A stretch of 63,940 bases of DNA, filler included, from Klebsormidium nitens (taxonomy: Eukaryota > Plantae > Klebsormidiophyceae), in the NCBI GenBank assembly GCA_000708835.1. It is 7 parts of 7 records of this genome, joined end to end, with 100 filler letters (N's around TTAATTAATTAA, not from the genome) between each part and the next. Parts side by side here need not be neighbours in the genome. Positions count along the whole stretch, not along the records: positions 44,905 to 51,069 come from DF237004.1; positions 51,170 to 57,737 come from DF238399.1; positions 57,838 to 62,316 come from DF238498.1; 4 more parts are not named here. One strand, 5' to 3'. The translations under genes and the position numbers were made by a program. Shown here in pieces: positions 1 to 63,940 of the stretch; position 1 is the first letter of the stretch, and each line of letters opens with the position of its first letter. The notes beneath the pieces were generated by a model. It was given only the letters and a program-made list of their open reading frames with translations, ran no database searches and was not told the DNA's origin.

Positions 1-2134
1 ACGGTGTCTTGCGTCTTGTGATGTGGTATGGGCGGGTTTCTTTATCCTGAGGGTAATGGAGCACAGCATCCGTCCCCCCACCTCTTGTTTCTGAGTAGCG
101 TCCTTGCGTGCAGGGTGGGAGCAACTTCAGCCGACAGAGCAATCTGTTCAAGGGCGTGAGCTCGAAGTTCGGGCCATCCCCGAGGCTCGATGAGGGAAGG
201 TTGCGAGAGGCCGCCATGGGCTACTTTGCGCTGAAGCAGAAGCACGAGGAGCCGCGCTGTTGTTCCCTCTGCGGGCCTCGTCCCGAGTATCTGATATGCG
301 ACGGGCTCTTTGGGTTGGCGAACAAGGACGGCAGCGAGCGCAAGGGGGGCATTGCTTCCACTACGCAGAACAAGCGAGCCACTTTCACTCATCCGGACAA
401 GAGGAAAGGCACGTCGGGAAACGACGTGCCCTTCCAGAAGACGCGAACCGCGGGCGTGCACTATTCGGGGGTCAGCCCGGTGAGTCACAATGCAACGCTT
501 CCTGGTCGTTTCGGTCGACAGTCGATCGAATGCCCGTCTTTACGATACTCGCTGCCTACTCTGGAAGCAGACTGCCCGCTAACGACGCGAGGCGGGGTCG
601 AAAGAGCGCTCGCGCTCTGGGACGGTCCTTTGTTTGGGAGAATCTCGCCCGACATGTCGCATGATGCATCTCCCGCGTTTTACAGGGCGGCCTGTACGTA
701 GTGAGGCGGGTGGTTCCGGAGCCCAACCTTCGGATGCTGCTGGCGCGCTTGAGCCAGCATCGGCCGTCCGCTCAGCACGACCCCGATGAGGGGCCGAACA
801 ATCCTCCTACAAGGGGTCGGCCTTTAGACGTGAACGACTACTACGGTGTGCTGCTGGGGGGTCTGACGGCGAAGGGGCACGTTGCGATGCGACGGTTGGT
901 CGAGGGGATCGAGGCCGAGGCAGAAGTGGGGCATTCGCCCGGGAGAATCTTGATCGAATTCCCCGAGCGGTGGAAAGAGATCATGTACGATCTCAACAGC
1001 CACGACGAGGACTGTAAGATCCTGCAGACGAAAAGCGCCCTCAGGGTGGCTAGACGGATCCTGCTCGGCGAGTTGGTCACCGAGCAGGATCGGCTGGATT
1101 GGGGGGAAGACAGCCCGATCCTGCGCCGGCTCCTCGATTCGTACGAGGGACGGTTGCCGTGGTTCTTCATGGGCGTGTTGAAGGTGCTGTACAGGTCGAG
1201 CATTTATGGGAGAGGGGGCATTGCGTATCCCAAGTGGACCGGAGAGGCGTGGCGGATCTTCCATGACGCGTCGTGGTGGTGTGGCCACCCGAACCCACCC
1301 CCCCCAGATCCCGAGAAAATAGCGGCGGCGCATAAGGCGATGGAGGCGCTCGAACTTTTGTCCCTCGATGCGGAGCTGCTGGGCGACGCCGAGCGGGCGC
1401 TGCTCTCGGAGAATTTGGGGATGACGGGGCCGCCGCTGAATGAGTTCACTTCGGACGGGGAGGACCTGTGCTGGTACCCGTTTTGGGAGAAGAAGCGGCC
1501 GCTGCCTTTCTACCCGGAATTCGAGAAGGAGAGCGGAATTTCTAGGACGGCCGAGGCTCGGTGTGCGGGGAACGCGTCTGCGGACAATCAGCAGAAAAAG
1601 CTGCCTCACACCCGCGGGCTATACGTGTGGTGCTGCCCGCATCGAGTACTCTACGGCATCCACATCATGCTGCGGGGAGAGAGCCCCAGGGATCCGTTCG
1701 CGGTGCTGTACACCCGCTTCAACCGAGACGAGCTGCCGCGGGTGCTGATCAACGACTGCTCCTGTTCGGATCAGAATTACTGCTTCAGGAGGGAGCCCAC
1801 GTTCTTTTCGAACGTCCGCTTCGTCATCGACAAGTTCCACTATGGAAAAGCGGAGGGAGAGATCCACCTCTGCGGGCCCACGAACAGCAGTCATTACTAC
1901 AGTCTGCTGACCCATGTGAACACGAGCGCTTGTGAGAGCGTGAACAATTTCCTCAACCGCTTCACCACGATCGGGTGGTTTTCGAAGCTGGAGAACATGA
2001 TGATTCTTCTGCCCTTACTGATAACCGCTTACAACGCGGATTTGAGTAGAGTAGACGATCACACGATCAGGACAGCGTGTAGACGTAGCGTATGGACTTC
2101 CGACATTAGAGACTTGGTGTTTCTGCAATACTAA
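1..2134 (+). CDS. KDZ (Kyakuja-Dileera-Zisupton)-type transposase, 5'-partial; predicted exons <1-52, 114-479, 686-2134
   Basis: Motifs CSLCGPRPEYLICDG, CCPHRVLYGIHIMLRGESPRD, NDCSC...YCFRREP...RFVIDKFH...HLC and NTSACESVNNFL match the KDZ pattern. The two ORFs (108-701, 701-2134) join in frame through a phase-0 intron at 480-685 (CCG|GTGAGT...TTTTACAG|GGC). A second plausible intron lies at 53-113 (GTAATG...GTGCAG). Confidence 0.8.
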
Positions 2135-2577
2135 TTGGAGAGAACTATTGCTACAAGAGGAAGCATGTACATATGTATAAGAGCATGATGACGTACGACA
2201 ATTCAGTCAGCGGACAGATATGGAGGCACACCCGCTTCGTTAACCCGCCCTTGTATCACCGACGGATCCGGCACTCCTGACGCGATGTTAGCCGTTGCTT
2301 GTGCTGCGACAACCAGGTCGTCGCGATCTCCCGGCCGTCTCGCCAACCGGCGCGGGGAGCCTCATCTGAGCGATTTACGCAGACATCTGAGCCCGTTCCC
2401 GGAGCGTCTTCCTACTGGTCTTCGTGCGCACGTCCCGCTGGTCCCCCGGCGTATCCATTAGCGCCCCGCACAAGGCCGGTAGAGGACTCCTCCGCCGCCA
2501 TCAGCCTCGTCGCTTGGACCGCGTGTCCGAGCCTTCGTTCTGGGAAGAGCAACATCCTGTCCGGATGCGAGGGCGCG

Positions 2578-2629
2578 AGGGCGCCTATCATCACACTATA
2601 GCAAGGGCGCCTATCATCACACTATGGCA
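2578..2629. repeat. 26-bp direct repeat x2 (AGGGCGCCTATCATCACACTATRGCA)
   Basis: Read directly; one mismatch between copies. Confidence 0.85.
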
Positions 2630-2770
2630 AGTCGTCGCGAAGACGACGAGATCATCGAACAAGACGGGCATGCTCAGTAGCAGTATGACTGTGCAATACA
2701 AGTCAGAAGATGCGCTAGGAAGCATTGTGGGCAAACGGCAGGGTCGGTATCCCTAATGTCCCCTCACGAG

Positions 2771-3682
2771 AAGCTTCGGTATGATGACGTGGCAGTGCGG
2801 AGGGAATCTGTCTTGGTCGGGCACTCGCGCAAATTGGTATCCCTAGTGACTTGGCTAGTAGACGCATTAAATAATGTGTCTTACGGAGGATCTTGGAGTC
2901 TGATTTCCCTAGTGATTCTCTTAGTCAAGACATTAAGACAGTAAGACAGTAAGACGCATTTTTGGGAGAGTTCCCCAGAATCCGATGAACGATCTAGATC
3001 CGCCACGATCTCGAGAATCTCAGGAACTTTCCCCAAAAAATGCGTCTTACTGTCTTGTGTCTTGTGGCGATTCTGACTAGGGAATCCGCTAGGGTAAGAT
3101 CCTTTAAGAAGCCTTCACAAGACATATTATCTAGTGTGTCTTGTGAGGTTTGACTAGGGTTTTCGCTAGGAGTTTCTCCCTTAAGTGCCCCTTGAAGCTT
3201 CGGGATGCTGACGTGGCAGTTCGGAGGGAATGTGTCTTGGTCGGGCACTCGCGCAAATTGGTATCCCTAGTGGATTGGCCAATAAGACACATTTAAAAAT
3301 GTGTCTTATGGAGGATCTTGGAGTCTGATTTCCCTAGTGATTCTCTTAGTCAAAACAGTAAGACAGTAAGACGCATTTTTGGGAGAGTTCCCCAGAATCC
3401 GATGAACGATCTTGATCCGCCACGATCTCGGGAATCTCAGGAACTTTCCCCAAAAAATGCGTCTTACTGTCTTGTGTCTTGTGGCGATTCTGAGGAGGGA
3501 ATCCGCTAGGGTAAGATCCTTTAAGAAGCCTTCACAAGACGCATTATCTAGTGTGTCTTGTGGGTTTTGACTAGGGTGTTCGCTAGGAGTTTCTCTCTTA
3601 AGTGACCCTAGAAGCTTCGGGATGCTGACGTAGCAGTTCGGAGAAGATGTCTCTTGATCGGGCACTCGCGGGATCGGTATTC
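2771..3682. repeat. ~420-bp tandem repeat (2 full copies + partial) with internal hairpins
   Basis: AAGCTTCGG anchors at 2771, 3195 and 3612. Each full unit has a ~32-bp imperfect inverted repeat (2943-3056; 3360-3473) plus shorter AAGACRC/GYGTCTT palindromes. Confidence 0.9.
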
Positions 3683-3845
3683 CACTACATGTAATAATGT
3701 CAATCACATTTTGTTCGTGTTCACTGCACGTGGTCATGCTGTCATTCATGACCACTGGATGAACATCTGACGATAATAGCAACACAGTGGGTCCACAATT
3801 TCGGGTTTGCGGATGAATCGATTGTTCTCATCAAGGATGTCTTGG

Positions 3846-4613
3846 TCACTCTGCTCTCATCACACAGCTGCTCTTGTGCTCGGGCCAGTGGTCTTTCTGA
3901 CATTCCTTGCTGCAGTACGCGACTCTTCTGCACCGGGAGCACGACCACAGCGATCCGAAACGAGCACTATCTTCCTCCTCTGACGCCTTCCTAGCCTCGC
4001 TGCAAGAGGCACACACGAGCCGTGCTACGGTCAAACCCGCTAACATTCTCGGACACAAGTCCCTGTCCCTCGGTGTACCGATCTCCATCAGAGTCTGATT
4101 CAAGATCTTTCTCAGGCTCCTCGTCAGTGCTTTGTTCGGCCTGGTCGACCCGTCTTCGAGGCTGAACAAGGTTTCCATGATCAGTTTTACCCTTCTGTCT
4201 TTCTTTCTCCAAGATGACAGGCAGTCCGTTGCGAGGGCTTCATCCCGGAGGATGGTCCTGCTAACCATCCCTAGGTAGTAGCAGTATACTGCCTCGTCAT
4301 TCTCCTCTCTGAACCACTTTCTGATCTCGCTGAACAGTAGATGCGTGTTCTGAGTCATACACTGTCGGAGTGCGTCTACTTGATTTGGTGCCAGTGTGTT
4401 GTCCCAGTGATTCATCAGTACGCAGATGACAGCTTGCGAGGCGAGACGCGCACACTCTGCCAATTGCACCTCGATGCTCGTCGAGTCGATCTTCGACTTT
4501 CTCAACATCCGGAGGATGTACAGGAGGGCATCGGGACCCCGCTCATTGTCGAGCAGTTGTCGTACGGTGACGGCCGCTCGGTTCAGGACGCGCAAACGCT
4601 TGGAGGAGTCCAT
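3846..4613 (-). CDS. C-terminal MYND zinc-finger protein, intronless
   Basis: CASC...CSRCRRVAYCSKECQKDHWPEHKSSC matches the MYND consensus; 255-aa open frame. Confidence 0.8.
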   Translation of the reverse strand: MDSSKRLRVLNRAAVTVRQLLDNERGPDALLYILRMLRKSKIDSTSIEVQLAECARLASQAVICVLMNHWDNTLAPNQVDALRQCMTQNTHLLFSEIRKWFREENDEAVYCYYLGMVSRTILRDEALATDCLSSWRKKDRRVKLIMETLFSLEDGSTRPNKALTRSLRKILNQTLMEIGTPRDRDLCPRMLAGLTVARLVCASCSEARKASEEEDSARFGSLWSCSRCRRVAYCSKECQKDHWPEHKSSCVMRAE

Positions 4614-6415
4614 CGGCCGACGCCCCGGAAGTGATTTTTGAAAGAATGAATGGGTTCATCGAGCCTTATGTATCACTCGCCGGCCTTGGGCACGTGCCCT
4701 GCTTCTATTCCTGGATACCTATCCCAAAAAGTGTCAAAATCGTGCAGATCTGCTGCCAGACGAACGAGGTGGGCTGCCCCACAACGCGTTCGAGTTTAGC
4801 AATTGCTGCTGCTGGGAACATTTTCTCAAGTTTCGGACCTGATCATAAGCAGTATGAGCAACACTGTTCCCTACTGGAGAAGAGAGTCGTTGCAAAGCTT
4901 CTGAATGCCACGGCGGAATAAGTGCATCACACTGACCGCGTGAGGAATCGAACCTCAGCTGCTGTAGGAGCAGAACCGTCTTCTCGCGGTCGGGGGAGGT
5001 GCCAACTCCAGCAGAAACACGAAAGGCACTGGACCAAAAAACACCAGAATAAAAAAACNNNNNNNNNNNNNNNNNNNNNNNNNNNNNNNNNNNNNNNNNN
5101 NNNNNNNNNNNNNNNNNNNNNNNNNNNNNNNNNNNNNNNNNNNNNNNNNNNNNNNNNNNNNNNNNNNNNNNNNNNNNNNNNNNNNNNNNNNNNNNNNNNN
5201 NNNNNNNNNNNNNNNNNNNNNNNNNNNNNNNNNNNNNNNNNNNNNNNNNNNNNNNNNNNNNNNNNNNNNNNNNNNNNNNNNNNNNNNNNNNNNNNNNNNN
5301 NNNNNNNNNNNNNNNNNNNNNNNNNNNNNNNNNNNNNNNNNNNNNNNNNNNNNNNNNNNNNNNNNNNNNNNNNNNNNNNNNNNNNNNNNNNNNNNNNNNN
5401 NNNNNNNNNNNNNNNNNNNNNNNNNNNNNNNNNNNNNNNNNNNNNNNNNNNNNNNNNNNNNNNNNNNNNNNNNNNNNNNNNNNNNNNNNNNNNNNNNNNN
5501 NNNNNNNNNNNNNNNNNNNNNNNNNNNNNNNNNNNNNNNNNNNNNNNNNNNNNNNNNNNNNNNNNNNNNNNNNNNNNNNNNNNNNNNNNNNNNNNNNNNN
5601 NNNNNNNNNNNNNNNNNNNNNNNNNNNNNNNNNNNNNNNNNNNNNNNNNNNNNNNNNNGCTGCGACCGAGCCCATGGCCCGCGGGAATCACCCCGACGAG
5701 GCTGGCGGTCTTTCGCATGAGAGGCGAATGCCGATCACCGAAGTGACATAGACGAATAATGCTCTGCGAAAAGTTGGAAGGAAAGAGAAGGTCTGTTATA
5801 TTGGATGGACCTTAAAGAAGACTTGTCCAGCACACACAGGTCGCTTTAGCAAATGAACGGAAGATGACTCGAGTAGCTCAATAGACATTGGCATAGATTC
5901 GTCGTGTGTCCAGAACTTACTTGATATGTCCAGGACGTCGCAGTTGATGCTCTTGGTGTTAACTGGAAGCGTAGAAGCACGATAGCGAAGCTGCAGACGG
6001 AGACGGATGAGGTGAGAGACCTTCATGATAAGCCGAGGAGAGAACGAGATTCGCATGGGCAAGAAGCGCATCACAAGCAGAATGCGGTGAAAGCACTCGA
6101 TTCAACAGCAGCTCACAATTTACGAAGAGTATGAAAGAAAGGTTCGGTATGTACTAGCCTTTTTCATATGTTTTGTGTCGACCCATGTCCAAGGAGTTGG
6201 CGTTGCTCTCCACACGCTTCGATCAAAAGAACTCAGAACGACACCCATAACCCTCAGAAAAAGACTCCAGACCACACACTAAGAAAAGGACTCCAGACCA
6301 CACTCAAAGACACTCTCAGAAACGGACTCCAGACACTCAAACCAGACTCCAGTCCACACACAGAAATGGACTCGACTCTTGCGACGTCCAACTCCGTGGA
6401 CGACGACGTCAAGAC

Positions 6416-6690
6416 CAGCACGGTCTCAGACACGACGTCCAGTCCAGCACGGTCTCAGACACGACATCCAGTCCAGCACGGTCTCAGACACGACGTCCAG
6501 TCCAGCACGGTCTCAGACACGACGTCCAGTCCAGCACGGAGTCAGACACGACGTCCAGTCCAGCACGGATTCAGACACGACGTCCAGTCCAGCACGGATT
6601 CAGACACGACGTCCAGTCCAGCACGGATTCAGACACGACGTCCAGTCCAGCGCGGTTTCGGACACGACGTCCAGTCCAGCACGGTTTCAG
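6416..6690. repeat. 29-bp minisatellite, ~9.5 copies (CAGCACGGTCTCAGACACGACGTCCAGTC)
   Basis: Unit starts at 6416, 6445, ... 6677 (period 29); degenerate GACTCCAGAC repeats precede it at ~6260-6360. Confidence 0.92.
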
Positions 6691-7531
6691 CCAGAGGCGT
6701 CAAACCGCGCGGCCATCAGACCGTGCCCTCCACCGCGCGGCCATCAGACCGCAGCGTAGCAGTTTTACTCTAGAGCTGGCGGGGGGTGTTGCAAAGGAAT
6801 ATCTGCTAGAGCTGTTTGAGCGCACACCTGAATCGCTGCTATGCGAATGGAAGGTTCTGGGCTGCTGCTATTTCTGAGAATGGTGAAGAAGAAATGAGCG
6901 CAAATTGCAGACCATGTAGCTTCTTGTAGTAGTACTCTTTGTCGTAAAGTAGTTGCACTGCAGGCGCTGTCATGTAGCCTGTATTCCAGTCTTGGACCGC
7001 AGACTCAAGTTAAAAGTGTTAACGTCAGCACACGTCACTCGAGCCAGCTGGAGTAGGAAACACGTGAGAGTCGGGACGGTTGTGATTTGCTCGAAATTTG
7101 TTGAATCAGCGTGCGCCACCTGCCATGCCTAAGGGTTAGCGCGTACGGTAGAATCTTTTGACTTACGGCGAATCGCCGTGCGACATTTCGATTACTTAGG
7201 TCAGTCCAACAACAAAAATACCAACGAAACAGTCATGTGTAATTTTAAGAGCGGCAGAAGACCATTCTACTAGGTGCAGTAGCATCTGCTGTAGTAGTAG
7301 AACATTTCCACCCGCCTTCGTGTCTTTTGTACCTTGCTCGAATGTGCTTGCAAATGGCGGACACATCAACCGCCCTCATGCATTCTCTCAAGGCACCCAA
7401 GGGCGATGATTTTGCTGCTAGAGTTAAAGCAGCTATCGAAGGTAAGCACTCAATTTGGTATGTACGGGGGCACCGCAGAGTGTTCTTCAGTTCTATAATC
7501 TGGTGTTGGTTTCAAAAATGATCCAATATGA

Positions 7532-8485
7532 TTGACATCATTGCGTGATATTGTTATTGCAGGTTTGAAGGATGAAGTTCACAACATCCGGCATTTCGCA
7601 GAGATCGATACTCTGGCAGATTTTTGTACCGCGACACAGATTAAAAACGATGTCTGGAAAGATTATGGAAAACTGTGTCAAAAAGTGACGGAGTATTTTC
7701 CCCATAGTATACCACAGCGGTCTAAGCAGACTCATAAGAAATATATGCATGTTTTGCTTCAAGGTCTGGTGCAAGTGCTTTTCGAAGATAGGGATACACT
7801 GGAAAGAAGGATCGCTGTGGAAGGCGTTCATGAGGCTAAGGAAAGGCAGGCGCTGGGCTTGACGCTTTCTGGAGAGGAGGAGGAGGTGGAACAGGCGCAT
7901 GGATTGCTGGAGGGACAACCATCGGCACCGATGCTCCCTGAAGCGGGGCAGGGGCCGAAGAGGCAGCTCCCTGAGGAGGAGCACCCTGAGGCGGGGCAGG
8001 GGCAGGAGAGGCAGCTCCCTGAGGAGGGGCAACCTAAGGTGGGGCAGGAGCAGGAGAGGCTGGCGCCAGGGTCTATGCTCCCTGAGGCATGGCAGGGGCA
8101 GGAGAGGCAGCCCCCTGAGGAGGGGGAGGAGCAGGAGAGGCATCTCCCTGAGGAGGAGCACACTGAGGCGGGGCAGGGGCTGGCGCCAGGGTCTATGCTC
8201 CCTGAGGCAGGGCAGGAGAGGCAGCCTTCTGAGGAGGGGGAGGAGCAGGAAAGGCAGCTCCCTGTGGAGGGGCAGGGGCAGGAGAGGCAGGCGCCGGGCT
8301 CGAGCCTTCCCAGGGATCAGCAGGAGAGAGAGAGACCGGACTTGGTGCAGCCCTCGGAGAAGGATAGGAGAAAGGCAGAGAGCCGGCAGCGAAAGGGATC
8401 GAGGAAGCGGGAACACAAAATGACAATGGTGAGTAGAAAAAAAAAGAAGTCCCGACACATGCGGCCCTTCCGAAGAACTTCCTAA
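7532..8485 (+). CDS. Hypothetical protein with Glu/Gln/Gly-rich repeats (PEEGQGQERQL) and a basic tail
   Basis: 317-aa ORF with a non-repetitive N-terminal ~100 aa followed by in-frame repeats; no family recognised. Confidence 0.45.
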   Translation: MTSLRDIVIAGLKDEVHNIRHFAEIDTLADFCTATQIKNDVWKDYGKLCQKVTEYFPHSIPQRSKQTHKKYMHVLLQGLVQVLFEDRDTLERRIAVEGVHEAKERQALGLTLSGEEEEVEQAHGLLEGQPSAPMLPEAGQGPKRQLPEEEHPEAGQGQERQLPEEGQPKVGQEQERLAPGSMLPEAWQGQERQPPEEGEEQERHLPEEEHTEAGQGLAPGSMLPEAGQERQPSEEGEEQERQLPVEGQGQERQAPGSSLPRDQQERERPDLVQPSEKDRRKAESRQRKGSRKREHKMTMVSRKKKKSRHMRPFRRTS

Positions 8486-9085
8486 CATGTGCATTCAGAT
8501 CGCTCACCGCAGGTCTGACGTGTGACGGTTGGACAGGGTTTACACGCTGCCTGTCTACTTCACATGTGCGGAAACCATGCGAAGCTTTTCAGCACGCCTT
8601 GGGATCACCTCAGCAAGAGCGCCTCTCGGAAAAATTGCGTCTTCTTGCCTTCTTCCCAAAGACTGATTAGTTAGGACTCACGAAGAGGCTCCATATTCAG
8701 TCAAGGAGTCTCGAGACTCGCACCTCGCAAGGCACTTGCTTCTTTACGCTTGATGNNNNNNNNNNNNNNNNNNNNNNNNNNNNNNNNNNNNNNNNNNNNN
8801 NNNNNNNNNNNNNNNNNNNNNNNNNNNNNNNNNNNNNNNNNNNNNNNNNNNNNNNNNNNNNNNNNNNNNNNNNNNNNNNNNNNNNNNNNNNNNNNNNNNN
8901 NNNNNNNNNNNNNNNNNNNNNNNNNNNNNNNNNNNNNNNNNNNNNNNNNNNNNNNNNNNNNNNNNNNNNNNNNNNNNNNNNNNNNNNNNNNNNNNNNNNN
9001 NNNNNNNNNNNNNNNNNNNNNNNNNNNNNNNNNNNNNNNNNNNNNNNNNNNNNNNNNNNNNNNNNNNNNNNNNNNNNNNNNNNNN

Positions 9086-9740
9086 ATGTAGCCGTCGAAT
9101 GTTGCATATGTCGCGATGAACGTATCATTAATGTATTCGGCGCTTACATGCCTGTTCGAGAGTCGCGGTCAATCCCGTTTAATGTTCTTGATCGATCTTC
9201 TGGAAATAATTTCTGGATGGCCTCGCAAGTGACTACATTCTCCCGCATCTCGCAGAAACATCTCCCCGAAGCCGAGGAGGGATGGGGGCAGGAGAGGCAT
9301 CTCCTGAAGGAGGGGCGGGGGCAGGAGAGGCAGGCGCCGGGCTCGAGCCTTCCCGAGGATCAGCAGGAGAGAGAGAGACCGGACTTGGTGTAGCCCTCGG
9401 AGAAGGATAGGAGAAAGGCAGAGAGCCGGCAGCGAAAGGGATCGAGGAAGCGGGAACACAAAATGACAATGGTGAGTAAGAAAAAAAAGTCCCGACACAT
9501 GCGGCCCTTCCGAAGCACTTCCTAACATGTGCATTCAGATCGCTCACCGCAGGTCTGACGGAGATGTAGCCGTCGAATGTTGCATAGTTCGCGATGAACT
9601 TCTCATTGATTTGTTCGGTTATTGTATGCCTAGTCACGGTCAATACCCTTTCTATGTCCACGATCTTCTAAGAAAGATTTCTGGCATCGCGAGTGACTAT
9701 ATTCTCTCGCATCCCGCAGAAACATCTCCCCGAAGCCGAG
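9086..9740 (+). repeat. Mosaic local duplication: 9319-9560 copies 8276-8520, and 9086-9270 resembles 9563-9740
   Basis: Near-identical ...GGCGCCGGGCTCGAGCCTTCCC...CACCGCAGGTCTGACG blocks; ATGTAGCCGTCGAATGTTGCATA occurs at 9086 and ~9564. Confidence 0.8.
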
Positions 9741-10160
9741 GACGTCGGTGCAGCGCCGTCGCCGAAAAAGCAGCGAAAAACCCCTTTGGACACCGCAACC
9801 GATGATGATATAGTAGAGATTGAGCTGACGCGCGAACAGAAGAAGGGAATCTCGAGAATGATCGAGACTATGTTCGAAGTCTTACTTATGGATCCGAACA
9901 AGCAACTGTCCAAGGAGGAGAAGAGTCTGCTCCTGAATGTGATTCACTTCAAAAGTGTAGTCGATACCGATGCCGACTGGGCTCGGGATACTGGCTTTGT
10001 GATGAAGGTCGCGTCCATCAATCCCGCTTTCAACGTTTACGTGGTCCAGCGTCTAAGGAACATCCCAGAACTGGCTCGGTTCGAAGCTGCGATGCAGAGG
10101 AACAATATGTTTATCAAGGGACTGGCAGGCGATCTAGCGCAGATTATACATAGGCTTTGA
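9693..10160 (+). CDS. Hypothetical protein or terminal exon with a putative NLS (PKKQRK)
   Basis: 155-aa ORF with protein-like composition; no family recognised. Confidence 0.35.
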   Translation: MTIFSRIPQKHLPEAEDVGAAPSPKKQRKTPLDTATDDDIVEIELTREQKKGISRMIETMFEVLLMDPNKQLSKEEKSLLLNVIHFKSVVDTDADWARDTGFVMKVASINPAFNVYVVQRLRNIPELARFEAAMQRNNMFIKGLAGDLAQIIHRL

Positions 10161-13100
10161 CTCAACATCGGCAAATGAGGAGTATGCCGGTGCCCTGGTG
10201 GAACGGAAGTGCGTCGGTAAAACGTAGGGCAAACCGAATTGAATCCATCTTTATTTGGCATCCAATATTCAGTGTTTGTGAGTCTTTCCAGAATATTTGT
10301 GGGGATGTAATTTCTTTGTATGTTTCGTTCATGGTATTTTGCCACGCATATGCCTTGCAATGTCGAAGTGGGGTCGCACCGTCATTTCTTACCCATTGAC
10401 CGAAGAAACATTTCACACATGCTGGACGCATTTTGCCTGTCCCTTAAACTGGAACGGATGCACCATTATGGGTGTCAGCTAGTTGTGGTTAGATGTGCTA
10501 GGACAACAAGAGCTTTCCGCCAGGATGATGAAGTTACAGACCACTAGATCACTAGTGTTCCTCGGGTAGTTTCTCCAGAAATTTACCGAGCTGTTTTTCG
10601 TGATCTCTGGGACACGTGTCGCTAGCGGCATCTCCTCAAACGCGCGCGGCGGTTGCTGTTCTCAAGGTACCTATACGCGAACCTGCCATGCACGCGCACA
10701 CACGCGCAGAAGCCGCTTCTAAGTTACATACTCCCCCTCGCACTGCAAGTTTGTGGGTATGGTACTTCGGTCATATGTACGGTACTTTACAGCTCGGCCG
10801 CATGCTCACGCACTTCATCATGCGGGTGTACGGGTGTTATACGATACTTCCGGCTGCAAAACCCGGAAGCATCGTACCAGAAGTGAACTTTTCTTATACC
10901 GTACGCGAACGCGTAATCGTACTATACACCGATTTGCTGCCACGTGTAGCCTTAGAGTCAGCAGAGTTTCTTCACTACCCGGTAGCACCAGCTGAGAAAT
11001 AAACCGGCCACCCTGATCTGTTGTTTTTAACACCCATGCGAGCTGGCGGGGCACACCCTGACCAGCTAGGTTTTGCCCCCAGGTCCTAACGAAGACAGCA
11101 AGACGCTTGAAAGACCGAATTGAGACTAGAGCAGACGTCTGTCTTCCAAATTAACGGAAGCATACATCTTCTAATTAAGGCTTTCCGAGCGTTGGCTCCT
11201 TTGCTCCTTGTATGGATCTGCACTAATTGGCCTTCGGGGGCACATGCGTGTCATCGGAGGTTAAGACAAACTCGCCTTGCAATCAGCTGTATTCTCACGC
11301 CCCAGCACCATGTGCGTATAGGAAGTGCGGCCATACGGTTTGTGTCAAATGCCAGTGCTTGTAGGCCTTCAGGGATTGTTAAGTTACCTCCCGTACTCAC
11401 GCACTGTCTCTTAAAAATCACTTTTCCGCTTCTTATACACGGTACGCAAGAGATAGTTCTGGGTGCCTTTGATGTCTTTCTTGCGGAGTCGTCAAGCCCT
11501 TGTGGACGTTGGCCGTAAGTGCATGAGTGGAACTCTAAGAGCTTATTGCTCATTGAATTTTCCTAGTACCCGAAGCCACCTCTTGAAACGATAACTTTAC
11601 TTGTTGGTGTGAATTCCCTCCATGTGTGTCCGATTCTTGGTTTTCCCGACTTGCTGCCGCGCTTCTTTAACTTTATATGGGCAACATACGAGCCGGCAAT
11701 GCTTACGTTGCTATTGCTTGAAAGACCTATTCATGAGTAGAAATAAGGTGCCACCATTTAATCCGGCATAAGCCTCGTCACTGGTGGCCTGCTGCACGGA
11801 GTGATATGACGAGCAACCAAGTCGGAATCCTGAAACTGTGTTTACCAAACAGCATGCTTGCGATAGGGTGGCAGACGGGCTATCATTGAGGGTACACAAA
11901 TTTTAGCACTGGCGTGCTCAGACGAGTCCGCTTCCCCCACGGATGCCACGTGTTCGATCGAAAGCATGCGGGAAAACAGCTTTGCTGCCTGAGTTCCTAT
12001 CGTTTTCATTGTTTGGGTTCCTCTAGTATATCCGTGTGGAAGCTGCTCGCAATGATACTGTATCGCCGCACTTTTCTGCACGGGTATAGCGTAAGGGCCG
12101 TTCTTCATGTTCGATCTGATCACACATGCAAAGTTGGAGATGATTCGCGGACGCTGTACTGGCATGCATGCTCTACATGCGTGACATGCCTACGAACATG
12201 ACATAGTTGGCGCCATGCATCTATTAAGCGGCCAAAAGGCGCCGTTCAATTTTGGAGCCGGAGCAGGCCATGACAAGCGCACCAATGATGTGCGCCAGTG
12301 CTAGTCCACCGGGGGGGTATATTTGCATGTGCATGGTGGAGGTTTGATATGCAGCATACTTTGCCAAAAACATCACTGCCAGTGATGATTCACGCATGTA
12401 CCAATCCAAGGGCATCGTGTTGATCGACCGTGTCTATCCAACAACCGTTGTTGGTTGTTGATGCAGACACTCCGAAATTCGGGTTCCGTAATACGAAATG
12501 TAGGATTCTAGACAACGATCGCATATGCTGTCTCGTCATAGATGAAAGTTTTCATCATTGTGCCGGATTACTAAACATGTCCGTGAAGAACAGTGTCCTA
12601 TAAGAGACTTACTTGTCGACGAATATGCGCAAACCTGTGGATAAATTAGCGCTGAGGACAACGGAACCCTTTTGCAGTCAACAAGAACACCCCGAACGAG
12701 CAAATAACTTTTAAACGAAGAACACGTATAGTCAAAACAACCTAGCTGTCTAATCGCCGAACAACACCGAACATATGCATGTTTTTAATAGGTTCCAACT
12801 ATGCAACTATGCTACTCACTAATCCCGAAAACCACATTACGGTCACAAGGAATCCGTAGCATTTCAATAGGCTCTGCACTGTAAGAGTGTCTCTTGGACA
12901 GTCGGACGCGGTTTGTTTGCAACAAACCAAAGCAGAGAAGCAGCCAAACTCCTTGAAGCTAGATCACGTGACCTTGGTGTTTCACAAATCTCGAAGCCAA
13001 CAACATTATGCTCTTACGAGACGGGCGCCCTCTTGACGAAAAGCTCAGGCTAACAAACTATAAAGATACGCTGACGAGTCCTCCCACTCTTATACGGGAG

Positions 13101-13386
13101 TCATCTCTAAAACCCGAATTCAATGCCGATGCCAGCCAAGCTGCGCTCCCACGCCTCGCCGCCGGGTCTGTCCGCAGGCAACCAGCGCAACGTGGATGTC
13201 ATTCGCGCCGCCTCCGCATCGCAGGCCCCAAGGGCCGGGTCGACCACTTCCACAATCTTTCCCTGCCTAATCATATCCGTCGCCACTATGAAGAGCCGCT
13301 CCACCAATCCGCTCTCGAGCCAGCGTACCACTGGGCGCCCGAGATCAGCTCCAAAGAGAGCATACCAAAGCTGTAGACATCACATC

Positions 13387-14610
13387 TTAGTAGTACCCCG
13401 AGATGGCTTGAACAGCTAGGAGGAAAGCAGCTCCAGCAACAACCCCACCAAAACTAGGTCCAATTGGAGGGGATGGTGATGTTGATGGCTTAAGAGCTGG
13501 ACAATATGGAGAAGCTCCACATGGATAGTATGAGCTGAAAACACAGTTGCTGCAGCACAACTCCGGGTTTCCAGGATAGAAACTCGAGCCGTAAAAAAAT
13601 TTACCGCAAACAGTTGGGGGTATTTGCCCGGAGAGGTTGTTGTTACTAAGCTTTATGAATCCTATTCCGGTCAGGTTGCCGAGCTCAGCAGGAATTGCCC
13701 CAGATAGGCTGTTGTTGGTGAGCCAGAGATCAGTCAGGTTGGTCAGACTACCAAGCTCCCCGGGGATTGCGCCGGATAGTCTGTTATTGTGGAGACGCAG
13801 CCAAGTCAGGTTGGTGAGACTACCAAGCTCGCGGGGGATGGGGCCGGAGAGGTTGTTGTTGTCAAGGTAGAGGATGCGGAGGTCGGTCATGTTGCTGAAT
13901 CTGGGGGGTATGAGGCCGGTCAGGTTGTTGTTGCTAAGGGCGAGTATTTGGAGTTTAGTCATGCTGCCAAGCGCGGGCGGGAGGGCACCGGAGAGGTTGT
14001 TATCGTCAAGGTCGAGACTTTGAAGCGTGGTCAGCCTGGCAAGCTCAGGAGGAATGGGACCAGAAAGGTTGGTGTTGGAGATGCGGAGATCAATGAGATT
14101 GGTCAGGTTGCCGAGCGCAGGCGGAATGGGACCAGAAAGGTTGTTCTGAGAGAAGTAAAGCTGGAAAAGGCTGGTCATGCTGCCGAGTTCAGGAGGAATG
14201 GGCCCGGAGAGGTTGTTGTTGGAGAGGCTCAAGTAAGTAAGCTTGGTCAGGCTGCCGAGCTCGGGAGGAATGGGCCCGGAAAGCTGGTTGTTACTGAGGG
14301 AGAGACTGGTAAGGTTGGTCAGGCTGCCGAGCTCCGGGGGAATGGGCCCGGAAAGGCCGTTGGAACTGAGGTAGAGAGTGGTAAGGTTGGTCAGGCTGCC
14401 GAGCTCAGGGGGAATGGGACCTGACAGGTTTCTCCCATATCCAGTATATATATAGATACTACTTTGATTCCAAAGGGGGCCCTGGACCAAATTGGCAATC
14501 TGCTCAATAGTGAACGAGTGAATACCACTCATGAGCCCGCACCCAAAGAGGGCAACCAGGATCAGCATCCTCACACACTTTGAAGTCCGTGCAACCATGG
14601 CCATGGACAT
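13387..14610 (-). CDS. Plant-type LRR receptor-like or secreted protein, intronless
   Basis: N-terminal hydrophobic signal (LILVALFGCGLMSG); 12 NxLSGxIPxxLGxL motifs at 24-aa period; GNPELCC cap; Pro/Ser linker; hydrophobic C-terminus GGVVAGAAFLLAVQAI. Confidence 0.93.
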   Translation of the reverse strand: MSMAMVARTSKCVRMLILVALFGCGLMSGIHSFTIEQIANLVQGPLWNQSSIYIYTGYGRNLSGPIPPELGSLTNLTTLYLSSNGLSGPIPPELGSLTNLTSLSLSNNQLSGPIPPELGSLTKLTYLSLSNNNLSGPIPPELGSMTSLFQLYFSQNNLSGPIPPALGNLTNLIDLRISNTNLSGPIPPELARLTTLQSLDLDDNNLSGALPPALGSMTKLQILALSNNNLTGLIPPRFSNMTDLRILYLDNNNLSGPIPRELGSLTNLTWLRLHNNRLSGAIPGELGSLTNLTDLWLTNNSLSGAIPAELGNLTGIGFIKLSNNNLSGQIPPTVCGKFFYGSSFYPGNPELCCSNCVFSSYYPCGASPYCPALKPSTSPSPPIGPSFGGVVAGAAFLLAVQAISGYY

Positions 14611-16573
14611 GTGGCTTCAAGAATGACCGAGGAGTCAACCTACATAAGAAAGACATCCGGTCAGAGTGGCGGTTTCTTGCTTTCAATCGTTGGAGGATGT
14701 TTTCAATGGTATTGCAGAAGGCCTTTTTCTGGCGGGCATTTGAAAGCTTTCCCTATTGAATTCTTGACATTGGAAAGCATCAATTGAGGATGTTTAGGAG
14801 TGATTAAGGATATCTTTGTCAGACACTTTGCAAACTATACAATCTTAAGCTAGACTCTTGAAACGAGGGTCTTGCACAGAAGACCCTCCCCTCTGCCGTA
14901 AGCTTCCAACTCCCACTAATTTATGCTCAATGCGCCGGCGCCTCCTCAACACAAGTGCTAAGCATGTAAAGCAACACAAAATCAACCAATGTAGGCAACA
15001 TGCGACAGCCACACCGCGGAGTTCCGAGGTGGCAGTAAAAACGGCAAAATGTGAAGACTCACCTTCTGAGATTCCTGCACCGACCAATTTCTTTCAGTTC
15101 AGTCCTGCGCTGTTGCCAAGATTAATTGCACTAAGAGAGGACCGACCTGCAGCTCGTGCACCAATGCCTATGAAAGCAGCCCGGCGCGACCGTCGGGAGC
15201 TTTCAGTCATCACTGAGCTTGCACATTACAGACATCACAGGGTCAGCCCTACTACTCTTCCAATTCTGCTGCAATTGCAACACTCTTGTAGTAAACGGTT
15301 CCTTACAGCAGTTTTACAAAAACCATTGAATCGGCGAGGGGGCGGCGGCGAGGGCTATCCCTACGTTTGGATCACGTGGCACCCCCTCCATGCCACCGTG
15401 GCTGCGTCTGAAGTTTTAGGGCACTTTAAGAGTGCGCCCCACTGGCAGGCTCCACGTGGCAAGCGCTCCAAGTTCCAACACCAGGTGCGGCGCACTTATG
15501 TCAACATGCAAGTTGTGGATGTCAACATGCGAATTGGAACCCACTCTTTGCTCCCGAGTCCCGACTTCTCAAACTGGGCTCAAACTGCAGTGGGCCCAAG
15601 CGTGCAATGGTTGTCGTTGACTTTCCGAGGTGGGTGCCACGTGTCCGGGCGGGTGTGCGCGAGTGGGCGCGCGCATGGTCTGGACAGACAGCATCACTTA
15701 AGGCTAGGGTCACGTCCCTTGTCCTTAAGTCCTGGGGCATGTCCAGGCTACTTAAAGCCATTCTCCTTTAAGTCTTGTTCCTAGACCCTACTGGGACCTA
15801 CCAGGCTAAAGAGGGTCGTCCAATCAGTATTCGTCTAGACGAGGAGCTGGGGGTGTGATATCCGGTTCCAAGTCTTATTAAGTCCTGTCCGGGGTCTTCG
15901 GAGTTTAAGGCTAAGGGACGGGGACCGGGATGCTCTCTTTTAAGTGGTGGTCAGTTTGACGTGTCATTCACCGGGTGGCTGCAAGTTGCGTCTAGAGGCT
16001 GGGGGTCCGGCCCCTCGGGATTCGAATCGGGCACGTGGCACCCCCTCCATGCCACAGTGGCTGCGTGTTCCGATTCCATGCACACTTGTCCCGACAAATA
16101 AGGAGTGCTAAGTGTCCTAAACTTTCGGACAGGTGTGCAGGCATACACTGAGCACACATGCTTGACAGGATCCGGGTTCTACGAGTGCAATGGATTCGAC
16201 GGTTGCATGCCGTGCACGCGGCAGATCTTGCTTGACCAGATCTTTCGAGGACCAATAAAATAGCCCCGGAATCGTTTCACATGTGCCACGTCTCCTGAAA
16301 ACTCGGAAAGTGAGCTCAGTATGTCCGAGTTTTTAGGGCACGTGCGCTTCCAGCTAAGCTGCAGTCTTGTCAGTATACAAACCGTAACCTAGGATGTCTA
16401 TGGTGCTGCCTGCACTATCTAAGACTCTTTGTCCGGAATTGAAGAACACACAGCACTCTGAAGTTAAGGTTTCTACACGCGGGTCCGCTTGCCGCTTCCT
16501 AGAAGCTTTGAGGGAGAGCACATTAGTGAAATCCGAGCTTAAAAATGGCTCTCTGTCAACATCCACGTCGCGA

Positions 16574-17320
16574 CCTGGGCGCGCTATGTGAGTGACACGT
16601 GACCCCCTCAGGCCCCTGGGGACATACCCATTTTTTCTCCCGGTACCCCTTCTATGCAATATGGTGCGTACCTGTGCGCATTTACGCCTCAGAAAGCACC
16701 GGGCTCACGCCTTGGAGTGTCCCCGTGCCACAGCCAACGGCATTGCGCCGCGTAGCAGAGGCGGCTAACGCCTTGGAGTGTCCCCGTGCCACAGCCAACG
16801 GCATTGCGCCACGTGACAAAGGCGGTCTAACCGGGATCCGCCGGAAGCAGTCCCGGTAGGTACCCACATTGCCCCCGGTACCCCTTTTATGCTCGATGGT
16901 GCGTACCTGCCACCTTCTAAGGCTGCCGCCAAGCCGCCCGCGCCGCGTCGCGGCCTGGGCGCGCTATGTGAGTGACACGTGACCCCCTCAGGCCCCTGAG
17001 GACATGGTAGGTACCCACTTTTGCCCCCGGTACCCCTTCTATGCAACATGGTGCGTAACCTGTGCGCATTTACGCCTCAGAAAGCACCGGGCTCACGCCA
17101 TGGAGTGTCCCCGTGCCACAGCCAACGGCATTGCGGCGCGTGGCAGAGGCGGCTGGCGCCTTGAAATGTCCCCGTAGCACAGCCAACGGCATTGCGCCAC
17201 GTGGCAAAGGCGGCTAGCGCCTTGAAATGTCCCGGTGCCACAGCCAACGACATTGTGGCGCGTGGCAAAGGCAGTATCACCGGGATCCACCGGAAGCAGT
17301 GCCGGTGGGTACCTTTACCC
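16574..17320. repeat. Higher-order repeat: two ~380-bp units containing 61-bp subunits (2 + 3 copies)
   Basis: CCTGGGCGCGCTATGTGAGTGACACGTG at 16574 and 16954; subunit starts at 16708, 16769, 17096, 17157 and 17218. Confidence 0.9.
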
Positions 17321-18074
17321 ACGGTATTCCTTTAATGTTGAGTGGTACGTACCCGTAGCCTCCGAAGCCGGGCGCGGAGCCGCCAGCGGAGCCGCCCGCG
17401 ACGGAAGGCGGCCTAGGTGCGTGAGATGAGTGACTGTCAGTACTCAGCGCTTGGCTTTTGGATACACACAGTCAAATTTATCGGAGGTTCGAACATTTTT
17501 TGTTAGAACCTCTAACTTTTTATTGACAGAACAGTTCACAACAGCGCGTCCCACATCTGGCGACTATTGCGACTATGGCGTCCGATGACCAGTGGTGCAG
17601 TGCTCAATCCATACGGGCCCAGCTCTTTGTAGTTGTGTGGTGTGAGATCTACCTTCTGAGCTCGCAACCATGTCTGCAACAACCGAAGTTGTGATTGCAC
17701 GCTCTCCTGTGATGATGCTGCCATCTCCTCCAGTCGGCAAGATAAGGATTGCATACAGACCATGCAGCTTCTGAGGCCGGGCGCGGACGCTCTGGTCCCA
17801 ATTGCAAATATGTAAGGCCATACCTGGGAAGATACCCTAACATGATAGTCCACTTTTCCGGGAAACAATATAACAGATTAGCAGTAGGGCAGTTCCCATC
17901 TGGGTCCCAATTGCAATCGTCACAAGAGATGTGTATCTTTATTATATCCAAGGCAGCCCTGCTAGACGGCCTATCTTCTCGACAACCTCCTTAGGTAACC
18001 ACCACCTCTTCTCCAATGCAACAACTACTGCTACTTGTTTCAGGACCACTGATTTGGCAAGCTCTAATGACTCC

Positions 18075-18978
18075 TTATCCAAGCAGACGGCGTAGTTTCC
18101 ATGCAAGCCGAGCGCACTTTGGTCCGGAAACAGCCAGGCCTGGTCTCAGGATGTGGCCAACGTGCCCCTGCTCCAAAAGCATCCGAAAGAGGAGCATGCG
18201 ATCCTCTCGAATTGCGAGGCCACACAAATAATTCGTCAACCCACATACTTCAAAAACGATGACATCAGCACCCCGGCCCAGCAGCAGCTCGCTGACTGCA
18301 CTATGCCCTGCCGCAACAGTGCTGTAGAGCGCCGTCCGACCCTTGTCATCCTTTGCATTCACATCAGCACACCGGCCCAGCAGCAGCTCGCAGACGACTG
18401 CACTCGTCCCTATATAAGCAGCGCTGTGGAGCGCCGTCTGACCCTTGTCATCCTTTGCGTTGACATCAGCACCGTGGCCCAGCAGCAGCTCGCAAACTGC
18501 AATCCTCCCTGCCATAGCAGCCCAGTGGAGCGCCGTCAGACCCTTGTCATCGGTTGCATTCACGTCAGCGCCCCGGCCCAGCAGCACATTGCAGGCTGCA
18601 CTCTTCCCTCCCATAGCAGCCCTGAAAAGAGCCGTCTTACCCTCTCCGTCCTTTGCATTCACATCAGCACCCCGGCCCAGCAGCACATTGCAGACTGCAC
18701 TACGCCCTGCCATAGCAGCCCTGTGAAGCGCCGTCAGACCCTTGTCATCCTTTCCATTCACATCAGCACCCCGGCCCCGCAGCACATTGCAGACTGCACT
18801 ATGCCCTGCCATAGCAACACAGTGGAGCGGCGTCCAACCATTGTCCATTCTTTGCATTCACATCAGCACCCTGGTCCAGAAGCAGCTCGCAGTCTGCACT
18901 CTTCCCTACCACAGCAGCCAAGTGGAGCTCCGTCATGTATCGGCTACGTGTATGCCACCCTCCATCTGCATGCATCAT
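18075..18978 (-). pseudogene. Ankyrin-repeat protein (~7 repeats) with a 1-bp frameshift near 18845
   Basis: 33-aa repeats G.TALH.AA..G...VC.LLL..GADVNAKD. The first repeat (ORF 18799-19023) and the rest (18075-18857) are offset by one base at AAGAATGGACAATGG. Confidence 0.85.
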
Positions 18979-19175
18979 TAGACACCCTAACCCGGCCCTT
19001 GATACTTTGAAGCCCTGCTTCAATCTTCTGTATTTGGAGAGCGAGGTCTAGAATGACCGCTAGAGAAACTGAGCAATGTGGTGTAAAACACTATTCGCTC
19101 TACCTCACTCAAGAGCCCATAGCGATAGTTTCATGTGAAAGTTGAAACTTTTTTCTAAGCAGTAGGCTCTCCTAG

Positions 19176-19560
19176 CGCGCGGCGGCCACATGTCGCGCCC
19201 TGAACCCGTTAAAGGGCGCGGCGGCCACATTCACAGCGCGTGGCGGTCTCAATGTCGCGCTCCAAACCCGTCAGAGGGCGCGGCGGCCCACATTTTCAGG
19301 TCGCGGCGGCCCCAATGTCGCTCCCTGAACCGGCAAAGGGCGCGTCGGCCTCAATACGCTCATGGCGCCTTCTACGTCGCGGCGGCCCCACTGTCGCACT
19401 CTTAACCCGTTAGAGGGCGCGGCGGACCCGCTTTCACAGCGTGCGGCCGTCCCAATGTCGCGCTCTAAACCCGTTAGAGGGTGCGTCACTTTCAGGACGC
19501 GGCGGCCCCACTGTTGCGTTATAAACCCGTGAGAGTCGGCTGTCCGCGCGGCCGGACATT
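19176..19560. repeat. Degenerate GC-rich minisatellite, ~62-bp period, ~6 copies
   Basis: (A/C)TGT(C/T)GC...AACCCGTTA.AGGGCGCGGCGG recurs at 19190, 19252, 19315, 19391, 19455 and 19511. Confidence 0.8.
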
Positions 19561-19590
19561 ATTATCCTTTGCGTTGCTTTCGAGCGTCGG

Positions 19591-19690
19591 NNNNNNNNNN
19601 NNNNNNNNNNNNNNNNNNNNNNNNNNNNNNNNNNTTAATTAATTAANNNNNNNNNNNNNNNNNNNNNNNNNNNNNNNNNNNNNNNNNNNN
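19591..19690. other. Artificial concatenation spacer (44N-TTAATTAATTAA-44N)
   Basis: Identical 100-nt spacers also at 34018-34117, 44805-44904, 51070-51169, 57738-57837 and 62317-62416. The 12-mer places a stop in all six frames. Confidence 0.95.
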
Positions 19691-20142
19691 GCGTAGGTAC
19701 CTACCTCGTGTATTGAAGTACCGTGAGTGGGTAGGTACACCCGGCACCGTACAGTTAAAACCGCTGGAGTCTCATTCCCGAGTCCCGGGACACTTCGATG
19801 GGCCGGGCGCGGCCGACGGCCAGCTGAGCCCCCCCTTTCCCAAGCTTGGCAGTCCTTTCAAAAGAAGTTTTACACTTAGAAGAGGCTGAGAATAGGCAAC
19901 TTATGGGAAAATTTCAACGGCATTTTCTGAAAGATATTTGACAATGGACCTTGCTTTTCCACATCAAAATCAAATTTTTGGGTTGAAAAATGGATTTATT
20001 ATATCACGTTTTTCAAAATTTTCTCAAAAAATGGGTCGGTTGCGGGCAGGAAACCGGAAATGTAATTCGGACGGCCTTTCGTACCCTGGATCAGTCTTTT
20101 ATTCTGGTCAGTAGTAGTGTCGATAGAATAATACATCCCCAG

Positions 20143-20746
20143 CAGGGGTGCGGGCGGGGCGGAGAATGGGGCGCAGAGCGCCTCCGGGAAAATTCCTGCG
20201 CCCTCGGGCGGAGGGCCGGGGCGCAGAAGCGCCCCCGGGCAAATCTGGGCCTGAGCAGGGACATTGACTGTATTTGGTGCTTATATCTGTGGAAAAGTCG
20301 AACAAGGTCAAGCATCTGAGCGAAGTCCACTTCGTAAGCGCTGGCTGGAGGATTGGACATCTATATTATAAAGTCCCTACAATACCAGCATTTCAGATGA
20401 TCGTCCTACGGAAGTTCTGACCTCCCCTCCCATCTGACTGTACAATCCGATATGAGTTCTTGATGCATATGTGCATTTATTACTTCTATATCCAGATTGT
20501 ACTTACTAGCATTTTGATTTACGAGATACCATAGCTGCTTCAAAAGAAATATAAGGGGGGCCAGGGACCAGGATTCAAACTTCAGGGCCTCCCACGGCGC
20601 CCGCAATATATAGCACGTGCTAGTTGTACCGGGCGCTATTAAAGGCCCGGTACTACCATGTGCGCCCCAGGGAAGCTGGCCTGCGCCCCAGGGCGATGGC
20701 CCGGGGCGCAGAGGCGCCCCGGGGCAAAATCCTGTCCGCACCCCTG
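20143..20746. mobile_element. hAT-type non-autonomous element (MITE), 604 bp
   Basis: TIRs CAGGGGTGCGG(G/A)C(G/A)GG; 8-bp TSD ATCCCCAG/ATCCCTAG (7/8 match); subterminal GGGGCGCAG repeats. Confidence 0.8.
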
Positions 20747-21679
20747 ATCCCTAGTGTGCAACTTGGGCAACCGCCGCCCGGTCTGTCCGAGGTGATTTTT
20801 CCCGCTGGGCCTGATCCTCTTTGGTATGAGTATCGTCAAAAACCGTAGGGGTCCCCGATTATGGGCTAAAGTTTTTGGCGTCCGAATGGAGTTTACCAAG
20901 AACTTTGGGAATTTTGGATGCTGAAGTACGGCGTACGGATTAACCCGAGTCGCGCGTGTAAGTCGGTCACGTGAGGCTTCCTGCGTAGATATAAGCTCAT
21001 ATTTGCTATCTTTGAGCCGCATTTCCCGAGCGGATTTTTGAGATTTGACCCAGATTTTTTAGGGGCTGCCCTCGTATGCGCCCTAACTCGGTTTCTGGTC
21101 GCATGGTTTGGTTGAAACCCAAGTGGAACGAATGCTAGAGTAGGTGCTTTGTGGGTGCGTCTTTGCAGGCGTCAAAACCCAGAAAATTGACCGCTAACGC
21201 TTGACGTTGGACATGACCAGGTAACCCATGCGACCAGCATCGATCCCTTCAATGGCCCGGACCCACACGAACTTTGAACGCCTTATTTAGAGACGTTTTG
21301 GGTCAGGAATTTCAACATTTGTGCCCGAAACGTCTTTTTTTGGCTCAATTGACGTCTTGGACAAACTGTATAAGACCTACATCTGGATACGTGTGGCTGG
21401 CTATGTGCTCGGGTGGCAGCTTATACTCTGTGGCAATCAATATAACGACCGCAAATTGAAGAATCTTGTCAAAATCGCCGCTCAGGGTGGAGGCGCTACC
21501 CCATTGGGGGCCCATTGGTCAGCAGGTTAGCACAAAGCAGGCACCAAGCCCTCACAAAGACATTCGTTCAGAGCTTGCCACTTGTTTTCCAAATGCATGG
21601 CACTTCACTCTCATACTTTCAAAGGACGCACAACAATCTCTTGATAGATACCCCTTTAGATGCTTCGACATCTATCGTA

Positions 21680-21937
21680 GAGACATTCCCATTCGCACCA
21701 GCTTGGTGCGAATAATTAATTTCTACAGTTCTGGCATTTCGCACCAGCTTAGGGGATAGTTTTTATTTTTTCGCACTGAGCTCATTTTATAGTGTTTTAG
21801 GCCTGTTTTGCACCTTTTGATGCTGCTTTTGGATTTTCTTTCACTTCGCGTTTTTGCACCAAGCCCAGATCTTAGTTTCTATAATTTCGCAATGGCCTGA
21901 AATGGATAAATTTTAGTAGTGCGAATGGGAATGTCTC
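21680..21937. mobile_element. Tc1/mariner-type (Stowaway-like) MITE, 258 bp
   Basis: Perfect 19-bp TIR GAGACATTCCCATTCGCAC with TA on both sides; AT-rich interior. Confidence 0.75.
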
Positions 21938-22263
21938 TATCATGGTAAATGTAGGAAGTGAGTATTGACCGACAGACTTTTGATCGACAGGTCTGCAGAT
22001 CCGACATTGCTGGAAAGTTGGAAAGTGCCGCCGGTGTCACCATATCTCGTCAAGTCCCTTCAGGTTTAGCAACAAAAATTCACAGCGGCACTTTAACAAC
22101 ATGGTAACTAGAACGATCCGGATTTGTCACCGCGCAATGGCTGAAATCAACGATCCAACCAATAATACTTTACCATCCACAGTGGTCCGCATGGTGGAAG
22201 TTTACGATCTTGTCCACTTGTCAAATAGGGTATCAAGTGAAGTAGAGAAGCAACTAGAATGGG

Positions 22264-22301
22264 CTAGGAGGGAGACCGCCCTTCGGGCGGTCCCCTCCTA
22301 G
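22264..22301. other. GC-rich 17-bp hairpin with CTAG at both ends (Helitron-terminus-like)
   Basis: CTAGGAGGG-A-GACCGCCC-TTC-GGGCGGTC-CCCTCCTAG followed by T. Confidence 0.4.
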
Positions 22302-22814
22302 TACGGGACTTATGGCACCGGGTCTACGAGCTGAGGGAACTGGGTATAGATTCAGGCTTTTGGTTTTGAATTTGAAGACCCGTTAAAGACGCTCAGTGAA
22401 CTGCCCCGGGTGGCTCCTAATCTCCGGTACCCACAACCTGTACCGGGCGATCTGAACCGTGGATGGTGCTTGTCTGAGCAGCATCGACGATTGAACAATG
22501 TTGAATTTCGAATGAAATAGGATATGTTTATTCATTTTTAATTCGATAAATCCCAGTGATCTGTCCGCCTATCACTAATGCTCATGATTGGAGGGCTCAT
22601 CTTATCGAACCGTTCCAAACCGAGTTTTCATCGTACGGTGCAGACTTGAAGCCTTCTTTTCTAGATGGCGGTCGATGGACGGCGATTTTCATCTAACGCT
22701 TGTCGTTTAGCAGCACGAGGCCGCAATTCGTTAATTATCAGCGTGGCACGTGAGAAGCAAAGTTGAAACTGACTGTCTCCTAGCTAAAAATCCATAGTAT
22801 TAACTTCACAGTTA

Positions 22815-23008
22815 CCCGTACTGCTACGTGATTTCGGCAAAAAATAAATAATTATGTGCCCTGCCGAATTCCGCTGGAAAATATTTTGGAGCGATAATGG
22901 TCGATAATGGTACTTTTTGGCAGGTAGCACTAGGTCTGCCGAAAGGATACAACGTTTCATAATTAGCTTTTCGGCGTCGAAGGTGCCCCAATCAAATAGC
23001 AGTACGGG
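22815..23008. mobile_element. Putative TA-flanked MITE, 194 bp
   Basis: Perfect 12-bp TIR CCCGTACTGCTA, extending imperfectly to ~25 bp; TA on both flanks. Confidence 0.5.
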
Positions 23009-23326
23009 TACTACAGAACGTACCCGCTTATTAGCCGGTTTTTTGTCCGGAGGTCCGAACGCGCTTGCACAAATGTTTTGTCCGACACTGGCGCAAGTAC
23101 GACGAAGTAGACTCCTTTTGTTAGTGTCTCAGGCTCCAAAAAGTGTGAAAATATCTTACACGCGGGATCATAGGTTCACAGGGTATCCGCGTGGACCGGT
23201 CACCGTACTGTCAGATCAGGTCCTTTGAACAAAAATGCGTCAGAATGTCAGGTTTTATCGTACACATTGCGGTACGGTTTCTAGTACGGATGGAACCGGG
23301 TCAGGATTAACGGCTTACAACACTAA

Positions 23327-23737
23327 GGGTGTCGTTCCACGGGCGGTGGTGGAAGTCAGGAAAATAAATAAAATATGTAGCTCTGATGAGGCCGGAATTT
23401 GCCTGGAAGTTCAATATATTACCAATTTCCGGCCGCTCGTGGAATAGCTCGCCGGTGGAAGTCGCATTTAAAAAATACGCACTTACTGCAGAATCCGACA
23501 TGGCATCCTCTCATTCGCTGATTGAGTGCCACGTCCCGGCACAGAAAAATATTTTCGTTCGATCCTACAAATACTTGGGAGAATACTCGGGTCGAGTAAC
23601 AGTGAGTTTTAATAAAAGTTGTGCCGCCGACGTGGCATTTATTTGCCCGGAAGTCCGCCCGTTGACCGACGGCAGAAACAATTTGGGCCAATCAGGGAAT
23701 TTATAATTCTACTTCCACCGCTCGTGGAACGACACCC
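23327..23737. mobile_element. PIF/Harbinger (Tourist-like) MITE, 411 bp
   Basis: TIR GGGTGTCGTTCCACG(G/A)GCGGTGG (22/23 match) with a TAA TSD on both sides. Confidence 0.82.
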
Positions 23738-23777
23738 TAAAACCAAAAGAACTCTGCCCGGTTGTCACTGTCAGTGA

Positions 23778-23845
23778 GTAACCCTAATGTCACTCGGAAA
23801 TGGCGTAACCCTAATGTCACTCGGAAATGTCACTCGGAAAACGCT
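23778..23845. repeat. 27-bp direct repeat (GTAACCCTAATGTCACTCGGAAATGGC) x2 plus a partial copy
   Basis: Read directly; contains the telomere-like seed TAACCCTA. Confidence 0.7.
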
Positions 23846-24224
23846 CGTTGGTTGGCGTGACCGTCACAGGTTTGCAACGTAACCTCACAGTAGGTGCCCC
23901 GGGTCAATGTCAATGTCGATGTCGATGTCAATGTCGCGATGTCAGTCTCATTGTCAACGTTGTAACCACTCCCGTAACCACCGACAACTAGCAATAATTG
24001 TCACACTTCAGGTGCTTCCAGGTGGGTTGAGAGTACTTCACACCAGTCAGAGTGGCGGAGACACTAACAAAAGGAGTCTATTTTGATAGTTTTGCGCCAC
24101 TGACAAGGCAAGATTCGCTCGAAGCGATACCGCCAATCAGAAGTTGCCAAGTGTCTAGGCTCGAAACATGGTGTTGGAGCCGGAGGAGTTATAGTCTGTG
24201 TTATAGTCACTCTCCATCTATCGA

Positions 24225-24462
24225 AGTCGAAGTCGAAACCTGACACAGACTCATATGTATATATGTAACGCATGTAACGCATTCGACAAATTGTATCGAA
24301 ACCCTCATGCGTAGGTTCACGCATGGCAAGAACATAGGAAATCGCCACGTGTCCACGGCAACCCATTGACAATGAAGTGGTGTAAACGCGACACTGCCAG
24401 AGCTCGGACTCGAACCCAGGACCTCAAGCCATCCGACCAACCTCTTTAACCACTAGGCTAAA
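24225..24462 (-). mobile_element. tRNA-derived SINE-like element
   Basis: Minus strand has an A box TAGCCTAGTGG (24450-24460) and a B box GGTTCGAGTCC (24406-24416) at tRNA-like spacing. No acceptor stem or anticodon arm is evident. The body ends in short (CGACTT)n repeats; the 3' end is approximate. Confidence 0.6.
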
Positions 24463-24740
24463 AAGGTCGCGGACGCACAATTTTAGAACTTTTTAAAAAT
24501 ATATAATAATTGATCTTCGAGCCTGCGTGTGCGGCCGCCGCTCGATCAAAGTAATCGACGACCGTCATACTCACACGTGGCAATTCGCTATGTTCTTGGC
24601 CAAGCGCAACAGCACGCATGAAACTTTGACATTCGACAAGGACTGATACGCCTAGTCGATAATTTATGCCACTCAAGTCCCCGCAGACCCGAGAATCTCT
24701 TGACCTCCTTTTTTTCGAGACGATGCGCTTGTGAACCCCA

Positions 24741-26540
24741 GTGATGTCATCCCGGACTGACCAGTCGAACGAGGATGATTCCGCTCTCACCGGTAGACTG
24801 TCTACGCGCCAAATTCCTCAAACTGTGAAGGCCGTCAGTGCAGCAGCTTCCCTTTCATTGGCCGAGAGTATCTCTCGACCAATCACAGTCATTGAAAGTT
24901 GGCGCCAGCTTGAGGCCGGCGGGCATGTCAACACGGGGTTTGTACACAACTGCCCCCGATATCAAAGATGCAAACAATCAATCACTTGAATCAGGTCAAG
25001 CGCAGTGCTCAGCTCAAGCGCATGCTATTACGCGAAAGCTCCTTGGGCAAGATGCATTGCTAGTAAATCAAATAGCAGCTACGGTAGTATGGCTCGTTTC
25101 AGCTGCAATGGAGCTCTGTGTGCACTTGCAATGAGTTCAGCGGTGCTTCAGCAGTTGTATCTCGGGGCATGGCGCTGTGAAAAGCCTCCAGCTGTCAGGA
25201 GCCAATGTCCTGCATCCTGGTGCTTTGGAAGCAGGTTGTCTGAAGCAGCAGGTGCTGCAGATGCACAGATTGTGGCAGCTTTACTATCTAGCTGCAAGTC
25301 AGAAGATGAGACTTCAGTATTATCTCCTCAGCTCAGAGTCAACGCGACTGGCAGCAGACTCAATGCTACCAGATCCACAGCTGCGCAAAAAGCAGATTCA
25401 CTGCCCTATAAAACTCTCAGCATCGCCTTTCCTTATTCACTATTCTCTGTCTGTCTGTCTAGCTTCACAGTCTTGCCAGAAGGCCTTCAGCCCCCTCCTC
25501 TGCAGCAATACACTCATGGCGCCTCCCTGCATCTCTAGATCATCCATCAGAGCAGCGCCTATAAGCTCTTCTTCTACCACCACCATCTCTGCCGACCTGG
25601 GTGCTGACTGCGCACACCGCTCCACTCGGCTGCTACCTAAGCGCCATCACATTGTTGCGGAGCTTGATCACAGTGCTGTTGGTAAACTTTCCACGCACTG
25701 AGAGCTTTCGATGAGGAAACACTTGAGTATGACGAGCCCATCGCTTTCAAACGCTGCTCTCTTGACATGCTGAGAGCTTTTGAGCTGCAACCTCGTTCTG
25801 TTGATGGTCCTGACAAGTTTGAGGTCTTTCCCAAGATCATGGAGCAAAAGGACCTTTCCCTCATGAATGAGAAGGAGAGGGCTGGTTTGCGCGAGGTGCG
25901 CGTCAACGAGGGTCTCTTTACATCTGCATCGGCTGATTGGGAAAAGAGAGGAGCAGGAGCAGAAGTACGCCGTCAAAGCTGCCCGGCTTGAGAAAGTTCC
26001 TGACGAACCAACGGTGAGCAAAGTCTCAATAACTGGAATCGTTGTTCCGTGTTTAAACTTTGCTCGTCGTTGGGCAGCTCACATATTATCTGAGCTGCAC
26101 ACACGCTGTTCAGCTCGCTTCAAAGTTCCTGATTGACAGAGATGCTTACTTAAAGAAGCTCGCTGCTCTTGCGCCGACAGCATTTGTAGACTCACCATTC
26201 CAATCAAGCTTCTGGCAAAGAACATTCTATGTCACAGCACCCGCTGTTCTGCCGCATCCCAGAATCACTCAATGAGCCTGCTTGCATGTCGTGTTGCTGC
26301 TTTGAAGACGTTATCATTGTAGAATGACCAACCGCGAGTCATCTCGACAGATCAGTTTTTCTACCCCATCAGATGCATCAATTGCTACTATAATTGAAAA
26401 CAAGCATGCTCCCACCTTACCATCTTTGCAGGGCCTGGTTCACGCGGCGGCGCCGACGTCCAAGAGCCCAATCAGCGAGCTGAAGCCACGACGGCCTATT
26501 CGCTCCTTGACAGCCAAGGCCCTCACCAAGCAGTAGGACC
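24741..26540 (+). CDS. Probable multi-exon gene of unknown function (model not resolved)
   Basis: Protein-like ORF pieces bounded by GT donors and AG acceptors (e.g. CCAACG|GTGAGC, CCTGATTGACAG|AGATGC). Confidence 0.3.
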
Positions 26541-27247
26541 TCTCCTTCGAGCATCTTCTTTGCGCAGGTCTCTTCTCGTCTTGATTTTATCATACAACCT
26601 GCAATCAGATCAGTCTCTGCCCCTTTTCGAGCAGTTTTGCTATTGGAACTTGTCCATTCGCAATCCTTGCGCACCAGGCTGAATGAATGCATACCTAGAT
26701 CTGCCCCCGCTCTGTAATGACTAATTACTCTGGACATTCGAACATGGGAAGACTTCAGCAAAAATAACTTTCAACGTGACGCAATAAATCCTGGCAGCCT
26801 AACATTGACAATGGTGATTCACATGGCACGTGCAGGTTTGGAGGAGAGAAGCGTAGCAAGGTTTTGGACCTGTCACAGCAGGCGCCGAAGAAATGGAAGG
26901 GGGCGCCCAAAGAAGACGCCGAGGTGACATTCTGGACAATGCGTTGCTCGCAAAGTTGCTTGCTGTGTTGTTCCATTGTTTCTGCTGCTGCATAGGCATC
27001 TTCGTCTTCGGAACGAGTTGTGGGAAACCTTGCGTAGTCTTACATGGAGCACAAGAACTCTTTAAGTGAACCCTTTGCATTAGTATACCCTTGAGGTCAG
27101 ACATTTGACGGGGTATGGTTGGAATGCAATTAAATTGCAGTATTACCAAAGGTTGCGGATTGTCTTCTCAACCTTGCTCTGCCCATCTCAAATACCTGAC
27201 TTTTCCATACTGTAAGATGCCCAATCATGGCCGTCTTGATGATGTAG

Positions 27248-29880
27248 GTGATGTCCGCTCCTAGCACTCAGCCTCGCATCGTACTTGGGGCTTTGCCCGT
27301 TTGTACCACCGGCACAGTGGTCTTTGCCAACGGAAGGCCCGCCGCAGTCAGCCTTGCCGGTGCCGTCCCTCGCTGCCAGATTCTGCCGCCGTCCTCTGCC
27401 CCACCCTCATCACTGCAAGCCGATGCCAAGCCTGAGGCGGCTGTAGGAGAGCCGAAGAGCAAGACCTCTGATCCAAGAACACCAGCCGAGCTGAGGAAGC
27501 TTAAGGTAAATAGTGGAAAGTGCATGGATCTTGTCATGGGCTCTGCTGGGTGGTCTATTTTTCGTCCAATCAAACCTTTTGCAGCTTCTTACTTGTAACT
27601 TATATGTTCTCGGCATCAAGAATAATCAACGGCCGTCAAAGTCTCTGTTGCTTCTACTCGCGGCGTTTCTCACCCAGTTTCCTGATGGTGTTTCGTGTCC
27701 CTGACTCGTGGGACTGGCTTGTGTTTCAAGGGTGCTTTCGGAAAGAGTGAGTGTTTGGCAGGTTTTTGAAGTCATCTATATTGAAGCTAGAGCTGGCAAG
27801 CAATGCGAAAACAGAACTGTCGGAGCTTCAAGTTTGTGTCAGTGACTTCATCACGCCTCGTGATCAAGCCCCGGTTGAGAGTGCTTATAACTTCTGGCCC
27901 GTTTGGTGTATCCTCGGGGGTGCACCAAATTTGGAAGGTTCCAGCTTCACTTACAGGACGAATTGGACGCAAACTGGGGCCCGGTTGAGCCCTGATGCGA
28001 TCGATCCTATGACGTCCACTGACCGTGAGAAACCGACGGCAAAGGAGGATGGGGTTGTATCTCCCGTCATATCGTGCTTCTGAGCCTAGCTCACTCTATA
28101 AATGCCACTTCTTTCGCGCAGATTTCTTGCCCCGACTGCCTTAAGGGACACCTTGTGGTCGTGAAATGCGACGGGAAGGGCCTCGGGTGCGACAACCAGG
28201 TCAAGAGCTTCAACGGCCGTACGAGAAAGATCAAGTTCTTGCTGGGGTCGTGCACCGCGTCGGCCCACCAACTGCGGAACTGCTCCAGGGTATCGAACGA
28301 AGCGGGGGGTACAAGGGCCTCGACGACATTTCGATTCCGCGGGTGCTAGGCATGATCCGCAGAGTCCCGGTAAGCATCCATGTAGTGGAGCCAAAAGTGG
28401 TCTAATTGAAGCTTTGTGATTTGTTCGGCAACTTGCTTCCGAAGAGGTCAGGCATGCATTTTGCAGGGACACGTAAGACCAGCTTGCAGCTCGTGGACGA
28501 CACTTTTCATTTCAGGCTTCCGTAAGGGCCGGATGTCATAATAACGAATAGGTAGGGTGCTCAAGCCTTTCAAACGTCGGCAGACTTTGCTAGCTTGAAC
28601 CGCGCAAGTTTTCACACGTCTCCTGTTTCCCTGATGATCTTCATGTCAGATGATTCGCAAACCAGCTCACCTATAAAAAGAGTCGTGCACAAGTGATCCA
28701 TGCCAGGACCGGGGCCAGGACTGGTCATATTGACGGAGGCAGTAAAGGTTGCATCTCAAGTTGCAAGAATCGTGTCCGGCCCCTTCAAAGATCCTTCCTC
28801 TACAGCCACAGTTTTCAGCTTAGTTCTTTGTTACTTTGAGGCGATCTATATCTACCAGAATCCCCGTCCTGGTGTGGCCGGTGCAAAACCACCATATCCT
28901 TTTTAGCTGTGCATCTCACTTTGATTTTTACCTCTTGTGCAGCTGACTTGCCAGGAATGCGAGAGCAGCACCCTCTCTTACGTGGTCAGAAGGAAGGACG
29001 GAGCTGTCGACGCGATCAAGTACACCAACTTCACTTACACGCTTAAGTCCCTCGGCAACCCCGAGAACTCTTTCGAAGGCTGGCTGCAGCACAAGTATCA
29101 ATCTGAACGCTGCGTATCTCCTCGCAAAGTTCTACATGTCCGAATAGATTTGAAGCGGGTCGGAGCAGCTTACCCAGTGTGACGTAGACAAACTTACAGG
29201 CCTGACACGTTGACGGGTTGATAGTCTGACATTGATGTATACTCATTTGCCAGGTTGCAATTGAGCATCCAATTGGAACGGACAATTTCTGAAGCGAGTC
29301 ATTGCATGGAATCTACAGTGTGCGGTAAAACACGTGACTGCGTATTCAGTCCGAGCATTAATGCGTCGGAAAAGCTGCTGATTCTAAGCCGATGAGGAAC
29401 TAAAATGTTGTGCCCGAGACATTCTTTCGATTTTTCTTGGTGCGTGTCAAATAAGCTAGCTCGAGCTTCCTTTGGGCTTTACCTAGGATAATCGAAGTTT
29501 GCCAGAGGCCCGGTTCACATTAGGATCTTCTGTCCATCTAAAGTATGCAGCAACGTTCTGGTGTTCTGTTAGCTTTCGAAAGCCTCTGTTATCAAAGCGA
29601 ACTCGATCATGTCTCCAATGGTGACGGTATCAACAAGCTTGAAGGCTTGGCTGCATGCTTACCGTCCCAGCCGCCAGTGCACCCAAATGTAGCGCTTAGC
29701 TTCGAACCGCACCATGTGGCTGCATGGCGCGGATGATGCCGACTGGCACTTTGAAGTGACTAAGAGGCCCCTAGACGCGCACTCGTTGCACTCTCCGTCG
29801 CGGTGCGAATGTGCAGATGCAGAATCCGGTTCTGCCGGGCTGGCCCGCAAGACCGGAACAGCCGCACGCTGGGCATGTCT
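27248..29880 (+). pseudogene. Fragmented multi-exon coding remnants, possibly the N-terminal part of the downstream Academ-like gene
   Basis: Same-strand ORF pieces with CxxC motifs (SCPDC, TCQEC); no diagnostic motif recognised. Confidence 0.3.
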
Positions 29881-29884
29881 AAAC

Positions 29885-30375
29885 GGAGAGGACCGGGGCA
29901 GGACATGTAGCTAGGCACAGAGATGCGCACCCGTTGCACACTCGGCTTGGACCGAAAGCCGGGACACGACGAGAGCAGGACACGGGCGACCACAGAGGGA
30001 GTGCGGGCCGCCGCGTGCCTCGCTTGGGCGAGGAGACCGAGGCAGGACACGATGGACCGCGGCAGGTGCGCCGCCACGCACTTCGCTCAGGGGCAGGAGA
30101 ACCGCCCGGCAGGACACAAGGGAAGTCCCGCAGCGGGAGCGCCGTTGCGCGCTTCGCTCGGAGGAAGGGACCGGGGCAAGACACTGGGGGCCGCAGCAGG
30201 AGCACCGTTGCGTGCTTCGCTCGGGGCAAGAGAACTGGGGCAAGACGCGGGGGACCGCGGCGAGAGCGCCGCCGCGCAATCTGCTCGAAGGATGAGAACT
30301 GGGCAAGACTCAGGGACCGAAGCGGGAGCGCCGCCGCAGGCTTCGCTTGGGGGGAGAGAACCGGGGCACACGAAG
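29885..30375. repeat. Degenerate GC-rich minisatellite, ~63-bp period, ~8 copies (probably intronic)
   Basis: GCTTCGCTCGG...ACCGGGGCAAGAC-like units at ~30017, 30080, 30151, 30214, 30279 and 30340. Confidence 0.75.
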
Positions 30376-30392
30376 ACACGCGTGCCGCATAG

Positions 30393-32544
30393 TCAGCACG
30401 AATGGGGCGCTTGGTTGGCGGACAAGGGGGTGAAGCAAAAGCTCATCAACTTGATCAGCGATGTCCTCCCGGAGCTGCTCAAAGACAAGCTTCAACCGGG
30501 GCAAACGTTCTGCATTTCGGGGGGGTTCGACGGGCCTCCTTACCTGGACAACGCACGCACTCTAGAACGATCCCTCAATGGCGAGCTGTTCAAAGGACTT
30601 CATAGATCCAAACTACCACAGCAATCACGCCGAAGCTGACACGAGGGTCTGGTTGCACACTGCACTCTTGTGACGGCCCGGCGCACTACCACTGTGCTAC
30701 GGACGACAAAAGGTTTCCCAGACGATACCTTTTATCGTTTTCGCCGTAATTTATACATTAGTCGGGTTTATGTGACGGGTTAGGGTTGACCAGGCCCTAA
30801 TCGTCACACTCTCCCCAACTTACCCCCCGAATCCGACCTGGGGTGAGCAACTTCCCAACAGAGCGGAGAGCAGATCAGACCAGAATTTTGCCGAAATCAG
30901 GGGATTTATGCAGATGTCAGAAAAGTGACCTTCACTTTCAGAATTCAGAGTCAGAAATGCGGAATTTTGAGGTTCGAACCCACGATGCTTTGGGCCGAAG
31001 GAAAGGTGACGTCATCCCGACGTCAACTTGACCTCTGATACCAATGTGACGGCCCGGCGCACTACCACTGTGCTACGGACGACAAAAGGTTTTCCAGACG
31101 ATACCTTACATCGTTTTCGCCGTAATTTATATATTAGTCGGGTTTATGTGACGGGTTAGGGTTGACCAAGCCCTATTCGTCACAACTCTGCCCCAAATCC
31201 CCAGTCGTTATCTACTCCCCCGACTCTGACGTCACCATGATCGGGCTCCAAACCTTTCGCTTGTGGTCCGGCCCCCCTAGTGCCCCCTCGCAAACCGAAC
31301 CCAGCACCCCAAAGCAGGCATACGTGCAGATTAAGAAGCCAGACACCACCCAAAACGTCCCAGACATTGAAGACGTCAACAAATTGGCAACTGAGTTTAC
31401 TGGTTATCCCGAGTTGCGACCAATCCCTGAGGGTCGCAGACTGGATTGCATCGCCGCTTTGTTCGTGCTCACCGAGTGCGACAAGACCTCGTTCTTCGCG
31501 CATCACAGCAAGGTCTCCTTCTTGGAGGCTCTCTGTAAGCATGCGGAGTACATCTGCGGGGAGGCTGGCCAGACACGTGCTGATTGGTGTCTCCCCTCCG
31601 GCGCCAGTCCGGAAGCGGAGGGGTGGCGGGCTGAGCAGGAGCACACGCCAGTTGCTGCGGGCCGCCTGAGCGAGGTGGCACCTGCAGAGGGAGCGGAAAA
31701 GGGGGTCCGTGAAGCCTGGCTTGCGCTCGTCCCTTGCAGCCTTTCTTCGGCTAGTTTTGGTAGTTTTCTATCAAGCGCACAAGCGTCTGTATGAAGAACC
31801 TACAGTGCCCCAAGAGCAATCCGCGCTCTGGGTTGCCAGGACCCGAACTACTTGGCACAGTTGGAGACGGCGGTGGAGGCGATGCGGCTGCAAATGTGGG
31901 CAAGTGTCCCAAACGAGGATCGGCTTCTTCCCTCGTTCGGCGCTCAAAAATTCCACCACGAGCGTGCAATTTTTGAGTCCGCCCAGTTGGTCCATGCTTG
32001 CGTTGGCAGAATGAGCAGTCTCTCAATAGAGCAGTACGGGTATAGGAGAGATGAGCAGGGGTCCCTCCAGTTCGACTACGATTTTAACACCAAAATGGTG
32101 AAAATAAAAGCCCGGGTGAAATCGATTCTGAAGAAGCCAGGTTGTGGGTGCAAAGTGACCAAATGTCAGGGGGGCCGCTGCGCATGTGCCGAGGCCGGAA
32201 AGTTGTGCACACGACACTGCCGGTGCGTGGAATGCAGTAACCGGGACTCAATTGTGGGAACTAACCTTGAGAGCGCGGGGCTAGACGGGGAGGGCAGAAC
32301 GGGAGCAATGGGCATCGTTAGAGGCGACACGCAGCCTGTTGAGGGGCCAGCGGCTTCCTTCCCCGGACTTGCAGGGGCATCTGGGGAAGCGGAAAGCGAG
32401 AGCGAGGTCTCATCTTCGAGTGGGAGTGAAGAAACAGGTGAAAGCAGCGGCAGTCTTGAGCAAGGGATTACGCAGGAAGATGCATCTGACTGCGGCTCTG
32501 AGGAAGCGGTCCGCAGATGGGTGGCAGGAAGCGCGCTAACCTGA
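30393..32544 (+). pseudogene. Academ(X)-like transposon protein remnant: XPG/FEN1-type nuclease domain + Cys8 (CXC) finger
   Basis: Motifs KQKLINLI, SNHAEADTRVWLH, YSPDSDV, LTECDKTSFF.HHSK, LPS...KFHHERA...YGY and CGCKVTKCQGGRCACAEAGKLCTRHCRCVECSN. Disrupted by frameshifts (~30595, ~31730, ~31830) and a TRIM insertion. Confidence 0.7.
30669..31184 (-). mobile_element. Complete TRIM (miniature LTR retrotransposon), 516 bp
   Basis: 140-bp LTRs at 30669-30808 and 31045-31184 (TGTGACG...CGTCACA; 6 differences counted). PBS TGGTATCAGAG on the minus strand (31033-31043), PPT GGGGAGAG (30809-30816), perfect 5-bp TSD ACTCT. Confidence 0.95.
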
Positions 32545-35500
32545 GCGATGCCTAGGTAAGGCCTAAGAAGCTCTGGTGCACGGATGCCTTAACTTTTGAT
32601 GCATTCGGAGATAGCCAGCCATTTGTATCAACGTAAGACATTGACTAGAAGCAGTCTATAACCACATCAGCGGCCCAAGCAATCAGAGGCTTCAATCTGC
32701 AACCAGCGACGTACCTTCCTGCCACTGTGACGAGGGTTGGCGTCTTTGAGGGCTGGCGTCTTTGAGAGCAGGATCCGCAGCGAGTGGCCACACTCGAACC
32801 CCTGATTGCAAGTAGCTGGGCCTTCTGCATTCAGTAGTCCACATCAGAGATCGGCATGACCGCAAGAGATCCATAGTTTTGCTCAATGACATACTACATA
32901 AATGCAGTCAACTTGCATGCAGGTGAACGGCCATTTCCGGACCGCGCTCCATAACCAGCAGATTTTGAATTGGTGATTGGTGGCAGAGCAACGATGAGTG
33001 GTCAAGAGAAGCGTTTGCAGACTGTTAGATGCTTAGTGCACACAATGCTTTTCGCGTTTGGATGGCCAGCGCATAAGCAGCTTTTTGTAAGAACTGGTGG
33101 CCTGCCAGAATACCTCAACTGCACGTGTATTTGATCATTTTAAAGATGTGTCACCACAGGTATTTGTTGAATGACACAAAGGGTGTCGAGAATCCCTTGT
33201 TCCCTCGGTAAGAATGTTGATGCACAGCAATCTTTCAACATTTCTGACAACGACGTGCTCACATGATGCCCACCTTGTGCTTGCAGGTATGCCAACTGGG
33301 CAGTAGCGGAAGAAGAGAAACATGCTAGGGTGTTAGGATCAGCGGTTCCGCACTAGCTATCTGTACATATGAAATGCAGGGCTCTCATCTCCAATCTGGC
33401 ATTGTGTCCTGACATCTCGCTGGTGTCTTGCTTCATTCTCGTCTTGTGGGCTTCTTGCTTCTTGAGAATGTCGGAATGTCAATTCAAAAGTTGCATGTGG
33501 CTTGGGCAAAGCAGCCCACCAGCAGATTGAGAGATCTAATCTTCTAACCAGACAATTACTTGACTGCATCATGCTATGAATGCTGCATGTTTTGAATGAA
33601 AGACCTGCTTATTTGAGCTCTACATGGGTCATCATGAGCTGCCTGCAGATTTGTCACCGGACTTTACCACCTGCCATCTTTTGCCAATGATCATGGATGC
33701 AGGCCCTGACGCCCTCCTCTTGGAGCTCTTGATTCTAGCTTCTCAGGATGGGCTCAAACTTGTAAAATGGCGCCTCCTTGTTTCTGCAAGAGGGATGCAT
33801 GTGAAAGGAAGTCCTGCTTTTTCCTACTTGCTGCATCATCTTGCTGCTAATATGCTTCCTGATCACCAGGCATTCTTGCAGCCTATGCACCGTCCGATAG
33901 CTTTCGAGCGTGCCGCAAAGCAGGGCATTCAAGTTTCGCACGTACGGCCAACTGGAATGCGAAACGAATACGACAGGGCGTGGCGATCCACCTGGGACTA
34001 GTGGAAGCTGGCATTCTNNNNNNNNNNNNNNNNNNNNNNNNNNNNNNNNNNNNNNNNNNNNTTAATTAATTAANNNNNNNNNNNNNNNNNNNNNNNNNNN
34101 NNNNNNNNNNNNNNNNNGCGGGATATACCGCCGCCGCTTGCGCCTTACGGACCGCCAGGTTCTTACCACGGGCCGACCGTTACATGGTCTGAGTGCACTA
34201 TTCAGACGTGGTCCCGGTCGATCCACTAATCATCCTCCACAGGAGATTGCAAGCTCTTCTGTCGCTACACCAAATGGACCCGCCGTTGATCAGCTGCATT
34301 GACACGAGTTTCCCATCAAACTCCCGGCCTTACTTGGTTACTCTATACGTAAACACAACCCGGCCATTGGTAGATTGGTTGTGAAGCCAAGAAGCCTGCC
34401 TTGTCGTATCGTCTCCTCTGCAGGGCTTAGAGCACACTTCCCGGCCCGGCCCTCTTCTGGCCTCCGCTTCTCCGGGGCCGCCCGCTTATGCTTGGTGACT
34501 GATCAACGGAAGCTTGCAACGTGGCCGACCTTCCTTGACCTGGGTGTTCTTTTTGCATTGGAACGTCGCAGCTTGGCACCAGCAGCCATCAAGGAGTAGC
34601 TCGGATGTTTCTGCTATAATCATGTCGCTGCAGGCAATCACGTTTCGCGCAGACTCGGTCAAGTGATCTTTCTTTCCGACATACGGCCGGGTATGTCTAG
34701 ATTTGGACCTGTCACTGATTGAAGGCACTGTATCTGATTTAGGCCAGAACAGACGGTTCGATTTCAAGCCATAGGTGAAAAGCGACAGTCCACCTAGTAG
34801 CCCAAGGGGCCTTGGCTTAGTAGACCTCACTCTGGATCATAGTCTTACTTATTTGTATCCTAGGATTTGAACTCTGCAACGCTAGTAACGCTCTTTGTTT
34901 TGATTGAACTTGTTTCATCTGACTGACGGCCGTGACATGCTGGTGCAGATGTACTTCCGCCTCGCCCGTCGCAGTGCAGTCCCCGGGCTGCAGTATGTGT
35001 CAAACTCTGTCACATCGCATGTGAGGGCTGATGGGTCTCAGGCTGCCTACTTACCCGCTAGTCATGAGTCCTTGTTTGTGCACAGTAATCACAGTGAGGG
35101 AGTGAAGGTTTTGCCTAAGATGCCCGAGCCTTCTTTGACGTTCTGCAGGCCCGGGGCAAATTCTTATGCGCACGCCCGTATCTCAGCATAAGCAAGCTTT
35201 CTATCGTTGAGTCGTGATTCCAATGTGTATTACCATGTCGTGGAAGCTGTGTCACGATGCAGTCGCTCAAAACTCGTAGACTTGATCGTAAGTGACGACA
35301 TCATGTACAATGTCACGCATCCACTGATAACTTTACTCTAGCTAGGTACTGTTTGGAGACACCTGAGGCTGATAGCGTCCATGCATGTTGAAAAGCACGC
35401 GCGCAGCAATGCCAATACCAAAGTTTTGTGATACTGTCCTAAGCAGATCTGCTAGACGGGCCTAGGAGGGTCTACAGCAGCACTCAGCTCGCAACAACAA

Positions 35501-36219
35501 ACAAGAAGCAGCAAAATGGCAAACCACATGTATTCTCATATAGTGTGGAATACGAGCGGTTCGTGGGTAGCTAGTACCGTGTGACATGGCCGAGTCAGTG
35601 TGAACTTCGAATCGACGTTGACCAACCAATGCAAGGCAATGTACTAGGAATTTTTAGTCCTTCTGGGGGCCTTCTGGGCCCCAACGTGGCCCCAACCCAA
35701 TTATGAATGTGGTTTGAAGATACTTACCAAAAAGTCCAAAAGGTTGCTTGTCAAGATTGTCAAGGTTTGCAACTGCTAGCTTGTGGCACTAATCCGGTTC
35801 TTTGTAAACATAGTGGGACAATGAATAGCAAAAGCGTACATGCTCAAACACACGTTAACAAAACCATACCAACATATTAGCGACCAAGGCCAAACTGGCC
35901 GTCACTTATGAAGATCTGAAAGACTTTTCTCGACTCTGATCCAGGTTTTATGAGAAGCCTGAACGTTCCGATATTGCCAACCCGGGGTGCCAACACTTGT
36001 AATAAATACAGGATGAATACGAATCCGTGATGAGAGCGGAACTACCTAGAGTCTATTGTGATGCAGACCGGATACTACTCAAGAAAATGAAGTCAGCTGC
36101 CTCTAGGCACCGTGACTGTCCGACTACTTTCGTGCAACGATGCGAAGACTGCAAGAGGAGGGAGCGGGGGGGCCCCGAGGGGGAGCGGCAACCGGAATCC
36201 AACGGGACGAAGTTCGCAC

Positions 36220-36411
36220 CTGTACAAGCTTAAGCACAAAAGCTTCGCGAGCAAATGAAGTATTCCCCGCTAGCCATTCAGTCCATTTATTGGACGGCAG
36301 GTCAATATAAGCACGGCGTTGTAGAAGATCATTGATGATTTTGACGTCATATACCGTGTAGTCTCTACTGTAATGTGGTGAACTTCTCTTCACCCTCTCT
36401 TTATGTGACAC
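36220..36411 (-). CDS. Possible first exon of a gene divergent from BTAF1 (unknown product)
   Basis: ATG-initiated 64-codon frame ending at a CAG|GTGCGA donor. Confidence 0.3.
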
Positions 36412-37044
36412 GCGGCCCCGGCGATTGAAACGGAGAGTTGAGGGAGAGTTGAATGCCTATCGAGTGCATGGGACCGAAACAAATTGCAAGCATTGAAGAA
36501 AGCAACGACGCCGTTCAATGCTCACGTTGCGGCATTGCCGTGACGGCAGCAAAAAAAGGGTAGAATTCTCCCTATGATTCGAACCCTTGTTTTGTTGGTT
36601 CGGGGCCAGGCGCTTAGCCTTTGTGTCGTGGATATGTAAGTTTCTCGAAGCGGTGCCAGAGGGCCATTTGAAAAAAAACCTATATCCTAGTTTTAATTAA
36701 AGCGACTGCAGATTACTGTACATGCCCTGCTACGGGGAGGAAGCGCGGGCTGTAGAATCATAGTAGTACTAGTAGTAGTACGGTTAAAGTCCTGCCTGAA
36801 ACTCAGACAGGGCGATCGGATTCTGTTGTTTGAACACTGTATTGTATCGAGCTGCCTCCAGGCTCCTAGGATCTCCTGGCTGTCTGTCTAGCAATATATG
36901 TAGTGGCCGCTGAGCTTTGCTGGCCCGTGCCACATGTTGCCTTCGTTGCCAGTGGGCCACGGTAGACCGGTTGAGCATACAGATGTACAGATCTTCTGCT
37001 TGAGCAAAAGAACGGCAGTGATGGGAGGTTGCTGAATGTGCAAA

Positions 37045-40000
37045 ATGGCAAGCTCCAGTGGCGACCCAGCTGCGAACGGCAAGGGAATCACTCGGCTGGA
37101 CCGGCTCCTCACGCTGCTGGACAGTATCCTTTTTTTGCACTACCGTCGTGTTGTGCACCACAAACTAAGTCCCCCTTCTTCTTCTGCGTGAATGTTTTGT
37201 CTACGGCACTTTGGTGATTCAAGTTGTTAGTTGGTGAACGGGTGCAGCAAGTCTTGTTTCACAGCAAGCGCAGTTCTACACTGGTCAAAGTTTATCTCTG
37301 CATTGCAATCAATGCGACCCCCTCCCTTGTTGAGCCACTATGACTTCTAAAGGTGCGCGCAGTTGAAGTGCCTCAACACAGGAATGAACTCTTTTGACAT
37401 AGGTACCTTATGATTGTACTGTTTTGTGCGATTCTTTCCTAAGGGGTAGGTTAGAAGCTGGTTTATTGCCCACTTAATAAAGAACAGGCAAACAATGAAC
37501 CTCGACCTTCATTGGGGTAACAAGTCCTTGACACACTCGCAGCTGGTGGCACTCCCGCCACTCGCCGCAATGCTGCGCAGCAGATTGGGGAGCTGGTTGG
37601 GCTGCACAAAGAAGGCCTCCGCGCCCTTCTTGCAAAAGTAAGCGTCTGTTCGCCATCCCTCTGACTCTTTGATGCTTGAAGTAGCCGGACTGCATGTTGA
37701 AATCCAATGGTGGCCAGAAAAAGATGTAAGAAGCTCCAGCAAAATCTGGGTCCAGGAATCTGACGCAAGTAGCCCTTCACACAAATGTCGGCAGAAAAGA
37801 TTTACAACCTGTCAAGAAAGTTGAATCAAGTTGAATCAAGTTGATGAAGAATGGACCAAGTCTGCAGCCTTATGGGGCCACTTTCAGAATAGTTTGGAGG
37901 CCTTGTAGCCCAATCTTCCAGTCCGTCAGCTCTTGCAAGTGCCTCATCCTGGTCGCTGCTTGAATATCCTACATCTGCTTGCCTTTGTTTCTTTTCCCTA
38001 TCCATTGTCTTCTGTTGCATACCTCTGCCCTCACCCTCGCACCTTTGATCTATAAGTAGACAGGCTTACTCTTCATGCAACATCATGTTGCTAATCTATC
38101 TATTTGCCACCCCTTTGCTCACCTGATCCACCATTCAGCACATGCACCTGAAAAAGGCACATCGCCGCTGGGGCTTTCTCCGGACTTCCATCAGCGCAAT
38201 CCTCATATAAGCTACGACTTGCCCCCTCCTTGTGCAGATTCATCGCTTCCTGCGCAGCAAGAAGTGGGACACTCGTGTGGCGGCCGGCCAGGCTGTGGGG
38301 GCCATCGCCCAGAATGTACCTCATGTTACTGTGGAGAGCTTGGAGAAAGCTGGCGAGCTGGCGAGCACTGGGGGGCAGCTGAGTACGGACAAGCTGGACA
38401 TTCAAGGATCGGGGACGTCTGAAGGGTCGTTGGACAGCGGGCTGATGCAATTTTCGAGGTAGGTTGCCTTGAAGCGGCCCCAGTGGGTAACATCGTCAGG
38501 CAGATAAGCGAGAGGGGAGGGTTTCCGAAGGATAGTGGCACCCAATCTATCGCATTGGACCTCCAATGTCAGTGGTCGAGCCATATTGTTGCCTAGTTTT
38601 CGCTGCTGGCGGGTCCACTGGTCCCCGAACATCCCGACCCGATCAGCTTCTTGCACTTTCATCAGTCGTCTCCTCTGACCATCTGACCAAGAAGATATGA
38701 CCGCCCCTCCATCGCTGCTTGTCTTCGTTAGCGCGATTGTAGTACGTCCGCAACCGTCACGTCATGCAATTCGATACTCTATGATGACCTGCTGACGGTT
38801 GACCGAGATGAATATTTCTGCCCCGAACTCCACCAGCTTCGACATCCAGAAAGTACTGGAGCACGGTGCGCTTCTCCTCTCGTCGGGCGGCGAAGAATAC
38901 GATTCTGCACCGGTGGGGGGATCCATTCAGGAACGGCTGGCGCAGCAGAGACAGAACCTGAAGCGCAGGCTAGGTGAGGTATCGTTTCTCGTGCTCAGGC
39001 GCTGGACATAATTCTTTACTTTTATTCTTCTCCTCAGTTGACGCGTTCCGTCTTCCGAAGTCATGTCAGCCTTCTACAACGAAAGCTACCTGGAGACAGA
39101 TCCTGAAGCGCAGACTAGATGGGGAATCGTTTCTCGTGCTCAGGCGCTGGATTGAGACTCCTACTTCATCGATTTTCTTGTGAGATTCTATCTGACCACT
39201 TGACCGGACGTGACCAGTTGTTCTGCCACCGCATGTGATACAGTGTAAAATACCTCTCACACTGCGCCGTCCCAGCACCTAATGTGCTCTTTGCGTCGCG
39301 CTTCGTGGCGCAAACCAGACCAACTGACCTCTTCCCGTCAGATTCGTTTTTCGTCCCGTTCGGTCCTTCTGATTACACCACAGCAGATCACTTCGTTTCT
39401 TCTTCCCACGAAAATCTGATGTTCGTTTTGGTAAAAGAAGTACACGCTACTCCCTAATGTGGCGCAGTTTTGGAGCGATATTTCTATGCACTTCAAAGCG
39501 CCGCTTTCTTCCGGCAGGTCTGGAAGAAGCGGAGCGGTTCTTGGACGTGAATCAGATCTTCGAGGATGAAGACTTGGTGCAGGTAAGTCGGAAGAGCTCC
39601 ATATGGACTTCACTGACTGGAGCATGCGCTCCGCTTCGAAACAAGCCAGCCTCGGAACGGATGCTAGTTGTGCGAAAGAAGGTGCATCTTCCCGTTCGCA
39701 TGCTTCCGCGGTCCTGTGATTTGTTGTTTGGAATGCACTGCGTGCACGTCACCTTCCTTTCATTACCCACTGAGAGGATTGCGAGCTCTGTACAGGTTCT
39801 GTAACTACATCTGTGAAAGGCTTTAGTGGTGAGAACTTCTAGGCCATGTGTAGCCTTGTCATCGGATTCCTCTCTCTCAGGGACAGTCCTGGTCCCTGCA
39901 ATTAGGATTTCGTTGATCCAATGTACTCCGTTGTCTGATCCTTCGTCTTTCTGATCTTATCATTGGATAAAAGATGTTGATGATCATTTTTCGTGATCTG

Positions 40001-43000
40001 CCTACGCCTCCTACTCTTTGCTGGTTGCTCTGTTTTCAAATATGACACTTTTCAACACCTGGCGGGGGACCTTTCCGACGGAATGTAATTAGGTCTGCGA
40101 GGATCATACGAGCATCCAGATTGTGGGAGGAACGACGGGAACCGACTCTTTCAAATTTCTCCGGAAACACTCACGGGCTTTTCCGCAGAAGCCCAGCAGA
40201 GACGCTCTGCCGCCGGGCCGCCACCAAAAGTTTGAAGAGCTTATCTTGGGGATGGGCCACCTGAGGAAGCCAATCACCGAAAACGAGGCTGTAGACGGCT
40301 AAAGGTCGTCTTTTCCGCTAAGACAAGAGGTCGAGACAACCCACTGCTTTGTCCGCAGACGCCCGCCGTGGAAGCTCTGCCGTCGAGCCGCCGCTAAAAG
40401 GTCGAAAAGCTTATCTTCGGGATGGGCCACCCGAGGGACCCAGTCACCAAAACGAGGCTGTAAAGACCCAAAAGCTTGTCTTTTCCACTAAGACAAAAGG
40501 TCGAGACAACCCACTGTTTTGTCCGTAGAAGCCTGCCACGGACGCGCTGCCGTCGGACGGCCGCCAGAAAGCGAAGGAGCTGAACTTGGCGATGGCCCAC
40601 ATGAGGAAGCCAATCACCAGAATCGAGGCTCTGTATGGCAACGAAAACGTCTCTCTTGTCTGATCCTACCAGAACACTGATGGCCGAGTAACACCCACGA
40701 TTGTGTCCGCAGAAGCCCGCCGCGGACGCTCTGCCGTCGGACGGCCGCCAGAAGGTGGAGGAGCTGATCTCGGGGATGGGCCACCTGAGCGCGCGCGAGC
40801 GGAACCAGCTGAAGCGCAAGGCCAAGGCGCAGGCGCGCGGCCGCGAGGCCGCTTACGTCAGCAGGGAGGAGGAGGGGCCTGCGGCAAAGAAGCAGCGTGC
40901 CAGCAAGACCGTCGTCACGGAGCAGCCGCAGGACGGGAACAAGGTGAGGCGTCAGCATTCGATTGCGTTCAGCAATTGATTGCGTCAGCATCTGGGGGGG
41001 TGGTAGCTCGATTTTTGGATTTTGTGGCCGTGGCCTTGGAAGTGTGTGCTCCGCTCAAGGTCGCTGCGATTGTTAGAACGCGTAACTTGGCAATACGTCA
41101 TTCCGGCTTGCCAACCACGGCTTGCGCTCTTCTCGATAGGGACAGGATCGAGGTGCACAGAGCATCCTCCTGAATCATCTATCACTGTCCTCGTACAGTA
41201 GATTAGCTCAGGCTTTCGCAGAAAGGGAAGGCATCGATTACTCTGCTCCGGAGATCCGGACATCTTCTGAGAATAGAAATCAGAGATCGCCGATTTGCCT
41301 AGACTCGCTAGATTGTTCACGAAAGGATGTCACCCTAGGATCCCTAAACCCTAGATCACTGAGAATCCCCTGTTTACCTGAAAGCGTTCTGTTTGGGACT
41401 TCCAGGTGATGGTGGAAGCCGTGGCTGACGAGGACGCGGAGGAGGACGACTTTGCGGGCGCGTGGCCGTTCTCCAGCTTCTGCGACCGCCTCCTGCACGA
41501 GATGTTCGACCCAGGTGGGCGCCCCACAGCGTGTCACGTGGCTCAGCCCTCTGAGAAGCATCACTTATATTCCGCGTTTCGAACCTGGGCGGATTGTTGT
41601 CAATTCATTTATGTGTAGGCTCCACACCTGGCCGTCTGAATGAAGCTCTTGAAAACGGAGCCTGAGGTTTTGAAAGCGGTCGCACTCTCGTTTCGTCCAA
41701 TGTTGAAACTTACGGATGAGGCCCGATCTTGGTCCAAACAGTGGGCCCCAAATTTAACACCGTCTCCCTCCAGTGGTTTTTGGAAGATTTCGCTCCATCG
41801 GTGGTGGTTTTCCGAGTCTTAGTCCACATTTTTCGTCAAAACATTGGGAAAGTTTTTGGAATAGCTTCCTTTATCTCGACACACGATGAACCAAGGACTG
41901 TCATTCCAGAGGCTTCTTCGACACCAAACATATTTCCTTACCTGGTCCAGTCTGGGAGATCCGCCACGGTGCCATCATTGCACTTCGCGAGATCCTGAGC
42001 TCCCACGCGTCCAGTGCTGGCATCACCAAACCCCTGGAAACTTCGAACCCCTCTGCCGCGGCCCTAGAAGCCCGGCGCTCAAACGAGGCGTGGCTTGAGG
42101 ATTGCGCGGTGCGCCTGCTGTGCATCTTCGCCCTGGACCGCTTTGGAGACTTCGTGTCGGATCAGGTGAGCGCTTCTCAGAGTCCTCCTGAGCCAGCAGG
42201 GTTCAAAGTGGATTCTTTTTAATCTTCAAGGGGAGGAGAAGTCTCGCGGCTTAGAGCGAAGAGGGCTTGACAATACCGATCTATTGACGGTTTGCACAAG
42301 TTCTGTTGATCCAGAGTCTCCGATTTTTTTGTGTTCAGTCATCAAGTCAAGCCATGCGTCGTCAAGAGTGTTATTCTATACTTTTAAGAAACGCTTCCTT
42401 GACAAGCAGTACACGTAACTCATGTAAGTGGAATGTCGAAGACGCCTATACTTCATTCATCAACATCATATAAGCCAGCAAGACCATCTCTCAATCCCGG
42501 CAGACCTCTGGTCAAATCTGTCCCCAGTCACTGGCCAAACCAAAAATCTCAAACTCTTCAAAGCCGCATCACGGGAACCTCTTCCGAAACTTTCTCCACC
42601 ATTCTCTTGCAGACCGTCGCTCCCATCCGCGAGACCACCGCCCAGGCCCTCGGCGCCGTCCTCCGCTCCGCGCCCCCGCGCCTAGTTGCCTCCACCCTCT
42701 CCGTTCTCTCCGTGCTCCGCTCCCGGCCCGAGTGGCAAGTCCGCCACGGAGCCCTTCTAAGCCTCAAATACCTAGTCGCCGTGCGCCCGGGGATGATTCC
42801 CGGGCTCCTCGCGCCGCACCTCCTGCCCGCCGCGCTGGCCGGGCTACGCGACCGGGACGATGACGTCATCGCGGCGTCGGCCGACGCGCTCCTGCCAGCG
42901 GCGGGCGCGATCGCGGGGGGGGCCGGGGAGGCGGTGCCGCGGCTGTTGCGGGCGCTCTGGGACGCGCTGCTGAACCTGGACGACCTGAGCCCGTCGATTG

Positions 43001-44804
43001 GGAGCGTGATGCGGCTGCTGGCGGAACTGTACGCGCAGCCGGGGGTGGCCGCCGCAGGTGAGGGGCCGGGAGTTGGAGGATTTTTGGGTTCTTTTCCGTG
43101 GATCTTGCCCGACGCCTTCAGACCGGACGAAGCGCAACTGCCGACGGTCCCTAAGCAAACCCTCTTAGGGGGAATTCGGGGCACACGAGGGTCAACCTTT
43201 ACCTTCAAACACTCTGCAAATATGAAACAAATTCCGCCCAATAATCGTAGGCGGAGCTGTACGCTAAGCGGGGGGTGGCCGCCGCAGGTAATGCTCCGAT
43301 CGTATGACATCCATATCCAGCAGACTGAGCGTTTTTGACTGGTGTCAACGCTGGTAGCATATAGTATCCATATACAGCAGACTGAACTTCTTCGACTACT
43401 GTTAACGCTTCAATCATATGACATCTACACACAGCAGACTGAACTTTTGTGACTTTTGTTAACGTTCCTATCATCTGACACCCATAGACGGCAGAATGAA
43501 CTTTCTAGATTCGTGTTAACATCCTAGGAGATGCCGGACTGGAGTCAGGGGCTGTTAGGTTGTTTGAGTTGCCTGGGTTCATGGGGGGCATGTCTTAGTT
43601 GTTGCCGTACTTGTAGCGGCATAGACAGGGCGTAGACGATGCACGCCCGGTGCTGAAGTTTGAGCTGCTAACTGCTACAAACCAACGTGCAGAGCACGTA
43701 GTCATCAACGATGTCGGTAATCACGTCTTTTATGTCTCAAAAAAGGAATGCTTCGTCGTCCCAAGAGTAGAACGGGTCCTTTGAAGTTTCGCTCCTGAAG
43801 CTTCCCTTGCTTTTGTACAGGTGCACGCTCCGCCGTTAAGAAAGAAGAGCCCGACCCCGATACCGCCCAACTCCCCAGTCTGGAAAACCTCGTCCCTCGC
43901 CTCTGGCCCTTCATGCGGCACACAATCACCACCGTCCGATCAGCCGCAATAACGACGCTGGAACGCCTCCTGAACACGCACGGGGGGGTCGCATCGGCTG
44001 GCGGAAGCACCCCCCTCTGGGTGTCGGCCGTCCTCTCAGACGCACTGCGGCTGACCTTCCAAAACCTTCTGCTCGAAGTCAACGAACCGATCGTCGCGAG
44101 TTCGCGCAACGTTTGGGAGATTCTGCTCCACAAAGGGGGGGCGGAGAAAAGCGCACCGTTCCTGGGGGGCTGGTTTGCCCTGGCGGCGACCCCCTCGGGG
44201 ATGCGGCTGGACGCGAGTCTGCTCCTTTCGGGGGGGAGGTTAGAGGAGAAGGACCGGGGAGGGGGTGGAAAACAGACGGGGGGTGTCGAGCGATCTGGGC
44301 CGTTGGTTGGGGCGGAGGGGAGCCCATCGGCGGTGGAGATGCGCGCGCAGGGGGGCTGGGCTTTGGCGAGGCTGGGGCTAGCGCTTCAGAATGAGAACAT
44401 TGGGGGTTTCTGTGGGCACGTGACGGAGTTACTCCAAAGCCCCCGGGCGACGAGCCGCCAGCTGGCCGGTACGATCATGGCCGAGTGGTTTAAGGGTTTG
44501 GCAAACCCCGATGCTTCATTAGCAAACGGCGAAGTGAAGACCGAAAACGGTGGTGTCAAGACGGAGGGAGGAGCGAAAATGGAAGAGGTTTCCAGCGTGC
44601 TCGGTTCGCCGGCCGTGGCTGCGTTGAGGCAGAGAGCGCTGGAGCTTCTCCAGGCAAATGACGCCGGTTCCCCCACCCCGGGCTCTGCCGCGCCCTACGC
44701 CGACCTGAAGCCGATTTACACCAGGATGCGCGAGGAGGCGGCGGCCATGGCCGCGCACGCCCGCGCGGCCGGTGTGAAAACCCCGGCCTACAAGTTCGAC
44801 GCGC
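37045..44804 (+). CDS. BTAF1: TBP-associated factor BTAF1/MOT1 (SNF2 family), N-terminal HEAT region, 3'-partial; exons 37045-37123, 37543-37637, 38238-38458, 38837-38973, 39518-39582, 40713-40943, 41406-41514, 41951-42165, 42613-43057, 43821->44804
   Basis: Spliced translation gives RLDRLLTLLDTGGTPATRRNAAQQIG, LRSKKWDTRVAA, WEIRHGA, LDRFGDFVSDQTVAPIRET and LVPRLWPFMRH. All ten exons join in phase at GT-AG boundaries. Confidence 0.93.
40186..40800 (+). repeat. Four tandem copies (170/170/184-bp spacing) of the BTAF1 exon-6 acceptor and exon start
   Basis: CCG(C/T)AG|A..CC...GATGG.CCAC motif with acceptors at 40186, 40356, 40526 and 40710; only the last copy continues into the conserved ORF. 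Confidence 0.88.
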
Positions 44805-47800
44805 NNNNNNNNNNNNNNNNNNNNNNNNNNNNNNNNNNNNNNNNNNNNTTAATTAATTAANNNNNNNNNNNNNNNNNNNNNNNNNNNNNNNNNNNNNNNN
44901 NNNNGTCTCTGCTTCTACGGCTGCAGCGTCCTTTTCGGCCGGCTTGACATACCACTCCCGAAAATCTCGGGCATCCTAGTCTTGATAAATGCTTGATCGG
45001 ACGGCTTAGCATGGTTTGCCTTTGCCTTCCGACGCGGTGATCGGATGGTCGAGGAACGGCGATCAGTGAAGAAGCGCGCCCTGATCCCTGAGTCTATCCA
45101 TCCTATCCATCTATCCATGTCGATCGATCAGGAAGTCTCTTTTAGCTGCACAGAGAGCGGACGAGAGAGCACAGCACCAACTTTGGCATGAGCGGTCTTT
45201 CCAGCGCCAAACCGTACTAAGAAAGGTGTAAGAAAGTCCAAACTGCTTGATTGCATATACGATATATGCTTTAATATACGTACACGGTCAATGATGCTTC
45301 GTGTTCGCTTCCGTAGCAGTGAAGTCAATGCAGCTTCTGAACTGCATTTTCGTTCATGCAGCTTAATGAAGAAAAGTCCAACAAGCGTTCGAAACCTTCC
45401 AACATGGACGAGCATGCACGTCTTCATAGTTTACGAGTACTATGATGCATGAAAGGACGAAGGAAGTGAGCCCTCAAAATGGATTCATTGAATGATCTCA
45501 GGAAGTCGAGCTGTCGAGCCGCTAGTCATACATACAGCTCGGCGGATCGACTTGCATAACTTGCATGGCCGTTTTGCAGATCGCAGGCAAAACGCTATCT
45601 CGTGGCGTGTGTCTTTCAGCCGATGCAGAAGATTGATACTCCGACTCGGCTGCAATATCTCAATATGATAACAAAAGCTTTAGCATCTTCTCGAGCTCAA
45701 GCAGTGGGTTCCCTACTAGTCCACTGTTCGAATCAAGATTATGCGATAAGTACTTAGCTTATCTGGCTTGTCCATTCGATTATCAGACACGTTACTCTTC
45801 AAGCAATCTTGGGGCAATTTAAATCTCATGTGCTTGTTGTGTGCTTGTTATACGAATTGGGATAGAGGGGCGACAAGGTAATCACCGCACTACGTCTTGT
45901 CGGATGCCAGTTCCCGAGCGCAGATTTGCAACCTACAGTCTTGGCTGCAAAGTGTGGCATGCTAACTTCACCATCAGAAGTGTGGCCTCAAGATGCCGCT
46001 CTCGGTCCTTGGCACGTCCTTGGGCTGGCAAGACAGCTTGACTCACGTGAGTGTTGACTATGACATCGTGCGTTGGCATGAGCACCGACGTGCCTCTGTA
46101 CGTTCACGTGTTGACGTGCTGATACTTAGACCTGCATAAGTCAGGAGTACATCGCATGTACAGATTTAGCTCTCAGCAGAAGCTCCTCCCATATATACTG
46201 ATGTCAAGCCTAGAAGAATAAAGTTTTGCTCAAAAAAGAATGATTGATTCTTTGTGAATCAAAGAAGCCCGTAATCATGATGCATCTCAGGCAGCAATGC
46301 TTGGGAACATAGACATCCAACGAACAAGCGTCTCGTGAGAGACTTCAAATATCTATTATGAGCTCAAGTCGCTTGACGAGAAAGCCTCCTCGCTCAACGA
46401 GGGCCTACTAGAAATGAAGACTCGAAGACTTTCCCTGCTCCAAGAATTCCTCCCCATCTCAAAGTAGCTTGCAGCACTCCTTCTTGAGTGCTTTCACTTC
46501 GAACGGTTCAGAATAGTACTTTTTATCAGAGGCCGATCCTGCAAGCCTATCCGCGAGGCTCTCAACCGCACAAGGAGGCTGACAGATTGGCATGTCGTTC
46601 AAGTGTGCAGAAGGATCCTGAATCAATTGTGGCATTCTTACGGCAACGATCGTCTCAAGAGGGAAGAACCAAAGATCCATAAATGTTCAAGTGCATTGAT
46701 AGCAACGTAGTGTCACTTTTGCTCCGTGAAGATTTACTTCTTCTGCAGAGCATTCGGCGGGATCACTCGAAAAGCTTGTCCATCTCACAAGGAAAAAAGG
46801 GCTTATATCTTGGGGCCAGGATCCGGCCCGTTCAGTTCCAAGGTCCGACAGTTCTTGCAGGTCATCGGGGTTGGAACTCAATTGTGCAACTGAGCAACAT
46901 AAGCAGCGCTACCCGATTGTCTACGTGCATGCGCGTGCGCCCAGCAGGAAGCTGGAGCTCAGGAACAGCAATTGGAGCATTGACTGCAAATCACTGCCAG
47001 GATGAGAGGGCCAACGGGTTGTAATCGAGGACTTTGCGCGAAGAGTCCTATAAAATTCGCTGTATACGTACGCGCTTTCTAAGAATCTCAAGCTACTCAC
47101 CTTGTAGCCCCTTCGACAATATCAGTGTTCTTTAAATATCCTCAGGAGGAATTCTCGATGCTTGCAGTGTTCTTCGTATCAATACACACCGATACCTGCT
47201 TTTCGTAGCACTTATGTCGATAATTGCCTTGCTTCGCAATCAGCCTGGCTACTGATCTAGATCTGAGTTCCCCACGGCATCCAATCTCGTTTTCTGGTTT
47301 CAATTCCGGCGTCACAACATGCGAGAACGCGCTTGCAGGCACCTCTTGAAGATTCTCAATTCGTGGCAAGAGGCTTCCACTAGCATTGATTGTTCCTCCT
47401 CGGAGCGCTTCTTCTGTCTGAAACTTGAACCCTCGGAAGATAGTCTGTAGGGCGCTGTGAGATATCTGGCGCCTAATAATCTGAAGAGGAAAGAAAAGCG
47501 ACTTAAAAGTTTGAGCTGGTTGCTCACCATGTCCATCTGTCCATGTGGCTGGCTGCTGGGCATAGTTGATGATTTCAACATGCCCGTTCCTGAGACATCA
47601 TGCTCAGCACCAAGCAACTCTGAACAGTACGTGACTGGCTTTTCCATCTTGTGAACTGAAGGTCAAGAGGTGTCCTGGAACGTGGTTCCAAAGCAGATTC
47701 GAAGAGCTCATGCAGATTACATCGGCTTTTACGGAGCCCTTACGGAGCGCCTGAAGTCGCTGTTGAGGCCAGGCATCGGCCATTTGGTCTCGAAAAACGA

Positions 47801-48798
47801 TATCGTGGCTTAGAGCTTATTTCGATCTTGAAGAAGTCAGTGACGAAGCTAGGCACTTGCCCACAGCGGTGAGCTTGGAAAGCTTGACGTCCACTGGAAT
47901 AGATGGCGGCCGGCCGGAATACTGCTCACGTTAGTCTCTTCCCAATCCGTAGCCAGCCAGAAGAATTCCAAGCATACGTACTGCTTAATCGACAGTGCCA
48001 GCGGATTTGCACATGAGACACTTATCACTACGTGGATTCACTGTGCTTGCTATGAGCATGTGTCTAGGACTATACTACAGGTTTCAAAGTGCATCATAAT
48101 GATTCATAAGCTGATGCTGCCAGGTTGGCAAGGGATTGACGGTTCTCTGCACAGCTGCTCTAGTTGAGCGGCTGCTTTATCAAATGTGCATGCATGACCA
48201 GAGTCAGGATCCGACTCGGCGAGGGGATGAAGATGCGGCGCATTCTCGTGACTCAGTTTGATTGTTGGGTTTTAGGTGGCACATGGCATTATAAGCGGTG
48301 TGTGCTGCCAGAACGGTGCAGCAAATGATGCAATCATTCCACGTCACTTAACCTCAATCAACATGCACGTCAAGTGAAGATGCTGCGCATTAAGCAATAT
48401 CTCGATTCTTGACACATACATCCCTGCAAACGAATCGCAACATGCTAGGATACGAGCCAGAGCTGATACTCAAGAAAAAGTGATGAAGACTTTGTTGACT
48501 GCAATTGATCATCAACAATCAATCAAGCGAAGGAGCCGCAAAAAATGTTGGCAGAATTTTCACAAGTCAGCGCCGCCGTTCTGACCGAGCCACCTATGCT
48601 AAACAATCCGTCATTATCAAATGACGAGTTCCCAGCTTCGACTGTTGCCAATTGTCCAGGGAAGAACATCTTTTTAGAGGGGTTTCGAGCAAGCTCTATT
48701 TCTGAAATGTCTCAGTTGAACATTTGAGCCGCAGCCCACTTCTCGGCTATACACCTGATACTACACTTTGACTCAGATAAGGTGCTTCAAGCTGGAGG

Positions 48799-50207
48799 TC
48801 ATTGCCATGGCTCATCAAACGGATTTGAACTCGTCCGCGCTGGAGTCACTTTTGCAGCCCTCTCGTTCGCCCGTTCATACGACGACTTGTTTAGGTACCC
48901 CGGCAAGAATACCTTGTAGCGTTCCGGCTCCCGGTGCCCGTATCCATACGTATCGTCCTCGGACGAGTCAAAAGGCCCCCTGGGTTTCGACTTCATGGCT
49001 GCTGCCGATGCAGCCCGCTTCTCCTCTTCCCTTGTCTTGAACGAATTGGTCTTCGAATGCTCCCAGATATCCGCACTTCCTCCATAGCTATCATACCGCA
49101 CCTCCTCGAGCGGCGCCCTTGTTCTCGCTCCGTTGCGGCTCCGGTCTTCTAGCGGTTTCGCAGCATGCTGCTCCGCATGTTCCCACATGGACTCGTCTGG
49201 GAGCGCCGCGGATTCAGAATCCTTGCTGGACTTTTTCCCCGTCACCACCTTGGCGACCTGCTTGCTGCCTTTGACGGTCGCTGACTTCACACCATTGAAT
49301 GCGGAAGACGCTTTCTGGCCAATCTGGTACCTGTTTAGCACAAGAGGTGAAGTGAGCTACAGTGCCACAACTGCTTTCTCCAGTTTGACCGTTTGTGATA
49401 TACTTTTGAGTTCAGTCAAAAAGACATTGGGTCTCATATTGTAAGTCTGTAGCAGCGTTTGTGCACAGGTGTCAAGCACAGTTGCGGTTGATATTCAGAC
49501 CGAAAATAGCAGTCATCAACCTGGCAGACCGAAAATAGCAGAGTCATCAACCTGGCCGCCCATTGGATTTGGACTCTCAGCAACCAAATGCACTAAGAGA
49601 AAGCCCACTTGCAGCGACCAAACGCACCGAGAAGAAGCCCACAAAGAGAGGAGACACAAACCAGACCCAATCAAACCCATGCCCATTGGGCTTCTGGACT
49701 TTCAAAGAAACCAAAATACCAAGAAGAATCCTAAGAAAGAGATACACGTGTAAAGGCAGTCAGCAATTGCTACCTCTGACATGAGTACCCTTACAAGTAT
49801 CATTGTCTTCAAAAGTCAACAAGAGCTCAGACATCCATAAACCAGCACCTAAAGCTTGAGATTGAGCTGTCTAGCAGAGTGTGAACTGTCATAGCGCATT
49901 ATGCTCTTCGCGGGCAACCACAGCATTGAACAGAGTTAGACACAAGCTACATATGGAAGCAAATCCAGGATTGAGGTACAGGGAATTGAACCAGAATACA
50001 ATGCAGTAGCGTGCCAGAGACTGCCCTGGTTTCGAGCATGCATCTAAGATAATAAGAGGAGCTGAAGCCCATCACCAGATCTGCAGCAGAGGTGATAGGA
50101 TGTATACTGTTTTGGCAGCATGCAGCCTGCACAACCATCCTTCAGTTTCAGAAAGCTTACTTTGAGTTGAACTCGTCGAGCTTGCCCATCACATTGCCAA
50201 ATGCCAT
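48799..50207 (-). CDS. Two-exon orphan hydrophilic protein (~192 aa) ending in NPFDEPWQ; exons 50161-50207 and 48799-49330
   Basis: MAFGNVMGKLDEFNS-AA|GTAAGC donor and TGCTAAACAG|G acceptor join in phase; contains an NPF motif. Confidence 0.55.
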
Positions 50208-51170
50208 TTTGCCTCCCAGCCGCCGGCCCTCCAAGAGCAGTCTTCTACTCAATCAACCACAGGACGTACTTTCTTGGATCAGATCTCACTTGCTTCTGAG
50301 GACCCACAGTTCAGAGCCCGATACGAACGGTCAGCTCAAAGGAGCGTTCCGCAAAAGAATCTACTCGAGGGGTATTCCAGGGGAACCACAAAAACTGCAG
50401 GTTGGCAAATGCCCCTCCCCCTCCGCTGTTTGCGCCTTGGGAAATTTAAGAAGTCGTCAGGTCTGTCCAGGATTGAGTCCAGAAACTATAAGTTTGAGGT
50501 CAGCAGGCAGCCATTTACAGCTTGCTGGCGCGCAGCATTGGAACTTGGCAGCTCCTTGCATGCAGGCGCGGCTGCCACCGTGCAACTTCCCAACCGGTAT
50601 GACGTCAGCAATTTGCCCGGGGATGAAACTTCCGAGCCTGTCATTCCCAGGGTTGCTTTTCCTCGGGTCCCAGCCCCGAGGCCCCGCAATCACCAGTCAA
50701 GGCTTAGGATGAGATGGGGACTATAATCGGGGCGCTCTCCTGGGTAGAGCGACCAGAACGTTCGAGCGCCGGTGGTAAGAGTTTGACTGGCCGAAAATAT
50801 GTCCGTTGACTCGCGAGGCTTCAGCGGCGACATGTGCCACCCGTAATTGGAAAGTAAGTAGCCGCTGTAGCGGCAACCCTGGTGGCTTCATCGACGGCTA
50901 TCAAGGCCCGATTGTGGAACTTCGGAACGACGGACGGTGGCAAAGCGGGGCGGCGGGAACTCCTTCCAAGAAAGGATCGTGAGCCTGAAGATGAATACAC
51001 CCGGGTCAATAAGTTTTGTACCTGAGGTTTTTCACGATTGCAAGTAGGATACCTTTTAGAGTGGCGCTTNNNNNNNNNNNNNNNNNNNNNNNNNNNNNNN
51101 NNNNNNNNNNNNNTTAATTAATTAANNNNNNNNNNNNNNNNNNNNNNNNNNNNNNNNNNNNNNNNNNNNA

Positions 51171-52024
51171 ATTGCTTCCACCGGCCAGCTCCTGGGGAAC
51201 GTGGAGGCGGCAGAGCCGATCGGCAGCAACATGTACGTGCGCAGGACCCTCGCAGGAGAGTTCGTGGTCACCAACCCTCACCTCATGGCCGACTTGGTCC
51301 GGCTGGGGCTCTGGAACGAGTCACTTAAGGAGCAGATAATGGCAAACAGAGGGTCGATCCAGGCTATCCCTGAGATCCCGGACGACCTCAAGGAGCTGTA
51401 CAAGACTGTCTGGGAGATCAAGCAGAAGGTCGTGATCGATTTCGCAGCCGATCGCGGGATCTTCATCGATCAGTCCCAGAGCTTGAATCTCTTCTTCAGC
51501 AAACCCACCCCTGCAAGCCTCTCCTCGGCGCTCGTCTACGGCCACAAACTGGGCCTCAAGACAGGTGAACACGCATGGAACGCAAACACGGAGGTTTCAG
51601 AGCTCTCCCCTAGGAGGAAATACTGGTGTTTCAAATTCTCAAATACTTTTGAAAGTTCCGCTCCATCTGCGCACGCGTGGGACGTGCAGTTGTTCACAAC
51701 ATCTTTTGTATTGTGTGAGGGATGTGCTGCGCGCATGGCGCGCAAACACGGAGGATTCGCAGCGCTCCCCTAGGAGGAAATATTGATGTTTCAAATTCTC
51801 AATTACTTTTGAAAGTTCCGCTCCATCTGCGCACGCGTGGGACGTCCTGCTAACTACAACGTTTTTGTATTGTGTCAGGGATGTACTATTTGAGAACCCT
51901 GCCATCCACTACACCGACGGCGGTCACAGTCCCGGTGAAGAGGGCAAGGAAGCAGGAGAAGGTTGAGAAACAAGACAAGGGTACCGTTTGTACAGATGAG
52001 GTCTGTGTTAGCTGCTCTGCTTAG
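51171..52024 (+). CDS. nrdA: Ribonucleotide reductase large subunit (class Ia), 5'-partial; exons <51171-51564 and 51879-52024
   Basis: [35 protein letters not shown] and GLKTG|MYYLRT restored by removing intron 51565-51878 (GTGAAC...GCTAAC...TGTCAG). C-terminal CVSC redox pair is present. Confidence 0.93.
51572..51885 (+). repeat. ~160-bp tandem duplication making up nearly the whole RNR intron
   Basis: CGCAAACACGGAGG at 51581 and 51741. Copy 1 ends in GTGTGAG|GGATGT (dead acceptor); copy 2 ends in GTGTCAG|GGATGT. Confidence 0.9.
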
Positions 52025-52106
52025 GGAGTTGCTTTTGATAAAAGTGTTTTCGTGCTCGGTGTGCAAAGCTGCTGGACAATTGCCACATTGTATGGGCTTG
52101 GTTCTG

Positions 52107-52727
52107 TCAACCTCTCCTACTATTGCGGATCAGGGCATAGATATCTCCAAGAGCCCGTACGATATCAAAGGCGTCCGGTGTTGGGTTGTAACGTACCCAC
52201 TGCGGCTCTATCGCTGAGTCAATGAATGACATCCGTTCGGCCTCGTCGACTGGATCTCTATCCTTGTGATCATTCTCGTCACACTCAAGAGCAATGTTAT
52301 ACTCGGGTAGATAGAGATCTATACGACGGTGTCCTACCCAATACTGTCGCAGCATCTTCTCACCTCGGAACACTTGCATGATGGTGTCAATTGTGTCCAT
52401 TTCATGGAAGTGTCTTTTGAACTTGAGGGACAGGGGTATTCCTAATTGTCGTGCGATGTCGATGCTATTGGGGAGCCTTGAATGGAAAACCAAGCCGGCC
52501 ACCCCTTCTTTTGTGATGTACCTCGTTGCCATGTCATTCTGGTTACCAAGAAGGCCAATGTTGCACCCTACGACAATGTAGTCCTTGGGGACATTTTGTG
52601 TCACCGCTTTTTGGTAGTTGGAGTAGCCCAGAAGGATTGCAACGTCGTTCGCCTTGAAGTATGGAACGCTGTCATGGACCACTTGTCGCACGTTCAAAGA
52701 GACAGCGGACTTTCCGTTGAGTGCCAT
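52107..52727 (-). CDS. BRO-N domain + C-terminal DUF559/Vsr-like PD-(D/E)xK nuclease domain
   Basis: PYFKANDVAILLGYSN..KAV (Bro-N); QY.VG.RRIDLYLPEYNIALECDENDH...VRYNP (nuclease fold common in large DNA viruses). Confidence 0.8.
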   Translation of the reverse strand: MALNGKSAVSLNVRQVVHDSVPYFKANDVAILLGYSNYQKAVTQNVPKDYIVVGCNIGLLGNQNDMATRYITKEGVAGLVFHSRLPNSIDIARQLGIPLSLKFKRHFHEMDTIDTIMQVFRGEKMLRQYWVGHRRIDLYLPEYNIALECDENDHKDRDPVDEAERMSFIDSAIEPQWVRYNPTPDAFDIVRALGDIYALIRNSRRG

Positions 52728-52877
52728 GATACTAATTTGATGGACGTATCTCCTTAAGGGATGAAGAGTGCCTCCACCTCTTGACTGCGATGGGGATGAG
52801 CACCCGCCAGAGGGTTCGCTACAAGTGAAGCGTTCGTGACTTAGGGCGACGCTTCACCAGGATATTGCATAAGAATC

Positions 52878-54927
52878 ATGGAGGAGAAGAGAGAGGCTAT
52901 CGTGCTGCTGCCATCACAGGAAAGTCACGTGAAAAAGCTCCTTAGCATCCTTCGGCGTCATGCATTTGCTCTTGACTTCTCCAGTTTAGGGTCCGGAAAG
53001 ACATTTTCGAGCAGTAAGATTGCCTTCAAGCTCGGAATGCCCCACGTGGTCGTGGTTTGCCCGGTATCCGTCCAACCAAAATGGCAGGAGATGAAGGACA
53101 GGTACGGGGTGCCAATCAAGCACAACTTGAGCTACTGTGGAGTCCGTTCCATGAAGGGCAAGCAGCCAAAGCACGGGCTTCTGACCCGAAGGGACTACAC
53201 TGTGGCCGTCCCTCAGCCTCGCGGGGAGCCTCGGCGCGTGGAGAAGACCGACTTTGTGATCACCGACGCCTTCAGGTCGCTCCTGGCAGAGGGCGTTCTC
53301 CTGATCGCGGACGAGATGCAGCACCTCAAGAACGTGTCCTCGCAGTTTGCCGCCTGCCAGGCACTGATCAAGGCGATTAAGGAGTCGTGCGAGGCCGGGG
53401 GCCGGTCGAGAGTGCTTATGCTGTCGGGGAGCCCGATCGACAAGCAGGAGCAAGCCGTCACCCTCTTCCGTTCCCTGAACGTCATGCACCATGCGGAGCT
53501 GTGCAAGTTCAATCCGGGGCTCAGGCAGATGGAGCTGCGTGGCATCTCGGACATCATCGAGTTCTGCCGGAGCGTCGACCCCGTTGTCACAGACCGTATC
53601 TTGGCAGGGAAGCGCTACTGGATGTGCTCAGAGTCCGTGATGCGGCCCATGTGCTACACCCTGTTCCAGGAAGTCGTCAAGCCGCACTTTTCCAGCGCGA
53701 TGCCGCCCCCCGTACCCGGCTGCACCCTGCACAAGACGAACGCTTTCTACCGGATTGACAACGAAGAAGACCGGAGAACCATGTCAGTGGGCCTGAGGGC
53801 CTTGGAGTGTGCCGTTCACTACAACCACAGGACGGGTGATGTNNNNNNNNNNNNNNNNNNNNNNNNNNNNNNNNNNNNNNNNNNNNNNNNNNNNNNNNNN
53901 NNNNNNNNNNNNNNNNNNNNNNNNNNNNNNNNNNNNNNNNNNNNNNNNNNNNNNNNNNNNNNNNNNNNNNNNNNNNNNNNNNNNNNNNNNNNNNNNNNNN
54001 NNNNNNNNNNNNNNNNNNNNNNNNNNNNNNNNNNNNNNNNNNNNNNNNNNNNNNNNNNNNNNNNNNNNNNNNNNNNNNNNNNNNNNNNNNNNNNNNNNNN
54101 NNNNNNNNNNNNNNNNNNNNNNNNNNNNNNNNNNNNNNNNNNNNNNNNNNNNNNNNNNNNNNNNNNNNNNNNNNNNNNNNNNNNNNNNNNNNNNNNNNNN
54201 NNNNNNNNNNNNNNNNNNNNNNNNNNNNNNNNNNNNNNNNNNNNNNNNNNNNNNNNNNNNNNNNNNNNNNNNNNNNNNNNNNNNNNNNNNNNNNNNNNNN
54301 NNNNNNNNNNNNNNNNNNNNNNNNNNNNNNNNNNNNNNNNNNNNNNNNNNNNNNNNNNNNNNNNNNNNNNNNNNNNNNNNNNNNNNNNNNNNNNNNNNNN
54401 NNNNNNNNNNNNNNNNNNNNNNNNNNNNNNNNNNNNNNNNNNNNNNNNNNNNNNNNNNNNNNNNNNNNNNNNNNNNNNNNNNNNNNNNNNNNNNNNNNNN
54501 NNNNNNNNNNNNNNNNNNNNNNNNNNNNNNNNNNNNNNNNNNNNNNNNNNNNNNNNNNNNNNNNNNNNNNNNNNNNNNNNNNNNNNNNNNNNNNNCAGTG
54601 CATATGATGTTCGCAAAGCACGCGCACGAGCTGCCAATCCTCGACGCGCTCTCCCGAAAGGGTGGCGTGATGCGGGAGACGACGCCCGAGCAGGTGGCTG
54701 CGGGCATCCTGTTTCCCGGCAGCTTTCCCAGCTGGGTGGAGGAGGATCTCGAGACTTCGCTGAAGAGGGCGGGTCTCGAGGGCCTGAAGTCTAACGCGAA
54801 GCGACGTAAGTGGGCGCGGCGCGTCATTGGAGCTGCAGTCATGGAGTGGGGATCACGGCCTGGGGGAGTTCTCTACAACCTGGCAATGCAGCGGTTCGCT
54901 GAGAGTGTGAGGAGCATAGAAGCATGA
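52878..54927 (+). CDS. Superfamily-2 helicase (NCLDV-like), interrupted by gap 53843-54595
   Basis: Walker A SLGSGKT, Walker B DEMQH, motif III LSGSP. The post-gap frame ELPILDALSRKG ends at 54927. Confidence 0.8.
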
Positions 54928-54951
54928 TTATTGGTAGAGATGTACGTATAC

Positions 54952-55036
54952 TCATCTACGCCCCTGCAACGTGGAGGCGGCAGAGCGAATCAGCAGCAAC
55001 CTCTACGTGCGCGAGGTTGTGGTTACGAAGCCATTC
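54952..55036 (+). pseudogene. Short degenerate RNR large-subunit remnant
   Basis: 54968-55011 matches 51198-51241 at 39/44 nt (NVEAAE.I.SN.YVR), with flanking deletions. Confidence 0.75.
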
Positions 55037-55235
55037 GGTGACCAAATGAACGTGACGTGTCTAGTAACACGTCGACTTTATTGATGTATACACGGTGATG
55101 CCACTTTCCTATCCCTCACCGTCTTCCTTTTCCTCGATATTCTCTGGCCGTCTGCGGCTCAAGAAAACATGCCTGGGCAAAGCGTTCGCAACACTTAGGG
55201 ACATGCGTATCCTACAAAAGGCAACTTTTTGAGAG

Positions 55236-56456
55236 ATGGCAAGCGCTGCTGTGGTTGGAGTCAAGCGCAAGCGTGGCCAGAACAGCGGTCAGTTCGCCTG
55301 CGATTTCGACGGCTGTGGCAAGACATTCAGTGGAAAAGGGTATCTCACACGCCATTTGAGCTCTCACTCGGACCAGAATGCGCCCCCGTCAAGCTACGAG
55401 GGTTGGAAGCAGCATTACAAGTACAAACATATTTACGGGCTCCCGGATGGCCGAGTCTGGAGTTGCAAACGAGGGCGCTTCTTGAAGGGTTCGATGATGA
55501 ACGATTACCTCAATCTAACGATTGACGGGAAGATCATCAAAAGACATCGCCTCAACTTTGAGATTGCAAATGGGCGCGCGATTCTGCCGGGTATGGAAAT
55601 CGACCATATCATCCCTTCGCCCACACCAAAGGACGGTGAAGAACGGCAGCCTCCAGACGACAGCTGGGCGAATTTGCAGGAGCTGGCAGGATTCGAGCAC
55701 CGGCGCAAGACACATGCGGACAATCCGGAGTCAGGCAAAAAGACTGGTGTCACCTTAGGCTGCCCGGTGATCGTGCATAACGTGACGAGCGGTAATGAGG
55801 ACCTGTACGCCTCAATTAAGGCTGCCGCATCATCTTTGGGGCTCGAAGCGTCAACGATTCAGAACCGTATCCGACAGGGGTCGACCAAGGCGTACGGTGG
55901 GCATGTGTTCCGCAGGTGTCCAAAGCATGTTGCGGAGCAAGACGACAGGCCCGGCGAGGACTGGAAGGATGCGAGGCTGTGTGGGAGGCTGATCAGAGGT
56001 GTGAGGGTCAGCAGCCTGGGCCGCGTTCAATTTCAAGACGGGAGGCGTACAGAGGGATGGATTCTAAACGGGCGGCGTAAGGTTAGCCTTCTGGTGGACG
56101 GGCGGAAAAAGAACGTCCACATCTATATCCTCATGGCCAACACCTATTTAGGCCCGCAGCCAAGTGACGAGCACACGGTCGACCACATCGATGGCAATTG
56201 TGATCACAACATGATCGGGAACCTGCGCTGGGCAACCAAGAGTGAGCAAGGGCGGAACATGAAGAATAACAGGGCCGTCCATCAGTACGATCTCCAGAGC
56301 AACCTTCTGCAAACGTATGGCACAGTCGTAGAGGCTGCAGAGGCAAACGATTTGTGGTGGGATCGGGTGTACTATGCCGCGAGGTCGGGCAGCACGGTGA
56401 CCGGTTTTCGCTGGGAATTTGTGCAGCAAGTTGCGGATCCTTGCCCAGAAGACTAG
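55236..56456 (+). CDS. C2H2 zinc finger + tandem (HNH + NUMOD1-like) homing-type endonuclease
   Basis: CDFDGCGKTFSGKGYLTRHLSSH; HRL...IDH...NL; YASIKAAASSLG; VSSLGRV...VDHIDGNCDHN..NLRWAT; VHQYDL...VVEAA. Confidence 0.85.
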   Translation: MASAAVVGVKRKRGQNSGQFACDFDGCGKTFSGKGYLTRHLSSHSDQNAPPSSYEGWKQHYKYKHIYGLPDGRVWSCKRGRFLKGSMMNDYLNLTIDGKIIKRHRLNFEIANGRAILPGMEIDHIIPSPTPKDGEERQPPDDSWANLQELAGFEHRRKTHADNPESGKKTGVTLGCPVIVHNVTSGNEDLYASIKAAASSLGLEASTIQNRIRQGSTKAYGGHVFRRCPKHVAEQDDRPGEDWKDARLCGRLIRGVRVSSLGRVQFQDGRRTEGWILNGRRKVSLLVDGRKKNVHIYILMANTYLGPQPSDEHTVDHIDGNCDHNMIGNLRWATKSEQGRNMKNNRAVHQYDLQSNLLQTYGTVVEAAEANDLWWDRVYYAARSGSTVTGFRWEFVQQVADPCPED

Positions 56457-56492
56457 GGAAGGAGAACGGTTGTTATTATTTGGTTCAACCTA

Positions 56493-56981
56493 CTAGTATA
56501 GACAATAAAATCCGGACATGCTTGGCAGGCACAGCATCCTGCGCGGTGTGAATAGCGTTGCATCCTTGTCCAGGAAGTTTGCGGTTGCTCGCTTCTTAGG
56601 GTCTGCCTTTTCGACCTTGAAAGCTTTTTTCACCTCTGCAACGCTCGTCTTGATGGCTGCTTTTGCCACCTGCTTTACAATCGGTTTCGCTTTTCTGGCT
56701 TCCCCTTCTGGGACAACCGGAGCGGCAGGCAGAGAGCTCCGTTCTTTTGGTGGCTTGCGTGTGTCTGGCTCTGTTGTCAATGGCCGCACTTCATCACCGG
56801 GCTCTTGATCGTCTTCGCCATCGTCCTCTCCATCATCTGCATCATCGTAATCGTCGTCCATGTCATCTGCATCTTGGAAAGCTTCTCGCCTGTGTGCCGT
56901 ACAGAGGAGAAGCATGCAGAACGAAAGCAGGCCGATTAGTACCAACCACTGCGTGTCCATGACATGATCACAGAAATTCAT
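56493..56981 (-). CDS. Small N-terminally anchored membrane protein with an acidic tract (giant-virus-type hypothetical)
   Basis: Hydrophobic WLVLIGLLSFCMLLLC followed by REAF and a D/E-rich run. Start overlaps the stop of the upstream ORF. Confidence 0.55.
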   Translation of the reverse strand: MNFCDHVMDTQWLVLIGLLSFCMLLLCTAHRREAFQDADDMDDDYDDADDGEDDGEDDQEPGDEVRPLTTEPDTRKPPKERSSLPAAPVVPEGEARKAKPIVKQVAKAAIKTSVAEVKKAFKVEKADPKKRATANFLDKDATLFTPRRMLCLPSMSGFYCLY

Positions 56982-57481
56982 TGCGCATACGCATTCTTGT
57001 GTGTGATTGCCAGTACCATCATGATCTTGTCATAGCTTGAATTGATAGACCCATCTTCAGCTTGGAAATCGCTCTGCGTGACCATGTCACCATCATATCG
57101 TTTGAATCGGATGCGCAGATTGTTGAGACGTGCTAGCAGTGGGTCAAACACTGTTTCTCCAGTGATGCAATCCCCACTGAGTGCATTGAGCTGGAGATAG
57201 TCCGTGTTGCTGTACATGCATACAGCAAATGCATTTGATTCGCCATCTCCGAAGCATTGCACGATGCGATCCAGCGGGTCAATGCTGATGATAATGTAAT
57301 CTTCGGATAACATCTTGGCCACTTGCATCTGCACAAGCCTGACTGCCGATACCTGTTGGAATGGAGTCGAAGCATTTGCAAGCGAGACATTGAAGTCGAA
57401 TGGAGAGGAGTCAGAGGGGGCACGCTTGCGGTTGTCAATCAGAACGTATGTACAAATAGAATTTGCCTGCGGGTCCCGCAT
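56978..57481 (-). CDS. Putative NCLDV penton/minor capsid (single jelly-roll-like) protein
   Basis: Pattern IDNRKR...PFDFNV.L...VSAVRL...YIIISID...AFAV...FDPLLARLNNLRIRFKRYDG resembles IDSRDR-type NCLDV penton-like families; recognised by eye only. Confidence 0.6.
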   Translation of the reverse strand: MRDPQANSICTYVLIDNRKRAPSDSSPFDFNVSLANASTPFQQVSAVRLVQMQVAKMLSEDYIIISIDPLDRIVQCFGDGESNAFAVCMYSNTDYLQLNALSGDCITGETVFDPLLARLNNLRIRFKRYDGDMVTQSDFQAEDGSINSSYDKIMMVLAITHKNAYAQ

Positions 57482-57516
57482 GGGTTTCTGTATGTATGTG
57501 TGACAATTGTTTGCTC

Positions 57517-57735
57517 CTAACCCAACAGAGAGGCAGCTACAAATTGCTCAAAGGCCGTCTGACCAGTCCGCAGCGAACGAGTAATTGTCCCCCTGCCCCC
57601 ACAGCGGACGGGGCAGCCCGCCTCCATGAAGTTGTCCTTGTGGGTGACGGTATAGCAGACCGAGCAGGCTGCATGCGCGCAGCTGGTGCTGAGGCTCGAC
57701 AGCTGGTCCAGCTCCTCTGCACCGCAGAGATGGCA
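57517..57735 (-). CDS. RING-finger protein, 5'-partial (absent from the ORF track)
   Basis: Manual translation: CHLC-x14-CAHAACSVC-x12-CPVRC...LLG*, a C3HC4-like spacing. Confidence 0.55.
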   Translation of the reverse strand, partial: CHLCGAEELDQLSSLSTSCAHAACSVCYTVTHKDNFMEAGCPVRCGGRGTITRSLRTGQTAFEQFVAASLLG

Positions 57736-57839
57736 CGNNNNNNNNNNNNNNNNNNNNNNNNNNNNNNNNNNNNNNNNNNNNTTAATTAATTAANNNNNNN
57801 NNNNNNNNNNNNNNNNNNNNNNNNNNNNNNNNNNNNNAC

Positions 57840-57949
57840 TGTGACGGTACGGAGGTCCGAGTGCTCTACCGTCGAGCTACGACCCAAAGTGTATCACCTT
57901 TTTGGGTCGTAGCTCGACGGTAGAGCACTCGGACCTCCGTACCGTTACA
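57840..57949. repeat. 110-bp fold-back: 49-bp arms (1 mismatch) and a 12-nt loop
   Basis: TGTGACGGTACGGAGG...GACCCAAA / TTTGGGTC...CCGTACCGTTACA. Confidence 0.9.
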
Positions 57950-59806
57950 ATCATGATCTCCCGGGACATCATCTTTGACGAGGGCTAATGGGACAACGGG
58001 ATTGTTGAGCTGAGCTCCGAACACCGCGCCTGCGCCCCCGCACACGTGCACGCGCCGACGAAGGACCGCTTCTGCGTTGCACGCACGATTTCCAAAACCG
58101 ATCAAAGTGGGCAAGTTTTGGAGACGGTGCGAGAGAGCAGAGCAGAGCGGGAAGAGATTGCGGAGGACATACGGATGCCAACACCGGCTGCTCAGAGGTA
58201 TCCGGCGCGTGAGAGACGCACGCCAGGGAAGTGGTACCGCGCCAACTTGGCGGCGGATACGAAAGCGGGGGAGCACCTCAAAGGAACGGGAGAGCACTGT
58301 CAAAAACCGCAGAGTTACAGGAAGCCGTAGGGGAGAAGGGAGTGACCTCGGGCGGAAGTCCATGGCCGAGGAGATGCGTTCCCTACTGGAAAAGGGAACG
58401 TGGAAAGTCGTCCAAAAAACTTGAGGGGGTCAAGCCGGTTCCCATGAAGTGGGTTTACAAGATCAAGCGGGACGCGCTCACGGAAACGTGATGCGGTACA
58501 AGTCCCGGCTGGTGGCGAAGGGCTACGTGCAGAAGCAGAGGATTGACTTCGACGAGGTCACGCCCCGGTGAGCACACACGACGTTGCATGTTCTGCTGGT
58601 GGTGGTTGCGAAGCACGACTTTGAGCTGCATCAGCTGGACGTCAAGACGGCATTCCTTAACGGGGAGGGGACGGGGAGCTGGAGGAGGAAAATTACATAC
58701 AGCAGCCGCAGGGATACGAGCAATGTGGGCCGGAGATGGTCTGCCACCTCAAGCGCACCTTGTACAAGCTGCGCCAGGGCCGCGTGCGTGGCACATGCGC
58801 CTGAAGGAGGAGCTCGTGGCGTTCATGGCGCACGCAGCGCTTTTCACGAGGATTGTAGCCGGGGAGCAGGTCTACCTCGTGGTGTTAGTGAACGACATCC
58901 TCGTGGCGGCTCGTGGAGCGGAGCGAATTGCGAAGGTGAAGGCGCACTTGGCAGAGAAGTTCGACATGCGCGATCGGGGGGCGGCGACGTACTCCCTCGG
59001 AATGGAGCTGACATGCGACAGGAAGGCGCGCATGCACCCAGAAGCTGACGTAGAAGAGGCTGACGGGAGAGCTATCGGACGTTACGGACAAGCGGAAGCG
59101 CGGGCGGGGGGACAAGTTAACGAAGGAGGGTGAGGGGCTCGACACAAAGCGGTTTCCATACAACGAGTGTGTGAAGCCTGCTGTATTTGAGTGTACGCAC
59201 GAGGCCCGACATCGCACAGTCGGTGGGCGCGCTTGCGCACTACATGGCGGGGCCGACGAAGGCGCACTGGCGGGCGGCGCTTGAAGTTGTGCGCTCCTTG
59301 GCAGAGATGGCAGAGGACGTGGTGACCTTTGGGGGGGAGCGAGGAGAATCTCGTCGGTTATTGTGACAAGGATTGCGTGGGTGACGTGGACGCAAAGCCA
59401 CAACGGGATACGTCTTCGTGATTTACGAGGGGGCGGTGAGCTGGCCGAGCAGGCTGCAGCCGTCGGTGGCAGCCGTGACATGGAAACGGAGTAGTACATG
59501 AGCGCAGCGCAAGCAGTAAAGGAGGCGTTGTAGTTTCGCAAGCTCGGGGGAGATCTCGAGTTGGACCTCGGGACGGTCCAGATCTATTGCGACAATCAAG
59601 GGGCAATTCGGCTCCTGAAGCATCTTATCGCATTGCAGCGATCGAAGCACAATGACGTGATTCATCAGTTTGCACGGGAGCGCATGGCACGCAAGGAGGT
59701 CGCGTTCGCGTACTGCAAGACGGAGGACATGAAGGCGGACAACATGATTGAGGCGCTGGCACCGGGGAAGTTCGAGGAGTGCAAGAGCGAGATATCAATC
59801 GCATAG
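57950..59806 (+). mobile_element. Decayed Ty1/copia pol (integrase tail, RT, RNase H)
   Basis: ISRDIIFDE; EEMRSL..GTW; KWVYKIK; HQLDVKTAFLNG; YCDNQGAI...RSKH; many stops and frameshifts. Confidence 0.9.
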
Positions 59807-59823
59807 CCATAGTGTGTGGGGGG

Positions 59824-59956
59824 TGTTGAGATACGGGCATTTAGGGACCGAATACCTGGGTGATTCTGGAGTTTGAGACACACGACGTCGACGGTGCTTC
59901 GACAGTAACTAGTAGTTACAATTACACAGTTAAATGCGCGCGGGTTACAATCCAAC
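59824..59956 (+). mobile_element. Probable 3' LTR start of the plus-strand copia element
   Basis: G-run PPT immediately before TGTTGAG at 59824; right end uncertain. Confidence 0.45.
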
Positions 59957-60082
59957 CCGAATGACTTGGCGATTACCGTTAATTGTGTAGGCTCGATAAT
60001 AGCCGTCGATATACGGTAAAAAGTGAAACTTCCGGACTTACTAGGTGACAGTTTACTGAACTCCTACTAGGCTAGACTAAAC

Positions 60083-60698
60083 TGTTGAAATCATACACTC
60101 ATGCTTGGAACCAACGAGGGATTAACCACCCTTACACACAAGCGCCTTCACAAAAGGAGCGCCCTAACTCTCACCAAGCATCTCTCAGTATATGTTTTAT
60201 CACATGACAATGGTTCAAGTCAAGTTCAATCCCGTAGCTAGGTCTACTCCAACCAAATCTACCATAATCCTTAGATACGTGGATACTATAATCGACGGCC
60301 TCGCTTCACTCACTCCAACCACCTATTATCGAACGGTCCACACAAATCCGGTTCTTAATCTCTTGCATCTACCTTTTCCAGGTTCCTAATCTGCCAACTA
60401 CTTGGGCTATTTGGGCTTGATCTGCCAAGCGCACAATCCCTTCCATCTTAATCCATCAAGCACTCAACTTCTTTTACCTTAATCTGCCAAGCAATCGGCT
60501 CCTCTTATCTTAATCTATCAAGCACTCAATCCTTTTCAACTTAATCTGCAAAGCCTTCTTCCTTAATTCCCCAAGTCTTCAACTTCTTACATCTTAATCC
60601 GTCAAGCCCTCATTCTCTTTCATCTTAAACTTACAAGTACTTGTTCTCTTTGTCGTTAATGTCCACAATTTGGCCGTCAACCAACCTTAATTTTAACA
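60083..60698 (-). mobile_element. 3' LTR (~616 bp) of the minus-strand copia element
   Basis: TGTT...AACA termini; PPT-like CGTGGGAG abuts 60698 on the minus strand; internal TTAATCTGCCAAGC-like repeats. Confidence 0.6.
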
Positions 60699-60754
60699 CT
60701 CCCACGCGGAGAAATTGTCCCACTCAATCTTAGCCACTTCTACCCGCTCGCTTC

Positions 60755-62316
60755 TTAGCCTTTGGTGTTGTCCATCCCGTCTCGCCCTTCCAAAATTCTT
60801 CCCGGTAGCACACGTGCCCACTCCGGATATCGCTTGCCGCCCGTCTCTGGCGACATCACCTTTCCGCTCTCATCCTTGTCCAACTTCCGGTTGAACCGTG
60901 CTCCCACGCCTTCCGCTGCGCTTGCTCCCACGGCTTCCACTGCCGCTCCCACGGCTCCCATTGCGCCGTGCTTCTCCGTCTTCTTCTCCGTTGGGGACTC
61001 CGTTTCCCCGACGCTCACATCCACCGGTTGGATCTCCTTCACCCCGTCGTCCGATTCGTCGTCCGACTCAGGGTCAACCTCAATGACCTTGACCGGCCTC
61101 ACCTCCGCTTGCTTCTTTTCCACTCTCACTTCCGGCTTTGGTGCCACCTCCCCGAACCGACGCTCCGTTTTGACCGGCCCCTTGACCGCCAAGAACGCTC
61201 TCGCCTTCTTAACCGTTGCAATCTCCCACAATCCACCGCGTTGCACCGCCTCCATGCTCACCACACCTCCCATCTCAAATCGGGCAATCCCCCTTTCAAA
61301 GGAGATCCTTGCGCCCGCGTCCGTTGCTCGCCGCATTGCGAACAAGTTTGCTCTCGCTCCCGGAACGTGCCAAACCTCGTTCAAGGTCACCTTGCCCGCT
61401 CCGTTTGGCGTCTCACACTCCAAGATCACTTTCCCAATCCCCACCGCCGTCAAGGCTTCTCCTCCAAGCCCCTCAATCTTCTCCGCACGCGCAAGCCGCT
61501 CGTAGCTTGCAAAGTGCCTCTTATCCGGCGTAATGTGTTGAGTGCTTCCCGAGTCAACGAGCCACACATCTGCCGGCACCCGCGCCTCTTTGCGCCATGC
61601 CGTAAACGCCACAGCGGCAAACTCCTTCCGGTCCGGGCGGTCCTCGCCGCCGCTCTTTGCACCACCCCGGGGCTTTCTACACACCGAGCTTATGTGGCCC
61701 CTCTCTCCACAATTGAAGCACTCCGCGTTCCGCTTCCGGCAATGAGCCCGGACGTGGCCCTTCTCTCCGCAAGCATAGCACGTCCTCGCGTCGGACCCCG
61801 CTTCACGCCTTACCCCTCCGTTGTAACCGCCCCGCTCACTTGACCCCTTGATAACGGTCTCATACCGTTCCCGCTTGGCAACAAATGCCTTCCCCATACT
61901 TTTCTCCTCCTTCTCCTCCGGAGCTCCTAGCTCCCCGTCCAACTTCAACTTTTGCTCTTTTGCATGAGCTTAGGCTGAATTGTGTCCAACGTCAACTCCT
62001 CCTCACTCAACTCTAGGACCTCCACTAGAGTTGCATACTCCTTCGGCAAACCATTCAAGGCATGGATTGCCAACTCTACCTCGGAAACGGTTTGACCCGC
62101 TGTCTCCAAATCCACCTTAATCTCGCGGAACTCTCCCACATACTCCGCAATGCTCTTCTCCCGGGTCAACGTCAAGCTTGTCAATTTCTTTCTAAGTTGG
62201 ACACCCTTGCGTTGCTTGTCTTCTCAAAGTTCTCCTCAAGCTTCTTCCAAGCTTTGGCAGCCGTGGACTCCCCAATGAACAACTTTACATAGGCATCTTG
62301 AGTGTGGAGGATCATC
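60755..62316 (-). mobile_element. Internally deleted Ty1/copia element: gag, two CCHC knuckles and protease, with no integrase core or RT
   Basis: ALNGLPKEY; CYACGEKGHVRAHC; CFNCGERGHISSVC; WLVDSGSTQH; frameshift near 61945. Confidence 0.88.
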
Positions 62317-62418
62317 NNNNNNNNNNNNNNNNNNNNNNNNNNNNNNNNNNNNNNNNNNNNTTAATTAATTAANNNNNNNNNNNNNNNNNNNNNNNNNNNN
62401 NNNNNNNNNNNNNNNNCC

Positions 62419-62961
62419 GCGCAGGAGTACAATCACGTAGTTAAGGGCATACTAGGCCCGGGAGTGGCCTTTGATGCCGTCGCCGTAGGATCATATGCGC
62501 ACCGCAATCGCCGGTTTTGGACAAACGGCATACCACTTGCCCTATTGGAAAACATGGTGCAACATGCATTTCAAAACCTACCTATCCAAACAGTATGCGA
62601 CATGATTGAAAACCATCATGAAGCACAGCTAGCTGCTCATGCATCGGTGCCAGGCAACTACGCAGTCAACGAAGTAGGCAAACCATTACGAGCTTTTGCC
62701 ACGTTCGTAACAGTCAAAGGTTCACATGCGTATAGAGATAATGGGCACAGCCTGCTTATTAATACAGACACGGGAACCTTAGAAGAACCAACTGCTAATG
62801 AAAGAGAAGCTGCCATGGGATTCATGGTAGGAACAACTGCGCATAAAGCAGTTTCAGAGGCAGAGCGCAGGAGAATGCTCGGAGGCACCATGGATATGTT
62901 TCAAATTAAATTCCTAATAGGAGCAATCATGGTCTTTCAGCACGCCTTCTTCCTAAATTGA
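62419..62961 (+). CDS. DNMT3-like C5 cytosine methyltransferase, C-terminal half, 5'-partial, retrotransposon-associated
   Basis: DAVAVGSYAHRNRRFWTN parallels DNMT3A DAKEVSAAHRARYFWGN. EREAAMGF..GTT...ERRRMLG parallels EMERVFGFP..YT...RQRLLG (motifs VIII-X). Confidence 0.8.
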   Translation, partial: AQEYNHVVKGILGPGVAFDAVAVGSYAHRNRRFWTNGIPLALLENMVQHAFQNLPIQTVCDMIENHHEAQLAAHASVPGNYAVNEVGKPLRAFATFVTVKGSHAYRDNGHSLLINTDTGTLEEPTANEREAAMGFMVGTTAHKAVSEAERRRMLGGTMDMFQIKFLIGAIMVFQHAFFLN

Positions 62962-63559
62962 CGGCGCGCTGAGTCACAACTAGCTAAAATACGAGATCCT
63001 AGTGTGACTCGCCTAGCAATTTTGAGCAACCTGCCAACAACTCACCTCATATCCCCTCACGAATTACATAAATTAGCAGTGATCAATCACAGATCAATTA
63101 TGTCTCACCCCGACTACCGCAGCAGAGTGCATAGCGAACGCCCCGGGTGGTATGTTCCCTATGCAAGGGAGGGGGGAGACCAGATTCACTTTGCCAATTA
63201 TTACCTGAATACAAAAACAAATTCAAAAGATCAAGCAGGCACAACAGTTAGCTTAAACCAGACTAACTCAAACCAAGATAGCCTTGACCATCCCCTCAGC
63301 AGACAAGAAGCCAAACTTCAACTGAGACGCGCAGGAAAAGGCGGAGAACGCTCGCCCGGCGAGCACGGGAATCAAAATAATGATTCCAAGGATCAGCCAT
63401 CGGAACGGCAGATCAGCCGGACATCCAACGCAAGACAGTTCAGGCCCGCAGCCAAGACGCGCTGCCAGCACCTCGGACCAGCCGAAGGAAGCCAATAAGC
63501 AGACATATCCGACGACAGGACCTGCAAAGGACAAAGGTTTGACTGTAAATCCTGCAAAA

Positions 63560-63940
63560 ACAGCAGAACAAGAATGGAGCTGGCCTATGGGAGAATCGCT
63601 GACAGAGACACAGCAGACACAACTAACTGAACTCCTAGACAGTTTTAAGGACATCTTTGCTTTCAATATGCAAGAGATGACTACCATTCCTGGAGTGGAA
63701 TTCGAAATTCCAGTCAGCAACGAGACACCAATATTCAAACATCAGTACCGGTTAGCGCAGTCAGAAAAAGAAGACTTGGCGCAGCAAGTGGCAGAACGAC
63801 TTAAGAATGGCCTCATCAGACCATCAACTTCACAATGGGCCTCCCCCATTACTATGCCACCAAAGAAGGACGAAAACGGAAATTGGACGTAGCGCAGAGC
63901 TTGCGGAAACTACCGTGGCCTTAACCGAGTAAGTGTCACT
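63560..63940 (+). mobile_element. Ty3/gypsy reverse transcriptase N-terminus, decayed, 3'-partial
   Basis: LLDSFKDIF...PIFKHQYRL...LKNGLIRPSTSQWASPI..PPKKD...*RRACGNYRGLN; in-frame TAG at 63890. Confidence 0.88.

What the first reader, a model, noticed from the sequence alone, without database searches (positions are those of the whole stretch)
51170..57737. Giant-virus gene block carrying a host-type spliceosomal intron
Seven tightly packed genes (RNR large subunit, BRO-N nuclease, SF2 helicase, HNH endonuclease, membrane protein, penton-like protein, RING) are typical of Nucleocytoviricota; one pair overlaps by 4 bp. The RNR gene only reads GLKTG|MYYLRT after removing a 314-nt GT-AG intron with a CTAAC branch point. 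That fits a virus integrated in the algal nucleus long enough to gain an intron while keeping the C-terminal CVSC redox pair. Endogenized giant viruses with introns are known in green algae; which virus lineage this represents is open.
Basis: partly seen in the sequence, partly recalled or inferred. Interest (0 to 1): 0.8.

Follow-up and report, generated by a model that had tools for sequence, protein, structure and literature searches.

The report
Endogenous giant virus with lineage-shared intron
A 6.6-kb piece of giant-virus DNA, likely integrated and methylated in a Klebsormidium-type alga, has a predicted spliceosomal intron in its ribonucleotide reductase gene at a site where some related viral copies are also interrupted and others are not, so the intron likely came with the virus lineage rather than recording this copy's time in the nucleus.

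Summary
In detail: seven genes, a 4-bp overlap, and a 314-nt GT-AG insert (51565-51878) that is the only nearby pair restoring RNR with its C-terminal CxxC. The 167-aa ORF folds like a PBCV-1 capsid jelly roll (Z 11.7), so the block is nucleocytoviral. It is likely endogenous: several divergent copies share the genome, and a second sample reads like CG/CHG-methylated DNA. No host junction is visible, because both flanks are linker gaps. The 'intron as residence clock' reading is weakened. Four related RNRs from other assemblies break at the same codon with unrelated sequence (one a 115-nt intron), three run through, and free chloroviruses and active punuivirus carry such introns. The insert is two 155-nt copies of a dispersed repeat. 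The HNH gene is an optional 1.6-kb cassette that recodes its neighbour's end and carries an RNR relic. No RNA covers the block, so splicing is unshown. The RNR tree isolates an unnamed clade but cannot reject a plant sister (p 0.41). Endogenous giant viruses in Klebsormidium are published; this is a new member with unusual mobile-element detail.

The parts
51170..51564 (+). RNR large subunit, exon before the intron (5' part lost in the gap)
   Evidence: PF02867 E 1e-38; 75-96% to clade relatives, 56-68% to all other listed hits
51565..51878 (+). Predicted phase-1 GT-AG spliceosomal intron, 314 nt
   Evidence: Only frame-restoring GT/AG pair; CTAAC at 51850; no Rfam match at E<=1
51565..51719 (+). 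Intron unit 1 (155 nt, GT...GAG, branch motif degenerate)
   Evidence: 87% identical to unit 2
51724..51878 (+). Intron unit 2 (155 nt, GT...CAG, intact branch motif), separated from unit 1 by 4 nt that repeat the start of exon 2; member of a dispersed repeat
   Evidence: summed depth 90-950 against about 3-20 on unique parts, and several different flanks
51879..52024 (+). RNR last exon with C-terminal CVSC
   Evidence: 47-59% to P0021/P0138 tails; CxxC kept in all 4 relatives with a tail
52107..52727 (-). Bro-N protein with a nuclease-like C-terminal domain; replaced by 1043 other letters in another copy
   Evidence: PF02498 E 8e-12, PvuRts1I-like weak; 17 IMG/VR loci at 30-46%, two GVMAGs; joint 52022-52833
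52878..54927 (+). SF2 helicase-like gene, spanning a 753-N gap (53843-54595)
   Evidence: phrog_62 E 4e-9; Atlas ResIII/SNF2 clusters 0.94-0.98
54937..56511 (.). Optional HNH cassette (1575 nt), absent from another copy; sits in the last codons of the membrane gene and supplies it a recoded end
   Evidence: joint 54936-56512 in runs X1 and X5; leftover codons and stop on the left, replacement end on the right
54968..55036 (+). Relic of an RNR gene inside the cassette, upstream of HNH
   Evidence: 45 nt at 89% to 51198-51242, E 7e-10; 12 of 17 residues to P0142
55236..56456 (+). C2H2 + NUMOD + HNH_3 endonuclease, 406 aa
56493..56981 (-). Small protein with one predicted N-terminal membrane helix and an acidic stretch
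   Evidence: hydropathy 2.15 at residues 12-30; no family match
56978..57481 (-). Penton-like single jelly-roll protein, 167 aa
   Evidence: model pLDDT 70; 6ncl_a6 E 1.2e-5, Z 11.7 against next 6.4; top BFVD hits are giant-virus proteins
57517..57737 (-). RING-like zinc finger, 3' part (5' part lost in the gap)
   Evidence: weak RING-family hits, E 0.04-0.08, below cut-off

Best explanation
The block is giant-virus (Nucleocytoviricota) DNA, likely one of several integrated and methylation-silenced copies in a Klebsormidium nitens-type genome, and the 314-nt insert in its RNR gene is a predicted host-spliced intron whose position was likely already in use in the virus lineage before this copy integrated. 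Shown: the viral fold and gene set, the splice signals, the same break point in 4 relatives and read-through in 3, the tandem repeat make-up, and the optional HNH cassette. Inferred mechanism: the virus was transcribed in the host nucleus, so the spliceosome could remove the insert and restore RNR with its C-terminal redox pair. The conserved AG/G context at this codon accepted introns. The intron's content turned over: here a repeat unit fills it and was then doubled together with the first bases of exon 2, which rebuilt a branch point and acceptor downstream and left the exon intact. The HNH cassette would be a free-standing homing element that moves between co-resident virus genomes and repairs the gene end it interrupts. 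Today the copy is probably silent.
For: Penton fold. RNR clade 100/99 on a long stem, apart from 8 sampled eukaryotes. Three further RNR copies labelled K. nitens at 96, 85 and 75%, and syntenic variant copies in the same run. Run X5: C>T 231 and G>A 150 dominate; differences per contig match the CHH count within 1 in 4 of 8 long contigs and are well below the total C count in all 8; 11 of 12 listed full-share places are CHH or the outer C of CCG. P0019, P0020, P0136 and P0137 break after the same Gly codon. P0137's tail holds exon 2 in the +1 frame (21 of 22 residues compatible; shuffle maximum 15 in 1000), implying a 115-nt intron. The three tails tested show no likeness to this intron. P0022, P0138 and P0023 read through, as do 80 of 80 IMG/VR RNR loci. 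Run X6 (another organism label) holds contigs crossing the intron 3' end into exon 2. Precedent: chlorovirus pdg and DNA polymerase introns, with plus and minus isolates (PMC7019647); 61 intron genes in active punuivirus (10.64898/2026.10.09.758095).
Against: No spliced RNA was seen. No virus-host junction was seen. I never saw the relatives' DNA, so they may all be endogenous copies and their intron state is read from proteins only. Unrelated intron sequences and a repeat-derived body fit independent gains in the nucleus equally well. The AU test does not reject the clade as sister to the one plant RNR (p 0.41). The library type of X5 is inferred, 4 of 8 contigs do not match the CHH count closely, and the 80% cut-off hides fully converted contigs. 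Summed contig depth is not a copy number.
Confidence: 0.58

Rival explanations
1. One reading: the virus integrated without the intron, and host repeats created it afterwards. The shared position reflects either one old integration inherited and duplicated in Klebsormidium, or repeated gains at a proto-splice site.
For: The intron body is a dispersed repeat in this genome. Relatives' introns are unrelated in sequence. Intron-plus and intron-minus rows are interleaved on the tree: P0019 (+) groups with P0022/P0138 (-). 80 of 80 IMG/VR loci lack it.
Against: It needs several independent hits on one codon, or one integration older than 15-25% amino-acid divergence with ORFs kept open and gene content reshuffled as in replicating viruses (Bro-N swap, HNH presence or absence). 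The other six genes show no evident intron in their sequenced parts.
Confidence: 0.27
2. The insert is an inactivating repeat insertion in a dead viral gene and is never spliced; the GT-AG ends are inherited or coincidental.
For: No RNA contig laid on the block (X7, X12; not evidence of absence by the tool's own note). The block looks methylated. 4 of 9 window-specific changes at otherwise invariant residues fit C>T or G>A at CG/CHG sites (ancestral codons inferred).
Against: Exact frame restoration, branch motif and intact exon 2. An independent 115-nt intron with splice-compatible ends at the same site in P0137.
Confidence: 0.1
3. The contig is from a free or persistently replicating virus in the culture and was joined to host pieces artificially.
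For: Both flanks are linker gaps, and the rest of RNR is not in the window. ORFs are largely open.
Against: Several divergent genotypes in one sample at depths of 13-42; near-identical sequence in a second sample with a plant-type CG/CHG protection pattern. PMC5294986 argues the same for K. flaccidum/nitens from five DNA polymerase and six capsid genes.
Confidence: 0.05

Closest known systems
Endogenous NCLDV regions of Klebsormidium nitens (flaccidum) (PMC5294986; PMC12344493)
   Same: Virus-dominated short contigs, several divergent copies, few visible host junctions, methylated viral genes. The nearest RNR (96%) is a K. nitens gene model.
   Different: In the passages I read, neither paper describes this RNR intron, its plus/minus pattern, the penton or the HNH cassette. 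Whether this contig is among theirs was not checked.
Punuivirus, latent GEVE of Chlamydomonas reinhardtii (10.64898/2026.10.09.758095)
   Same: Integrated giant virus of a green alga with GT-AG introns (61 of 506 genes, mean 176 nt).
   Different: Punuivirus is complete, transcribed, makes virions and resists 5mC. This is a 6.6-kb fragment in a streptophyte that looks methylated, with no expression seen.
Chlorovirus spliceosomal introns in pdg and DNA polymerase (PMC7019647)
   Same: Host-spliced intron in a DNA-metabolism gene, present in some isolates and absent in others at one position.
   Different: Chlorovirus introns are 81-101 nt and nearly invariant in sequence. Here the site is shared but the sequences are unrelated, and this one is a doubled repeat.
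Introners, including those in integrated viral genes (PMC12130899, PMC12166617, PMC12768974)
   Same: Intron made of a repeated element; short direct repeats at the ends include splice-site bases.
   Different: Other family members were not shown to be introns. No terminal inverted repeats found. Klebsormidium is not mentioned in the main text of the first two papers.
Free-standing HNH homing endonuclease mobE of phage T4 (PMC2790892)
   Same: Optional HNH gene near RNR genes that could move neighbouring introns in trans.
   Different: Eukaryotic virus. The cassette lies three genes from RNR, recodes a membrane gene's end and carries an RNR relic. No cleavage data.

Membership tests
Nucleocytoviricota | Single jelly-roll penton of the PBCV-1 type | tested here: met
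   6ncl_a6 E 1.2e-5, TM 0.60; Z 11.7, rmsd 4.0 over 132 residues; all named hits in the BFVD top 19 are giant-virus proteins. The tool does not name the chain; its length and fold fit penton P1 (PMC6344570).
Nucleocytoviricota | Core markers (double jelly-roll capsid, PolB, A32 ATPase, VLTF3) | not testable with these tools
Nucleocytoviricota | RNR groups with viral, not host, RNR1 | tested here: inconclusive
   Own clade 100/99, outside the eukaryote group, deep nodes weak; sister to the single plant row not rejected, p 0.41; host RNR1 not available.
Algavirales / Phycodnaviridae | Marker phylogeny places it in the order | tested here: inconclusive
   No close IMG/VR contig (RNR at most 67%; penton and helicase none). 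PMC5294986 assigns K. flaccidum markers to Phycodnaviridae, untested for this contig.
Giant endogenous viral element | Sequence junction to host chromosome | tested here: inconclusive
   Both ends are N-linker-N joins; no listed contig piece showed a junction.
Giant endogenous viral element | Host-type silencing methylation | tested here: met
   Inferred from run X5's CHH-restricted C>T/G>A pattern; library type not on record.
Giant endogenous viral element | Several divergent copies in one genome | tested here: met
   P0141, P0021, P0142; variant contigs in X1 and X2.
Giant endogenous viral element | Read depth equal to single-copy host DNA | not tested
U2-type spliceosomal intron | GT donor, branch motif, YAG acceptor, removal restores the protein | tested here: met
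U2-type spliceosomal intron | Spliced transcript | tested here: inconclusive
   No RNA holder listed; 0 contigs laid from X7 and X12.
Group I/II self-splicing intron | Match to catalytic intron models; stable fold | tested here: inconclusive
   0 Rfam matches at E<=1; unit 2 folds no better than shuffles, z -0.64. Unlikely.
Introner | Similar sequences form introns at several unrelated sites in a genome | tested here: inconclusive
   The unit recurs with different flanks, but those copies could not be read as genes.
Introner | Target-site duplication supplying a splice site | tested here: inconclusive
   CAGG at both ends of the whole insert and a 7-nt repeat around unit 2; plain tandem duplication explains them too.
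Free-standing homing endonuclease | HNH domain and presence/absence between close genomes | tested here: met
Free-standing homing endonuclease | Cuts the empty allele and spares its own | not testable with these tools
   Needs a cleavage assay.

The most novel reading that the evidence does not exclude
An undescribed, nucleus-transcribed giant-virus lineage of streptophyte algae carries its own spliceosomal introns at a fixed hot spot in RNR. The site is filled, emptied and refilled by introner-like repeats, and may be driven between co-resident genomes by a free-standing HNH that carries a relic of its RNR target, so the Klebsormidium inserts record a latent, intron-trading virus population rather than eroded fossils.
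Probability: 0.2. Interest if true: 0.72.

Novelty: new member of a known kind. Interest (0 to 1): 0.42.

Why it matters
No giant virus of streptophytes, the lineage that includes land plants, is in culture to my recall, so these inserts are a main record of one. Introns in endogenous giant viruses were read as signs of decay and are now being re-read as viral features (10.64898/2026.10.09.758095). One codon with plus and minus alleles and unrelated intron bodies across about ten relatives makes that question testable at a single locus. The penton family and RNR clade also give markers for finding the live virus.

Tried and rejected
No DNA of close relatives was found: penton in viral contigs 0, 0 of 98 candidates; in metagenome contigs 0 of 144; clade-specific RNR pattern 0 in both; intron core 0 in viral contigs; helicase 0 of 1. 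No RNA holder listed; RNA-labelled runs X7 and X12 laid 0 contigs, which is no evidence on expression. Neither lay listed a joint skipping the intron (none; one search showed 15 of 25 joints). Rfam 0. Penton profile against PDB sequences 0. Atlas hits for HNH were below 0.8. CpG and CHG observed/expected in the block (0.89, 1.2) show no bulk depletion. The careful 46-row tree did not finish; one search is the quick tree. A reading with two introns and a 4-nt micro-exon was rejected because it shifts the frame. The window's host flanks were rejected as evidence of integration because the linker joins pieces with no gene continuity. Earlier-findings look-ups returned nothing. Paper searches listed no title on this intron; the library lacks most subscription papers.
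Full report
Observation. Family support: RNR barrel E 1e-38, Bro-N E 8e-12, HNH_3 E 1e-11 with C2H2 and NUMOD-like domains, and only weak RING hits. The helicase matches phrog_62 at E 4e-9 and SF2-type Atlas clusters. The membrane and penton-like ORFs overlap by 4 bp. The 314-nt insert 51565-51878 is the only GT/AG pair near the break that restores an open RNR frame, with CTAAC 28 nt before the acceptor; only 2 of 394 AGs in the block have that arrangement. The last exon ends in CVSC, as relatives end in CxxC. RNR and RING are cut by gaps, and the helicase spans a 753-N gap.

The flanks say nothing about integration. Six gaps in the window carry a 12-nt linker with stops in most frames, and two of them bound the block. 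The rest of RNR is nowhere in the window. I infer these are artificial joins of separate pieces.

It is a giant virus. The 167-aa ORF has 13 homologs at 60-89%. Its model (pLDDT 70) matches chain a6 of the PBCV-1 capsid (E 1.2e-5; Z 11.7, rmsd 4.0 over 132 residues, next row 6.4), and the leading BFVD hits are giant-virus proteins. The tool does not name the chain; a single jelly roll of that length fits penton P1 (PMC6344570, passages). The RNR exon and 10 relatives form one clade (100/99) on a long stem, outside the group of sampled eukaryotes (I used 88 of the fetched RNRs in the first tree and 45 in the second, which is a quick tree). Against this, an AU test does not reject the clade as sister to the single plant row (p 0.41). 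No IMG/VR contig is close (at most 67%), so the family is unplaced.

Host and endogenous state. The nearest RNR, 96% identical, is labelled Klebsormidium nitens, as are two more at 85% and 75%. I infer the window is from that species or a near relative. Run X1 holds this copy exactly (contigs with 0-1 differences, depth 13-42) plus variants: one has 1043 other letters in place of Bro-N, one lacks the HNH gene. Run X5, another sample with the same species label, shows C>T 231 and G>A 150 as its dominant changes. Differences per contig match the plus-strand CHH count within 1 in 4 of 8 long contigs (58/57, 26/27, 32/32, 20/20). The other four give 17, 34, 28 and 31 against CHH counts of 25-43, and all 8 are well below the total C count. 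Of 12 listed places where X5 reads C>T or G>A at near full share, 9 are CHH, 2 the outer C of CCG, and 1 CG; that last is also in X1, so it is probably a paralog difference. The chance that the other 11 all avoid CG and CWG is 0.005 if independent. This is what a cytosine-converted library gives on DNA methylated at CG and CHG. The library type is my inference, and the 80% cut-off hides fully converted contigs. It agrees with published work: multiple viral inserts in this genome (PMC5294986, passages and section 3.3) and methylated viral genes and GEVEs in K. nitens (PMC12344493 and its preprint, passages). Their supplements were not opened and may list this contig.

The intron site is shared, its content is not. 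Among the 10 relatives, four (P0019, P0020, P0136, P0137) leave the RNR frame after the same Gly codon. Three (P0022, P0138, P0023) read through to a CxxC end. Three are K. nitens gene models that cannot be scored: P0141 and P0142 depart or stop at that codon, and P0021 reads through. P0137's tail contains the last exon in the +1 frame (21 of 22 residues compatible, shuffle maximum 15 in 1000), which implies a 115-nt intron with splice-compatible ends. The tails of P0019, P0020 and P0137 show no likeness to this intron, while a positive control did match. All 80 IMG/VR RNR loci read through. Plus and minus rows are interleaved: P0019 groups with P0021, P0022 and P0138. In X6, a run with another organism label, contigs cross from the intron's 3' end into exon 2, and one contig follows exon 1 to the donor and then departs. 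I read all relatives from proteins or contig tables, never their DNA, and cannot say which are free viruses.

What the intron is made of. It is two 155-nt GT...AG units, 87% alike, separated by 4 nt that repeat the start of exon 2; only the second keeps the branch motif. Summed depth on the units is 90-950 against about 3-20 on unique parts, and contigs leave them into several different flanks, some ending in CTAAC...AG. So the unit is a dispersed repeat, though depth is not a copy number. It has no Rfam match and no unusual fold. An introner-like origin is possible but unshown (PMC12130899, PMC12166617, PMC12768974; passages).

The HNH cassette. A joint 54936-56512 in X1 and X5 shows a copy without 1575 nt. 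The cassette lies in the last codons of the membrane gene: leftover codons and a stop remain on its left, and it supplies a similar but recoded end on its right. Upstream of HNH it carries an RNR relic (45 nt, 89%, E 7e-10; 12 of 17 residues to P0142). This works like a free-standing homing endonuclease such as T4 mobE, which nicks an RNR gene and moves a neighbouring intron in trans (PMC2790892, abstract). Target and activity here are untested.

Mechanism and verdict. Most likely the virus was transcribed in the nucleus and tolerated a spliceosomal intron at this codon; the content turned over; this copy integrated and was silenced. An intron is no clock of residence: lytic chloroviruses carry plus/minus spliceosomal introns (PMC7019647, passages), and virion-producing punuivirus has 61 intron genes (10.64898/2026.10.09.758095, passages). 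I put endogenous giant virus at about 0.9 and the full explanation at 0.58. Post-integration gain stays at 0.27, an unspliced insertion at 0.10, a free virus at 0.05. No RNA covered the block, so splicing is predicted only. The kind of system is known; the site-shared, sequence-swapped intron and the recoding HNH cassette were not in the papers I read. Interest 0.42.

Noticed in passing
window 19591-19690, 34018-34117, 44805-44904, 51070-51169, 57738-57837, 62317-62416: Six identical 44N + 12-nt linker + 44N joins cut the window into seven pieces of 1.5-19.6 kb; likely artificial, so adjacency across them should not be trusted.
   Followed up: partly
P0019, P0020, P0136, P0137, P0138, P0023: These RNR relatives are only 305-366 aa and start mid-protein, three of them on contigs of 10-55 kb; P0019 starts right at the catalytic NLC motif (motif role recalled). 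Suggests further interruptions upstream in this lineage's RNR, even in alleles without the intron studied here.
   Followed up: no
P0021, P0022, P0138: These read-through alleles have Ser-Leu where 226 of 243 fetched RNRs have Gly then another residue; possibly a scar of intron loss or an escape from a nuclease.
   Followed up: no
window 55236-56456: Many patchy joints in run X1 point to several divergent HNH paralogs in the same genome.
   Followed up: no
window 56647-57378: An exact-match contig at depth 42, against 13-19 for its neighbours, suggests this stretch is present in more than one identical copy.
   Followed up: no
window 42403-44860: Host gene with HEAT repeats and DUF3535 (BTAF1/Mot1-like, name recalled), cut at a linker gap.
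   Followed up: no
window 57838-62316: Decayed LTR retrotransposon with zinc knuckle and Pol beta-barrel (Copia-type label recalled); CWG observed/expected 0.51, as expected from CHG methylation decay, unlike the viral block at 1.2.
   Followed up: partly
window 665-2134: KDZ transposase-like ORF, E 7e-4, below cut-off.
   Followed up: no
window 3846-4655, 13387-14616, 18075-18857: MYND-finger ORF and a single long LRR ORF; an ankyrin-like repeat ORF (by eye).
   Followed up: no
window 6135-6877 and 7532-8494: Two arrays of tandem coding-like repeats in long open frames.
   Followed up: no
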